DNA of 57,737 bases from Planctomycetota bacterium (GTDB taxonomy: Bacteria > Planctomycetota > GCA-002687715 > DRQF01). The notes beneath the pieces were generated by a model. That model saw nothing but the letters and a program-made list of their open reading frames with translations. It made no database searches and had not been told where the DNA came from. Of this stretch, positions 1 through 57,737 are shown in pieces; within the stretch, counting starts at the first letter, position 1, and every line of letters begins with the position of its first letter. The position numbers and the translations under genes were made by a program. Location of the stretch: positions 1 to 57,737 of the forward strand of contig JALTLO010000068.1 in NCBI GenBank assembly GCA_027001995.1. Direction: 5' to 3'.

Positions 1-3000
1 ATCGGCACGATGAGAAAGTTGAGGCCCCACCACCCCCTCACTCGCCAAGTTCTCGAAGACGATTCCTTCCGATTTCAGACCACTCTGCCATTGGCCCACA
101 GTTTCGATGCCCAGGCTAAGAATCTTGTGCGAGAGTGTTAAATCGTCCCACAACAGGTAGGCCAAATGCTGATTCTTGTACCCTGTACTTGGCAAAAATT
201 GAGGAGCTTTCAAAGCAAAAACATAGTCTTCGAACTTCATGTCCCCAGGCTCAGTAACTTGAGGCAGAGGCTTCAAGCTTATCGCTTCCTTCGCTCTGCG
301 GCTTTCCTGTTGGCGGCGAATCTGCCCGAGATCATGCACCCGGGCCGCTTCAGCACCGGCCTGTGAAAACGCCCGATTGAGACGCTCAATATCCCCATCA
401 TCACTGGTGAGATAGAAAACCTGCCGCCCATCCTGAGTCATGCGCGCCAGACTCTTGGCGATGGCCGAAAACCGGACTGGATCACTATGATCCATAGCCT
501 CGTCCAAGAACAAAGGCATGGTGATCCCCTTTTCGACACTGGCAGCAAAAGAAAACTTGGCGGCTAAGATCAGTTGGACCCGAGTTCCATCAGAGAGTTC
601 TTCTAATTCGAGGGGTTTCCTTGTGCTTGTTTCAAGAGCGATAAATCGGGGGACGTCCGCAAACGACATTTCCAGGTCGTAAGCAAAGTTGGTAAATTCC
701 TGAAAGTATTTCTTGGCTCCGGCGAAGACCTGGGGCATCTGGTCTTTCTCATGTTTCTCCCGCACCCGTTCCAAAAGGAAACAAGCAGCGTGAGCCTGTA
801 AGGATTCCTGCTTCCTTTCAGCCAGCTCCATCAAACGAGATTCCTGCTGGGCCAAGGACTTCTCGATTGCTGACCCCTTTCGCTGCCTATCCACTTGAGA
901 CTTGATATCGGATATCTCCTCCTGCAAATTCCCAGCACGGGTTTGGAGTTCCTCCAACCTGGACATTTCACAATTAAGATCATCCTCACTCCGCTGGGCC
1001 AAAGGCTCTTCCTTCGCCTCTTTCAATCGGCGACGATCGCTGGCGATCTCCCCTTTCAAGTCCTTGATTTTCTGCACCAAGTAACCCCTGCTTTTGACCA
1101 TGTCACTCAGCCGCCGAAGATCTTCTTTGTCCCCCACATTGAGATTCGCCAATTGATAGAGTCTCTGTATTTTCTCTTCGATCTTGCCGATCTGCAATTG
1201 TGTCTCTCGGATCTCTTGGTTCGCATTCTGCTCATCCTTCTGGGCCGTTTCGAGAGCCCTGGTTCGACTCTCAAGAGAACGCACAAATGCCTTTGCCTGA
1301 GACCCGTTCTGAGGTTCTACTTCCCCAAATGGTGTGATCTCCCTGGCCAACCCATCCAAGGAATCAACAAGAGTCTTGCGGAGCTCGCTCAACTTCAATC
1401 GTTTACCACTCTCAACTTCAGCAGCACTGCGCAGATGATCTAGGGCGCGGATCCGATTGACAAGATCAGTGTCGTTTAAGACATTTTCGTATCCGAGGTC
1501 GGCTGCCATGGCGGCGCCTTCCTCCTCCAGCTCTTCAATTTCTGCATCAAGCACGTGAAGGCGATTCTTTGCTTCTCGCCGCCGTTCCCGCCGCAACAAA
1601 AAGTTATCCCGTAAGACTTGGAGTTCCGCCAGCTGCGACCGAAGAGCCATGAGTTGACTTTCAACTTCGACGACATCCCAAGACTTTGGAGATTCCACCG
1701 CCTCAGGGAATCGCCCCTGAATTTCTCGATGAAATGAACGAATTTTCCCTTCATTCCCCCGGGCCCGGACAACAAATCCCACAGCCACCCAAGCCAACCC
1801 CATGCCCCCGAAGGCCCAAAGGGATGGATGAACCTGAAGACCCAAGTAAGTGCCAAGAAGAAGAAAGAGCAAACCAGATCCCAGGAGTTGTTTCTTTGTG
1901 GGCACCGTCTCAAGCTCTTCGCTACCTTCACTGAAGTCCGGGACACGAAGCCATGCTTCCAAAGCACGGATGGCAGTTTGGGCTTGAGTAATCGTTCTGT
2001 CCTTGGGGGGGTCAGCCGAGGGAGACTCAAAAATCTTCACTTCCTCTCGGATGCGCGCCCGCCTCTCTCTTTTCTTTTGGCAGTCCCCCAAATATTGAAA
2101 CACAGGGGCGGAGGCATCCATGTCTAAGCTGGGCAACTCACCGTCCAAAGCAGAGAACCCCCCATTGCTCATCGCCTGATCCAATCGCCCTTGGGCATCG
2201 TTGCACTCACTCATTGCCCGACTGAGGCGATCTTCGACTTGACAAATCCGATCTGCTTGTCCAACCCAGGCTTGAAGAAGAGAATCCTTCAAAGGCATTT
2301 CCAAGTTGGTTTTCTGGGCCTTTTCTTGAGCTTCTAACTTCTTGGTCTCAGACCTCCTCAGCTTGACCTTCGCCTGGGCCAAATCTTGCTCAAGGTCCCC
2401 CATTTGTTTCGCCTCACCCCCACTCAGATTAGCGAGGGCGGGTGGCAAGTCTCGGAACTTTCTCTCTTCATCTGCCAGACGATCCAGAGCACGACGTAGA
2501 TCTATGGCATGTTTGAAACTATTGATACGCCTTGGCTCTCTGAGAGCATCGTCTCTCTCCTTTTCCAACTTCCCCAAGCGAGCGGCTTCGCTGCTTAGTT
2601 TACTTTGTTCTTCCACGGCCCGGCGAACCGCCTTGGTCGCCTCATCAAAGGACCTTCTCTCCCGATTGCCAAAACTACGGCCCATGGGTTTCGAGAATTC
2701 TTCTATGGCCGACCTTAAGTTGAAACCACCCGACATTTGTCGCTGGATCTCTTCTGCCAAGGAGCCACTGGCTTCGCGGGCTGGCCCCAAGAGATCTCTG
2801 AGTCGAAGAAAGAAATGACTAACATGGGACGGGCTCATCACGACAAGAGGTCTCTCTTCGCTGCCATTCTTTGTCCAAAGGTAGCGGCTACCATCTCGCT
2901 CGACGCGCCAAAGAACGCCCTTTTCCTCCACCAAGAGAGCGGCTTTACGATAGCCATCCCGCAGGTCCGCCTCCCCCAGCCACAAAGACTCCACCGCTCG

Positions 3001-3126
3001 GCAAAGCTGAGACTTGCCAATACCGTTAGGACCCATGATGACATTCAGACCAGGAGCCATCTCATCCACGACGAAAGGCGTGTTGATCCCTGGAAGGCGG
3101 TCGATTTCAATGCCTTTGATTCTCAT
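1..3126 (-). CDS. SbcC/Rad50/YhaN-like SMC-type ATPase (3' end runs off the window)
   Basis: Not in the ORF track because no stop codon lies inside the window. ATG at 3126 overlaps the stop of the upstream nuclease gene and reads MRIKGIEIDRLPGI...VIMGPNGIGKS (Walker A). A long coiled-coil region follows, then ELSDGTRVQL (ABC signature) and MPLFLDEAMDHSD (Walker B/D-loop) near 480-600. The frame at position 1 matches the start (3126 = 1042 codons). Confidence 0.85.
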   Translation of the reverse strand, partial: MRIKGIEIDRLPGINTPFVVDEMAPGLNVIMGPNGIGKSQLCRAVESLWLGEADLRDGYRKAALLVEEKGVLWRVERDGSRYLWTKNGSEERPLVVMSPSHVSHFFLRLRDLLGPAREASGSLAEEIQRQMSGGFNLRSAIEEFSKPMGRSFGNRERRSFDEATKAVRRAVEEQSKLSSEAARLGKLEKERDDALREPRRINSFKHAIDLRRALDRLADEERKFRDLPPALANLSGGEAKQMGDLEQDLAQAKVKLRRSETKKLEAQEKAQKTNLEMPLKDSLLQAWVGQADRICQVEDRLSRAMSECNDAQGRLDQAMSNGGFSALDGELPSLDMDASAPVFQYLGDCQKKRERRARIREEVKIFESPSADPPKDRTITQAQTAIRALEAWLRVPDFSEGSEELETVPTKKQLLGSGLLFLLLGTYLGLQVHPSLWAFGGMGLAWVAVGFVVRARGNEGKIRSFHREIQGRFPEAVESPKSWDVVEVESQLMALRSQLAELQVLRDNFLLRRERRREAKNRLHVLDAEIEELEEEGAAMAADLGYENVLNDTDLVNRIRALDHLRSAAEVESGKRLKLSELRKTLVDSLDGLAREITPFGEVEPQNGSQAKAFVRSLESRTRALETAQKDEQNANQEIRETQLQIGKIEEKIQRLYQLANLNVGDKEDLRRLSDMVKSRGYLVQKIKDLKGEIASDRRRLKEAKEEPLAQRSEDDLNCEMSRLEELQTRAGNLQEEISDIKSQVDRQRKGSAIEKSLAQQESRLMELAERKQESLQAHAACFLLERVREKHEKDQMPQVFAGAKKYFQEFTNFAYDLEMSFADVPRFIALETSTRKPLELEELSDGTRVQLILAAKFSFAASVEKGITMPLFLDEAMDHSDPVRFSAIAKSLARMTQDGRQVFYLTSDDGDIERLNRAFSQAGAEAARVHDLGQIRRQQESRRAKEAISLKPLPQVTEPGDMKFEDYVFALKAPQFLPSTGYKNQHLAYLLWDDLTLSHKILSLGIETVGQWQSGLKSEGIVFENLASEGVVGPQLSHRAD

Positions 3127-4493
3127 GCCTTGGCTCCCTGGCCCCTCTGCTGGAGCAAGACCCGGATAGCCTGCCGCGCCGACTGGATCATAAGTTGCCG
3201 CAAAGACTCATGGGCCAATGGATCTTCGTAGTCTCGACTCTCACGAAGTGGAGACCAACGACTGTGATTTGCCGTCTCCTTCAGTCGAGCTCGTGCGGCT
3301 TGCAATAGAACTTGGCATTCCCGACCGCCAGCTTCCAAGTGCAGAAGGTCTTGTGCCAAAATTGAAATCGGATCATTTCCTGTAGCCGCCTTCCTAAGAT
3401 CCAGAAACGCCTCCAAGCCATCCAAAACCCTGTCCACAAAAACGAAAGTACCGCCCACAATGCGGTTCATTTCTTGCCAGTGCTTTTGCCCCATCTCTCG
3501 CCGAATCGCGATTTCATGACGGGAAGATCCAGTGAGTCGCAAGCGCAAACCAAGAACCAAAGGTTGATGCCCAGTTTCTTGAATCTGACGAGCGATATCC
3601 TCCATCACATCGACAATGCGATCCCCCACGGTGGTGACATCATCCTCTGGATCCAATTTCAGATCTCGGTGCTCCCAACGTAAGGGAGCGATCACCTGCT
3701 GGGTGAGTTCAATCTCTCCCTGGGGCGAGATCTCCACCAGCCAGGGGCCATGGGGGCCGGTCTCCCTTCGTGTGAGTCCCGTCAAAGAACCCAGGTACCC
3801 GTAAGTCGCAATGCCCGATTCAATAGGGCCGTTCTGAAGACTTGGTTTGTGAATGTGGCCTAAGAACCACGCTGCAAACTGGGTGTCGCGGATCTCTCTA
3901 CTTGAGAAAGGAGCGTAGACCCCATGGGATCCGTCAAGATCCCCATGGACGATACCGATTTGAACAGCAGAGGATTGAGACCGCTGAGGAAGGTCCTTGA
4001 GTAAGGCAGCCAGGGGGCTTGTCCTGACTTTGGGCTCGGGAAAAGACCATCCCAGCAAATCCACCGTGGGTCCTTGAGCCTTAGAAAATGTCGCCCGCTC
4101 CCATTGACCCCCAGCCCCCAAAAACTCGAAACCGTCAATGGTTTTAGCCAAACGAGGTAGAGCCTCGACATCGTGATTGCCTCCTACCCCAAGAACGCGA
4201 ATCTCGGCGTCAACAAGACACTTGACGGCTTGCTCCAGGGGGCGCAAAGCCTCAAAACGAGCATTGGTACTTTCCACCACATCGCCGGCAAAGACCACGC
4301 CGTCCACTTGCAGGCGAATCGCCAAGTCTACCACCGATCCCAAAGCCGATTCTGGAGTCAAGGCGCTGAGCGATACAGAATTCGGTCCCTGAAGAATAGT
4401 ATCCAGATTCACTGGACGGGTTCCCAGGTGAACATCGCCAATGGCCAACAGTCGAATTGCCTGGGCTTTCAGGGGCATGTCCATTCTTTTCAT
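3123..4493 (-). CDS. SbcD/Mre11/YhaO-like DNA repair exonuclease (calcineurin-like metallophosphoesterase)
   Basis: Motifs GDVHLG, AGDVVE, GNHD, HGD and LGHIH. Start placed at MKRMDMP (4493; 4484 is also plausible) because the longer ORF overlaps the divergent gene. Confidence 0.88.
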   Translation of the reverse strand: MKRMDMPLKAQAIRLLAIGDVHLGTRPVNLDTILQGPNSVSLSALTPESALGSVVDLAIRLQVDGVVFAGDVVESTNARFEALRPLEQAVKCLVDAEIRVLGVGGNHDVEALPRLAKTIDGFEFLGAGGQWERATFSKAQGPTVDLLGWSFPEPKVRTSPLAALLKDLPQRSQSSAVQIGIVHGDLDGSHGVYAPFSSREIRDTQFAAWFLGHIHKPSLQNGPIESGIATYGYLGSLTGLTRRETGPHGPWLVEISPQGEIELTQQVIAPLRWEHRDLKLDPEDDVTTVGDRIVDVMEDIARQIQETGHQPLVLGLRLRLTGSSRHEIAIRREMGQKHWQEMNRIVGGTFVFVDRVLDGLEAFLDLRKAATGNDPISILAQDLLHLEAGGRECQVLLQAARARLKETANHSRWSPLRESRDYEDPLAHESLRQLMIQSARQAIRVLLQQRGQGAKA

Positions 4494-4702
4494 CCTCTTG
4501 TCTATTCCAAACCTCTTGCCGTCATCCACTAACCCCATGACTCTTGCAGAAGATCCAAGGGCCCAGATTGGCGCCTCATAGTCTCTCAACACAAGGACAA
4601 CTTGCACCGAAGGCCTCAATTGCGGATTATTGCCCTTGGGTGCCATACAGCGCAGGACCTCGCTGGAGCGCACCTGTTCCAAACCGTCCTTGAGAATGAA
4701 AC

Positions 4703-5947
4703 ATGACTGATCTCGAAACATTGCATATTGAATCCGGACTCCGTGAAATACCTTTTGGCTGCAAACCAGATCATGTCATTCAATTGCTCGGCGATCCTGA
4801 CGAAAGAGAAACCGACGAAGACGGTGATCTCACCATGGAATATTTGGAGCTGGGATTGACGTTTTCCTTCTGGGCTGACTTCGACAACGGATTGGGAGAA
4901 ATCGGAACCGAAAGAACAGGGGCCCTTTTGTGCGGCTTCGAGTTGAGCGGTGACAACCAAGAAACGATCAAGGCATTCATCGAACAAGAGCTCAACGCTG
5001 ACATCTCTCTCGAAGATAGTCGTGTCCATGAAGAAGGCCGGGTACAGTCTTGGATCGAAGTAGAAAGCAAAGGCATCACCTTCTGGTTCGATGACGGCCT
5101 CCTCTACCTCATCGACTGGACTTGCAAGTTTGACGGTGATACCCCAGCTTGGTTTCACGCCGATTCTGATTCCGAAAGCAAAGGATCGGCCCAAGAGAAG
5201 AAGACTTCCTCTCTTGCCATCGCCACAGAAGCTCCCGAAGTAGCAGAACCTCAAGCCCCAAGCTCAGCCCCAAGCTCAGCCCCAGCCTTGACCCAGTCCG
5301 AGAGCGAAACGGCAGAGAAAGAGGCTGCCCCCCCCATCCATGCAGACCTCAAGACGAAAGTCACAACCCTACCTGATGACGTGTTGGAGTGTTTTGAGGC
5401 CTGTTACCCCAATTCTCCCCCCATCGGGTTCTTGCTGCGCAAAGAATATCCCGAACTCTGGCTAAGAATCCACAGCCTGCCAGATTCGAAACGGTGGCCG
5501 ACGGAGGAATCCGAATATCAAACCCTCTATCGCCGCCACTACAAAGGGGCAGGAGAGGTCTTGGGTGAAGGGAGCCACTGTGCCGTTCTTCTCATTGCCC
5601 CTGGCGAAGTAAGCGCCGAAGAGTTGTCCGTCTTGTCCGGTTTAGGGGGCCCATTGCACGCCTACGGTGCTATGGACGAAAGCCTCTGGACCGGCAAAAA
5701 GGGAGTTTTCAAAGAACCGATGTTTCTCTTTGGCATCGGCATCACATGGGAATCTGGGTGCTATGACGCTTTCATCCGCGCTACGGCTGAAAACAAAATC
5801 AAAGCCATTGTTGTGGAGTTGGAAGAAGGCTGTATCTACGCCCCCTACGACGGCGGCGCTGATCTTTTCTACGACACGGAAGAAGACCGCGACGACGCCC
5901 AAAAGCGCCACCACGCTTGGCTCCCCCCCAGGCGAACCGGAAAGTAG
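4703..5947 (+). CDS. Acidic two-domain hypothetical protein; C-terminal half resembles DUF3885
   Basis: 414-aa ORF with an Ala/Pro/Ser linker. C-terminal motifs WLRIHSLPDSKRWP and IYAPYDGGADL are recalled from DUF3885-type proteins. Confidence 0.6.
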   Translation: MTDLETLHIESGLREIPFGCKPDHVIQLLGDPDERETDEDGDLTMEYLELGLTFSFWADFDNGLGEIGTERTGALLCGFELSGDNQETIKAFIEQELNADISLEDSRVHEEGRVQSWIEVESKGITFWFDDGLLYLIDWTCKFDGDTPAWFHADSDSESKGSAQEKKTSSLAIATEAPEVAEPQAPSSAPSSAPALTQSESETAEKEAAPPIHADLKTKVTTLPDDVLECFEACYPNSPPIGFLLRKEYPELWLRIHSLPDSKRWPTEESEYQTLYRRHYKGAGEVLGEGSHCAVLLIAPGEVSAEELSVLSGLGGPLHAYGAMDESLWTGKKGVFKEPMFLFGIGITWESGCYDAFIRATAENKIKAIVVELEEGCIYAPYDGGADLFYDTEEDRDDAQKRHHAWLPPRRTGK

Positions 5948-6339
5948 TCAAGAACAAAGGTCGCGGTTGCTTCAACAGCTTCCTGGACCAAGTATGTGAC
6001 TTTCTCAAAAGCGTCTCGCTTCGCCTGATGGGAGCGCTCAATCTGTCTTGTCATTTGTCTTCACGACCGTCCTTCAGGCATGCCAGCGAGGCTCGGCCCA
6101 GTCTTTGTCTATCCACCCTTGGGGAGAACTACTGTGGATGCCCTCCCGTAAAAGCTCTTCGAGCTTTGCTTAAGCTGCACGCTCTTGGTCATCACGGAGA
6201 AGCTCGCGGATGTACTCACTCGTCGAGCTCTAGCCAGACGAAACTTTCTCTTCCACGAACTCAGGGCGGGTGGACGGTCAGGAGATGTTCATCGTGGTTA
6301 TGATGTTTGCGTCGGGTAACTCCATGGGGTGAGTATGCA

Positions 6340-8481
6340 CTATTTGACCTCCAGTTGGATGGCATTGCTCAAAGAGATACCAAAGGTCTGGTTTAAGATG
6401 GCAGCTTGGAAAGTGGTCAAGATCCCCGCTGGGAGTTGAGGCAGGGTCAATTGCAAACCACCGAGGCCATCGATGTTAGTTTGAAACCAAGGGTTAAGAC
6501 CTGTGATCGAGGTGCCATCAAACAAGATATTGACGCCCACCGGAATCCCCGTCTGCGGGTCAGGCAAACCTCCTATGTCGATTTGCCCCATTCCTGGGAA
6601 GGTCGCGGCAACCGGATTGAGAGAACCAAACATCAAGAGGATAGGCTGATTCGCCTCGCCTTCAAAGCTGAAATTGAGAGCATCCCCTGGCAAAGCAGAA
6701 GTAAGATAAGGCCCGGTCTCCAAAGTAGACACAAGCTCATCCCCCAGGCTGCGAGCCTGGTTGAGATCAAAGAGGGCCAAACCGGGTTGAGGAGCTTGTC
6801 CTTGGCCAATTGGATGGTCCGAGACTTCAACATCATCGACGGCAATGACATGCTCTGGAGGGCCCAATGTCATCATGCCGCGAAAGCGCAATTCAACGAC
6901 CTTTCCACTGAATGAACTTAGATCGACGATGCGGCGAAGCCAAGTGACGTTGCCAGGTTGGGCCCCCGCAGGCCCAAAAACGTCGGGCACGACATTGCCG
7001 CTCGGATGTTCGATGACATCCACACTCAAGAGATTGCCAGGGGAAGGTACCGGGTCGTTGTGCCGACTATGCATCCAGAATTCAAGCCGCGGATTGCTGT
7101 TAAGCCGCAAGTCAAAAATGGGACTTAACAAGTTGACCAGAGGACCGGCGCCATTGTTGGTAGAGAAGAAATAGCCAACGCCTGGCAAACCAAGAGTGTG
7201 ATCCGCCGATGGCATTCCACCAGATATGCTGTGGTTAAACCCCCAAAACGCATTGCTCGAAAGACTGTCCGTTGGATCTTGCTGCCACCCACCAACCGGA
7301 TAACGACCACTGAACGGCACCGAGTCAAAAGTCTCCAGATGGGGAAACTGATCATAGACGTGGACCTCAGGGCCACTGTAATTCCGGGTCCGGGTGTCAT
7401 TCAGGGAGACTAAGTCTCCCGGAAAATTGGCTGTCACACTTAAGGAAGTCACAGTGGCGGCACTCATGTCAGCGGGAGTGGCAAAAGTATAAGAAATGGT
7501 CTTATTTCGGCCTAGGTTCTGGGTCAAGACCAGCGTCTCTGAAACCGTGGGGCCATTGGGAAAGGTATAGGACAAAGGAATCGCCGTTCCGGCGGGCAAA
7601 GGCGATGCACTGAGATTGCCCACCCGGACTGTTACCAGCTCGCTTGAAGAAAAAGGAATCAATGTGCGGGGAAGACGAATAGGGCTAGTCACTTGAGTCA
7701 CTGCCACATCCGTGGTGGCTGCGTTGATTTGCCCAGCCATCCCTGCGACGATCTCGGCTTGGCTCAGCACTCGGCTCCAAATCCGAAACTCATCGATTAG
7801 GCCGGGCCAAGTGCCGACGCCTTTGCCACCGATTTGGAGGCCCGTGTTGGCGGTCTCGATGAGGTCCAAGGGTGCATCTTGCTGAATAGAACTCGAAGCG
7901 ACACCGTCCACGTAGGGCGTGATCATCATGGTCAAGGAATCATAAGTAAAAGCAAAGTGCCGCCAGCCGGAAATCGTTGCTACTTCTTTTGCCGAGATAA
8001 CAAAACTCCCCCCCGTGCGTGAAAGAGTCAGATTGCCCGAGCCCCAAAAACTGTCATCTCGAATCCGTAGAAGAGAGGGGCCGGTCCCAAGAAAAAACGT
8101 ATCTGATCGATTATCGATTTTTTTGACCCAAGCTTCGATGGTCCAATCCCCAGAATAATTCACGGGGGAATTCGTCCGACACATGGCACCAGCACCCGAG
8201 GAGACGCGGGTATCCAAACACGACCCACCAAACTTTTGGTCAACGGAATTCCAGCCGGCTCCTCCTTGCAAAGTGACAGAAGTCCCAGGAAAACCCGGCT
8301 GGGCAAAGTCATTGGTCACAGACCCACCTCCGGCATTAAAACGAAGATAAAGCAATTCTGGCCGTTGCCCCATAACCCTGCCATCTAAGAGGCAGAAGAC
8401 GAGGAAAACCAGGGGTAAAAGAACTGGGGGATCCCAAGACATCGGGCTCCCACTCTTTTTTTCATTGTCATTGTGCCACAT
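6340..8481 (-). CDS. Exported modular protein: LamG-like domain, Ig-like domain, MAM-like domain and conserved C-terminal domain
   Basis: Hydrophobic signal peptide. LamG motifs WTIEAWVK, WRHFAFTYD and GLIDEFRIWSRVLS. MAM-like LLSPIFDL...LEFWMHS...IAVDDV. The C-terminal 450 aa are clearly homologous to 20673..22655. Confidence 0.8.
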   Translation of the reverse strand: MWHNDNEKKSGSPMSWDPPVLLPLVFLVFCLLDGRVMGQRPELLYLRFNAGGGSVTNDFAQPGFPGTSVTLQGGAGWNSVDQKFGGSCLDTRVSSGAGAMCRTNSPVNYSGDWTIEAWVKKIDNRSDTFFLGTGPSLLRIRDDSFWGSGNLTLSRTGGSFVISAKEVATISGWRHFAFTYDSLTMMITPYVDGVASSSIQQDAPLDLIETANTGLQIGGKGVGTWPGLIDEFRIWSRVLSQAEIVAGMAGQINAATTDVAVTQVTSPIRLPRTLIPFSSSELVTVRVGNLSASPLPAGTAIPLSYTFPNGPTVSETLVLTQNLGRNKTISYTFATPADMSAATVTSLSVTANFPGDLVSLNDTRTRNYSGPEVHVYDQFPHLETFDSVPFSGRYPVGGWQQDPTDSLSSNAFWGFNHSISGGMPSADHTLGLPGVGYFFSTNNGAGPLVNLLSPIFDLRLNSNPRLEFWMHSRHNDPVPSPGNLLSVDVIEHPSGNVVPDVFGPAGAQPGNVTWLRRIVDLSSFSGKVVELRFRGMMTLGPPEHVIAVDDVEVSDHPIGQGQAPQPGLALFDLNQARSLGDELVSTLETGPYLTSALPGDALNFSFEGEANQPILLMFGSLNPVAATFPGMGQIDIGGLPDPQTGIPVGVNILFDGTSITGLNPWFQTNIDGLGGLQLTLPQLPAGILTTFQAAILNQTFGISLSNAIQLEVK

Positions 8482-8484
8482 ATT

Positions 8485-11400
8485 TTAAGGTCTCCTGTAT
8501 GGCCTTCTCATGCGCCATTCTTGGACAAGTTTCTCAGTAGCAGACGCCCGATTCATCAAGATATTGTAGCCTCGCCCAGAGCGAAACGTTTGAAGCGGCT
8601 CGCCCACGGTTCCTCCTTGACTTCCAAGACCCAGGTTGTTGCCAAAGACTCGACCCGCACTTGAAATATAGGCGCTGCGCACGAGGGGCAGGGGAACATC
8701 CCAATATGCGTAGAGACCCGTGTCTTGGCCCCAAACGGCGGTGGCTGTTTGAGCACTATCACCCACATAATCTATCGCGGTATAGTCGGTGTAAAATAAG
8801 ACTGCGCCAGCCAGACTCGTGGGAGGAAGATCCACGTTATTCATACCGTTAATGGATGTACCCAAATCTGGGTCCATCGTCAGCCCAGATGCGAAGAACA
8901 TCGAATCTTGCTTGTCCCGAGTCACAATTTTTGAGCTCACCGGAAAAGGCCAGCCAATCGCCGAGACACCATAATAGACCGTGCCACTATCGGCGGCAGG
9001 GGGAAACACCTGCTGGGAAGGAATCGAAGGACAACCTGTAGGGGTGGCCAAAGCGTTCACGTAAGCAACAATATCACTTGTTGGTACAAGACCCGAAGAC
9101 CAATATTGGTCATCCTTATCAGATGAGAGAGGCGTTGCTAAATATTCGATGGCCTCATCTGGCCGCATGTGAAAGCTATCGAGATCAACAGGCAGAGGGG
9201 GCGTGTTGCTATCTGTTGATTCGAACCAATAACCATTGTAGATGCCCCCATCGTAGAATTCTAGGATCGTCCAAGCCTCTACTTCACTTGGGGTAAAACT
9301 CATGCTCCCATCCCAAGCGATAGAATGGGCGCATCGCTTCAAAAATCGAATTTGATCTCCTGCCCGAAAGGGGCTGGGCACATTGACGGTGCTGGGGGAG
9401 CTTGTGATGTCTGCGGCACGCAACCAACGATTAGCACCTGCTGAGGGACGTGTGTCTTGGAGGCCATCAAAAAGATCAGCGAGAGAAGCAAGGCGTCGCA
9501 CTGAGACACTCGACCCTGGGCTAATCGCCGTTGCCAAGGTGTCATTACTCGGCCAGTCATCTAGGGTCATGGTGCTGCCTGCGGCAGCATCCAAGAACCA
9601 CCAATGCCCTTCTAATCCATGATCTTCGGGATTTGGACTTTGGTTCGTCGGCGACAGAGGAAGTGTGATTCGTCCTGGTCGTCTTGAAGACGTATCCCAG
9701 TCTTCTGAGATCATGGCGTAATACTCAAAAGATCCAGCCTCAGTGGGATAAATCGGTGTATTGGGGTTGGTGGTGACAGAAACAGGATAGGCTGTGGTAT
9801 TGGCGCTCGTCCAAATAGTCTGAGCACTTGCTTGGGTTGCAGTGTTGACGCGAACCCGCCAAAGATCAGGTGTCTGAAATGGGTAGCAAATCAAGTTAGC
9901 CCGGGGCACAGTAGAGGCCAGAGGATCATTCCGAGAGATCAACATGCGATCGAGACCGACGGGTGCGGTGCTGATAGTGCGAAAGGCGGCCATGGCTGAC
10001 CCGCCCTTGAAAACAACTCGATAGAATTTCTCGTCGCTTCCGGCATTGACGGGGCGATTAAGAGTGAACTCAAATTCGTCTGGAGTGCCCGTGGGAGTGA
10101 TGGTGTAATTCTGCAGAACAGTTTTCCATTGGGGATAGAACTGAACTGGTGGCCCTTCACTGAAAAGAGAAATACTGGTTTGGACTTCATAGTCACTGGC
10201 GGCGTTGCCCCCTCCCCCTTGGAAGGTGATGGTGATGCGCCAGTTTTTGAGCCCCATGTTTAACTTCTTCTTGATTGAAGTAATGCGAAAAGTCTTGAAA
10301 GGATTGTCTAAGTCGGAAGAACCAGCAACGGGAGTACCCGTCAGATTCTCGTGTTCATATTCGTTGCGATCGCCTTGGCCATCGCCATCCGTGTCCCATT
10401 CGCTCACACTGAAAGCGGCTTCTTGACTATCGGGCAGACCGTCCTTGTCGCTATCGACAATGCCTCGAATATGGAGGTCAAAAAAATCAGCGAAAGCCTC
10501 AAAATCTTTTTGGTCCATGTCCCGCCAACCGTGCCTTTGGCCAAACCTTGGAAACTGAGATAAGTTTGAAGCTGTGGCCCGGCCATCGTAAACAGTCTTG
10601 AATCGTTCGGCCTGAAAGGGAACAACAACAGAGTCCGTATCACCGTAGAGATAAAAAACAGGAGGGGCAGCCGAGTGGACTAAATCAACGATGTTATGGC
10701 CTGTGAACATCTGAGCCCAGTCGGTGGGAATAACCTGATAAATCGTGTTCAGGGCCATGTCGTTATTGTTTACGGCCCGATCAGCCGGGGGCGGAAATGG
10801 AAATGCAGCCGGATAAAGCACGGTGAACGATAGAGTGTCAAAGAGGACATGCTTCCAGAGAACATCCCCTCCTGTTGCACTCGGTATTTTCTTCAAGTAC
10901 CCCTCCGGAAGAAACTGCGCAGAAGGTACGCCATTGAGAGCATCGGTAAGCAGGCCACCATTGGCAGGAAATTGAATCTGCTGGGCGGGGGGATAGTGAG
11001 TTGGAAGCCCTAGGTAGCTAGGCACGGGAAACCCTGAGGCGCTGAGGTCAACGTGGGCGAAGCCAGAAGCATTGCGCCTCATATAGCTGTCGTCCCCCGG
11101 AAAACGCCAATTGTAGGTATCAACTCCTGGGCAACAAACGGCAGTTGCCCCTACCCCGGAATCGAGGAGTGTTTCCACTCCATTGAGGTCCGTCACCAGG
11201 GTGCTCTTTCTGAGCGATGCTTCCTTCATGGCAATGTCAAGGATGAAGAAAGCACCAGCACTTCCCCCGAAGCCACCATATGAATTTGGATCCGACGGGT
11301 CTACGATCGGGAAGGGCACCCCGGCTGGGTGATTGGGAGGGGGAACTCCTTGGTTGAACTTCTTGATCTCAATCACAGATAGCTCAACGAATTCGCGTAT

Positions 11401-11760
11401 TTCAGAAGAAACGTAACCAGGTTGAGGCAAGACACCACCACCTTGCAAGAAACTCGAAGGCGGATGAGTGATGATGAAAACAGTGTAACCACGCTGAAGA
11501 AGCCACTGCCATTGGTTGAGATTATCGCCGTCCCAAAATGAGTCTTTGTGGGACACAAATCCCGCACTGTCAACGGTAATTACACCATAGCCATTGGCCG
11601 CAGGGGATTTGGGAATTAGAACCACGACACCATTGTCTTGGTCATCAATATCAGCCCAGTAATGAAGGGGTGGGGTAGATCGAGGGCGCGGAATCACATA
11701 GCGGTCAAAAGTCGCTAGGGACGTCGTTTGAGCGTGCAGACTTTCAAGCGAGAGAGACAT
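8485..11760 (-). CDS. Large exported protein: alpha/beta-hydrolase domain, Asp-rich Ca-binding (TSP3-like) motifs and a C-terminal beta-rich region (TIGR02597-like)
   Basis: GGSAG nucleophile elbow, YGDTDSVV acid motif and RHGW His motif. DSDKDGLPD and DTDGDGQGD repeats. The C-terminal region (TAPVG...LEGHWW...LADLF...W..RPY) resembles PVC-group TIGR02597 proteins. The likely native start at 11824 is out of frame (see findings). Confidence 0.75.
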   Translation of the reverse strand: MSLSLESLHAQTTSLATFDRYVIPRPRSTPPLHYWADIDDQDNGVVVLIPKSPAANGYGVITVDSAGFVSHKDSFWDGDNLNQWQWLLQRGYTVFIITHPPSSFLQGGGVLPQPGYVSSEIREFVELSVIEIKKFNQGVPPPNHPAGVPFPIVDPSDPNSYGGFGGSAGAFFILDIAMKEASLRKSTLVTDLNGVETLLDSGVGATAVCCPGVDTYNWRFPGDDSYMRRNASGFAHVDLSASGFPVPSYLGLPTHYPPAQQIQFPANGGLLTDALNGVPSAQFLPEGYLKKIPSATGGDVLWKHVLFDTLSFTVLYPAAFPFPPPADRAVNNNDMALNTIYQVIPTDWAQMFTGHNIVDLVHSAAPPVFYLYGDTDSVVVPFQAERFKTVYDGRATASNLSQFPRFGQRHGWRDMDQKDFEAFADFFDLHIRGIVDSDKDGLPDSQEAAFSVSEWDTDGDGQGDRNEYEHENLTGTPVAGSSDLDNPFKTFRITSIKKKLNMGLKNWRITITFQGGGGNAASDYEVQTSISLFSEGPPVQFYPQWKTVLQNYTITPTGTPDEFEFTLNRPVNAGSDEKFYRVVFKGGSAMAAFRTISTAPVGLDRMLISRNDPLASTVPRANLICYPFQTPDLWRVRVNTATQASAQTIWTSANTTAYPVSVTTNPNTPIYPTEAGSFEYYAMISEDWDTSSRRPGRITLPLSPTNQSPNPEDHGLEGHWWFLDAAAGSTMTLDDWPSNDTLATAISPGSSVSVRRLASLADLFDGLQDTRPSAGANRWLRAADITSSPSTVNVPSPFRAGDQIRFLKRCAHSIAWDGSMSFTPSEVEAWTILEFYDGGIYNGYWFESTDSNTPPLPVDLDSFHMRPDEAIEYLATPLSSDKDDQYWSSGLVPTSDIVAYVNALATPTGCPSIPSQQVFPPAADSGTVYYGVSAIGWPFPVSSKIVTRDKQDSMFFASGLTMDPDLGTSINGMNNVDLPPTSLAGAVLFYTDYTAIDYVGDSAQTATAVWGQDTGLYAYWDVPLPLVRSAYISSAGRVFGNNLGLGSQGGTVGEPLQTFRSGRGYNILMNRASATEKLVQEWRMRRPYRRP

Positions 11761-11791
11761 AAGAGAGACATAAGAGAGACATAAGAGAGAC
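11751..11791. repeat. 11-bp tandem repeat (AGAGAGACATA) x3.7 in the signal-peptide coding region
   Basis: Read directly: agagagacata agagagacata agagagacata agagagac. Confidence 0.97.
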
Positions 11792-12190
11792 CCGGCGCAA
11801 GGGCCAACGAATTGCCTTAATCATTTTTTTCCTTCCTATTTACGCAATAAGTCCCCGCAGAATAGTCTTTTCAAGAACGATGTCAACCTAGATTTTTATG
11901 CAGGTAGCTGCAATCCCTGACCCTCTGCCACGGGGATGGGATGTCTATGATTCATGTCATATCGGGTACCCGGTCAACTTCAGCGGCATGGATATCACCA
12001 TGGAGCCTTGTGTTGGGGAAACGAGCCAGAGAATCTTGCCCTTTTCGAGCACCACCTCAAGCAAACGAAAACGGTCCCTGACATCGACTTGGGGGTTCCG
12101 CTGCTGCGGAATCGCACCATTTGGTATAAGGTGACAGGCTCGCTTTATTGCAACATCGCAGCGCGGGTTTTGTTTCTTGAGGAGTCCTTC

Positions 12191-19349
<7,159 letters not shown>

Positions 19350-19409
19350 GTTTGAGGTCATCGAATCTCAGTGACGCACACTCGATATTCCACGAAAGTT
19401 CATGGGAAG

Positions 19410-20498
19410 CTACTTCGACCGATTGCGACCCAAGAATTTCTGGCCCTTAGCCCAAACTAGACCCAAGCCAGCGATAGGTCGGATCTCTAAGAGAGGCAAC
19501 AAAAGGTGGGCTTCACCGGAGTTCTCAGCACCCCGTTTCTTAACTTCTTGGTGCAAGAGACGATATTCCAAAGGAAAACGATTCGAGAGGAAACTCCCGA
19601 TCTCTGCGATTCTCTCTTCGGACAATCCTGGATAGGGCTGCCAAGTACCGTCGTCACCAGCTAAGGGATCGCGAAAGAGAACTCCGTCTTCTCGCCCCAT
19701 GTATTGCAAGGCAAGCGCCTCATTCTTTTGCTCATACTGGGACAAGAAAGCCTTGCGTCTTGCCGGCGACAGAAGGGCATGATTCCAAGGCTTTGAACCT
19801 TCCGAGTTCGAGTAGCTTTGCAGAGGAACGTCCAACACACGGGCTAGCTTGGGAAAAACATTCACCAGACGTTTGAATTCAAGTGCGTCTCGATTGTAAG
19901 AAGGATTGACAACTCGTTGGGGAAAGGTGAAAGAGTCGTCTGCATCGATCCCTAGAACACCCAGAAAGTCCAAGAGAATATTCCCTTGGGCGAACTGTTG
20001 CCTTTCAAAGGCCCTCACCTGGATATTCTCTTTCTTGAACAATGAGGCCCAACGATCAAGATAAGTCAAGTAGCTGTTTCTCTCATCTGGGGGAGTGTCA
20101 TTCAAATAGGAGTCAAAGCTCAAACAGATTCCCCGACGCTTCACCGCCTGATTGTAAACTGATTCGAGCCGCAGATCTTGGCGCCGAAGGTAGACAACGA
20201 TTCGGCTATTCTCAGAGAAGACAGATCGCATCTCTTCTGGGCGTACATACATTCCCTCCCAGGAAAACAGAGGGTGTGCACCTGAAGGACAGTTGTGAAT
20301 CAATGCTGGGACCTGTTGTCGGCTATCTTCGTCGTGCAGCAAAGACTGGTGTCCGCCAGACACAAAGTTCGCATCGCAGGAATGCTCAGGGTACCAGAAT
20401 CCCAACTCCAACAAACGTAAACGGTTCTGTAGTAAGAAGTACTGGATACTTGAGGTACCAGTCTTAGGCATGCCAATATGCAAATAAGGGTCGTTCAA
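19410..20498 (-). CDS. Sulfotransferase-like P-loop protein (surface polysaccharide associated)
   Basis: N-terminal LHIGMPKTGTSSIQ (PAPS-binding-like) and YLRRQDLRLESVYNQ motifs. Confidence 0.7.
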   Translation of the reverse strand: MNDPYLHIGMPKTGTSSIQYFLLQNRLRLLELGFWYPEHSCDANFVSGGHQSLLHDEDSRQQVPALIHNCPSGAHPLFSWEGMYVRPEEMRSVFSENSRIVVYLRRQDLRLESVYNQAVKRRGICLSFDSYLNDTPPDERNSYLTYLDRWASLFKKENIQVRAFERQQFAQGNILLDFLGVLGIDADDSFTFPQRVVNPSYNRDALEFKRLVNVFPKLARVLDVPLQSYSNSEGSKPWNHALLSPARRKAFLSQYEQKNEALALQYMGREDGVLFRDPLAGDDGTWQPYPGLSEERIAEIGSFLSNRFPLEYRLLHQEVKKRGAENSGEAHLLLPLLEIRPIAGLGLVWAKGQKFLGRNRSK

Positions 20499-20672
20499 GA
20501 TGGAATAAGTCCAGAGAAATGAGGTCGAGGTCGACTCAGCCGGGGCTTCGATTATATGTTCTTAGATCAAAGATGAGTAAGGGAAAATCCGCCAATCCCA
20601 TCAACAATTGAAGTGGCGCATCGAACAGGACTTCTATAGACTCGTCGAAACAAGGCCCCCCTGAGGATACCC

Positions 20673-22655
20673 ATGAATTCAACTTCCACCCTCTTCGTTT
20701 CGAAAAGCGTCAAGTCCACTTCACTGTTGATTTTCTCGTTTGTCATCCTCATGTGTGGCTCCAACAGCATCTTTGGCCAATCGCCACTGATGTCAACCTT
20801 GGCCGGAGGATTTTCCACCCGAGGCAACATGTTCGACATCAAGTCCCTCACCGGGGTCGTGATCAACGACTTTGACGTCAACTTCTCTCTCATCTCCATC
20901 GGGCTGCCAACAACATTGGAAGTCTGGACGTTGAACAGCCCAGGTTCCTATCTGGGCAACCAGAATAGCAATGCTAACTGGACGATGATTGCCAGTCTCC
21001 CCAACTTTGGTGCCAGTGGCACGCCCACCAACCTTGGGCTCAACCTGAACGTCGCAATTCCTGCCGGTCAAACCCAGGCCTTCTACATCACAACCACACC
21101 CTCTTCGGGACTCACATTTCGAGAATCCCCAGGAATTGCCGGAAACGTTGCTGCATCGAATGCCGATATAGAACTCCTTTCCGGACATGGCGGAAACTAC
21201 TTCACCCTGGCGAACTCTGGGCGCACCTTCAATGGCAACATCTACTACACACAAGCCTCTAGCTTAGCTGACGACTTGCAACTGGCAGCCATCATTGCCC
21301 CAATCAATGACACCATCGATTGTGTCCCAAGATCAGCAACAGAAACCGTGACCATCGAGGTCCGTAACTTGGGCATAAATACCATTCCCGCTGGTACAAC
21401 GATCACAACTAGCTTCCAAGTAAACGGGGGTCCACTTGCCACGGAATTCCTCATTCTGGGATCGCCCATGGCCACGGGAGGAACCCGCCAATACACCTTC
21501 ACGGCAACAGCCGATCTATCCGCTCTAGGGAATTACACGATCACCACTTCAATCCTCTACGGTCCCGACTTAGATCCGGCAAACGACAGTTTGACTCTAC
21601 CTATCGGCAGCGGTGGTCAACTGCGCGTCACCAACTTCCCATTCTTGGAAGATTTCACAGTAACGGGAGTCAATGGCACAACAGAACTGCCAATTGGTTT
21701 CATTAACGAGAGCACTGACAGTGTCGGCATGGGATCCGATTGGCTCACTCGTAACGACGCAACACCCACACCGGGGACCGGTCCAGGGGCGGACAATACT
21801 ACCGGGACGGCGGGAATGGGAGGATACGTCTATGTTGACGATGATGGTGCCCAACTCATGGTCAACATGCGATCCCCCTGTTTTGTCCTCAACGGACTGA
21901 CCAATCCAAACCTTCGTTTCTTCATGCACTCCCTCAACAGCATGGGCAGCGCCAATGAGAACATGTTTTCTGTAGATGTCATCACCTATCCCCTTGGGAC
22001 CATCATGATGGATGCCTTTGGGCCCCAAGGACAAACCGGAGCTGGGTGGACTCAGCAAGCTACGGATCTTAGCCCATTCATTGGCCAGACTATTCAGCTT
22101 GTCTTCCGTGCCGAGACTGTTGGAAGCACTGGCAACTCCCACGATCTTGCTCTTGATGACATCAGCATCGTTGACTTGCTTTTGACTCCTGGCCAAGCCC
22201 CCCAACCAGGGTTGGCTGTCTTAGACATCAATGATTGCCGAAATCCAAATTTCGATCCACTGCAATTCGGTTTCGGAGGGCCCTACTTCACCAGCATCAG
22301 CATGGGCGACACGCTCATCTTCCGCATGGAAGGTCAGCCTTCCAGCTCGATCTTGCTGTTGAGTGGCCCCCTCAATCCGGCAGTGGCAGTCTTCCCGAAC
22401 ATCGGCCAATTGGACCTTGGCGGAGCAGTGGATCCCTTAACAGGAATCCCAACAATGCTCACAGTCATAGCTGATGGCAGTATGATCGGAGGGTTCAACC
22501 CCTTCTTCAACATTGCCACCGCCGGCGTCACCGAAATTGGTTTCTCTGTGCCGAACCTGCCCCTTGGCGTCTTGGGCAATTTCCAATGCGTCATGGTCGA
22601 CAGCTCGACACCAACCGTCAGCATTTCCAATGCGGTGCAGATCACAGTGCAGTGA
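20673..22655 (+). CDS. Exported modular protein: N-terminal beta-sandwich, Ig-like, MAM-like and conserved C-terminal domain
   Basis: GAGGA ribosome-binding site, signal peptide and Gly/Thr/Asn-rich composition. Paralogous to 6340..8481 over the C-terminal two thirds. Confidence 0.8.
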   Translation: MNSTSTLFVSKSVKSTSLLIFSFVILMCGSNSIFGQSPLMSTLAGGFSTRGNMFDIKSLTGVVINDFDVNFSLISIGLPTTLEVWTLNSPGSYLGNQNSNANWTMIASLPNFGASGTPTNLGLNLNVAIPAGQTQAFYITTTPSSGLTFRESPGIAGNVAASNADIELLSGHGGNYFTLANSGRTFNGNIYYTQASSLADDLQLAAIIAPINDTIDCVPRSATETVTIEVRNLGINTIPAGTTITTSFQVNGGPLATEFLILGSPMATGGTRQYTFTATADLSALGNYTITTSILYGPDLDPANDSLTLPIGSGGQLRVTNFPFLEDFTVTGVNGTTELPIGFINESTDSVGMGSDWLTRNDATPTPGTGPGADNTTGTAGMGGYVYVDDDGAQLMVNMRSPCFVLNGLTNPNLRFFMHSLNSMGSANENMFSVDVITYPLGTIMMDAFGPQGQTGAGWTQQATDLSPFIGQTIQLVFRAETVGSTGNSHDLALDDISIVDLLLTPGQAPQPGLAVLDINDCRNPNFDPLQFGFGGPYFTSISMGDTLIFRMEGQPSSSILLLSGPLNPAVAVFPNIGQLDLGGAVDPLTGIPTMLTVIADGSMIGGFNPFFNIATAGVTEIGFSVPNLPLGVLGNFQCVMVDSSTPTVSISNAVQITVQ

Positions 22656-22725
22656 TCTGCACCTCTGACACTCCCTTCTTTACACCAACTTGGGGCACAT
22701 CATGTCCAAGCGCACATCGACGGCA

Positions 22726-24135
22726 CTAGAATTGGTAGTACAAGAAGGGAACGTGTTGCGCCGCCAAGAGCATCAACACTGCGAGAACAAAGCATGGCAA
22801 GACCCACACGAGATCGACCAAACGAGAATCCCTATGATGCGTCAATTGCCAGCTATTCTTGGCGAAGAACGCCAACACTATTGCACTCCCAAATTGCCAC
22901 AAACAGAGATTTTGAGTCGTCCAAAACCCATCAGAGAAACTCCCCCAACCGTTGAAGCCGAACATACCCTTGTACATTAGGATAGCACCGTCCATGTCCT
23001 TCGCACGGAAGGCAACCCAACCACAAACCACAAGGAAGAAAGTCCACAGGATACGAAGAAAGTTTGGCAGCCCTCCAAGCAGACGCCCTTGAATAATGCG
23101 CTCGATGGCCAACAATAGCCCATGAAAGGTGCCCCAGATAATAAAAGTCCATTGGGCACCATGCCAAAGTCCACCAAGCACCATGGTAATCATTAAGTTG
23201 ACGTAGGTTCGAATCGACCCTCTCTTGCTGCCTCCAAGAGGGATATATAGGTAATCTCTAAGCCAACTTGAGAGGCTTATGTGCCACCGTCTCCAAAAGT
23301 CTGTAATTGATGTGGCTTTGTAAGGAGAATTGAAGTTGCAAGGAAATGAGAATCCAAACATGAGCCCGAGACCAATGGCCATGTCAGAGTACGCACTGAA
23401 GTCATAGTAGAGTTGAAAGGCATACGCAATCGCCCCGGACCATGCTTGGCAGAATCCCGGATCTGATCTTCCGAAAACTTCGTCGGCAATGATACCGACG
23501 CCGTCCGCCAAGATCATTTTCTTGGCAAACCCCATCATGAAGAGGCGGCTACCCGTACCTAACTTCTCCAACGTGTGGCTGCGCTTCTTGATCTGCTCAT
23601 GGACAGTGCCATAGCGTACAATCGGACCGGCTACGAGTTGAGGAAACAGAGACACATAAGCAGCTAACTCCAGAATATTCCCGACTGGTTTGGCCTGTTT
23701 GCGATAAATGTCAATGGTATAGCTCATCGACTGAAACGTGTAGAACGAGATGCCAACCGGCAGCACGACTCTTTGCCAGTCCGAAATGGCGTCCGCCGAA
23801 ACCAACGGTGCAATCACACTGTTATAGTTCTCAACAAAGAAATTAGCGTATTTGAAATAGGCCAAGAGTCCTAAGTTCGAGACCATCGAAGCCAGAACCC
23901 AGATTTTTGGCCGCTTGGTAGCGGGGTTGCCAACTTTCTTGCCGCAACAGTAGTCGATCACAGTCGAAATCAGCATAAGAAGAGTAAAATCAATACGCCA
24001 CCACCCGTAGAAAGTGTAACTCATGAGGGTGAGCCACGACATACGCACGGTATTTGAGGCTCTGATGAGCAAGTAGTAGACGCCGAGCACAAGCGGTAAG
24101 AAATAGAAGAGAAAAATCTCAGAAGAGAAAACCAT
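22726..24135 (-). CDS. algI: MBOAT family O-acyltransferase (AlgI/DltB-like)
   Basis: MVFSSEIFLFYFLP start, LPVGISFYTFQSMSY, YDFSAYSDMAIG, FWRRWHISLSSWLRDYLYIPLGG, GLWHGA and a FLYYQF end. Confidence 0.93.
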   Translation of the reverse strand: MVFSSEIFLFYFLPLVLGVYYLLIRASNTVRMSWLTLMSYTFYGWWRIDFTLLMLISTVIDYCCGKKVGNPATKRPKIWVLASMVSNLGLLAYFKYANFFVENYNSVIAPLVSADAISDWQRVVLPVGISFYTFQSMSYTIDIYRKQAKPVGNILELAAYVSLFPQLVAGPIVRYGTVHEQIKKRSHTLEKLGTGSRLFMMGFAKKMILADGVGIIADEVFGRSDPGFCQAWSGAIAYAFQLYYDFSAYSDMAIGLGLMFGFSFPCNFNSPYKATSITDFWRRWHISLSSWLRDYLYIPLGGSKRGSIRTYVNLMITMVLGGLWHGAQWTFIIWGTFHGLLLAIERIIQGRLLGGLPNFLRILWTFFLVVCGWVAFRAKDMDGAILMYKGMFGFNGWGSFSDGFWTTQNLCLWQFGSAIVLAFFAKNSWQLTHHRDSRLVDLVWVLPCFVLAVLMLLAAQHVPFLYYQF

Positions 24136-24198
24136 ACCTTGCGTCCTTTGATGAAGAATTTTCCCTACCCAAGGGGAGTAGCGAACCGAAACCGATGC

Positions 24199-25479
24199 TC
24201 ATTTCCTTGGAACGAACGAAGCAAACCGTTTGGCCTGGCCGGGATTCAACTTGAGATAGTTCCGAATCGCATCCCTGCACCAAGGAATCGTCACAAGTGT
24301 TCTCCCCAACTTCTGCCATTGACCTGAGAAGCAATGGCGAAAAGGGAATTCGATCACAACAACCCGGAGTTTCGGTAAATCTGGAGCTTCTTTAATGAGC
24401 TGCAAAAGCCCCTTGATCGGCCCACCTGCGTGAATCGCATGATCTTGCACAACGGTCGACAGCTCCCATGCGAGTACGCGCGCAAGATTTGCTTTGCCGC
24501 GCATACGATCCCCGAAACGAGACCCAAAACTCGTCCCTGTGAGAGCAACTTCAGATTCGGCAGGAACATTGATCTTCGCATTCGGGAAATTTCTATATTC
24601 TAGGGCGAACTTAAAGTCACTCGCGAAATTTAGAGAATCACGAAATCCCATGTTGTATGTCGCATCCGTGGTGTGCTTTCTGGTCTTCATCACTGTCATT
24701 GCTAGATCGCCGTGACGCTGAGACAACGAAGGGACTAATTCCCTAATCCGCTCAGCCGCCATCTTTCCAGACTCAAGAACTCCAAGCGGAGACATGTGCG
24801 TCCCTAATTTAAAGAAAGGAAATTCTCCATCACGAATCATGAGGCGCAGCCTTGGCCGTAAGTTAACGACCTCGACATCGTGTTCCGCGAATTTCTTCAA
24901 GATAGAGTTCCAAACCGGATCCTCAAAACTCCGCGAGGCTCTCTGGGCCCTGCCTCTTGGCAAGAATTCTGAGCAGACGCTAGCCTTTTTCGGGATGGGG
25001 AGAACGACGCACTCGACCTCCCGAGATGCAAAACAAATGGCGACAAGCTCCTGAATTGTCGCCAGCCGCTCCAAGCGCGCTTCAGCAAAACCTCTGTCGT
25101 AATCATCAACCACATAATTGAGAGAAGCATTCCAAAAGACCCAACCGTCAGAGCCACGGACCCATGGTTTTCGGAATGTCCGAAATCCGGCATAAAGAAC
25201 CTCATTTCCGATTGCTGTGAGATATCGACTGAAAACCGTTTCCTTCATGTAGTCATCCAAGGAACGAGCGAATTTCCCATCAAGGAGTGACGCCTTGTCC
25301 GGCAGGGCTGGAAATTCTTCCAGAGGCTTGCGCGCCCAATTTCGGGTCGGTCTACTGGAATAATCATCAAACAATTCGCGCAAACGACTGCGGAATAGGT
25401 GGGGCGCAGTAATTGTTGCTGCGAAGAAGACAACAAAGGCAAAATTGCTGCCCTTGCTTAGAAACGATGTTCTTTTCAC
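24199..25479 (-). CDS. AlgJ/AlgX-like SGNH O-acetyltransferase
   Basis: N-terminal TM anchor, GSDGWVF, IPKK, GTHMSPLG (DTHW-like) and GTSFG. Lies directly upstream of the AlgI-like gene. Confidence 0.75.
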   Translation of the reverse strand: MKRTSFLSKGSNFAFVVFFAATITAPHLFRSRLRELFDDYSSRPTRNWARKPLEEFPALPDKASLLDGKFARSLDDYMKETVFSRYLTAIGNEVLYAGFRTFRKPWVRGSDGWVFWNASLNYVVDDYDRGFAEARLERLATIQELVAICFASREVECVVLPIPKKASVCSEFLPRGRAQRASRSFEDPVWNSILKKFAEHDVEVVNLRPRLRLMIRDGEFPFFKLGTHMSPLGVLESGKMAAERIRELVPSLSQRHGDLAMTVMKTRKHTTDATYNMGFRDSLNFASDFKFALEYRNFPNAKINVPAESEVALTGTSFGSRFGDRMRGKANLARVLAWELSTVVQDHAIHAGGPIKGLLQLIKEAPDLPKLRVVVIEFPFRHCFSGQWQKLGRTLVTIPWCRDAIRNYLKLNPGQAKRFASFVPRK

Positions 25480-25847
25480 TGGATACTCCCATAATGCTTG
25501 CTTTGAATAAAACCAACAACTGGCACGCAGGAGCAGTCAGTCCCCCCGGAGAAGCCCAACAAATAAGAAACACACGCTCGTTTCTGGCAAGCAGCCAAAC
25601 ATGGAGCGAACGTAATCACAATACTTCTTATCTTCATCGCCCCGCTCCCAGGATTTCTCCTGCGTCTTAACTTCTCAGTGTACATTTCAGCGGCTCGTCA
25701 ATGGTCCCAGACCATTTTGTCAACAACAAGGAAATTCTCGTCCAACAACCACATCATCGCAAGAACACGCTCCGTTCTATTGGCTTGCAAGGCAATGAAA
25801 TGACCGCCGTCCCCCTGAGACTCACCGTTCCATGCAACCATGGAGAA

Positions 25848-26552
25848 CTATCGCGGCCCTTGAGGAGGCTTCCTCCGGCCCTTCTTGACCGGATCGTCAC
25901 TCTTGATGAGTTCTGGAAGCCCTGTGCTCAGTTCAAAGGCAAAGTGACCTTTGGTGCTGCGAACTTCTAGTGTGTAAGTGCCCGGCTTGGATCCTTTGTA
26001 CTCGAAGAACCACTTGCCCGGTGTTCCCGCCACGCGAGGGATCTTCTTGAGAGCAACCATCTTGCCATCCGGGTCTTTGAGAGTGAATTCTGCAAGACTT
26101 GAAAACCCTTGGATCAGGCGATGAGGTGATCTGGACTCCTCGATGCGATAAGTCATCACCGCATCTTGTGCCAGGTGTCCACGAGTGACTTGCCCCACTC
26201 GCAGAATCGTAGGCTTACTCGGCACTTTCCATTTCTGATCGTGCTTCTTCATTTTCAAAGTAAACTTCGCCACTTGACCAGCCTGCAAGACTAGGTCTTG
26301 AATGAAGTCCAAATGCCCAGACTCCGTCGCCCGAAGTTGTACCCGAGCCCGATTGAGGATGATCCGCAAAGGCCCTCTTGATGACGTCTGTCCCTTGAAT
26401 TTGCCATCGATGTAGATCAAGGCTTGGGTTGAATCAGCGCTCAGTTCAAGACCATAGAGAGTCTCTGTTTTGCTCACGTCGGCGAAACTGACCTCCGATG
26501 GTAAAGAAGCACAAGTGATGATCAACAAGATCAAACCAATGAGATACTTCAT
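25848..26552 (-). CDS. Exported PEGA-like domain protein
   Basis: Signal peptide and ALIYIDGKFKGQT PEGA-like motif. ATGA overlap with the upstream gene. Confidence 0.65.
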   Translation of the reverse strand: MKYLIGLILLIITCASLPSEVSFADVSKTETLYGLELSADSTQALIYIDGKFKGQTSSRGPLRIILNRARVQLRATESGHLDFIQDLVLQAGQVAKFTLKMKKHDQKWKVPSKPTILRVGQVTRGHLAQDAVMTYRIEESRSPHRLIQGFSSLAEFTLKDPDGKMVALKKIPRVAGTPGKWFFEYKGSKPGTYTLEVRSTKGHFAFELSTGLPELIKSDDPVKKGRRKPPQGPR

Positions 26553-29500
26553 TTCTCTGCTCTCCAGAGCATCGTGTTGACATGGTCACCATGATCACCG
26601 GGGTTCGTCAGCAAATAGAGGCGATTTCTCCCTCCATCCAATTGGTAGGTGATCGAATAGCCATTGGCGCTTCTTTTGACCTCATTCCACTTGATGTGAC
26701 CGGCGGCATTATTCGTTGCTACGACTTTGGTGGCTACATTGGTGGTCATGCGATAGGCACCCTCCGCCACCAAGAGTTCAATCATCTCGGCAAAGATGGC
26801 AGGATCAAAAGAAGATTCGTTCTGAACACCCAGATGAATGTAGTTCTCGGGGCGTGTGCTGGTGGGCATCAAGAAATTGATGTTCCGTCCAGTTTGGTGG
26901 GTCTTATGATCGGCTGCGCCATCATGGTCGTAGTCCATGAATCCTCCGTAGCGCGCAGAAATTTCATCAATCCCCAAGCGAGGACCTTTTGGATAACGCT
27001 CACCCCACCGTTGGACGATGCGATCAGCGAAACACAAGGTCTCTGCATCACCCCAATTGTTGGTGTGGAGAATTCCCATTTTCTTGGTCCAGGCGGCACG
27101 TTCTTGAACGAGTGCACCGTAGTAGAATCCTCGGCCACCGTCAGCCAACTGCAAGTAACCCGCCTCACTGACGACGGGCTCACCATTTTCTTCGACCACG
27201 AAGATGGGCGGCGCCGGGTGGGTGACACCAACCTTGGCATCACGGGGGAGGTCTTCAAACAAGACTCCTGGCACCGGGCTAACCTTACCTGTATCCTTCT
27301 TGCTGGACTTGTTTGGTTTCTTGGGCTTGGGATAGCCTTTAGTCGTTGTCTCCACTGTAGATTCGTAGCGGTGAATGATGACGCCGTTTCGATTGCCTTT
27401 GAGGACCAAAGAACCTTGAGGGCGGAACCAAGGTTGTTCAAAAACGACAATCGGTCGAGCGGCAAACGGCCGTTTGTGGCTAGCTGGATAGCCAACAATG
27501 GACAACTTCAAACTCTCCCCCGGAAGTATGCCGCCGTCGGGAATGTAGTTATCTTGAACCAAGCGTTGAGGTAGAACTTTGCCATCTTCGTCTTCCCACA
27601 TGATCATGAAGTCAGAAGCGTGCTTCCAATAGCCTCCTTGGATGGCCGTTGTCCCAGTGTTCTTGACTTCTATATCGATCATAAACGGCCTGTTGGGCCA
27701 CACCTTCTTTGGCATGGTCATCGACGTCACTTCCAAACCGAATTTGCCGTGATCTTCGATCCGAGCGGACCAAGGCAGAAACTCAAGACGACGTTTGGCG
27801 AGCCTCTTATCCTTAGGCAGAGGTGCTTTCTCAGCGATCTCATTGAGGAGTGCTTTCGCCTCATCGCGACGATCAAGTAGGTGAAGATAGCGAGCTTTCC
27901 GAAGACGTAGAGCCGCATTATATCTGGAGTTGGCCGCCAGGGCCTTGTCTATGGTGATCATCGCTGGAGCAAATGCGCGATTGGTAATCTCAAGCGTAGC
28001 CTCCCACTCGAGCCGTACAGCCTCCCGGGCAGCGTCAAGTTGCTCTTTGCTGACACCAGCTTTCTTCAGGGAGATTTGAGCGTGGTCCCGAACAGTGGGG
28101 TCGCCGCAGGCAGCCAAGAGATACATGATCCATTCCGCGTTTGCATCTCCTTTCATGTCACCCACAACTTCCGCCAGTGCATATTGAATAGGTTTCGGAC
28201 GCCAGCGCCCTTCCATCAAAAGGTCCCGAAAGAAATGGCCCAAGTGAGGTGACTTAAATCCGGGGAGAGCCTGAATCATCTGGCCCACAATCTTCCAACT
28301 GGGTGATGTCAATGATGACGCCAACCAAGGAAGAGCTGCTGGGTCACCGATGTGAGCCAATGCAACAGCCGTCGCTGGTGCGTCGGTGCCGGGGGTCTTA
28401 AGTCCCATTCGCAGGATTTCTGGGCGATAAGAAATGCCTTGGTGGGCCAAGCCGGCAATAGCAAGGCTTCCTTCACGCCCGCCCTTCTTGGCGATTTCCC
28501 GCAAGAACGACTGAGAGCCGGGATGCCTAATCCTGGCAACAAAATCGAGGCACTGAGTTCTTCCTCTGGAAATGGACGCTTTGTAATAAGCAGCAATCAT
28601 GTCTTCGGATATGGACTGTGCTCCACCATCTCCCAGACATAGCAGAACATCAGAGGTCAAGTTCCCGACGTAGTCAAACAAGAGGGAATTTACTATTTTG
28701 CCACCCTTGGTGACCTCCCTCACATCCTTGCTGCCGAGTAGGCGAATGCCTTCAGCAAGAGCATTCTTGAAAACGGTAACTGGGTCTTCTTTCTTCTCGC
28801 CCGCTTTCAAATGGTAGGAGTCTATCTTGTCGTTCATGGCAGCCATGAGTCCGCCAAGCTTTTCGAACAAGCTACGGTTCTTGGCCACCAAGTTTCGTTT
28901 CTCGCCAGGATCTGCCTTGAGATCAAAGACCTCGTAGCTACGTTTTTGAACCGCGTGAATGAGCTTCTCGCGTCCGCGAATCAACATACGCTTGGTATTG
29001 GTATCTTTACCGCCTACAGCGACGAAGTGATCGGCGTAGGCCAATCCGAGATCGCCCTTACCACCGGAGAACATGACAGGAAGTAAGTTTCTTCCATGGC
29101 GAGGCTCAGGATCTTTGACATTGAGAAGGGCCGTCAGAGTAGGCACGACATCGACCAAACTCACAGTCGTGTCAATGTGTTTTCCTTTCACTCCTGGAAC
29201 ACGAATGAACAAGGGAACTCGGATTTGTTCTTCATAGAGGGAGGTGTTGTGGTCCCAACCGGCGTGCTCGCCAAATTCTTCACCATGATCAGCGAACATG
29301 ACAACAATTGTGTGATCGAGGTCGCCGCGCTTTTCGAGATGATCAAGAAGTTCCCCAGCCTGGCTGTCCGTCCAAGCGATCTCGGAGTCATAGCGGTCAA
29401 TAGCATCATCGCCGAAATCGAATCCGTCCCACTTCTCGTAGTTTCCGTGAGGGTCCAGGTAGTGGGCCCACAAGACAAAAGGTTTGCCATTGTTTTTGTC

Positions 29501-30853
29501 AACCTGACTCTTAGCGGAGGCAGTGATCTGATTGGCTTTGGCGGCATCTGCCCGTTGATCCGGGTTGTATATGTCGAATCCCCGACTCAAGAGGCCAAAC
29601 CAATTGTCGTCCTTGGCGTTGCTAGCATTGAAAGCGTTGACAGCGATAGTATTCCAGCCTCGCTTCCCCAGAAGACCAGCGAATGGGATGTCGTCGCTAA
29701 AAGACCAGCCTTTCTTCTTGATACGACTATAGACCGGATTGGCCCGGGCATAGAGCCCGGTAAACAAACTCGAATAAGAAAAACTACTGGTTGGATAAGC
29801 TGAGTAGGCATAGTCAAAGACAAAAGCATCTGCGGCCAATTTGTCGATATTGGGCGTGGTGTTCCTGTCGTATCCGGTGAATCCACAATGGTCAAAACGC
29901 AAGGTATCAATGGCTAAGAACAGAACATTGTATTTCTTCTTAGGGTCAAGTTGATCCTGAAACCATGCGTTCGCTATCCGCTCAGCCTCGACCTCATTGC
30001 CCGGCAATTCCCCAGCCGGTGGCTCACTCAAAGTCAAGGTTGCCGCCTTCTTCCAACAATCAAAAACCTGGCTACTGATGCCGAAGAATTCTTGGACCCC
30101 CTGGCCCCGGGACGCCACGGCGCTTCCCACAGAAATATTCAAATCAGTGGTGCGCAAATGAGCTGCCCCTAAACAGGAGCCCAAGGCGACAACCAAGAAG
30201 ATCTTGGACAAACCCGACCGGCGGGCCAAGTAGAGAGCTGGCCCCACCACCATGACGATAGCACCCAAAGCCACCATCTGGGTGTGAAGCATCGGATAAA
30301 GCCCAGGGAAACGGACCACGTTCTGCCACAAAGCAAGAACGGAGACGAATCCCAAGAAAAGAGCGAAGGCCAAGGACTTTGGCCCAGAGCATTCAGTCTT
30401 GCGAATGAGTATCAAAAGCACTTTGATGCCAATACCAATTGCCAAGATACCGACGATCCGAAATCCAGCGATGATCATGGTGATCTGAGCGTGTTTCGAG
30501 ATACGACCACCGTCAAAAGTGTGAAGATTAACGTAGACGAAACCGGCGGAAGCTATGAGGAAAAGTATGAAGGCTGCTTGGTTCCTTCTCTTCAACGCCT
30601 TCCCAACGACCATGCCAAGAAGCCCAATGATAGCCATGGCCAAGCCCGCGAGAATTCCGAACATGACAGAGGAGCCAACGATCAAGACGCCGAGGCCGAG
30701 AGTCTCTGTGGCATCAGCAAGTTCAGGCCCTGGAATCGTGTATCCAATGGCAAAGTCGATAAGCCCAAAGAGAAAACTTCCGATGACGGTGGCCGCGACA
30801 TAGAGACCAATTGCCCCACAGCAGGGCCCGGCTTGTTCAGATTTCGACAGCAT
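26549..30853 (-). CDS. Multidomain membrane protein: TM region, alkaline-phosphatase-superfamily (sulfatase/LtaS-like) domain, HEAT/TPR repeats, Ig-like domain and degenerate MepA-like C-terminal domain
   Basis: About 7 TM helices. NVLFLAIDTLRFDH, AYPTSSFSYSSLFTG, HYLDPH and FADHGEEFGEH. Helical repeats follow. C-terminal WGDAET...IDEISARYGG...HKTHQTGRNINF...HGDHVN. Confidence 0.8.
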   Translation of the reverse strand: MLSKSEQAGPCCGAIGLYVAATVIGSFLFGLIDFAIGYTIPGPELADATETLGLGVLIVGSSVMFGILAGLAMAIIGLLGMVVGKALKRRNQAAFILFLIASAGFVYVNLHTFDGGRISKHAQITMIIAGFRIVGILAIGIGIKVLLILIRKTECSGPKSLAFALFLGFVSVLALWQNVVRFPGLYPMLHTQMVALGAIVMVVGPALYLARRSGLSKIFLVVALGSCLGAAHLRTTDLNISVGSAVASRGQGVQEFFGISSQVFDCWKKAATLTLSEPPAGELPGNEVEAERIANAWFQDQLDPKKKYNVLFLAIDTLRFDHCGFTGYDRNTTPNIDKLAADAFVFDYAYSAYPTSSFSYSSLFTGLYARANPVYSRIKKKGWSFSDDIPFAGLLGKRGWNTIAVNAFNASNAKDDNWFGLLSRGFDIYNPDQRADAAKANQITASAKSQVDKNNGKPFVLWAHYLDPHGNYEKWDGFDFGDDAIDRYDSEIAWTDSQAGELLDHLEKRGDLDHTIVVMFADHGEEFGEHAGWDHNTSLYEEQIRVPLFIRVPGVKGKHIDTTVSLVDVVPTLTALLNVKDPEPRHGRNLLPVMFSGGKGDLGLAYADHFVAVGGKDTNTKRMLIRGREKLIHAVQKRSYEVFDLKADPGEKRNLVAKNRSLFEKLGGLMAAMNDKIDSYHLKAGEKKEDPVTVFKNALAEGIRLLGSKDVREVTKGGKIVNSLLFDYVGNLTSDVLLCLGDGGAQSISEDMIAAYYKASISRGRTQCLDFVARIRHPGSQSFLREIAKKGGREGSLAIAGLAHQGISYRPEILRMGLKTPGTDAPATAVALAHIGDPAALPWLASSLTSPSWKIVGQMIQALPGFKSPHLGHFFRDLLMEGRWRPKPIQYALAEVVGDMKGDANAEWIMYLLAACGDPTVRDHAQISLKKAGVSKEQLDAAREAVRLEWEATLEITNRAFAPAMITIDKALAANSRYNAALRLRKARYLHLLDRRDEAKALLNEIAEKAPLPKDKRLAKRRLEFLPWSARIEDHGKFGLEVTSMTMPKKVWPNRPFMIDIEVKNTGTTAIQGGYWKHASDFMIMWEDEDGKVLPQRLVQDNYIPDGGILPGESLKLSIVGYPASHKRPFAARPIVVFEQPWFRPQGSLVLKGNRNGVIIHRYESTVETTTKGYPKPKKPNKSSKKDTGKVSPVPGVLFEDLPRDAKVGVTHPAPPIFVVEENGEPVVSEAGYLQLADGGRGFYYGALVQERAAWTKKMGILHTNNWGDAETLCFADRIVQRWGERYPKGPRLGIDEISARYGGFMDYDHDGAADHKTHQTGRNINFLMPTSTRPENYIHLGVQNESSFDPAIFAEMIELLVAEGAYRMTTNVATKVVATNNAAGHIKWNEVKRSANGYSITYQLDGGRNRLYLLTNPGDHGDHVNTMLWRAEK

Positions 30854-30991
30854 AGTGAGTCTCGTTCCATGGAACTAGGGTGAACAACTCTTTAACACAT
30901 ACGGGCTCATACGAGCAATTCTACAGGACAGCCGAGAAAACAGGTGTCATAATTTGTATTGATGCAGGTGGCTACTCTGGTTTCCAAACGC

Positions 30992-32611
30992 TCAACAGCC
31001 CACCATTGAGGAGGAATCTCCGAGGCCACGAAAATGGTGCTGAGCGCGACCATCCTGCAATAAGCAGTGAATGTTCTCCAAGACCTCAGGTTCCAAGGGG
31101 CTGAGGCGCAAGGCGTCTGAAAGGTCGTTCAAGGCAGCTTGGTAGTCACCCATCCTGTGATTTATCACGCCCCGATCGTTGAGCAGTTCTGTCTGCCTCC
31201 GTCGGCCCATGGAGCCTTCCTTCAGCAGAGAATCAAGTATTCTCTTGGACGTGGTCCAATCCTGCCGAGACGCTGCTCCCAAAGCCGCGGTATGGTCTTC
31301 CGCGCCCTGAGGCCTGTCGCCCACCTCTTTCTGGGCTTGTTCCACTAAGAACTCAACGATCGGACCACAAGGATCTGCTGAGTTGCCAAAGTTGAGGACT
31401 CCCCGGGCATCATTTTGGGCCCCTATGTGCTGCTCTCTGAATCGAGAGTCATCCAACATCCTCTTGATTGCAACTCCCAAATCAGGGCCGTCAGCGAAAA
31501 CGACACCGTCAGATTCAAGAAACGTCGGCGACTCCCCCGCAATGAGGGGTATGTTGATTGTTGGCCTCTGAAGTTGAATCGCCGCGCCAACCACGGACGA
31601 CGAACCGACGGCGACAACGACATCTGATGCTTTGATCGCCAGGGAAACGTCACCGAGAGAAAGTGTCGGTTGAGTGCCGGCCATTTGGCTCATCCAATCC
31701 AGATAGGCGCGACCAACCAAATTGCGCTCTTCGTCCAACTGCCCACGTCTGTTGAGCTCAGTGGGATGGGGCCGAAGAAGAAAATGGACGTTCTCGCCAA
31801 CCATTTTCATGGCCTTCGCCAAGGCTTGATGAATTTCTACGTACCGAGCTGTCATTTGCTTGAAGAACGCGGAACCCGCTTCACTGTAACCACAGGTAAA
31901 TAGCACCACCTTCCCCCCAGTAGGAAGACCCAACTGCCACCTAGCCGCAGCGCGATTCGGTTCCTTGGCGTTTAAGAACATGGAGTGCCAAGTAGGAGAG
32001 CCAACCTTAACGATCTTGGCGGGATCATTGCCTAGGAGGAGCATATGCTCCTCAGCTCGATCTCCAAAGATCGCGGCGAAATCTGCATAGACGTGATCCA
32101 TATTCGCAGCATAGCTCAAGTGTTTCATCGAGCCATAGATCCCATGGGCGAGTTGAATCGTTGGAATTCCCAACTTGCGAGCATGCAAAACAAGAGTCCG
32201 TTGCGTGTGGCTGTTATCACACCCGAGGATGATTCCGGCAATTGGCCGCTGCCTACTGAGATTCTCCAAAGTTTCGATCTCACGGATTTGGTTCGACCGA
32301 AATGCCAGAAGATCGTTGAAGAACCGAGTCCCTGTGCGGGGAATGAAGCTCCCCCGAGGATGACAAAAAGCCTTACGCCCAGTCTCACACCCAATCACCT
32401 TTGTTGCATGGTCGGCAAATGTCGTCAGCTCCTGCTCGATAATCTTGTCGATGCCAGACGGCACAAAAGACTCCCAAATTTCGGCGCGAGGGATCAGACT
32501 CGAAAACGCTCCATTGGCTACGATACCGAAACCCCGTCCCTCCAAGAGCTGTCCAATGGGCGCGAACTCTTTGTTCTGAACATCAATGAAAACGAAGGTC
32601 GGTCTATCCAC
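30992..32611 (-). CDS. GT-B fold surface-glycan biosynthesis protein (CDP-glycerol/capsule-type) with C-terminal TPR
   Basis: Motifs GIPTIQLAHG, VGSP, LLRPHPTE and ASDVVV..SSSV. TPR-like LLNDRGVINHRMGDYQAAL. GTG start at 32611 follows AAGGAG and overlaps the upstream stop. Confidence 0.65.
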   Translation of the reverse strand: MDRPTFVFIDVQNKEFAPIGQLLEGRGFGIVANGAFSSLIPRAEIWESFVPSGIDKIIEQELTTFADHATKVIGCETGRKAFCHPRGSFIPRTGTRFFNDLLAFRSNQIREIETLENLSRQRPIAGIILGCDNSHTQRTLVLHARKLGIPTIQLAHGIYGSMKHLSYAANMDHVYADFAAIFGDRAEEHMLLLGNDPAKIVKVGSPTWHSMFLNAKEPNRAAARWQLGLPTGGKVVLFTCGYSEAGSAFFKQMTARYVEIHQALAKAMKMVGENVHFLLRPHPTELNRRGQLDEERNLVGRAYLDWMSQMAGTQPTLSLGDVSLAIKASDVVVAVGSSSVVGAAIQLQRPTINIPLIAGESPTFLESDGVVFADGPDLGVAIKRMLDDSRFREQHIGAQNDARGVLNFGNSADPCGPIVEFLVEQAQKEVGDRPQGAEDHTAALGAASRQDWTTSKRILDSLLKEGSMGRRRQTELLNDRGVINHRMGDYQAALNDLSDALRLSPLEPEVLENIHCLLQDGRAQHHFRGLGDSSSMVGC

Positions 32612-33032
32612 CCCTGATCTCCTTGGCTTCACGGGTACAGAAATGTGAATTCACATAGCAGGCAAGCTCTCGTTCCGTGGGTTCGCCTAAATTCGTACCG
32701 CGATAAGTCAGAAGATCCTTCCAAGCATCATCTTGGTGCCAGCCTTCAATGACTTGCGTCACCGATTGATTCACTGCTATGGCTTCCTTCTGGTCCAATT
32801 CTACAAGCCAGCGATTGAGGATGCGCTCAAAGGTTTCTGGGGTCACTTTGGACAGATCGCCACAATGGGGGCATTTCACCAGGCCAAAGGCCAGCCCACA
32901 AAAAGTCTGCTGGATGAATTCATGACTCCCCCCGCATTGAGGGCATGAAAGGACCAGACCCAGGCTGCTCATGTGCATCCAAACGTCCTGAATTCTTTCT
33001 AAATCGAATGTCGGAATTTCTTCCCAATCCAT
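32604..33032 (-). CDS. Small zinc-ribbon protein
   Basis: CPQC...CPHC pair and GAGGA ribosome-binding site. Translationally coupled to the downstream GT-B gene. Confidence 0.65.
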   Translation of the reverse strand: MDWEEIPTFDLERIQDVWMHMSSLGLVLSCPQCGGSHEFIQQTFCGLAFGLVKCPHCGDLSKVTPETFERILNRWLVELDQKEAIAVNQSVTQVIEGWHQDDAWKDLLTYRGTNLGEPTERELACYVNSHFCTREAKEIRGG

Positions 33033-33182
33033 CGGTTCCTCACGTCCAATAAAAACTTTCTCCGTGAATTTTTATCGACTTTCCACCCAGGGGACTTAAC
33101 CCGAATAGGGCGAACCAGGATAATGCATGAGATACGACCACTTTATGACCGATTCGGTGTTCAATCTACGACTCAGTCTCAG

Positions 33183-33193
33183 CCCCCCCCCCC
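33183..33193. repeat. C11 homopolymer tract in a divergent intergenic region
   Basis: Eleven consecutive C residues, read directly. Confidence 0.9.
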
Positions 33194-33466
33194 ATTGATG
33201 AAATCGTGGCCCAGATAAACGGCTCAGGCAGCATTCGGGTGCTACGCTGCCCACGGCGGTGGCGAATTCGCGATCTTTGGGGTTCGGTTCAGACACCTCC
33301 CTCTCTTGAGGATTCGACTCAAGAATTCATTCACTTCTTGTTGACTGATTTGGTTAATTCAGCAACAATGGTCTCTTCACCGCGCCGCAACTCAAGAATT
33401 CGAGACCCATGTTGCGGTCGAACGTTTGGCAATGATGCCAAGTCGTTTTGCCTTGGTTATTTATCT

Positions 33467-34555
33467 ATGACGACAACAAACCGTATTCGCCGCCACCTTC
33501 GTCTCTCCCGACGAGCACTTGCGAAGCGAAATGTGGGAACACCCCCATTCCTCATCCTGTTCATCAACTCCATCTGCAACCAGGCCTGCGATCATTGCTT
33601 CTACTGGCAAAACCTGAATCAACGAGATGACCTAACCAAAGATGAGTTATTTAGACTAGCAGAAAGCTTGGGCCCAATTGAAAACCTCAGCCTTTCTGGT
33701 GGCGAGCCTTTCTTGCGGCCGGAGCTGGGGGAAATTTGCCGGAAATTCGTGGACGAGACCGGTGTCAAGCGAATATACACTCCGACCAACGGCAGTTTTA
33801 CTGAGAAGACGATCACCCAGTTGCGGGAAGCATTCAAACATCCTGGACTCGAAAACTTCACCGTTGAACTCTCTCTTGATGGTCTTGAAGAAGCTCACAA
33901 TGCCATGCGCAAGGATCCTCAAGGATTCGCCAAGTCCATGCGTACATACGATGCCTTGGCGGAATATCAAAAAGAAGAACCACGCCTCGATATCCACTCC
34001 ATATCCACATGCACAGGAGAAAATGTCGATGAGATTGCTCAACTCAGTCAATTCTTAGTCGATCGATGCCCAGCCATGGCACACCACAACATTGCCATGA
34101 TTCGCGGCGAGAGAAAAAAAGCCACGCTCCAAGGGCCAAAACTCGAAGAATACCGGCGCTTAGTCCAAGAAACCAAACGCATTTGGCGCGTCCGGGGACA
34201 AGGTCGGTTCGGCGGCATAGTCGACCCGATGCTCCATTGGGGCAAAATCAGAGCTGCAGAGACCCAGACACAAGCTATCCCTTGCACCGCAGGGAAACTG
34301 ATTGGAGTCGTACACGCCAACGGAGACGTAGCCCTCTGCGAAGAGCGCGAGCCCATCGGTAATCTGCGCTCTAACACCTTCCCTGAAATCTGGAGTTCCG
34401 TCGCTGGTCAGCAACAACGATGTGCCATCAAGAACAAAGAATGCCATTGCACCAGTGAGGTCTTTATGTGGCCCAGCATTGTCTTTCAGCCAAAATCACT
34501 TGTTCGAGGCATGATTGGGGGCAAGGTTTGGAAACGCGGCGACAGTGGGTCTTGA
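33467..34555 (+). CDS. Radical SAM protein with SPASM/twitch domain
   Basis: CNQACDHC, SGGEPF and C-terminal CTAGK...GDVALCE...IGNL...CHC. Start placed at ATG 33467. Confidence 0.88.
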   Translation: MTTTNRIRRHLRLSRRALAKRNVGTPPFLILFINSICNQACDHCFYWQNLNQRDDLTKDELFRLAESLGPIENLSLSGGEPFLRPELGEICRKFVDETGVKRIYTPTNGSFTEKTITQLREAFKHPGLENFTVELSLDGLEEAHNAMRKDPQGFAKSMRTYDALAEYQKEEPRLDIHSISTCTGENVDEIAQLSQFLVDRCPAMAHHNIAMIRGERKKATLQGPKLEEYRRLVQETKRIWRVRGQGRFGGIVDPMLHWGKIRAAETQTQAIPCTAGKLIGVVHANGDVALCEEREPIGNLRSNTFPEIWSSVAGQQQRCAIKNKECHCTSEVFMWPSIVFQPKSLVRGMIGGKVWKRGDSGS

Positions 34556-34790
34556 GTCCATGTTTCCTCGTCAAACAAACACCCCGCTGAATTCCGGAAT
34601 GCCGTCATCGTTTCCATGAGAAATTGCTTGACGAAAATTATCGCAGATTCCTGGGATACATCTCGTAAATCGAATTCACTTCTTGGGCTGGCTGTTACGC
34701 CGCTCCTGAAGTTGCCTAAGCCCCGCAATCGACTTGCAAACCTAAGTCCACTCTAAGAATCCACTGCAGGAGGAAACGCATTCTCGCAGC

Positions 34791-34830
34791 TTGATCCTTT
34801 GATCCTTTGATCCTTTGATCCTTTGATCCT
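34791..34830. repeat. 8-bp tandem repeat (TTGATCCT) x5, intergenic
   Basis: Five perfect copies read directly; each contains GATC. Confidence 0.97.
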
Positions 34831-34997
34831 TGGACAACCTGTCAAAACTTAGGGTTCCCAGGCTTCTTGCGAGGCGCTCGAGATACTTTTGGAAGACGAA
34901 ACTGCCCGAAGGGATTCTGGCGACTTGACGACAGAGCGACACCGACCTAGAGTGAAAAGCCACCCAAGAATACCAGGACTTCCGACGGGGCCAAAAA

Positions 34998-36197
34998 ATG
35001 AAATTGTCTAGATTCAGCATCTACCAACTACTCGTGCTCTTCACTTTCACGTGCCACAGTTCAGCGGATGCCCAAAAACAAGAAATACAAACGGGGATAT
35101 CACCTTGGGTTACGGTATATGCCCAGCAGAAAGATTCCGTCGTCTACTTCATCTCCTACATCACAGACAAAGAAACAAGCACGATAATCGCAAAATCCCT
35201 GGATCGGAACGCCATAGAGACATTCCTGAAGAGTAGTCTTGCAAACAATCCGCACACGATCCCTCCGACTCATCCAAGTATCCCAAAGGAGGTCCAAGTT
35301 TTTCACTTCAAGGGAAAAGCTCCCGGGAGCACTGCCAAGTATGGCGCAATTTCCTACAAGTCGACGCTTCACCGTCATCGCATCTCCGTCCAGTTTGGCA
35401 AAACTCTTTACTATTCCGTCTACGATGGCAATGGATTCAGTAAGTGCTTCGCAATCCGAGGGCCTGCCGAAAAAGGAATAAAGGCGTTCCACGTTGGACA
35501 CACATCTAGCATCTACCGATGGAGAAGCCGCCGGGTCGACTATTTCCCCAAGGATCAACTAAGTATCATTGATCGCGGAAAGCCCAATGTTGTGTTGCAT
35601 TCAGGAGATTTCATGATTAGCCCCTACAACACGGTAGAGCTTCGACGAGAGACTCTCGATACTTTTGGTCAGTCACTTGGTAGCCTCCCTCTCCTGGTCT
35701 CTGCCTCGAACCATGATCAAGGATGGCCCCAGACTGACCTCGGTTCTGGGTGGATTTTTAGACACCTGCTCAAGTACCGATACGAAGACGGGACCCTCAA
35801 CCATTTTTGCGATTTTGGCCCTTTCCGGTTCATCATGTTGAATTACATGGAGATGTCTCGCAAGTCTCATCTGCCGAAAGTTATGAAGGCACTCGACAAA
35901 TGGACAAAGACAAAAAGACCAATTGTTCTCGTCTGGGGCGGATCGAAAAAAAATCTCTGGCCAGTAATTCAAGAATATGCGGCATCAAAGCCACAAATAC
36001 GACTCATTTTGGGAGGAGATGGTGCTTCACACGAAGTAATCAAGTTAAGAAACGGCGCGATCCAAATCCAAAATGGGGTCTTTGATGTAGTGGAGTTGGA
36101 CATGAATGCGAAGAGAATCGACATTGTGATCCATCGAAAGTTGAGAAGAAACAAGGATGTCCTCCTCTCAATCGAATGCAGTCCAAAGAGAAAGTAG
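34998..36197 (+). CDS. Exported purple-acid-phosphatase-like / metallophosphoesterase-fold protein with degenerate motifs
   Basis: Signal peptide and Fn3-like N-terminal region. KPNVVLHSGDF and SNHD motifs are present; other metal motifs are altered. Confidence 0.55.
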   Translation: MKLSRFSIYQLLVLFTFTCHSSADAQKQEIQTGISPWVTVYAQQKDSVVYFISYITDKETSTIIAKSLDRNAIETFLKSSLANNPHTIPPTHPSIPKEVQVFHFKGKAPGSTAKYGAISYKSTLHRHRISVQFGKTLYYSVYDGNGFSKCFAIRGPAEKGIKAFHVGHTSSIYRWRSRRVDYFPKDQLSIIDRGKPNVVLHSGDFMISPYNTVELRRETLDTFGQSLGSLPLLVSASNHDQGWPQTDLGSGWIFRHLLKYRYEDGTLNHFCDFGPFRFIMLNYMEMSRKSHLPKVMKALDKWTKTKRPIVLVWGGSKKNLWPVIQEYAASKPQIRLILGGDGASHEVIKLRNGAIQIQNGVFDVVELDMNAKRIDIVIHRKLRRNKDVLLSIECSPKRK

Positions 36198-36205
36198 TGC
36201 AGAAA

Positions 36206-38131
36206 TCAATCACTCCAAGCATTGTTGGCGCGATTTACATCTGGCAAGCGGACCTTTGGATCGATGGTCACCTGGACGATCTTCCTCGTCGTCTTGATCG
36301 GCACCTCAATGCGATTCGAATTAAACCAGATTTCGACAGCAAGACGGTGTTCGGACACGCTGCCATCGCCATAAGTGATTGTCCACTTGAGGGGCATTAC
36401 CATGGCTCCTCGATTCTCAAAAATGATTTTAGCCCCTTCCTTTTTCTTCCTTTGCGAAACAGACACAACCGCTTGGTCAAGGCGAGAGCTGGTCAAAAAC
36501 CATCCACGCCAAAACCACGCCAAATCCATCCCCGCAGCATCTTCCATCAAACGAAAGAAATCGGCAGGCCGTGGGGATTTGAAAGCCCAACGCTGAATGT
36601 ACTTCTTAAAGGCAAAATCGAATCGTTCAGCCCCAAGAACTTCTTCTCTTAAGATCTTGAGCCCCAAGGCTGTCTTGGAATATTCGATTATTCCTAGGTG
36701 GCGACGATCCAGCCGATCCGGCTGAGTGACAATAGGCGCAAGGTTCTCTTGCCGCATGAAGCGAGCCATGTTGGCCGGCGTCCCCCGTGCCCGCACGCCG
36801 ACGTTGGGCCAATCGGGCCGGGAATAAAGGTTAATGAATGAATTGAAACCCTCGTCCATCCAAGCATGGCGACGTTCGTCGGTATTCACCAACATTGGAA
36901 ACCAATTGTGACCAATCTCATGGGTCGTCACGCCATAGAGCCCGGCTTCACTCTTGCGGGCTCCACAAAAGATGATCATCGGATATTCCATACCACCCTC
37001 GGGCCCATTGACGTTGGTGGCCACCGGATAGGGATAGGGAAACCACCGTTTGTTGTAACCGCGTATGGCTGTCTTCAGCATCTGGGTGCTTTTCTTCCAC
37101 AGGGGAAGAGCTTCCTTTGGATAGGCCGACTGGATGAGAATCCCGTTTTCACTGGCGGCGTCTAGGATAAAAGCTGATGAAGAAGCGAAAGCAAATGTCC
37201 GCACCTTGTGAGCCACGAAATGCCAAGTCAAAGGACCATCCCCGTCCGGCCGACTTCCTTGTGTGCCCACTTCACTTGGGCCACAAACCATGATGGTTTC
37301 ATCACTCTTTGCGGCCAGATCGCGGCGCTTTTTTTGTTCGGCAGTAAAGACTTCGCCTGCGTTCTGCAGCACTCCTGTGGCAACAACAATATGGCTTCGG
37401 GGCACGGTAATCTTGACGTCGTAAGATCCGAAGTTGGTGTAGAACTCACCGGTGCCAATATAAGGGAGCGTATTCCAACCATAGACATCGTCATAGACGG
37501 CCATGGCCGGGAACCACTGGGCTAGCTCAAAGACAATTCCTTGCTCCAGTTTCTCAGCACCAAAGCGACGAAAGACTTTGTCAGGAACAACAAAGCTCCA
37601 TGCGATGTCAAATACGAACTGACCGCCATTCGCTGCAATCGTCTTGGGGGGAACGATTCGAGCAATCGTTCCATACATGCTCATCTGCAGAGCTTCTCCC
37701 ATAGAAGAAACGGAAGTCACAATCATGCCATCTCCCGAAGCATTCTTCATTCCTATGGCGGTTTGACCGGACAATTGGGCCCCAATACTGTCAGCCTTAA
37801 AAATGTTCTGCTCCAAGTGAATCCAAACGTAATCCAATTCATCGGGAGAATTGTTGACGTAGGTAATACGTTCTTTGCCCTTCAGCATGCGACTCTGCTC
37901 GTTTAGCTCGACTTCGATGACATAGTCTGCTTGCTGCTGCCAATAGGCGGGCCCAGGAGAACCAGCCCCGTTGCGCATGGCATTAGGAGCAGGAAGGTCC
38001 AAGGGGGCGAAAATCGTCCCTGTTGGCCAGGCCTTCGACACCCGCGGAAAGGGCGTTTGGGCTGAGGAAACTGGACAGAAGGAGGCGACAAATAGAAGAG
38101 CAACAAGTAACATCAACTTCGACATGGGCAT
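36206..38131 (-). CDS. M1 family metallopeptidase, exported
   Basis: Signal peptide, YWQQQADY, GGMEYP and HEIGHNW...WMDEG. Confidence 0.92.
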   Translation of the reverse strand: MPMSKLMLLVALLFVASFCPVSSAQTPFPRVSKAWPTGTIFAPLDLPAPNAMRNGAGSPGPAYWQQQADYVIEVELNEQSRMLKGKERITYVNNSPDELDYVWIHLEQNIFKADSIGAQLSGQTAIGMKNASGDGMIVTSVSSMGEALQMSMYGTIARIVPPKTIAANGGQFVFDIAWSFVVPDKVFRRFGAEKLEQGIVFELAQWFPAMAVYDDVYGWNTLPYIGTGEFYTNFGSYDVKITVPRSHIVVATGVLQNAGEVFTAEQKKRRDLAAKSDETIMVCGPSEVGTQGSRPDGDGPLTWHFVAHKVRTFAFASSSAFILDAASENGILIQSAYPKEALPLWKKSTQMLKTAIRGYNKRWFPYPYPVATNVNGPEGGMEYPMIIFCGARKSEAGLYGVTTHEIGHNWFPMLVNTDERRHAWMDEGFNSFINLYSRPDWPNVGVRARGTPANMARFMRQENLAPIVTQPDRLDRRHLGIIEYSKTALGLKILREEVLGAERFDFAFKKYIQRWAFKSPRPADFFRLMEDAAGMDLAWFWRGWFLTSSRLDQAVVSVSQRKKKEGAKIIFENRGAMVMPLKWTITYGDGSVSEHRLAVEIWFNSNRIEVPIKTTRKIVQVTIDPKVRLPDVNRANNAWSD

Positions 38132-38243
38132 GGTATCCTTCAGGAGTTCGGCCTATGGTAAGGGGAAAAACCGCATCTGTCGATTAGATCAAGCCACTGG
38201 ACTCGACCATTGAAGATCCTCAAATTCGACTGAAAGAAGGCAC

Positions 38244-38969
38244 ATGAATCGTCTCACTCAATGCAATTATCTGGCAATAATTACCGGCGTCATTCTCGGA
38301 TTATTGATTCTCACCAGTTGCCAAAGTGGCAGCAAGGATGAAGGTGAAAGTACCTCTGGACAAGAGAGTCCACTGAAGATTTTCCCATTCAGTTTCGAGA
38401 ACGTTCCGATCGGCGAAATTCATCCCCAATGGAAGATTGAAGCCACCCGCTCCAAAGGACCACTGGCTACTTGGCAGGTGACCGAAGACCCCACTGCCCC
38501 AACAGGTCAAAAAGTCCTGGCGTTGACCGATCAGAATCACGATTCAGGCAGCACATTCAATTTGTGTTGGACCGACGACTTATCATTCCAAGACGGTGAG
38601 ATATCCGTTTCCTTCAAGGCGAACACAGGGGAGATTGATCAGGGAGGTGGAATTATTTGGCGGGTGCAAGACAAAGACAACTATTACATCGCTCGATTCA
38701 ATCCTTTAGAAAACAATTTTCGCATCTACTTCGTGAAAGACGGCATTCGCCGAACCCTCGCCGACGCTCAAGTGAGCCTCCCGGCGCAGAAATGGCACAC
38801 GCTTACCATCCGTCAAAGAGGCAATCAATTCGAAGGACTTCTCAATGGCAAATCACTGCTGAAGGGCGAAAACGACGTGTTCTCCCTTGCCGGAGGCGTG
38901 GGGCTTTGGACGAAGGCTGATGCCGTCACTTCCTTTGACACCTTTGTGGTCATTGCCTCGGACAGGTAG
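38244..38969 (+). CDS. Lipoprotein with a concanavalin-A-like (DUF1080-like) domain
   Basis: Lipobox LTSC, GEIDQGGGIIWR...YYIARFNPLENN and GGVGLWTKAD. Confidence 0.75.
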   Translation: MNRLTQCNYLAIITGVILGLLILTSCQSGSKDEGESTSGQESPLKIFPFSFENVPIGEIHPQWKIEATRSKGPLATWQVTEDPTAPTGQKVLALTDQNHDSGSTFNLCWTDDLSFQDGEISVSFKANTGEIDQGGGIIWRVQDKDNYYIARFNPLENNFRIYFVKDGIRRTLADAQVSLPAQKWHTLTIRQRGNQFEGLLNGKSLLKGENDVFSLAGGVGLWTKADAVTSFDTFVVIASDR

Positions 38970-39087
38970 CCGAATCGCCGAAATTTGAATCGAATAGAAC
39001 TGCTGAATTCACAAGGGGATCGACTTCTGGTATTCTCACCGGTCTTGAGATGAACTAGAGATCGTTCCTTAATTCCGGTGGTACTCG

Positions 39088-41004
39088 ATGAAGATTCACG
39101 TTGGACTTGACGCGTTCTGCGCATCCCTGGACTTGGTCCCTGTAGCTGTTGTCATGGCGAACCCAAAGGGAACGATCGTCCACGCCAACCCCATGCTCAT
39201 TGGACTTTTCGACTGTGTGAAGTCCAACATTCTGGGGGAGAATATCCAAACCTTCAAGGCGCAAGACCTTGATTCAGCCCAACACGCCGACCGAGAGATT
39301 TGTCTCCGTGAACCGATGACGGAAGGCTCGGAAGTGACGGAGATCCGCGCATCCATTAAGAGAAATGGTGCGATCTTTGATGCCGAATGGAATTCGGTAT
39401 CGATCCGAATTCAAGGCGATCCTTACATCCTGACAACCATTCACGACATATCCGCGGTGCAATCGTCCGGGCGGATGTTGACCCAGCTGATCGAGTCCTT
39501 GGACGCCGTCGCCTGGGAAGCAAACGGCAGCACTTTTCAGTTCACCTACATCAGTAAGAACGTCGAGAACCTACTTGGCTACCCAGTCGAGCATTGGCTG
39601 CACGACGGTAGTTTCTGGAAGGACCACGTCCACGAAGATGACCGTTCCGAAGCCGTCAAGTTCTGTACGCTGCATACACAAAACGAAAAAAACCACGAAT
39701 TCGAATACCGCATGATCGCTGCGGATGGGCGTATCGTTTGGATTCGCGACACTGTCAACGTGGTAAGAACAAGCTCAGACGGGCTTCAGCTCCGTGGGCT
39801 ATTCGTCGACATCACTCAACGAAAAAAGGAAGCGGCAGAAAAAATCGCCATGGAAGCGCGTCTTCAGAACACACAAAAGATGGAGAGCTTGGCAGTATTG
39901 GCTGGTGGCATCGCCCACGACTTCAACAATCTTCTTGTGGGCATACTAGGCAATGCCGGGCTTGTTCTGAGGGACCTACCAGCGGAATCGCCGGTCATCT
40001 CTATGGTTGAAACCATCGAATCAGCAGCCAACCGAGCCGCGGACCTCACCAAGCAACTACTTGCCTATTCTGGCAAGGGTCGTTTTGTGGTCAAGACTCT
40101 AGATGTGAACCTCCTCATCAACGAAATGGCTCACTTGTTGGAAACTGTTGTCTCCAAAACAGCCATCCTCAAACTCGATCTTGCCCCCGACCTCCCCCCC
40201 ATCACTGCGGATGGAACCCAAATTCGACAAGTTGTGATGAACCTCATCACCAACGCCTCTGATGCCATTGGCGACAAGAGTGGCGTTATCAGTATCACCA
40301 GTGGCTTAGTAGAAGCCGATGCCAACTACCTAGGTGGTATCTATATGGATCAGAATCTGAAACCCGGCCCTTACGTTTTTATCGAGGTTACGGATACAGG
40401 AATTGGCATGGACGAAACCACCCGCGCCAAGATATTCGACCCCTTCTTCTCGACCAAATTCACGGGCCGAGGCTTGGGGCTGGCAGCGACCTTGGGGATC
40501 GTGAATGGTCATGGCGGCACAATTCGTGTCTACAGTGAGGTCGGCCGGGGCACAGCTTTTAAGATCCTCCTCCCCGCCGCCATAGACCAGGTGGCAACAC
40601 CCGAGGACAACTCAAATGGGCATCGAAGCCGAGCAAAATTCGACGGAAAGGTTCTCATCGTTGATGACGACGAAACGGTTTGCGCCGTCCTGAAACGCAT
40701 TCTCCAGTCCTGTGGTTTGGAGGTCGTCGCAGCCAATGATGGTACCCACGGAGTTGCCCTATTCGAAAAAGACAATAATCAATTCGACATCATCTTCCTT
40801 GATCTGACCATGCCTCACATGGGAGGAGAAGAAGCATTTCGACGGATCAGATCAATGAAATCAAACGCCCGCGTCGTCATCATGAGTGGTTACAACGAAC
40901 AAGAGATCACCACCCGTTTCGTCGGCAAAGGGCTGGCCGCATTTTTGCAAAAGCCCTTCCACGTCGAACAGGTGATCGAGGTTGTCAACCAGATCATGGG
41001 ATGA
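39088..41004 (+). CDS. Cytoplasmic PAS-PAS hybrid histidine kinase / response regulator
   Basis: Two PAS/PAC regions, H-box LAGGIAHDFNN, N/G boxes (NLITNASDA, DTGIG, GRGLGLA) and receiver DLTMP. Confidence 0.93.
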   Translation: MKIHVGLDAFCASLDLVPVAVVMANPKGTIVHANPMLIGLFDCVKSNILGENIQTFKAQDLDSAQHADREICLREPMTEGSEVTEIRASIKRNGAIFDAEWNSVSIRIQGDPYILTTIHDISAVQSSGRMLTQLIESLDAVAWEANGSTFQFTYISKNVENLLGYPVEHWLHDGSFWKDHVHEDDRSEAVKFCTLHTQNEKNHEFEYRMIAADGRIVWIRDTVNVVRTSSDGLQLRGLFVDITQRKKEAAEKIAMEARLQNTQKMESLAVLAGGIAHDFNNLLVGILGNAGLVLRDLPAESPVISMVETIESAANRAADLTKQLLAYSGKGRFVVKTLDVNLLINEMAHLLETVVSKTAILKLDLAPDLPPITADGTQIRQVVMNLITNASDAIGDKSGVISITSGLVEADANYLGGIYMDQNLKPGPYVFIEVTDTGIGMDETTRAKIFDPFFSTKFTGRGLGLAATLGIVNGHGGTIRVYSEVGRGTAFKILLPAAIDQVATPEDNSNGHRSRAKFDGKVLIVDDDETVCAVLKRILQSCGLEVVAANDGTHGVALFEKDNNQFDIIFLDLTMPHMGGEEAFRRIRSMKSNARVVIMSGYNEQEITTRFVGKGLAAFLQKPFHVEQVIEVVNQIMG

Positions 41005-41039
41005 TTGACAGGGATTCTCTCATTCACATTGGCACAGGA

Positions 41040-41612
41040 TTAGTCTTTGGAGCGCCCTTGGAATTCGCCGGTCTCCGTTGAAATCTTCACTTTTTCGCCA
41101 ACAGCGATATGAAGAGGCACTTTGATTTCAAGTCCAGTCTCCACCACGGCTCTCTTGAAAAGGTTGGAGACAGTATTGCCTTTGGCGGCGGGCTCGGACT
41201 CAATCACAGTCAAACTCACATGCCCCGGCAAGTCGAGAGATACGGCACTTTCACCGTGAAAGGTCAAGTTACACTCATAGTTCTCGGCGACATAGGGCAT
41301 GTCTTCGCCAACCACGTCAGCCTGCAACTCATACTGTTCGTAGTTCTTCTGGTCCATGAAGACAAAGGCCCCAGACCCTTCATCCTTGTAGAGATACTGA
41401 CACTTGCGTGTCTCTAGAAACGCAACTTCGAAGGAATCCCCACTACCAGCGCGAATGTGCTTCCAACCACCGGTAGACAGACTCTTGCATTTCATCGTGA
41501 TGATAGCCCGCAAGTTCCCGGGTGTATGATGGTGATATTTCACGACTTGCCAAAGATCATTGTCGATATCGAGAACATTTCCCTTGCGGATTTCGGTAGC
41601 GCGGCGTCCCAT
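41040..41612 (-). CDS. efp: Translation elongation factor P
   Basis: ATEIRKGNVL, HHTPGNLRA loop, QYLYKD, FMDQKNYEQ, KGNT and ETGLEIKVP. AGGAG before ATG 41612. Confidence 0.93.
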   Translation of the reverse strand: MGRRATEIRKGNVLDIDNDLWQVVKYHHHTPGNLRAIITMKCKSLSTGGWKHIRAGSGDSFEVAFLETRKCQYLYKDEGSGAFVFMDQKNYEQYELQADVVGEDMPYVAENYECNLTFHGESAVSLDLPGHVSLTVIESEPAAKGNTVSNLFKRAVVETGLEIKVPLHIAVGEKVKISTETGEFQGRSKD

Positions 41613-41795
41613 AGAACACTCCTTGGTTATCAATTTATAGGTCAGGAGGTTAACTTGTTCAGCCACCTGGAGCAACGCACCCAAAATGTTGGATTTCAGG
41701 TAGAAATAGAGCTGTGAGACAGAGGACAGACCCAGAACTGGACGTCTTCCGAGGATTGCGGGTTAGATTCCCTGAGCTGATATAGAGGCACATTC

Positions 41796-44477
41796 ATGAC
41801 GCAGATGACAATTAACTCAATTCTATTGCTCCTGGTCACGCTGAGTTTGGTGGGCTGCGTCCACCATCCACCCCTCGTGCTGAGCCCTGAAATGCAAGCA
41901 CGCCTGAAGGCCGAGGGGATCTCGGAGGAGTTGGCCCACGACCGGGCCGGCCGAATCAGTCACTTGTCCTACAAATTAGACCTCATCATTGACCCTAAGA
42001 AAGACAAGTTTCAGGGCACCTGTGCGATGGACTTCTCCCTTCGGGAACCACATGCCCCTCTCATGATTGACTTTCGCGGGAAAACCGTCGAGCGCATCCA
42101 GGTAAACGGCGCAACCATAGCAATCAACCAAGTGGCGAATCACTTGGAGATCGATTATCTCTATCTCATCGACGGCAGAAACCGAATCGAAATTGACTAC
42201 ACGGCTGGCATCGGTGCCGCTGGCGAGGGCATCATTCGGGTGGAAGATAAGGACGATGGCAGTACCTACCTCTACACACTCAACGTGCCTGCCGATGCTC
42301 ACCGAGTCTTCCCATGTTTCGACCAACCAGACCTCAAGGCCACCTTCGAACTTCATGTTTCTTTGCCGGCAGTGCCTCGTGGCTCGACCCCTCGAACGGT
42401 CGTAAGCAACGGTGCTCGTATCTCCATCACAGCCCCCGACGACGAGAGCCCACGTACGGGAGACAAGTACAGCTTCGCCAGAACCAAGCCCATCTCAACC
42501 TACTTATTCGCATTTGCCATTGGACACTTCCACGAGATTCAATCGACCGGCAACGGACGTCCCATGTCCTTTTTCGGACGCAAGAGCCAAAAAAAACTAA
42601 TGGAGACTCATGCCTCAGATATTTTCAGACTCCACCAACAGGCTTGCGAATTCTTAGAAAACTGGTTCGGTATTGACTATCCCTTCTCAAAGTTTGAGTT
42701 TGTCTGCGTGCCTGATTTTCCCTTTTCCGGAATGGAGCATCCGGGCTGCATCTTCTATGGCGAAGACCCCATGTTGTTCCGCAGCTCCGTGTCAAAATTG
42801 AGGAAAGCGCGACGAGCTGATCTCATCGCCCACGAGACTGCCCACATGTGGTTTGGCGACTTGGTGACCATGCCTTGGTTCGATGACGTTTGGCTGAAAG
42901 AAGGTTACGCCACCTTCATGGCCCACAAGACATTGGAAACTCTCATTCAAGACGTTGACCATGAAACAGCCTTCTTCTTGAGAAACTATCCCAGCGCTTT
43001 GGAAACCGATGTGACTGAAGGCTCGGCACCCATGCGCCAACCACTCGCCAATATGGATGACGCGAAGTCCAATTATGGCCCAATCATCTATCGCAAAGGG
43101 CCAGCCGTACTGCGCGCCTTAGAATACATGATTGGTTCAGACGCCTTTCAAGAAGGCTCGAGACTCTTCTTAGACCGGCACTCTTTCACCAATGGTTCAT
43201 GGGAGGATCTTAGGGTTGCCTTAGAAGACGCATGGGGAAAGGGGCGTGGTTCCTTGAAGGCCTTTGGGAAAATCTGGATCGAACGAGGTGGGGCCCCCAC
43301 CGTTGTGAGTGCATTGATGCGGGAAAGAGATGGCAAATCGCGGCTTGTCATCAAACAGCAGGCATCATCGGGAGCTGATCGTTCTTGGCCCCTTGCCCTT
43401 GAGGCCTGCTGGTTCAATGACGAAGGAAAGATCGTCTCGCAGAAACAGAGCTTCACGGGTGATCAAGTTGTTGTCGCAGACATCGAAAGTGCAAAGAGCT
43501 TCAGCTTCGCCAACTTCAAGAACAGAGCCTACGCTCGATTCGAGCTGGACCAGAATTCCCGCCGATTCGTATTGGAAAACTTCTCTGCCTTTCAAGATCA
43601 GCTATTGCGAGCAATGCTCTGGGAAAGTCTTTGGAGTGCAGTCGAAAACAACAAACTGGATCCCGCCACCTTTGTGTCATTCGCCCATGAACATCTGTTC
43701 ACCGAAACAGACCAAAGGCTCTTGAGCTTAGTGCTAGGACGATTGCAAACCATCATCTCCCGCTATCTAAACGATGAAGAACGCCAGACCGCATCCCAGA
43801 GTATCGAAGATAGCTTGACCAATGCCGTGGAAGGCAAAATGTATCAGAAAGGAACGCGGCTCCTCCTACTCCGGCAATTCATCAGTTTCGCCAGGTCCAA
43901 GAACGGCTTGGAGAAACTTGTGAGTTTGGCAGAAGGCAGCTACGACGGCGGAGGGCTAAAAGTCTCGAGTCGTGATCGATGGAACGCCATCACACGGCTT
44001 ATGTTACTGGGGGATTCCCGGGCTGATTCCCTCTTGGACATGATGTCTGCCAACGAATCCGGCGACGAAGCAAGACGACGCATTTTCTTGGTGGAATGCG
44101 CCCGGGGCACCTCAGAGAGCAAAGCCGAAATGTATCGGAGGTTCTTTGAAGACAAAGATCTGCCTGAGCGATGGGTCCAAGACGGAGCCGCTATTTTCTT
44201 CGCATCGGAGCAGGCCTTCCTGACCAATACATTCTTGGAAGACGCTCTCGATCGCCTGGAGTGGATAAAAGCCAACCGCAAGATATTCTTCTTAGCTGCT
44301 TGGAGCAACGCGGTCATCAAGAGCCGCTTGAGTTCAGCGAGCGCCCACACCATCAAGCGTTTCTTGGGACAGAAGAGCATTCCTGCCGACATCCGTCGTA
44401 AAGTCCAAGTCCCTCTCTATCACCTCAAACGGACAATAGCAGTCAGAATAAGCACGGGAGCATCAGTGGGTGGCTGA
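41796..44477 (+). CDS. pepN: Aminopeptidase N (M1), probable lipoprotein
   Basis: Lipobox LVGC, FPCFDQPDLKA, SGMEHPG, HETAHMWFGDLVT...WLKEG, YRKG and an ERAP1-like helical C-terminus. Confidence 0.9.
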   Translation: MTQMTINSILLLLVTLSLVGCVHHPPLVLSPEMQARLKAEGISEELAHDRAGRISHLSYKLDLIIDPKKDKFQGTCAMDFSLREPHAPLMIDFRGKTVERIQVNGATIAINQVANHLEIDYLYLIDGRNRIEIDYTAGIGAAGEGIIRVEDKDDGSTYLYTLNVPADAHRVFPCFDQPDLKATFELHVSLPAVPRGSTPRTVVSNGARISITAPDDESPRTGDKYSFARTKPISTYLFAFAIGHFHEIQSTGNGRPMSFFGRKSQKKLMETHASDIFRLHQQACEFLENWFGIDYPFSKFEFVCVPDFPFSGMEHPGCIFYGEDPMLFRSSVSKLRKARRADLIAHETAHMWFGDLVTMPWFDDVWLKEGYATFMAHKTLETLIQDVDHETAFFLRNYPSALETDVTEGSAPMRQPLANMDDAKSNYGPIIYRKGPAVLRALEYMIGSDAFQEGSRLFLDRHSFTNGSWEDLRVALEDAWGKGRGSLKAFGKIWIERGGAPTVVSALMRERDGKSRLVIKQQASSGADRSWPLALEACWFNDEGKIVSQKQSFTGDQVVVADIESAKSFSFANFKNRAYARFELDQNSRRFVLENFSAFQDQLLRAMLWESLWSAVENNKLDPATFVSFAHEHLFTETDQRLLSLVLGRLQTIISRYLNDEERQTASQSIEDSLTNAVEGKMYQKGTRLLLLRQFISFARSKNGLEKLVSLAEGSYDGGGLKVSSRDRWNAITRLMLLGDSRADSLLDMMSANESGDEARRRIFLVECARGTSESKAEMYRRFFEDKDLPERWVQDGAAIFFASEQAFLTNTFLEDALDRLEWIKANRKIFFLAAWSNAVIKSRLSSASAHTIKRFLGQKSIPADIRRKVQVPLYHLKRTIAVRISTGASVGG

Positions 44478-44651
44478 CACAAGACCCAAATTCAGGGTGT
44501 CGCCCCAATAAGCTCCACTTATTGCAATCATAAAAATCAATAGGACTGACAATCTCCAAGAAAGTCGTATTCTTCTGGTAATGAAGAACAGAGCACAACA
44601 ATCTGGACAGTTCAGATCATTCCGTCGAGGGACCACAGGAGCCCGCAGCCT

Positions 44652-45401
44652 ATGAGCTTCCCAGTCGTGATCTATCTCGGCCCCCTGGCGCTCAACGCCC
44701 ATGTCGTCTTTGAGGCATTGGCCTACTTCATTGGCTTTCGCACCTACTCATGGGGAAGAAAAAACGCCGGTGACATCGTCCGGCCGTCCACACGCTGGAC
44801 GATCATTTTGTCGGCCGCCATCGGCGGTGCCATCGGCTCCAAGCTTCTCCACCACTTGTCTTCCCCTTCACGACTCGCTTCCCATTGGCACGACCCTGTG
44901 TTCATCATGGGTGGTAAGACCATTGTCGGAGGTCTCTTGGGAGGGCTCCTCTGTGTCGAAGCTGTCAAGAAGTACTACGGCATCAAACAATCCACCGGCG
45001 ATCTTTTTGCCATCCCCCTGTGTGTCGCCATTGCCATCGGCAGGATCGGTTGTTTCTTAAGTGGGGTGACGGACGACACAGTGGGTGTTCACACCCAACT
45101 TCCATGGGGTGTCGACTTCGGTGACGGCTTTCGCCACCCCACACCCCTCTATGAGATTCTGTTCTTGCTCTTCTTGGCATGGGCGATCCACAAGAGGAAG
45201 AATCACCCCTACTTTGAGGGACAGCTCTTCAGCCTCTTCATGTTTTCCTATCTGGGGTTTCGTTTTCTCTGCGACTTCCTTAAGGACTATGAGATTCTCT
45301 TTGGCCTCAGAGGAATTCAATGGGCCTGCCTTCTTGGATTGATTCACTATGGCCTTAAGCTGCGCGTAAGTGCTGCCAGATTGAATGGAGTACACCCATG
45401 A
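44652..45401 (+). CDS. Prolipoprotein diacylglyceryl transferase (Lgt)-family membrane protein, divergent
   Basis: Multi-TM protein with AIGRIGCFLSG, LPWGVDFGDG, RHPTPLYE and YLGFRFLCDFLK. These correspond to the Lgt GRxGNF, RHPSQLYE and RFxxEFxR motifs. Confidence 0.82.
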   Translation: MSFPVVIYLGPLALNAHVVFEALAYFIGFRTYSWGRKNAGDIVRPSTRWTIILSAAIGGAIGSKLLHHLSSPSRLASHWHDPVFIMGGKTIVGGLLGGLLCVEAVKKYYGIKQSTGDLFAIPLCVAIAIGRIGCFLSGVTDDTVGVHTQLPWGVDFGDGFRHPTPLYEILFLLFLAWAIHKRKNHPYFEGQLFSLFMFSYLGFRFLCDFLKDYEILFGLRGIQWACLLGLIHYGLKLRVSAARLNGVHP

Positions 45402-46822
45402 CGAACCGCCTTCGATCTTATCAATACTATGACATCGCCGTGTCGATCTGCTCCACTTGCCTCAAGCGAGTCGACGGCAAGATCTTGTTTCAAGACGCAT
45501 GGGTATTTCTCGAGAAACGCTGCCCTGAGCATGGCTTGGAGCGGATCAAGATTGCCGACGACATCGACTATTATCGGCGTTGCCGGGAAGTTTTCATCAA
45601 ACCGTCAGAGATGCCCATGCAGTTCAATACACCCATCAAACATGGTTGTCCCTACGATTGTGGGCTCTGTCCGGACCATGAGCAGCATTCTTGTTTGACA
45701 ATCATTGAACTGGGTGATTTCTGCAATTTGGAATGCCCCGTGTGCTTCGCAAGCTCTGGTCCATCGAACTTAAACTTTCACAGATTCGATCAAGTGTGCG
45801 CCATGCTGGACGCCGTGGTGGCCAATGAAGGAGAGCCAGATGTCGTCCAATTGTCCGGGGGCGAACCCACCCTCCATCCACAATTCTTCGACATCTTGGG
45901 CGAAGCCAAAAAACGACCTATCAAACATCTCATGCTCAACACCAATGGGCTCAAAATCGCTAACGAAGATGGGTTCGCCACGAAGTTGGCTCGCTACATG
46001 CCAGGCTTCGAGATTTATCTCCAGTTCGATTCATTTGAAAAAGACACTCTCATGGGTCTTCGGGGCGCCGACTTAAGATCGGTGCGCAAACGGGCCATTC
46101 AAAAACTCAACGACCTGGGCATATCAACCACCCTCGTAGTAACTCTGCGCCGGGGACAAAACGACGCTGAGATCGGCAAGATCATTGACTATGCCGCCGC
46201 TCAAAGCTGTGTCCGCGGTGTCACCTTACAGCCCATTCAAGATGCTGGTCGCAATGTCGGTTTCAATGAAGCCACAGATCGTTTGACCCTCAGCGAGGTG
46301 AGACGAAAGATCTTGGAGCAAACTTCCTTATTCGCTCCGGAAGACATTATCCCGGTGCCCTGTCACCCGGACGCCTTGGCCATGGCTTACGCCATCAAAA
46401 AAGAAGAGAAACTGATTCCTCTCACCGGGATGATCGACCCGAAGGTCCTCATAGAAGGGGGCCGAAACACCATTTCATTCGAGAAGGATGAAGACCTCAA
46501 AGAGAAGATCTTCGACACTTTCTCAACTGCCCATTCTCCCAAATCTAGCATGGCGAGTTTGAAGAGTCTTCTTTGTTGCCTTCCGAAAATGGACCTGCCT
46601 TCGTCACTGGGTTATGACAACTTGTTCCGCGTCATCATCATGCAGTTCATGGACGCCCATGATTTTGATGTTCGCAGCGTCAAGAAAAGTTGTGTTCACA
46701 TAGTACACCCCAAAGACTTTAGGCTTATTCCATTCGAGACTTACAACCTCTTCTATCGGGGGTCATTGGAAAAAGAAGTCCTCGAACCCCTCAGGCGAAA
46801 GTCGAAGTTGGCTGGCAAATGA
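45398..46822 (+). CDS. Radical SAM enzyme homologous to archaeal tetraether synthase (Tes/GDGT-MAS, MJ0619 family)
   Basis: N-terminal CSTC...CPEHG (rubredoxin-like site), GCPYDCGLCPDH (auxiliary cluster), CNLECPVC (radical SAM motif), SGGEPT, IYLQFD and C-terminal QFMDAHDFDV...SCVH...IPF. Confidence 0.85.
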   Translation: MTNRLRSYQYYDIAVSICSTCLKRVDGKILFQDAWVFLEKRCPEHGLERIKIADDIDYYRRCREVFIKPSEMPMQFNTPIKHGCPYDCGLCPDHEQHSCLTIIELGDFCNLECPVCFASSGPSNLNFHRFDQVCAMLDAVVANEGEPDVVQLSGGEPTLHPQFFDILGEAKKRPIKHLMLNTNGLKIANEDGFATKLARYMPGFEIYLQFDSFEKDTLMGLRGADLRSVRKRAIQKLNDLGISTTLVVTLRRGQNDAEIGKIIDYAAAQSCVRGVTLQPIQDAGRNVGFNEATDRLTLSEVRRKILEQTSLFAPEDIIPVPCHPDALAMAYAIKKEEKLIPLTGMIDPKVLIEGGRNTISFEKDEDLKEKIFDTFSTAHSPKSSMASLKSLLCCLPKMDLPSSLGYDNLFRVIIMQFMDAHDFDVRSVKKSCVHIVHPKDFRLIPFETYNLFYRGSLEKEVLEPLRRKSKLAGK

Positions 46823-47130
46823 AGCAAGCACCAGAACACAAATTTGAAAGGCAGTTCAGAAAAGGCGTGTTAGCTGGCCTCTGCGCTCATTTGGCTGGTG
46901 TCTTGTTCTTGCTTCTCTTGGCCTTTCTCATTGGGGAGCTTGCCCTCGCTTTCGTCCTGTTGTTTTTTGGTGTAGCTCAATTCTTCTACTTCATTCCGGC
47001 CCTGATCGTCGCGAAGAGAAAACAAGCAACAAACGATTTTATCAAAGGCATGGCCCTTACCTGCGCCATCCCTTTCATCATGAATGCTGGTTGCTTCGGA
47101 ATATGGGGACTTGGATCGATGGGCAGATGA
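46819..47130 (+). CDS. Small 3-TM membrane protein with a C-terminal NAGCFG motif
   Basis: ATGA-coupled to the radical SAM gene and paralogous to 47176..47502. Confidence 0.8.
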   Translation: MKQAPEHKFERQFRKGVLAGLCAHLAGVLFLLLLAFLIGELALAFVLLFFGVAQFFYFIPALIVAKRKQATNDFIKGMALTCAIPFIMNAGCFGIWGLGSMGR

Positions 47131-47175
47131 TTCACCTCTCGCACAAAGAACACAAAAAGTAAGGGAAGAAGAATC

Positions 47176-47502
47176 ATGGAAGATTCGAAAGACAAGAAAG
47201 TCAATGTGGACGTCAGAAGAGGTATCTTCGTCGGCACGCTCATTCACCTGGTGGGTATTCCAACGGTCATTGGAGTCATAGGCGTGATTGCCCACGAAGG
47301 AGCCGTGGCCATTCTTTTCATCGGCCTACTCCAGGCATTCTACTTGATTCCGGCCATGGGCATCGCTCGTCACCGAGGAGCGTCCAGAGACTTCATGAAG
47401 GGGATGGCACTCACAGCACTCATCATTTTTCTGTTGAATGCCACGTGTTTCGGCCTCTTTGCCGCCTCCTTGGCGTTCAGCGGTCCTTGGTATGGTGGTT
47501 AA
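47176..47502 (+). CDS. Small 3-TM membrane protein with a C-terminal NATCFG motif
   Basis: Shares HLxG, GxxQxFYxIPA, DFxKGMALT and NAxCFG with the preceding ORF. Confidence 0.8.
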   Translation: MEDSKDKKVNVDVRRGIFVGTLIHLVGIPTVIGVIGVIAHEGAVAILFIGLLQAFYLIPAMGIARHRGASRDFMKGMALTALIIFLLNATCFGLFAASLAFSGPWYGG

Positions 47503-47554
47503 TCGACATGTCCACCACCATTGACCGAGCACTTCACAACTTCGGGGCCGGAAT

Positions 47555-48595
47555 TTATGGATGAGGCTGAGGGGAAGTCTGAATCATATAGGCGATCAAC
47601 TTATAGAGCAGCCGGGCTCCGACATTGGCATCCCATTCGTCTCGGCCTGGCGCAACCTCGCAAAGATCAAAACCGATAATTCTGCGACCGCTTTCTTGCA
47701 CCAAGGATAGAAGGAAAATCGCCTCGTTGAAATCCAGCCCACCTGGCACAGGGGTTCCTGTATTGGGGCAGAGTTTCGGGTCGAGGCCATCGACATCGAA
47801 TGAGATGTAGACTTCTTGGGGTAGCTCATCCACGATACTCTGAGCCAATTGTCCCCAGGGCTCTCCCCTGAATCTAGATCGAGCGATGTCTTGATCGTAG
47901 AAAGCCACAATGACACCATCCGATTCATCGGCCATGGCTTTTTCTTCTTCGCAGAAATCACGGATGCCCACTTGCACTAACTTCTGGACACCATCGAGTT
48001 GAGTCATAACATTGAACATGATGGAAGCGTGGGACCAAGTGAAGCCATCGTATGACTCTCGCAAGTCATGGTGAGCATCTAAATGCAAGATCCCCATACC
48101 TGGATGGCGCAAAGAAAGCTCTTCAATCAAACCAAAAGGTGAGGCGTGATCACCACCAATGAGACCAACCAGCTTGCCATCATCCAGAGTTTGTTTGGCC
48201 AAAGACCGGACGTATTTGTTTACTTTTTCCCCAGCCAGATTCACTTCTGTAAGAGCCGAATCCGCATTGACACCTTTGCCCTGAGCGACCTCCACAGCCT
48301 TGAGTGCTTCCTTGTTGAGGGCCCGAATCTCACTCGATTCCGTCAACAAATGAATGCCGACTTCATAGGGCCTGCCACATTCTAAGTCGAAGAGGTCCGG
48401 TTGATGGCTTGCCCTCAGAATCGCTTGGGGCCCAAGGCTAGTCCCCCGCCCATAGGAGGTCGTAGCTTCAAAAGGAACAGGAATCAAATGGACAAGACTC
48501 TCTGAAGCCGATGTTGACGTACCGAAAATTCCAGCGTCTGGATCTGCCGGTGCAGAGGGATCAAAGCTCCGCGACCCAATATGGGGTTCTTTCAT
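47555..48595 (-). CDS. speB: Agmatinase-like ureohydrolase (arginase family)
   Basis: PFEATTSYG, GGDH, DAHHD, SFDVDGLDP, TGTPVPGGL and FDLCEV. Confidence 0.88.
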   Translation of the reverse strand: MKEPHIGSRSFDPSAPADPDAGIFGTSTSASESLVHLIPVPFEATTSYGRGTSLGPQAILRASHQPDLFDLECGRPYEVGIHLLTESSEIRALNKEALKAVEVAQGKGVNADSALTEVNLAGEKVNKYVRSLAKQTLDDGKLVGLIGGDHASPFGLIEELSLRHPGMGILHLDAHHDLRESYDGFTWSHASIMFNVMTQLDGVQKLVQVGIRDFCEEEKAMADESDGVIVAFYDQDIARSRFRGEPWGQLAQSIVDELPQEVYISFDVDGLDPKLCPNTGTPVPGGLDFNEAIFLLSLVQESGRRIIGFDLCEVAPGRDEWDANVGARLLYKLIAYMIQTSPQPHP

Positions 48596-49537
48596 CTAAG
48601 CCACCTCAAAGAGTTCTTCAAGTTCGTTCATGAGGGCATCTCGATCAAGATTCTTACCGATGAGCACAATCCTACCATCATCACTGCGATCACTTTCAAA
48701 AGAGATGTCGAGTCGTTCACCGACGCGATGAAAGATGAGTCGCCCTCTTTCTCCATCCAGAGGCACAATACCCTTGGCGCGAATCACTTCTTTCGGCAGA
48801 TATTCTAAAAATTCCTCGAAGGCAAATCTGATCGTACTCCGTCCACCAATATCAAAACTCAAAGCATCAAAGCCTTTAGCATGGGCAGAAGAAATTACCC
48901 GAGATTTCTGCTCAACATGACGTTCTTCAACTCTCAGGTCAAGAGCTAAGGAAACACAATCGGCTTCGTCTGAACGCAGGATGCGAACCTTCCCGTTCAA
49001 AGCAGCAACTCGGTTGTTCACTTCTTCGATCCTGGCAGCATCCACCAGATCGCATTTGCTGAGAATCACAAGGTCACAGTGGGCAACTTGCGCCCTCACT
49101 TCTTCATGGACATCAACGACATCCAGAAAGGCGCTGCAATCGACGATGCTAATGAGAGCATCCAGAGAAAAAAGATCTTTGGTTTCCGGCATATCGACGG
49201 CGAATCCCACGGGCAGTGGATCTGCCACCCCCGTTGTCTCAATCACCACATGATCGATATCGCCGATCTTGGACATTTCCGCCAAAGTAATGGGAAGATC
49301 TTCGTTGAGAGAACAACAAATGCACCCATTGTCTAAGGTGACGAAACTTTCATCTGTATCGAGCAAGGCGCCGTCCACACCAATCGCGCCAATTTCATTG
49401 ACCAAAACGGCAATTTTCTTGCCATGATCGCCCCGGAGAACTTGGTTCAGGAAGGTCGTCTTGCCGGCGCCCAAGAAACCAGACAAGACAGAAACGGGGA
49501 TCAAAGGGGGCATGGGGGCTCCAAAATCTTTGTTCAT
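48596..49537 (-). CDS. COG0523/CobW-family metal-binding GTPase
   Basis: GFLGAGKTT, VNE, GCICC, ETTGVADP, SKCD and a CobW_C-like RAKG motif. Confidence 0.92.
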   Translation of the reverse strand: MNKDFGAPMPPLIPVSVLSGFLGAGKTTFLNQVLRGDHGKKIAVLVNEIGAIGVDGALLDTDESFVTLDNGCICCSLNEDLPITLAEMSKIGDIDHVVIETTGVADPLPVGFAVDMPETKDLFSLDALISIVDCSAFLDVVDVHEEVRAQVAHCDLVILSKCDLVDAARIEEVNNRVAALNGKVRILRSDEADCVSLALDLRVEERHVEQKSRVISSAHAKGFDALSFDIGGRSTIRFAFEEFLEYLPKEVIRAKGIVPLDGERGRLIFHRVGERLDISFESDRSDDGRIVLIGKNLDRDALMNELEELFEVA

Positions 49538-49679
49538 GGCACCATCATAGCCTCGAAAAAGGACTCAAGCCAAGCGGTGGAGCTTGTTTGCGGCAAGGGA
49601 AAGTCACGGGGAAATCAGTTTGGCGTTTGAGAAGCAGTGAGTTATCTTTTGCCATCATAGGAAAACAAAGGAAACTCCC

Positions 49680-50090
49680 ATGTACGATGAAATGATGGTC
49701 GCCCCGATGCGGGAAGAAGTGACAAAATTGGGAGCTATTGAGCTCCGGACTGCCGCTGACGTGGATAGTGCCCTCAAAGACTCAGCCGAGCCCGTTCTTG
49801 TCTTTGTCAACTCGGTTTGCGGCTGCGCTGCTGGGGGCGCACGCCCGGGGCTGGCATTAGCCATGGAAGCAGAGAATAAACCAAAATTGGCCACAGTTTT
49901 CGCTGGTAACGACAAAGAAGCCACCCAGCGTGCCCGGGAGTACTTCTTGGGGTATCCTCCTTCGTCGCCGCAAATTGGCCTCATCAAGAATGGCCAATGT
50001 GTTGCCATGATGGAACGCCACGACATTGAGGGGCGCCAACCAGCCCAAGTCGCTGAAGCACTCCAGGCGATGTTTTCAGCTCATTGTTAG
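49680..50090 (+). CDS. Bacilliredoxin, BrxA/BrxB family
   Basis: VNSVCGCAAGGARPG, TVFAG, PPSSP and ERHDIEG. Confidence 0.92.
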   Translation: MYDEMMVAPMREEVTKLGAIELRTAADVDSALKDSAEPVLVFVNSVCGCAAGGARPGLALAMEAENKPKLATVFAGNDKEATQRAREYFLGYPPSSPQIGLIKNGQCVAMMERHDIEGRQPAQVAEALQAMFSAHC

Positions 50091-50166
50091 GGATCATTCT
50101 CTGAATGGGGCCTATCCCCCAGTCGGATCTCTGACTTAGAAGAAAGCTCAGCCACGTCGCTCCCTG

Positions 50167-50199
50167 AAAGAAGCCCGCCGTCATTCGGCGGACTTCTTT
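50167..50199 (+). terminator. Probable intrinsic terminator after the bacilliredoxin gene
   Basis: Inverted repeat AAAGAAG-C-CCGCCG / CGGCGG-A-CTTCTTT with a 5-nt loop. Confidence 0.6.
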
Positions 50200-50449
50200 A
50201 CGTGAGTTACAGCTCTCACCAAAATCTTCACACTCCGAAAAACCTCCTCGAAGAGGCCAATCGAGGCCGTATTCTCAATTTAAGACAGTCGTTTTCTCGC
50301 TGTTTGTGGCTATTCATTCAGTTCCTTTGAACCCGTGTCGATGACAATCATATGGGGAGAATGCCTCAGCTCTGCCCGGCGGTTGGTTGGGAAAATCCGA
50401 GTGGCAGCCGCAGAAGGCCAGATCAGGGTTGGGACGAGAAAGGGGCCCA

Positions 50450-51763
50450 ATGAAGATCCACTTGTCGGACATTCTATTGCCAATCGCGAAAGGCAGCCTT
50501 GCTGTCATCTTCGGCCTCTTCGCGGCCATGGAAACAAGGGCCCAAGAAGCTGAGCTTTCCAACGCAGAGCTAGTGAAGCGTGTTCAACAGTTAGAAAATC
50601 TCAATCGGGCCCTTCTGAGCCGAGTCGAGGACCTTGAGAATCGCGGTCCCGCGAAAGACGAATTTGCCGATTTAGTCAACGAAACGATCGACGAACTCTT
50701 GGTGGAGCGAGAAGAAACGAGGGGCGGGCTTACGAGCGGCTACTCCGATGTTCGGATTACTTTCCAATTCTATGGTGCCCTCGGATTTCAGGTTGGAGAT
50801 CCCCCACCGGAGAATGGTGGCGATTCTTTCTTCAACTTCAACACCATCGATTTCTTCATCACCGCACAGCTGGGCTCCAACCTTCAAATCGTTTCAGAAA
50901 CCATCTTGGAGGGTGACGACCACGAAGTCATCCTAGACCAAGAACGTCTATTTGGCGTCTACCGTGTGGCTGACGAACTGTATTTCAAGCTGGGTGTCGA
51001 ACACACGCTTATCTCTCATTGGAATCGCATCTACCACCATGGAAACTGGCTCTACGACTCTGTTGGCCGCCCGACAATTGGTTCCTTCGAAGACACAGGC
51101 GGAATTCTACCATCTCACTATGCTGGTTTAGAACTCGGGGGTCATTTCAATATCGGAATCGGCGAGCTTCAATATACGGCAGTCATTTCAAACGGACGAG
51201 GTCCGACAGGCTCAAATCGCCAGATCATTAGCGACGACAATGATGCCAAGGCCCTCGACATAGCCATAGAATTCGCTCCCGCCGGAGTCGATGGCCTGAG
51301 CTTTGGCGGGGCCTTCCGCTACGATGTCCTGCCTGAAGAAAAGGGCAATCCCCTCAGGACCAACTCAATTCAAGAGTGGATCGCAAGCGGTTTTCTTGAT
51401 TGGCGCAGCCAAGACCTTGAAGTCTTGGCAGAATTCGTCGTCGTAAACCACAATGACCGGACCAGTGGCCAAGAGTTTCGCCACTTAAGCGGCTACGTTC
51501 AGCTAGCCTACACACTCGGAGATCTCACCCCATATATCCGCTTCGATTTCAAGAACATGAGTCGCGGAGATCCTTTCTACTTGAGGACGAACACCGACCT
51601 GGATTCCTGGGAACAGATCGTAGGGGTCCGATGGGATCTTAACGACAATGCCGCTCTCAAGTTCGAATTCGCATTCGGGAACCAAGAAATCCGCCAAAGC
51701 GGTGGACGCATTCGCAGGGAAGACTTCGTGACCTTTCGATTCAGTTTCGTGTGGTACTTCTGA
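50450..51763 (+). CDS. Outer-membrane beta-barrel / porin-like protein with an N-terminal coiled coil
   Basis: Signal peptide, a coiled-coil stretch, alternating beta-strand patterns and a C-terminal FVWYF. Confidence 0.75.
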   Translation: MKIHLSDILLPIAKGSLAVIFGLFAAMETRAQEAELSNAELVKRVQQLENLNRALLSRVEDLENRGPAKDEFADLVNETIDELLVEREETRGGLTSGYSDVRITFQFYGALGFQVGDPPPENGGDSFFNFNTIDFFITAQLGSNLQIVSETILEGDDHEVILDQERLFGVYRVADELYFKLGVEHTLISHWNRIYHHGNWLYDSVGRPTIGSFEDTGGILPSHYAGLELGGHFNIGIGELQYTAVISNGRGPTGSNRQIISDDNDAKALDIAIEFAPAGVDGLSFGGAFRYDVLPEEKGNPLRTNSIQEWIASGFLDWRSQDLEVLAEFVVVNHNDRTSGQEFRHLSGYVQLAYTLGDLTPYIRFDFKNMSRGDPFYLRTNTDLDSWEQIVGVRWDLNDNAALKFEFAFGNQEIRQSGGRIRREDFVTFRFSFVWYF

Positions 51764-52296
51764 TGGGCGGGAACTTGCCAAAATTCGCCTCTTTCCTGCC
51801 CTTGGTCATGATCATGGTCTTGGGTGCCCAAGAGACCATCGCCCAAACACCAGCCCCAAAACCTGCCGCCAAACCCAAGCAAAGGGCACTGGCTGTCATC
51901 GTCAACCTCAAGAACCCGCTCAAGAACATCACCTCCAAAGAATTGCAAAAGACAATGACACTGGAGAAGAGATTTTGGAGTAACAAGAAAGCTATCGTTC
52001 TTTTGCAACGACCCCGCAAATCAATAGAAACCAAGATCGTCCTCAAACACATCTACAAGATGAGCAGCCGCAAACTGAAGAAATATTGGGTCAGTAAACT
52101 CTTCAACGGCAAGATCTCCGGAATCCCATCGACCATACGTTCGAGTAAACGGGTGATCCGTGCGGTGGCGAAATCCGAAAGTGCTATCTCTGTCATCTTC
52201 GCCGACGAAGCAACCACCGCTATCCGTATTCTAAAGATTGATGGCAAATCACCAAAAGACAAAGGATACAACCTGAAGACGGAGTTGAAGGAATGA
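51763..52296 (+). CDS. Small periplasmic-binding-protein-like protein (phosphate-binding fold)
   Basis: Signal peptide, LAVIVNxxNP...VAKSESAIS...ILKIDG. Coupled to both neighbours (TGATG and ATGA overlaps). Confidence 0.7.
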   Translation: MGGNLPKFASFLPLVMIMVLGAQETIAQTPAPKPAAKPKQRALAVIVNLKNPLKNITSKELQKTMTLEKRFWSNKKAIVLLQRPRKSIETKIVLKHIYKMSSRKLKKYWVSKLFNGKISGIPSTIRSSKRVIRAVAKSESAISVIFADEATTAIRILKIDGKSPKDKGYNLKTELKE

Positions 52297-54236
52297 CTCC
52301 ACAACGAAGGTTGTTTTTTCGAATCGCCATTCTCGCCTTGGTGCTCATCCTCATCGGCGGCGTCATTCCAGCGATTCTCTCACTCAACCGGGAACGGGCC
52401 CAGCTTTTGAAGCATCTCGACGATATCGGCACAACAACAGCAACAACGGCTGCCATGTCCGCCTCCAACATGCTCGCCGGAGACGACGAAGACGGCCTCT
52501 CCGCTTTGGCCGCAACCATCGTCTATCAGAATGACGTGGTCAGCGAAGCGCTATTCCTTGATCGCAAGGGATCGATCATCGCCCATTCGGACCCCGACTT
52601 AGAAGGTACATCCACGGGTCGTCCAAGACTCAGCAACTCTGTGATCGTTCATCGCATCCCCGGCATGATAGAAGTGAACGCCCCCGTCCTTGTCAGTGGC
52701 GAAATATGGGGGATCTTCCGTATCAAGATTCTGACCAACGTCGTCGCTGAAGAAATCCGCCGGGCTCGCAATGGCCTGCTCAGGATCAATGGCGCGCTCC
52801 TATTCATCTCAATCATCGGGGCCGCTTGGTTAGCCCGCTCTATATCAAAACCTGTTGAACATCTTTCCAGGGTTGCCAATGAAGTGGCAAAGGGCAACTT
52901 GGAAATCAGAACAGGAATCCACAAGAGCGGCGAGTTAGGTTCACTCCCCATGGCAATTGATGAGATGATCGAAGACCTATCACGAGCTCGACAGCGGCTT
53001 CTATCTCAAAGCGCCGAATTAGAAGAGGAAAAAACCAAGGCGATTTTGGCTTCGAAAGCCAAGTCTGAATTCCTTGCCAACATGAGTCACGAGTTGCGAA
53101 CCCCTTTAACTGGCATCCTCGGTTTCGCTGAAGTCTTGGAGGAAGACTTAGAAAACGAGGAACATCAATCACACCTCAGAGTGATAAGAGACTGCGGAGA
53201 TCACTTATTGGATCTCATCAACAACATTCTTGATCTTTCGAAAATAGAAGCAGAGAAAATGACGATCGAAGAGATGGAGTTCAGTCCAGCCCACGTCATT
53301 GAAGAAGTGGTCTCTCTATTGGCTCCAAAACTTGAAGACTCTGATGTTGTCTTTTCGGTCAACTACTTGGGGCCAGTTCCTGATACGATTCGAACCGACC
53401 CAACTAAACTGAAGCAAATCATACTTAATCTCATCAGCAATTCCCTCAAATTCACCAAACAGGGAAGTATCGAGATTGAAGTTTCTCATCTATTAAAAGG
53501 CTCCGATTCCTATCTCAAGATCGATGTTGTTGACACAGGCATCGGCATGACTGAGGAAGTCGCACAGAGACTATTCGAACCATTCACTCAGGCAGACAAC
53601 AGCACAACACGAGAATACGGGGGCACCGGATTGGGACTTGCCATCAGTAGGCGCATGGCGAACCTCTTGTCTGGGGACATCGTCATCAGTGAAACCAAAC
53701 TCGGCGTAGGCACTCGTTTTTCAATCACAATCGACACCGGGCCCTTAAACGGTGTACCCATGCGCCAACAAGTTTACGGCAGGACAAAGTCCTCCTTCGA
53801 GTCGAATGTCTTGGATCACGTCGAAGATTCTTCCCGGCTCCTAGGGATAAACGTTTTGGTGGCTGACGACAATGGACACAACAGAAACTTAGTACGATCC
53901 CTACTTGAAAGTGCTGGTGCCACAGTCTCAATGGCAGACAACGGCAAAATGGCTATTGCCCAAGCTCTCAGAGCTGAAAAAACAAAAGAGCCCTTTGACG
54001 TCATTCTCATGGACATGGACATGCGAATGCCCCAAATGGATGGCTTCGACGCTGCTGAAATTCTGCGGGGCCGACACTATCCCCGACCCATCATCGCCCT
54101 GACTGCCAATGCCATGGCCGGAGACCGCCAACGCTGCTTAGACTCCGGTTGCGTTGACTATCAGGCCAAACCCATCAATAGAGAGTCCCTCTTGGCCTCC
54201 ATAGAAAAAGCAGTCCGATCCAAAGCCCCAGCATAA
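52293..54236 (+). CDS. Membrane hybrid sensor histidine kinase (sensor, HAMP, HisKA, HATPase, receiver)
   Basis: Two TM helices, HAMP, FLANMSHELRTPL, YGGTGLGL and a receiver domain with ALTANAM and AKP. Confidence 0.93.
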   Translation: MTPQRRLFFRIAILALVLILIGGVIPAILSLNRERAQLLKHLDDIGTTTATTAAMSASNMLAGDDEDGLSALAATIVYQNDVVSEALFLDRKGSIIAHSDPDLEGTSTGRPRLSNSVIVHRIPGMIEVNAPVLVSGEIWGIFRIKILTNVVAEEIRRARNGLLRINGALLFISIIGAAWLARSISKPVEHLSRVANEVAKGNLEIRTGIHKSGELGSLPMAIDEMIEDLSRARQRLLSQSAELEEEKTKAILASKAKSEFLANMSHELRTPLTGILGFAEVLEEDLENEEHQSHLRVIRDCGDHLLDLINNILDLSKIEAEKMTIEEMEFSPAHVIEEVVSLLAPKLEDSDVVFSVNYLGPVPDTIRTDPTKLKQIILNLISNSLKFTKQGSIEIEVSHLLKGSDSYLKIDVVDTGIGMTEEVAQRLFEPFTQADNSTTREYGGTGLGLAISRRMANLLSGDIVISETKLGVGTRFSITIDTGPLNGVPMRQQVYGRTKSSFESNVLDHVEDSSRLLGINVLVADDNGHNRNLVRSLLESAGATVSMADNGKMAIAQALRAEKTKEPFDVILMDMDMRMPQMDGFDAAEILRGRHYPRPIIALTANAMAGDRQRCLDSGCVDYQAKPINRESLLASIEKAVRSKAPA

Positions 54237-54413
54237 ACCGAAGAATGAACCCTCCAGAAGAACCATTCTTCTCACCCAGCCCACACCGATCCTCATTGTT
54301 CCTTGGCGAATTGCAGCCAAGCGCTTGGAGGTTATTGCCAACGATGGCGTAGGCGATATCAGGGGGCTGGGCCCGCCCCTGGTATCAGCGGAGCCCAGAA
54401 ACATCATGAACTC

Positions 54414-55418
54414 CTAACGTCGGCGTTCTTTAGTGGCATATTTGACAAGAGCTGCTTTGATCTGGCCCTGCTCTTGAGAATCAAGATTCTTGGCAGTCTT
54501 GGCGATCATCTTCATAAACCAGTCAATTTCGTGTTCAGCCAAAGGACAGCCGATATTACCTTGAGGCCCATCACTGGTGACAAGTTGCTTCTTCTCCGGC
54601 GTCAAAATGGTGATCCATGGGATACCTCCCCGTTTGCCTCGAAGCTTTAGAGCAACTTCAGCCCCGTGGGCCATTTTCTCTGTGTCGATTTTGACGTTGA
54701 TGTAGTCCTGGGCCATGAGAGCTTTCACTGTTTTTTGGTCGAGGAACTCCTCGAGCTTGCCGCAGTACCCTCACCATGGTGCCCCCAGATGCACGAACAG
54801 CTTCTTGCCTTCAGCCTTCGCCTGAGCTTGGGCTTTCTTCAAGACCTCACGGGCATCTACTTTGACGACCTTCTTCACTTTCGATTTGGGCTCCTTCAGG
54901 AGCATCTTGATGGCCCGTTCAATCTCCCCATTGGCGATGTCTGCAAAACGCAGATTGCCTGCGCGGTCGACCAAGTGGTAATCCGGAAAACCGTCGACTC
55001 GAAAAGCTACGACTGTTTTTCTGTCCAAGTCTGCGGCAACGGGGTAGAGAATGCCCACCTTGCGAACGAAGTCGGCCATCTTGTTGGCTCCCCTCGTCGA
55101 GTGAATACCCAAAACGACAAGGCCTTGGTCTTTATACTTGCTGTGAAGGTCATTCAGATGCGACACGGCACCTCGGCACGGGCCTCACCAAGTTCCCCAG
55201 AAATCGAGTAGAACGACCTTCCCCTTCAATGCAGGTAAGGTTTGGGCAACCTTGGTATTGAGCCATGGACCAACCTGGAGCTGGGGCGGTGCTTTACCCT
55301 CCATGGCGTCCTTGGCTTTGCGCGACTTCCCTTCACCTTCACGAATAAAACCGTCCGACTGCCCTGGAGCAAATGATGCCAAGAGCAAGAGAGCCAAAAG
55401 GCTCATGGATTTCTTCAC
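54414..55418 (-). CDS. Exported two-domain thioredoxin-fold selenoprotein (TlpA-like plus thioredoxin-like), Sec at codons 78 and 216
   Basis: Three ORF-track fragments share one frame and are separated only by TGA at 55185-55187 (DFWGTW-U-GPC) and 54771-54773 (GAPW-U-GYC). GGAGG ribosome-binding site and a signal peptide. 334 aa if both UGAs are read through. Confidence 0.9.
54739..54754 (-). promoter_or_regulatory. Putative bacterial SECIS hairpin for the second UGA
   Basis: mRNA UCGAGG-AGUU-CCUCGA; the stem starts 16 nt after the UGA and has G at loop position 2. Confidence 0.6.
55156..55173 (-). promoter_or_regulatory. Putative bacterial SECIS hairpin for the first UGA
   Basis: mRNA AGGUGC-CGUGUC-GCAUCU; the stem starts 11 nt after the UGA and has G at loop position 2. 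Confidence 0.6.
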
Positions 55419-55624
55419 AAGACAACCTCCTTCAGAGTTGAGTATCGAAGGATGAGCTTACACCTTGTACCTCCTCTTGTCTGCCATGTTCTCAGCCCAC
55501 CGTGGCCCACGATTCTTTGCTCATGCCCCACGCCTCCCCCCTTCAAAGCTAAGTCGCAACGACAAAACAGTTTCCGCGAAACAAACGCCTTTTCTCCGGG
55601 TTCAGTCGGAATCAGAGACTATTC

Positions 55625-57274
55625 ATGTATAGTGGCACCCCTATGATACACAGACGCACAATTTTGATCGCTCTATTCCTCTGCTCTGCGACCCTGCTCC
55701 CTTGCGATTCCTTCGCCCAAGCCCCACCAGGATGGCGCACCTTCGAACACACAAAAACCGGTGTCCGTTTGTTCCACAAGAAGGACTTTATCGTCACGCC
55801 AGTGAAACCGGATGAACATCTGGTCTTGGGTAAATTCAGCCGCAAGACGCCCTACCGCGCCAAGAAGAAAGATCGCAAGCGTTCGCCAGAAAGTTTCATT
55901 GCCTTCGTGCTCAACGACGCAGAAAAGAAAAAAGACGGCGACTACAAACCCACAGGTGTCACAGGCACCGAGCCAAAAGTTGAGATCAAGGACTACTCTG
56001 ATTTCGAAAAGATCAAGAACGACATTCATACTTGGAAGGAGTTCTTAAGGAAACGCTACAGCAAGAAGCTCCAGGCTTATTCCACCAAAGCAAGACTTCG
56101 GGATGGCGAGTCTGAATACCGTCTGGCCTACAAGTCTCCCCGCCGCAATATTGGCTATCTTTTCATTCGAAAAGTCGAAGGCCAAACATGGGGGGTCATG
56201 GGTTTCTGTGACGAAGAGGTTTCTTCCTATTTCCAAAAAGTCTTCCGCAAAGTTGCTCGCAGCATGAAGAAACCCCAGGGGTTCGTTCGCGTTCGCGACA
56301 ATTCTTCCAAGTTCTACGAAAACAAGGACCTGAGAGGGATTCCATTTCGCATCAAAGCACGTCAAGCCATGGTGCGAGGGTGGAAGGCAGAGGACACCAA
56401 GAATTTCTTTGTCCTCTACCACACCAAGAACATGAAATTGGTCAACAAGATCGTCAAAGACTTGGAGGCGATTCAGCCCCACTACAATGCCATGTTTCCT
56501 CCCGTCGGCGACATCGACGCCGTCAGTGTTGTACGCATCTGCAAAGACGTCAAAGAATATATGAAGTACGGTGGCCCAGCGGGCTCCGCAGGTTATTGGA
56601 ACTTCGTCCACCAAGAGCTTGTCTTCTACGACGCCACCAAGGACAGCCGTTCTCGCTCCAAAAAGCAGGCTGAGAAAGACAGTCTCATCGTCCTCTATCA
56701 CGAGGGTTTCCATCAATACATATTCAATGGTCTGGCCGGGGTCTCCCCAGACTATTGGTTCAATGAAGGCATGGCTGACTATTTTTCTGGTTCTGTGTTC
56801 TACAGTGGCTCCAAGAGACTCAAAGAAATCGGCCCCAATCGTTGGCGCATTCCCAGAGTCAAAGGAACTGTTGATCGCAAGGGTGTTTGGATTCCTCTGA
56901 AACGGCTCATCTCGGCCAAGCGCCAACAATTCTACGATCCCAGAGTGATCGGCCAGATGTATGCCGAGGCTTGGTCCTTGGCCTATTTCTTGTTGCGCAG
57001 CAAAGAAGCGGCCAAACACGAAGGCTGGCGGGAGATCATCCCCACCTACTACAAGACCCTCAAGAAGGAGGCAGCTCGGGTCAAGAAGCTCATCACCAAT
57101 GACATGTCTTTGGGTGCCAAGCGGAAGCTCTATTCAGAAGCAGGCACACGTTCCACCAAAGCGGCGTTTAAGCAGATCGACAAGAAGGCCCTTGAGACTG
57201 CGTGGATGAAATGGATCCGAACTATGAAAGACCCTTGGGCTGCCCAGCGCAAAAAGCCCAAGAAACGTAGGTAA
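55625..57274 (+). CDS. Exported DUF1570-like putative zinc metallopeptidase (HExxH)
   Basis: Signal peptide, SAGYW, LYHEGFHQY...WFNEGMADYF and YAEAWSLAYFL. The start may be ATG 55643. Confidence 0.75.
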   Translation: MYSGTPMIHRRTILIALFLCSATLLPCDSFAQAPPGWRTFEHTKTGVRLFHKKDFIVTPVKPDEHLVLGKFSRKTPYRAKKKDRKRSPESFIAFVLNDAEKKKDGDYKPTGVTGTEPKVEIKDYSDFEKIKNDIHTWKEFLRKRYSKKLQAYSTKARLRDGESEYRLAYKSPRRNIGYLFIRKVEGQTWGVMGFCDEEVSSYFQKVFRKVARSMKKPQGFVRVRDNSSKFYENKDLRGIPFRIKARQAMVRGWKAEDTKNFFVLYHTKNMKLVNKIVKDLEAIQPHYNAMFPPVGDIDAVSVVRICKDVKEYMKYGGPAGSAGYWNFVHQELVFYDATKDSRSRSKKQAEKDSLIVLYHEGFHQYIFNGLAGVSPDYWFNEGMADYFSGSVFYSGSKRLKEIGPNRWRIPRVKGTVDRKGVWIPLKRLISAKRQQFYDPRVIGQMYAEAWSLAYFLLRSKEAAKHEGWREIIPTYYKTLKKEAARVKKLITNDMSLGAKRKLYSEAGTRSTKAAFKQIDKKALETAWMKWIRTMKDPWAAQRKKPKKRR

Positions 57275-57321
57275 CACTCCCCCGGCAAAGTGCCTGTCAA
57301 GTCACGTTTCCTTCAAGACAG

Positions 57322-57365
57322 ACACAACAACAGCGCCAAGGGTGAATCTGGCGCTGTTCTTGTGT
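57322..57365. terminator. Hairpin between convergent genes (probable bidirectional terminator)
   Basis: ACACAACAACAGCGCCA ... TGGCGCTGTTCTTGTGT inverted repeat. Confidence 0.7.
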
Positions 57366-57370
57366 TTGGG

Positions 57371-57736
57371 CTAAGCGACGTTGGTGCCGTGTTTTGGTCT
57401 TTTCGCCTTCGTTTCTAAGCCTGCCATTTCTCTCAGGGCACCGTCCACGTAGCGTTCGACCATGGCTTTTCGCCATGAGACGATGAAGTCCGTGTTGTCT
57501 AAGGGCGCCGCAGGCTTCCGAGCAAGCTTGGCGGCTTCAGCAATCGCCTCTTCGGTAAATTCCTTGCCGATCAGTGAATCCTGAGCATCTTGGGCCACTG
57601 TTGGTGAGGAACGTACTGCTCCCAAGTAAATGGAGCAAGCAGTGACGATGTTCTTCTCATCGACGCTGACTGTGGCCCCGACTCCGAGAACAGGAAAGTC
57701 GATGGTGCCCCGCCTGCGGAGTTTCCAATAAGTGCT
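57371..57736 (-). CDS. FAD-binding subunit of a xanthine dehydrogenase-family molybdoenzyme (HcrB/CoxM-like), 3' part only
   Basis: STYWKLRRRGTIDFPVLGV...LGAV...APLDNTDF...WRKAM. The frame is open to the window edge. Confidence 0.8.
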   Translation of the reverse strand, partial: STYWKLRRRGTIDFPVLGVGATVSVDEKNIVTACSIYLGAVRSSPTVAQDAQDSLIGKEFTEEAIAEAAKLARKPAAPLDNTDFIVSWRKAMVERYVDGALREMAGLETKAKRPKHGTNVA

Positions 57737-57737
57737 C

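Follow-up and report, generated by a model that had tools for sequence, protein, structure and literature searches.

When a GDGT-MAS/Tes-like radical SAM enzyme is encoded between an Lgt-family paralog and two small membrane proteins, the question arises whether these genes form one pathway and, if so, what that pathway would make. Such a gene set lies in the window studied here, by which we mean the whole 57,737-nt stretch of DNA that was analysed (contig JALTLO010000068.1 of a Planctomycetota bacterium, assembly GCA_027001995.1), and for which a first-pass annotation had proposed a system of protein lipidation and lipid cross-linking. In the literature consulted, knowledge of bacterial homologs of the archaeal tetraether synthase dates from 2022 and comes from sequence searches only; these homologs serve as markers of the producers of brGDGTs, the lipids on which paleoclimate proxies rest. 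We give an about even chance to the reading that the cassette works as a three-part, self-contained membrane module and puts lipid on its own small proteins, which would be a new kind of modification. A description of the cassette was not found in the literature searched.

Layout and recurrence of the cassette

The Lgt-family paralog (44652..45401, + strand; 249 aa, seven predicted TM helices), the radical SAM enzyme (45398..46822, + strand; 474 aa), small membrane protein 1 (46819..47130, + strand; 103 aa, three hydrophobic helices) and its paralog small membrane protein 2 (47176..47502, + strand; 108 aa) are encoded by four co-oriented ORFs, and the ORF list and the sequence bear out the layout described in the first-pass annotation. 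An ATGA at 45398-45401 joins the stop of the Lgt paralog to the start of the radical SAM gene, a second ATGA at 46819-46822 joins the stop of the latter to the start of small protein 1, and the convergent neighbour on the right (47555-48595, - strand) lies 52 bp from small protein 2. To the left, the upstream ORF ends at 44477, leaving a 174-bp intergenic region (44478..44651, + strand) with AGGAG 10 nt before the ATG and one sigma-70-like match (44546-44573). The promoter-like matches of the promoter scan did not exceed those in shuffled sequence (4 vs 2.3 +/- 1.5), and the terminator scan gave no terminator-like site past 47502.

The arrangement is far beyond chance, since other genomes carry this set of genes as well. 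The association of the Lgt-like and Tes-like genes, which the first-pass annotation had proposed to look for elsewhere, is conserved across phyla and at times takes the form of a fusion. Out of 80 loci, drawn from many phyla, 67 have the Lgt-like gene upstream of the radical SAM gene in the same orientation. Where both genes are present, a stop/start overlap connects them in 47 of 75 loci. Seven of the 13 loci that lack an upstream Lgt-like gene are cut contigs with <700 nt of upstream DNA; the other six have full flanks and no adjoining Lgt-like gene, and were counted against the reading preferred here. Five genomes were searched, and in two of them the Lgt-like gene was not found with the present query. 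Of 41 related genomes, 14 have a radical SAM ortholog; the Lgt-like gene was present in 12 of these, the other two being cut at a contig end, and in 0 of the 27 that have no such ortholog. In 11/11 testable loci of the related genomes, the two genes adjoin. Natural fusions have the order Lgt-like::Zn-ribbon::radical SAM and a length of 714-734 aa. The greedy ORF set has further long ORFs in its radical SAM cluster, which were taken for probable upstream over-extensions in GC-rich DNA and were not counted as fusions. Across the 93 clustered loci, no further gene family recurs in more than 12.

The Lgt paralog and the radical SAM enzyme

The Lgt paralog scored 89.9 bits against Pfam LGT PF01790 (gathering cut-off 24.9) and fell below every NCBIfam Lgt equivalog cut-off, the best Lgt model giving 49.5 vs 334. 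A phmmer search of the PDB returned nothing at E <= 0.01, but profile and fold searches did match: the family profile found E. coli Lgt 5AZB (E 1.4e-14), and the AF2 model (pLDDT 95.4) had 5AZB as its sole Foldseek match at E <= 0.001 (E 9.5e-9, TM 0.64), with the seven-TM Lgt fold. R131, Y200 and R204, invariant in 65/65 orthologs, align with Lgt R143, Y235 and R239, and the account of Mao 2016 gives Arg143, Tyr235 and Arg239 as essential. The HGGL histidine of Lgt (His103), described as essential and as a proposed peptide site, has no counterpart among the 65 orthologs, which at that position carry V (50), M (7), I (4), L (2) or A (2), with Val92 in the window. The Asn146 position is Cys in 65/65 orthologs (Cys134, in GRIGCF, in the window protein), and the Lgt signature GRLGNFINGELWG, which includes Asn146 and Glu151, is replaced by the motif GRIGCFLxGLx[DE]xTxG, where two inserted residues have altered the Glu151 region and an acidic residue stands two positions on. 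A short periplasmic head was considered as a mark of the paralog and rejected, the housekeeping Lgt being equally short there (19 vs 17 residues).

That housekeeping lgt, whose separate existence the first-pass annotation had wished to see checked, is present in the genome with a score of 242 bits vs 89.5 for the cassette gene, and it carries HGGL and the RIANFINGELYG signature; lspA is likewise present elsewhere in the genome. The placement of the cassette gene in the LGT family by Pfam speaks for ordinary biology, in which the gene would be a housekeeping lipoprotein transferase with unrelated neighbours. This account is scarcely credible, and is already contradicted by the scores (31.9 vs the 118.9 cut-off of TIGR00544), by the canonical lgt elsewhere in the genome, and by the conserved linkage and the fusions.

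In the radical SAM enzyme, Pfam detected Radical_SAM PF04055 (75 bits) and Zn_ribbon_HMPTM PF23545 (49.5 bits). Its NCBIfam scores were 290.9 bits for TrsS (cut-off 490) and 252 for Tes (cut-off 450), both below the cut-off, and its orthologs score 260-303 against the Tes model NF045702. The sequence matches 7TOL over residues 14-467 (E 4e-63), and the AF2 model (pLDDT 87.9) matches 7TOM over 518 columns (Foldseek E 4.3e-37, TM 0.78), which takes in the whole four-domain GDGT-MAS fold; the next Foldseek match is SkfB, at TM 0.38. As to sidedness, Lgt has its active site on the outer side, whereas the radical SAM enzyme is cytoplasmic; it is hard to explain how one lipid would be shared by the two, and this was counted against the reading preferred here.

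According to the first-pass annotation, the enzyme had the same cysteine architecture as Tes, and this stands for three metal sites and fails for the C-terminal cluster. The motifs CxxC...CxxH, CPYDCGLCPDH and CNLECPVC are found in the translation, and the rubredoxin-like site (C18, C21, C42, H45; nt 45449-45532, + strand), the N-terminal cluster (C84, C88, C91, H94; nt 45647-45679, + strand) and the radical SAM site (C109, C113, C116; nt 45722-45745, + strand) keep every ligand position in 91/91 orthologs, except H45 in 90/91. The ligand identities of the GDGT-MAS sites are taken from the account of Lloyd 2022, in which the crystals contained bacterial phosphatidic acid and in whose description of GDGT-MAS the C-terminal cluster bears a C-S intermediate. 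This C-terminal [4Fe-4S] site was not found in the present clade: where 7TOL has its four C-terminal-domain cysteines, of which the putative cluster ligands were assigned here, the aligned residues are I, S/T, C and D/E, and a Cys occurs in 0-1 of 91 orthologs at I414, S/T431 and D/E447. Met439 is kept in 58/91 orthologs and Tyr459 has become Ile in 81/91, while the clade has new invariant residues of its own (C99, C322, C432, H434) and C393/C394 in 88/91, so that the archaeal cysteines are superseded by the clade-specific C322, C393, C394 and C432. Since neither the archaeal C-terminal cluster cysteines nor Tyr459 are conserved, C-C coupling of the Tes type is not assured.

The fold and the three metal sites match those of an enzyme that couples lipid tails, and they favour a pathway concerned with lipid only, in which the Lgt-like/radical SAM pair would remodel a free glycerolipid (for instance to brGDGT precursors, or to diacid lipids that are macrocyclic or membrane-spanning), with the Lgt-like protein holding or transferring the lipid and the small proteins serving as accessories (scaffold, anchor or regulator) with a structural or redox Cys. 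A role as brGDGT synthases has been proposed for bacterial Tes homologs (Zeng 2022; Solibacter preprint), and many of the cassette loci are acidobacterial. The fusions also point to the enzyme pair as the core, but the C-terminal cluster ligands are unlike those of Tes. Moreover, the cassette is common in Flavobacterium, Pedobacter, Mucilaginibacter, Paenibacillus, Massilia and Fischerella, for which we know of no reports of membrane-spanning lipids. Among iso-diabolic-acid-producing acidobacteria, Tes homologs occur in only 3/14 according to the published account consulted, and on balance we regard a lipid-only pathway as rather unlikely.

The small membrane proteins and a possible product

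Small proteins 1 and 2 have no Pfam or NCBIfam match and are paralogs of each other (36/96 identical, 38%; E 2e-22). Small protein 1 carries Cys92 (nt 47092-47094) in MNAGCFG, 16 residues past Lys76, and a conserved QxxYxxP in helix 2; small protein 2 carries Cys91 (nt 47446-47448) in LNATCFG, 16 residues past Lys75, and the C-terminal SGPWYGG. The NAxCFG motif by which the first-pass annotation had characterised them is present in both, and it marks one of several small-protein classes only. A word-based homolog search with small protein 1 retrieved its own cluster and one 85% relative only, and the nearest ESM Atlas clusters are hypothetical proteins without names; the family becomes visible only via gene neighbourhoods and a profile, which in a search at E <= 0.001 yielded 2157 representatives (50% identity).

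Conservation of the Cys among homologs, which the first-pass annotation had made a condition of its model, was borne out in 146 of 149 independent family representatives that were found by profile alone. A few family members (L012, one L007 paralog) have no such Cys, which was counted against the preferred reading. Positive charge is distributed as in an inside-to-outside helix, with more K/R ahead of the helix than behind the Cys in 146/147 representatives (means 3.8 and 0.56), and the Cys stands exactly 16 residues past the last K/R in 103/147. The small proteins otherwise vary, and common to them is this Cys some 16 residues into an inside-to-outside helix, the outer end of which is, in the sources consulted, the place of Lgt chemistry. 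Under a strict rule, 63 of 94 loci have an adjoining small membrane ORF that lies on the same strand and contains a cysteine helix; a looser frame scan added 16, and such an ORF was absent in 13, with two more ambiguous. The motif occurs in 102/180 adjoining small membrane ORFs vs 45/437 other small membrane ORFs of the same loci, a comparison made with crude ORF calling and on loci that are related to one another, so that its P value is too favourable. The canonical lipobox [LVI][ASTVI][GAS]C fits 6 of the 102 neighbour motifs, and does not fit the NAGC and NATC of the third helix here. A Cys in a lipoprotein-like position is the sole feature common to the unrelated small-protein classes, which counts against a lipid-only pathway.

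That the small proteins are dedicated Cys-bearing substrates of the Lgt paralog is a well-supported inference, because the linkage is conserved, the housekeeping lgt is separate, and the Cys is conserved at the outer end of the helix. Against the preferred reading we counted the QxxYxxP of helix 2, which is invariant (Q in 149/149 representatives, P in 148/149) and, judged from the sequences, would fit a subunit with a function of its own as well as a substrate; such a subunit would also suit a lipid-only pathway. The co-fold of the Lgt paralog (65-row alignment) and small protein 2 (31 rows) gave a score of 0.01, where the mark is 0.32, a result that weighs on neither side of the question of binding.

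The small-protein genes come in one to five tandem copies, the tails past the last Cys are mostly 7-18 residues (148/149 representatives with a Cys; three longer, 26-190), and certain C-terminal endings recur (His in 28/149 and Gly in 32/149 representatives; SGPWYG in several). Together with lspA in the genome, these features would suit a RiPP-like lipopeptide, whereby the Cys is lipidated, a protease (signal peptidase II or a different one) cleaves in front of it to free a diacylglyceryl peptide of ~7-18 residues, the two upstream helices act as leader, and the radical SAM enzyme tailors the peptide further. However, the Cys is often preceded by L, I or T and not by G, A or S, which disfavours signal peptidase II, and in two classes, the acidobacterial and the betaproteobacterial, the cysteine helix comes first and more membrane protein follows behind it. 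The Pfam search of the radical SAM enzyme gave no SPASM, twitch or peptide-recognition domain, RiPP maturases match its radical SAM core only (Foldseek TM <= 0.38), and the neighbours in the clustered loci include no conserved protease or exporter. We consider a lipopeptide of this kind quite improbable.

Under the preferred reading, in which the module lipidates its own small proteins, the family membership and motif of the Lgt paralog suggest a first step in which it would bind a diacylglycerol phospholipid and pass the diacylglyceryl to the conserved Cys thiol of the adjoining small proteins, whose conserved Cys context would act as a private, non-canonical 'lipobox'. In a second step, for which the fusions and the fold argue, the cytoplasmic radical SAM enzyme would dock on the Lgt paralog at its cytoplasmic C-terminus and activate an unactivated acyl-chain C-H, on either the donor lipid or the protein-bound lipid, such that a new bond is made, be it a tail-to-tail C-C bond as in Tes or another link via the altered C-terminal cluster. 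The product would be a small integral membrane protein with a covalent remodelled lipid, possibly macrocyclic or membrane-spanning. A stronger form, in which the Lgt paralog lipidates the mini-protein Cys and the Tes-derived enzyme joins the attached acyl chains mutually or to a lipid from the other leaflet, leaving the protein on a macrocyclic or membrane-spanning lipid, we hold only tentatively and think doubtful.

If the preferred reading is true, the cassette represents a protein-lipid modification of a new kind, puts radical lipid chemistry to a new use, and gives a function to a small membrane protein family with 2157 representatives at 50% identity; should acyl chains be what the Tes-derived enzyme joins, this would be the first assigned function for many bacterial 'Tes homologs'. 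Because this clade has a rebuilt C-terminal cluster and is tied to cysteine mini-proteins as well as to an Lgt paralog, counting its genes as tetraether synthases may mislead. The cassette is compact (three to four genes, at times fused), and among its carriers are Flavobacterium, Pedobacter and Paenibacillus, which can be cultivated.

Comparison with known systems

Among the radical SAM enzymes, TrsS (NF045646) is the best-scoring NCBIfam model and matches the cassette enzyme over its full length, with three orthologs at 308-337 bits, yet the score is below the cut-off, the cassette ORF has no in-frame TGA, and the TrsS-like genes of the related genomes G034 and G040 reach 27-31% identity and lack an Lgt-like neighbour. 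The literature found on TrsS amounts to one row of a selenoprotein table. The idea of a selenoprotein in the cassette was rejected, the in-frame stop of L040 being a TAG at codon 44 (a nonsense change or assembly error) and the stop of L072 being the natural gene end. Mss of Thermotoga and Thermoanaerobacter resembles the cassette enzyme in being a radical SAM enzyme that is proposed to couple acyl tails, whereas by its description Mss is only remotely related to Tes, and that description mentions no Lgt partner.

With GDGT-MAS/Tes (M. jannaschii MJ0619; PDB 7TOL/7TOM; NF045702), the cassette enzyme shares the full four-domain fold and three metal sites; it differs in its 27-28% identity, in its replaced C-terminal cluster residues, in its bacterial origin, and in its linkage or fusion to an Lgt paralog. 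Likewise, the Lgt paralog shares with Lgt (E. coli; PDB 5AZB/5AZC; PF01790; TIGR00544) the seven-helix fold (TM 0.64), G-R-x-G at the start of the signature, RHPxQLYE, and the helix 6 row Tyr...Arg...Asp/Glu...Lys/Arg. Unlike Lgt, to which it is 16% identical, the paralog has lost the HGGL His, has an invariant Cys for Asn146 and a rebuilt Glu151 region, is a second or third genome copy, always has a radical SAM partner, and adjoins an acceptor motif that is a non-canonical lipobox.

The small proteins differ from bacterial prolipoproteins in their motif, of which only 6/102 are canonical, in the short tail past the Cys, and in that the helix in the window is the third and last and thus no N-terminal signal peptide. 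They resemble them in the succession of a positive flank, a hydrophobic helix of ~16 residues, and then a Cys at the outer face.

Organization and conservation of the cassette

The cassette consists of four plus-strand genes encoding an Lgt-family paralog (ORF1, 44652–45401, 249 aa, Pfam LGT), a radical SAM enzyme (ORF2, 45398–46822, 474 aa, Radical_SAM and an HMPTM zinc ribbon), and two small proteins recognized from their translations (ORF3, 46819–47130, 103 aa, bearing MNAGCFG; ORF4, 47176–47502, 108 aa, bearing LNATCFG). The ORF coordinates and the sequence bear out the layout described in the first-pass annotation, with ATGA stop/start overlaps at 45398–45401 and 46819–46822, a 174-bp gap between the stop of an upstream M1 aminopeptidase ORF (44477) and ORF1, and a convergent agmatinase-like gene from 47555. 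A promoter and terminator scan around the cassette by simple matching returned no excess above chance. Elsewhere in the window, a radical SAM/SPASM gene (33206–34552, +) lies among large sulfatase genes (11954–15403 and 26552–30853), which looks like an anaerobic sulfatase-maturase arrangement with no relation to the cassette, and at 22729–25479 (−) an MBOAT acyltransferase lies beside an AlgX-like SGNH protein, a pairing typical for polysaccharide O-acetylation.

Of 41 genomes searched within the phylum, counting the window's own, 14 contained a radical SAM ortholog (13 matches at 57–100% identity, one of them partial at 85%, and one at 40%), and two further genomes had relatives at 27–31% only. 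An Lgt-like gene (E ≤ 1e-15) was found in 12 of these 14 genomes, and the remaining 27 yielded none; in the two genomes with the ortholog and no Lgt-like gene (G001 and G021), the radical SAM gene sits at a contig end. The Lgt-like gene was adjacent in all 11 testable loci fetched from related genomes. A wider scan with one genome per species yielded at least 563 confirmed radical SAM relatives, the best 80 of which (53–67% identical to the window's protein) were used; these came from Planctomycetota, Acidobacteriota, Eisenbacteria, Myxococcota, Gemmatimonadota, Burkholderiales, Xanthomonadales, Paenibacillaceae, Bacteroidota, Cyanobacteria, and others, including one MAG labelled Methanobacteriota. 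By tblastn, 67 of the 80 best loci had a same-strand Lgt-like gene upstream; of the remaining 13, seven offered <700 nt of upstream sequence and six had full flanks. Five of the six full-flank genomes were searched whole: Fischerella carried an Lgt-like gene elsewhere on the radical SAM contig (E 2e-61), one acidobacterial MAG had it ~7 kb upstream, another genome had a 38% match on a different contig, Shewanella canadensis gave a weak hit only (9e-7), and one 2.4-Mb MAG had no Lgt-like gene detectable with the window's query.

At the 75 loci with both genes, the Lgt-like stop and radical SAM start overlapped in 47, were 0–60 nt apart in nine, 61–400 nt in six, and >400 nt in 11, and the gene order was reversed in two. 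In the reversed loci (L013 and L017) the radical SAM gene is followed by a GCC-type Lgt-family gene (GRMGCAAAGCCAG, GRLSCFAAGCCFG). When the 1,021 crude ORFs of 93 loci were clustered, the recurrent groups apart from both enzymes were small membrane proteins and a single shadow ORF, which lies antisense to the Lgt-like gene; no other family exceeded 12 loci. Both enzymes also occur as single-chain fusions of 714, 725, and 734 aa, in which the first ~240 residues align with the Lgt paralog and the remainder with the radical SAM enzyme, and additional fusions are shorter or more distant. Since Lgt is described as having seven helices and an N-terminus that helps to form the periplasmic head, its C-terminus should be cytoplasmic, which would fit fusion to a cytoplasmic iron-sulfur enzyme. 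The linkers of three fusions (P0006, P0007, and P0008, residues ~240–250) hold a conserved cysteine pair (NDTCCG or EDCCAG) that the unfused window proteins lack. Found upstream, co-occurring, and sometimes fused, the pairing of Lgt-like and Tes-like genes noticed in the first-pass annotation proved to be conserved, and the cassette genes are a conserved, widespread module.

The Lgt paralog and its predicted acceptor site

ORF1 scored 89.9 bits against Pfam LGT and fell below the cut-off of every NCBIfam Lgt equivalog (TIGR00544, 31.9 vs 118.9). The window's genome (204 contigs, 92% complete) contains lspA and three LGT-family genes, scoring 242.1, 137.7, and 89.5 bits, the last being ORF1. 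The 242-bit gene has the canonical motifs SFHGGL, RIANFINGELYG, and RHPSQIYE, so ORF1 was rejected as the housekeeping lgt, in agreement with its initial description as a paralog. The 137.7-bit gene (L002:1474–2271, −, contig C174 of the same genome) encodes 266 aa, carries GRLGCFLAGCCYG, and adjoins a 509-aa protein whose C-terminal half is polytopic.

A profile of 65 ORF1 orthologs matched E. coli Lgt (E 1.4e-14), and the sole structural match to the AF2 model of ORF1 (pLDDT 95.4) was the E. coli Lgt structure 5AZB (E 9.5e-9, TM 0.64). An alignment of the paralogs to 5AZB and to the housekeeping Lgt of the window's genome showed the kept residues to be G130-R131, G133, G145, R161-H162-P163, Y167-E168, Y200, R204, D/E208, and K211, the counterparts of Lgt G142-R143, G145, G154, the RHP before Pro197, Glu202, Tyr235, Arg239, Glu243, and Arg246, most of which are positions reported as intolerant of mutation in E. 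coli (Mao 2016). In contrast, the HGGL histidine, reported as essential in E. coli Lgt and proposed as a lipobox-binding site (Mao 2016), is replaced by V/M/I/L/A in 65/65 paralogs, Asn146 by an invariant Cys, and the stretch around Glu151 carries a two-residue insertion. This pattern suggests that the paralog joins a kept lipid-donor and transfer core to an altered acceptor site, which would match the non-canonical acceptor motif of the adjacent small proteins.

The small cysteine proteins as candidate substrates

The two small proteins are paralogs (38% identity) with no family match in Pfam or NCBIfam. An iterated profile seeded with both retrieved 35 relatives in 24 loci, and in a 31-row alignment conservation of ≥90% was confined to the initiator Met, three Gly, and the Cys. 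Run against 1.84 billion representatives, the same profile retrieved 2157 proteins at E ≤ 0.001, of which 790 passed E ≤ 1e-10. Over the best 149 of the 2157, the window's own protein excluded, the Cys that had been singled out as the likely lipidation site is kept in 146, alongside Gln (149/149), Pro (148/149), and Tyr (139/149), the last three forming QxxYxxP in helix 2. The conservation of QxxYxxP means that the Cys is not the sole constrained residue of the family, and this wider constraint would fit a serious though less probable rival, in which the cassette acts on lipid only and the small proteins are subunits. Against a lipid-only role stands the recurrence, in small-protein classes of different phyla, of a Cys that follows small residues close to the end of a helix with a positive flank before it: in Bacteroidota one to five small genes stand in tandem (57–118 aa, ending in, for example, GLGICG, GFSTC, or GFGTC); in Acidobacteriaceae one to three lie between both enzymes, and SLGLCG closes the first helix; in Betaproteobacteria they precede the Lgt-like gene and carry GGLCA or LMTLCSG.

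An adjacent cysteine-helix ORF was present in 63 of 94 loci under a strict rule, and a looser frame scan added 16, left two ambiguous, and found none in 13, several of which are cut. The motif occurred in 102/180 adjacent small membrane ORFs vs 45/437 other small membrane ORFs of the same loci (odds ratio 11), the nominal P of 2e-32 overstating significance because the ORFs are uncurated and come from related loci. Among 147 representatives with a late Cys, K/R residues averaged 3.8 over positions −30 to −13 (18 residues) and 0.56 over the tail, the count before the Cys was the larger in 146, and the last K/R lay exactly 16 residues from the Cys in 103. By the positive-inside rule, this bias places the Cys at the outer face, toward which the Lgt active site is reported to open (Mao 2016). 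Only 6 of the 102 motifs fit a canonical lipobox, and at −1 L, A, I, S, or T is commoner than G. That the Lgt paralog lipidates these private cysteine mini-proteins is the best-supported reading, and we give it roughly an even chance.

The M1 aminopeptidase (41796–44477, +) has a textbook N-terminal lipoprotein signal whose canonical lipobox, LSLVGC, is unlike the motifs that the small proteins two genes downstream carry (NAGC and NATC). The small-protein C-termini also recur, as SGPWYG(G) in the window's clade (47482–47499) and as a terminal His after an aromatic residue or Met in many others (loci including L005, L006, L052, L054, and L059); the last residue is His in 28 of the 149 representatives and Gly in 32. 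At a locus without an Lgt-like neighbor (L089:7422–8351), a ~300-aa open frame with the classical lipoprotein signal LLGLSACGS follows the radical SAM gene in place of a mini-protein.

The radical SAM enzyme compared with Tes

Bacterial Tes homologs have been counted at 456, with a proposed role in brGDGT synthesis (Zeng 2022), and Solibacter usitatus was chosen through such a homolog in a 2022 preprint. Sahonero-Canavesi 2022 reported Tes homologs in just 3/14 iso-diabolic-acid-producing acidobacteria and identified Mss, a membrane-spanning lipid synthase unrelated or only remotely related to Tes. In a 2026 review, bacterial Tes homologs are still bioinformatic only, and the words 'Lgt' and 'lipoprotein' do not appear; TrsS was encountered as a table row only. 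The literature searched, which lay outside subscription journals and supplements, contained no description of the cassette and no paper combining prolipoprotein diacylglyceryl transferase, radical SAM, and tetraether.

ORF2 scored 290.9 against NCBIfam TrsS (cut-off 490) and 252 against Tes (cut-off 450), and its residues 14–467 align with GDGT-MAS, the archaeal Tes (phmmer, E 4e-63). Its AF2 model (pLDDT 87.9, weak at 353–400) matched the GDGT-MAS structure 7TOM (E 4e-37, TM 0.78), and all other structural matches span the radical SAM core only. Distant TrsS/Tes-like genes (loci L019, L020, and L021), 27–31% identical to the window's, come from genomes G034 and G040, where a search with the window's query found no Lgt-like gene; two are in tandem, two have one in-frame TGA, and the genes probably encode selenoproteins. 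An acidobacterial ortholog (L040:6001–7434) has a TAG at codon 44, within the CPEH metal motif, reflecting either a pseudogene or a MAG assembly error.

GDGT-MAS is described as binding metal at four sites, namely a rubredoxin-like iron, an N-terminal [4Fe-4S], the radical SAM cluster, and a C-terminal [4Fe-4S] (Lloyd 2022). The first-pass annotation ascribed to ORF2 the same cysteine architecture, and this holds for the first three sites, whose ligands are invariant in 91 orthologs save H45 (90/91), but not for the fourth, as the C-terminal stretch of 7TOL has four cysteines that align (read off the phmmer alignment) with I414, S/T431, C432, and D/E447. Cys occurs in one sequence at 431 and in one at 447, aligning with two of the archaeal positions; the bearer is probably L017, the most divergent ortholog. 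The archaeal C-terminal cluster reportedly has a labile Met439 and forms a sulfur-carbon intermediate, and Met439 and Tyr459 are conserved across 1000 archaeal homologs; among the 91 orthologs of ORF2, the former position is Met in 58 and Val in 31, and the latter is Ile in 81. New conserved residues are C99, C322, C432, and H434 (91/91) and C393 and C394 (88/91), and it is plausible from this alignment that the C-terminal cluster has been relocated. The departure from Tes at these positions also weighs against a lipid-only role for the cassette. Tes-type welding of tails on a protein-bound lipid is possible, if less secure than lipidation by the Lgt paralog. With its C-terminal positions changed, ORF2 is a structural relative of Tes rather than an equivalog, and the step in which it forms a bond may not be that of Tes.
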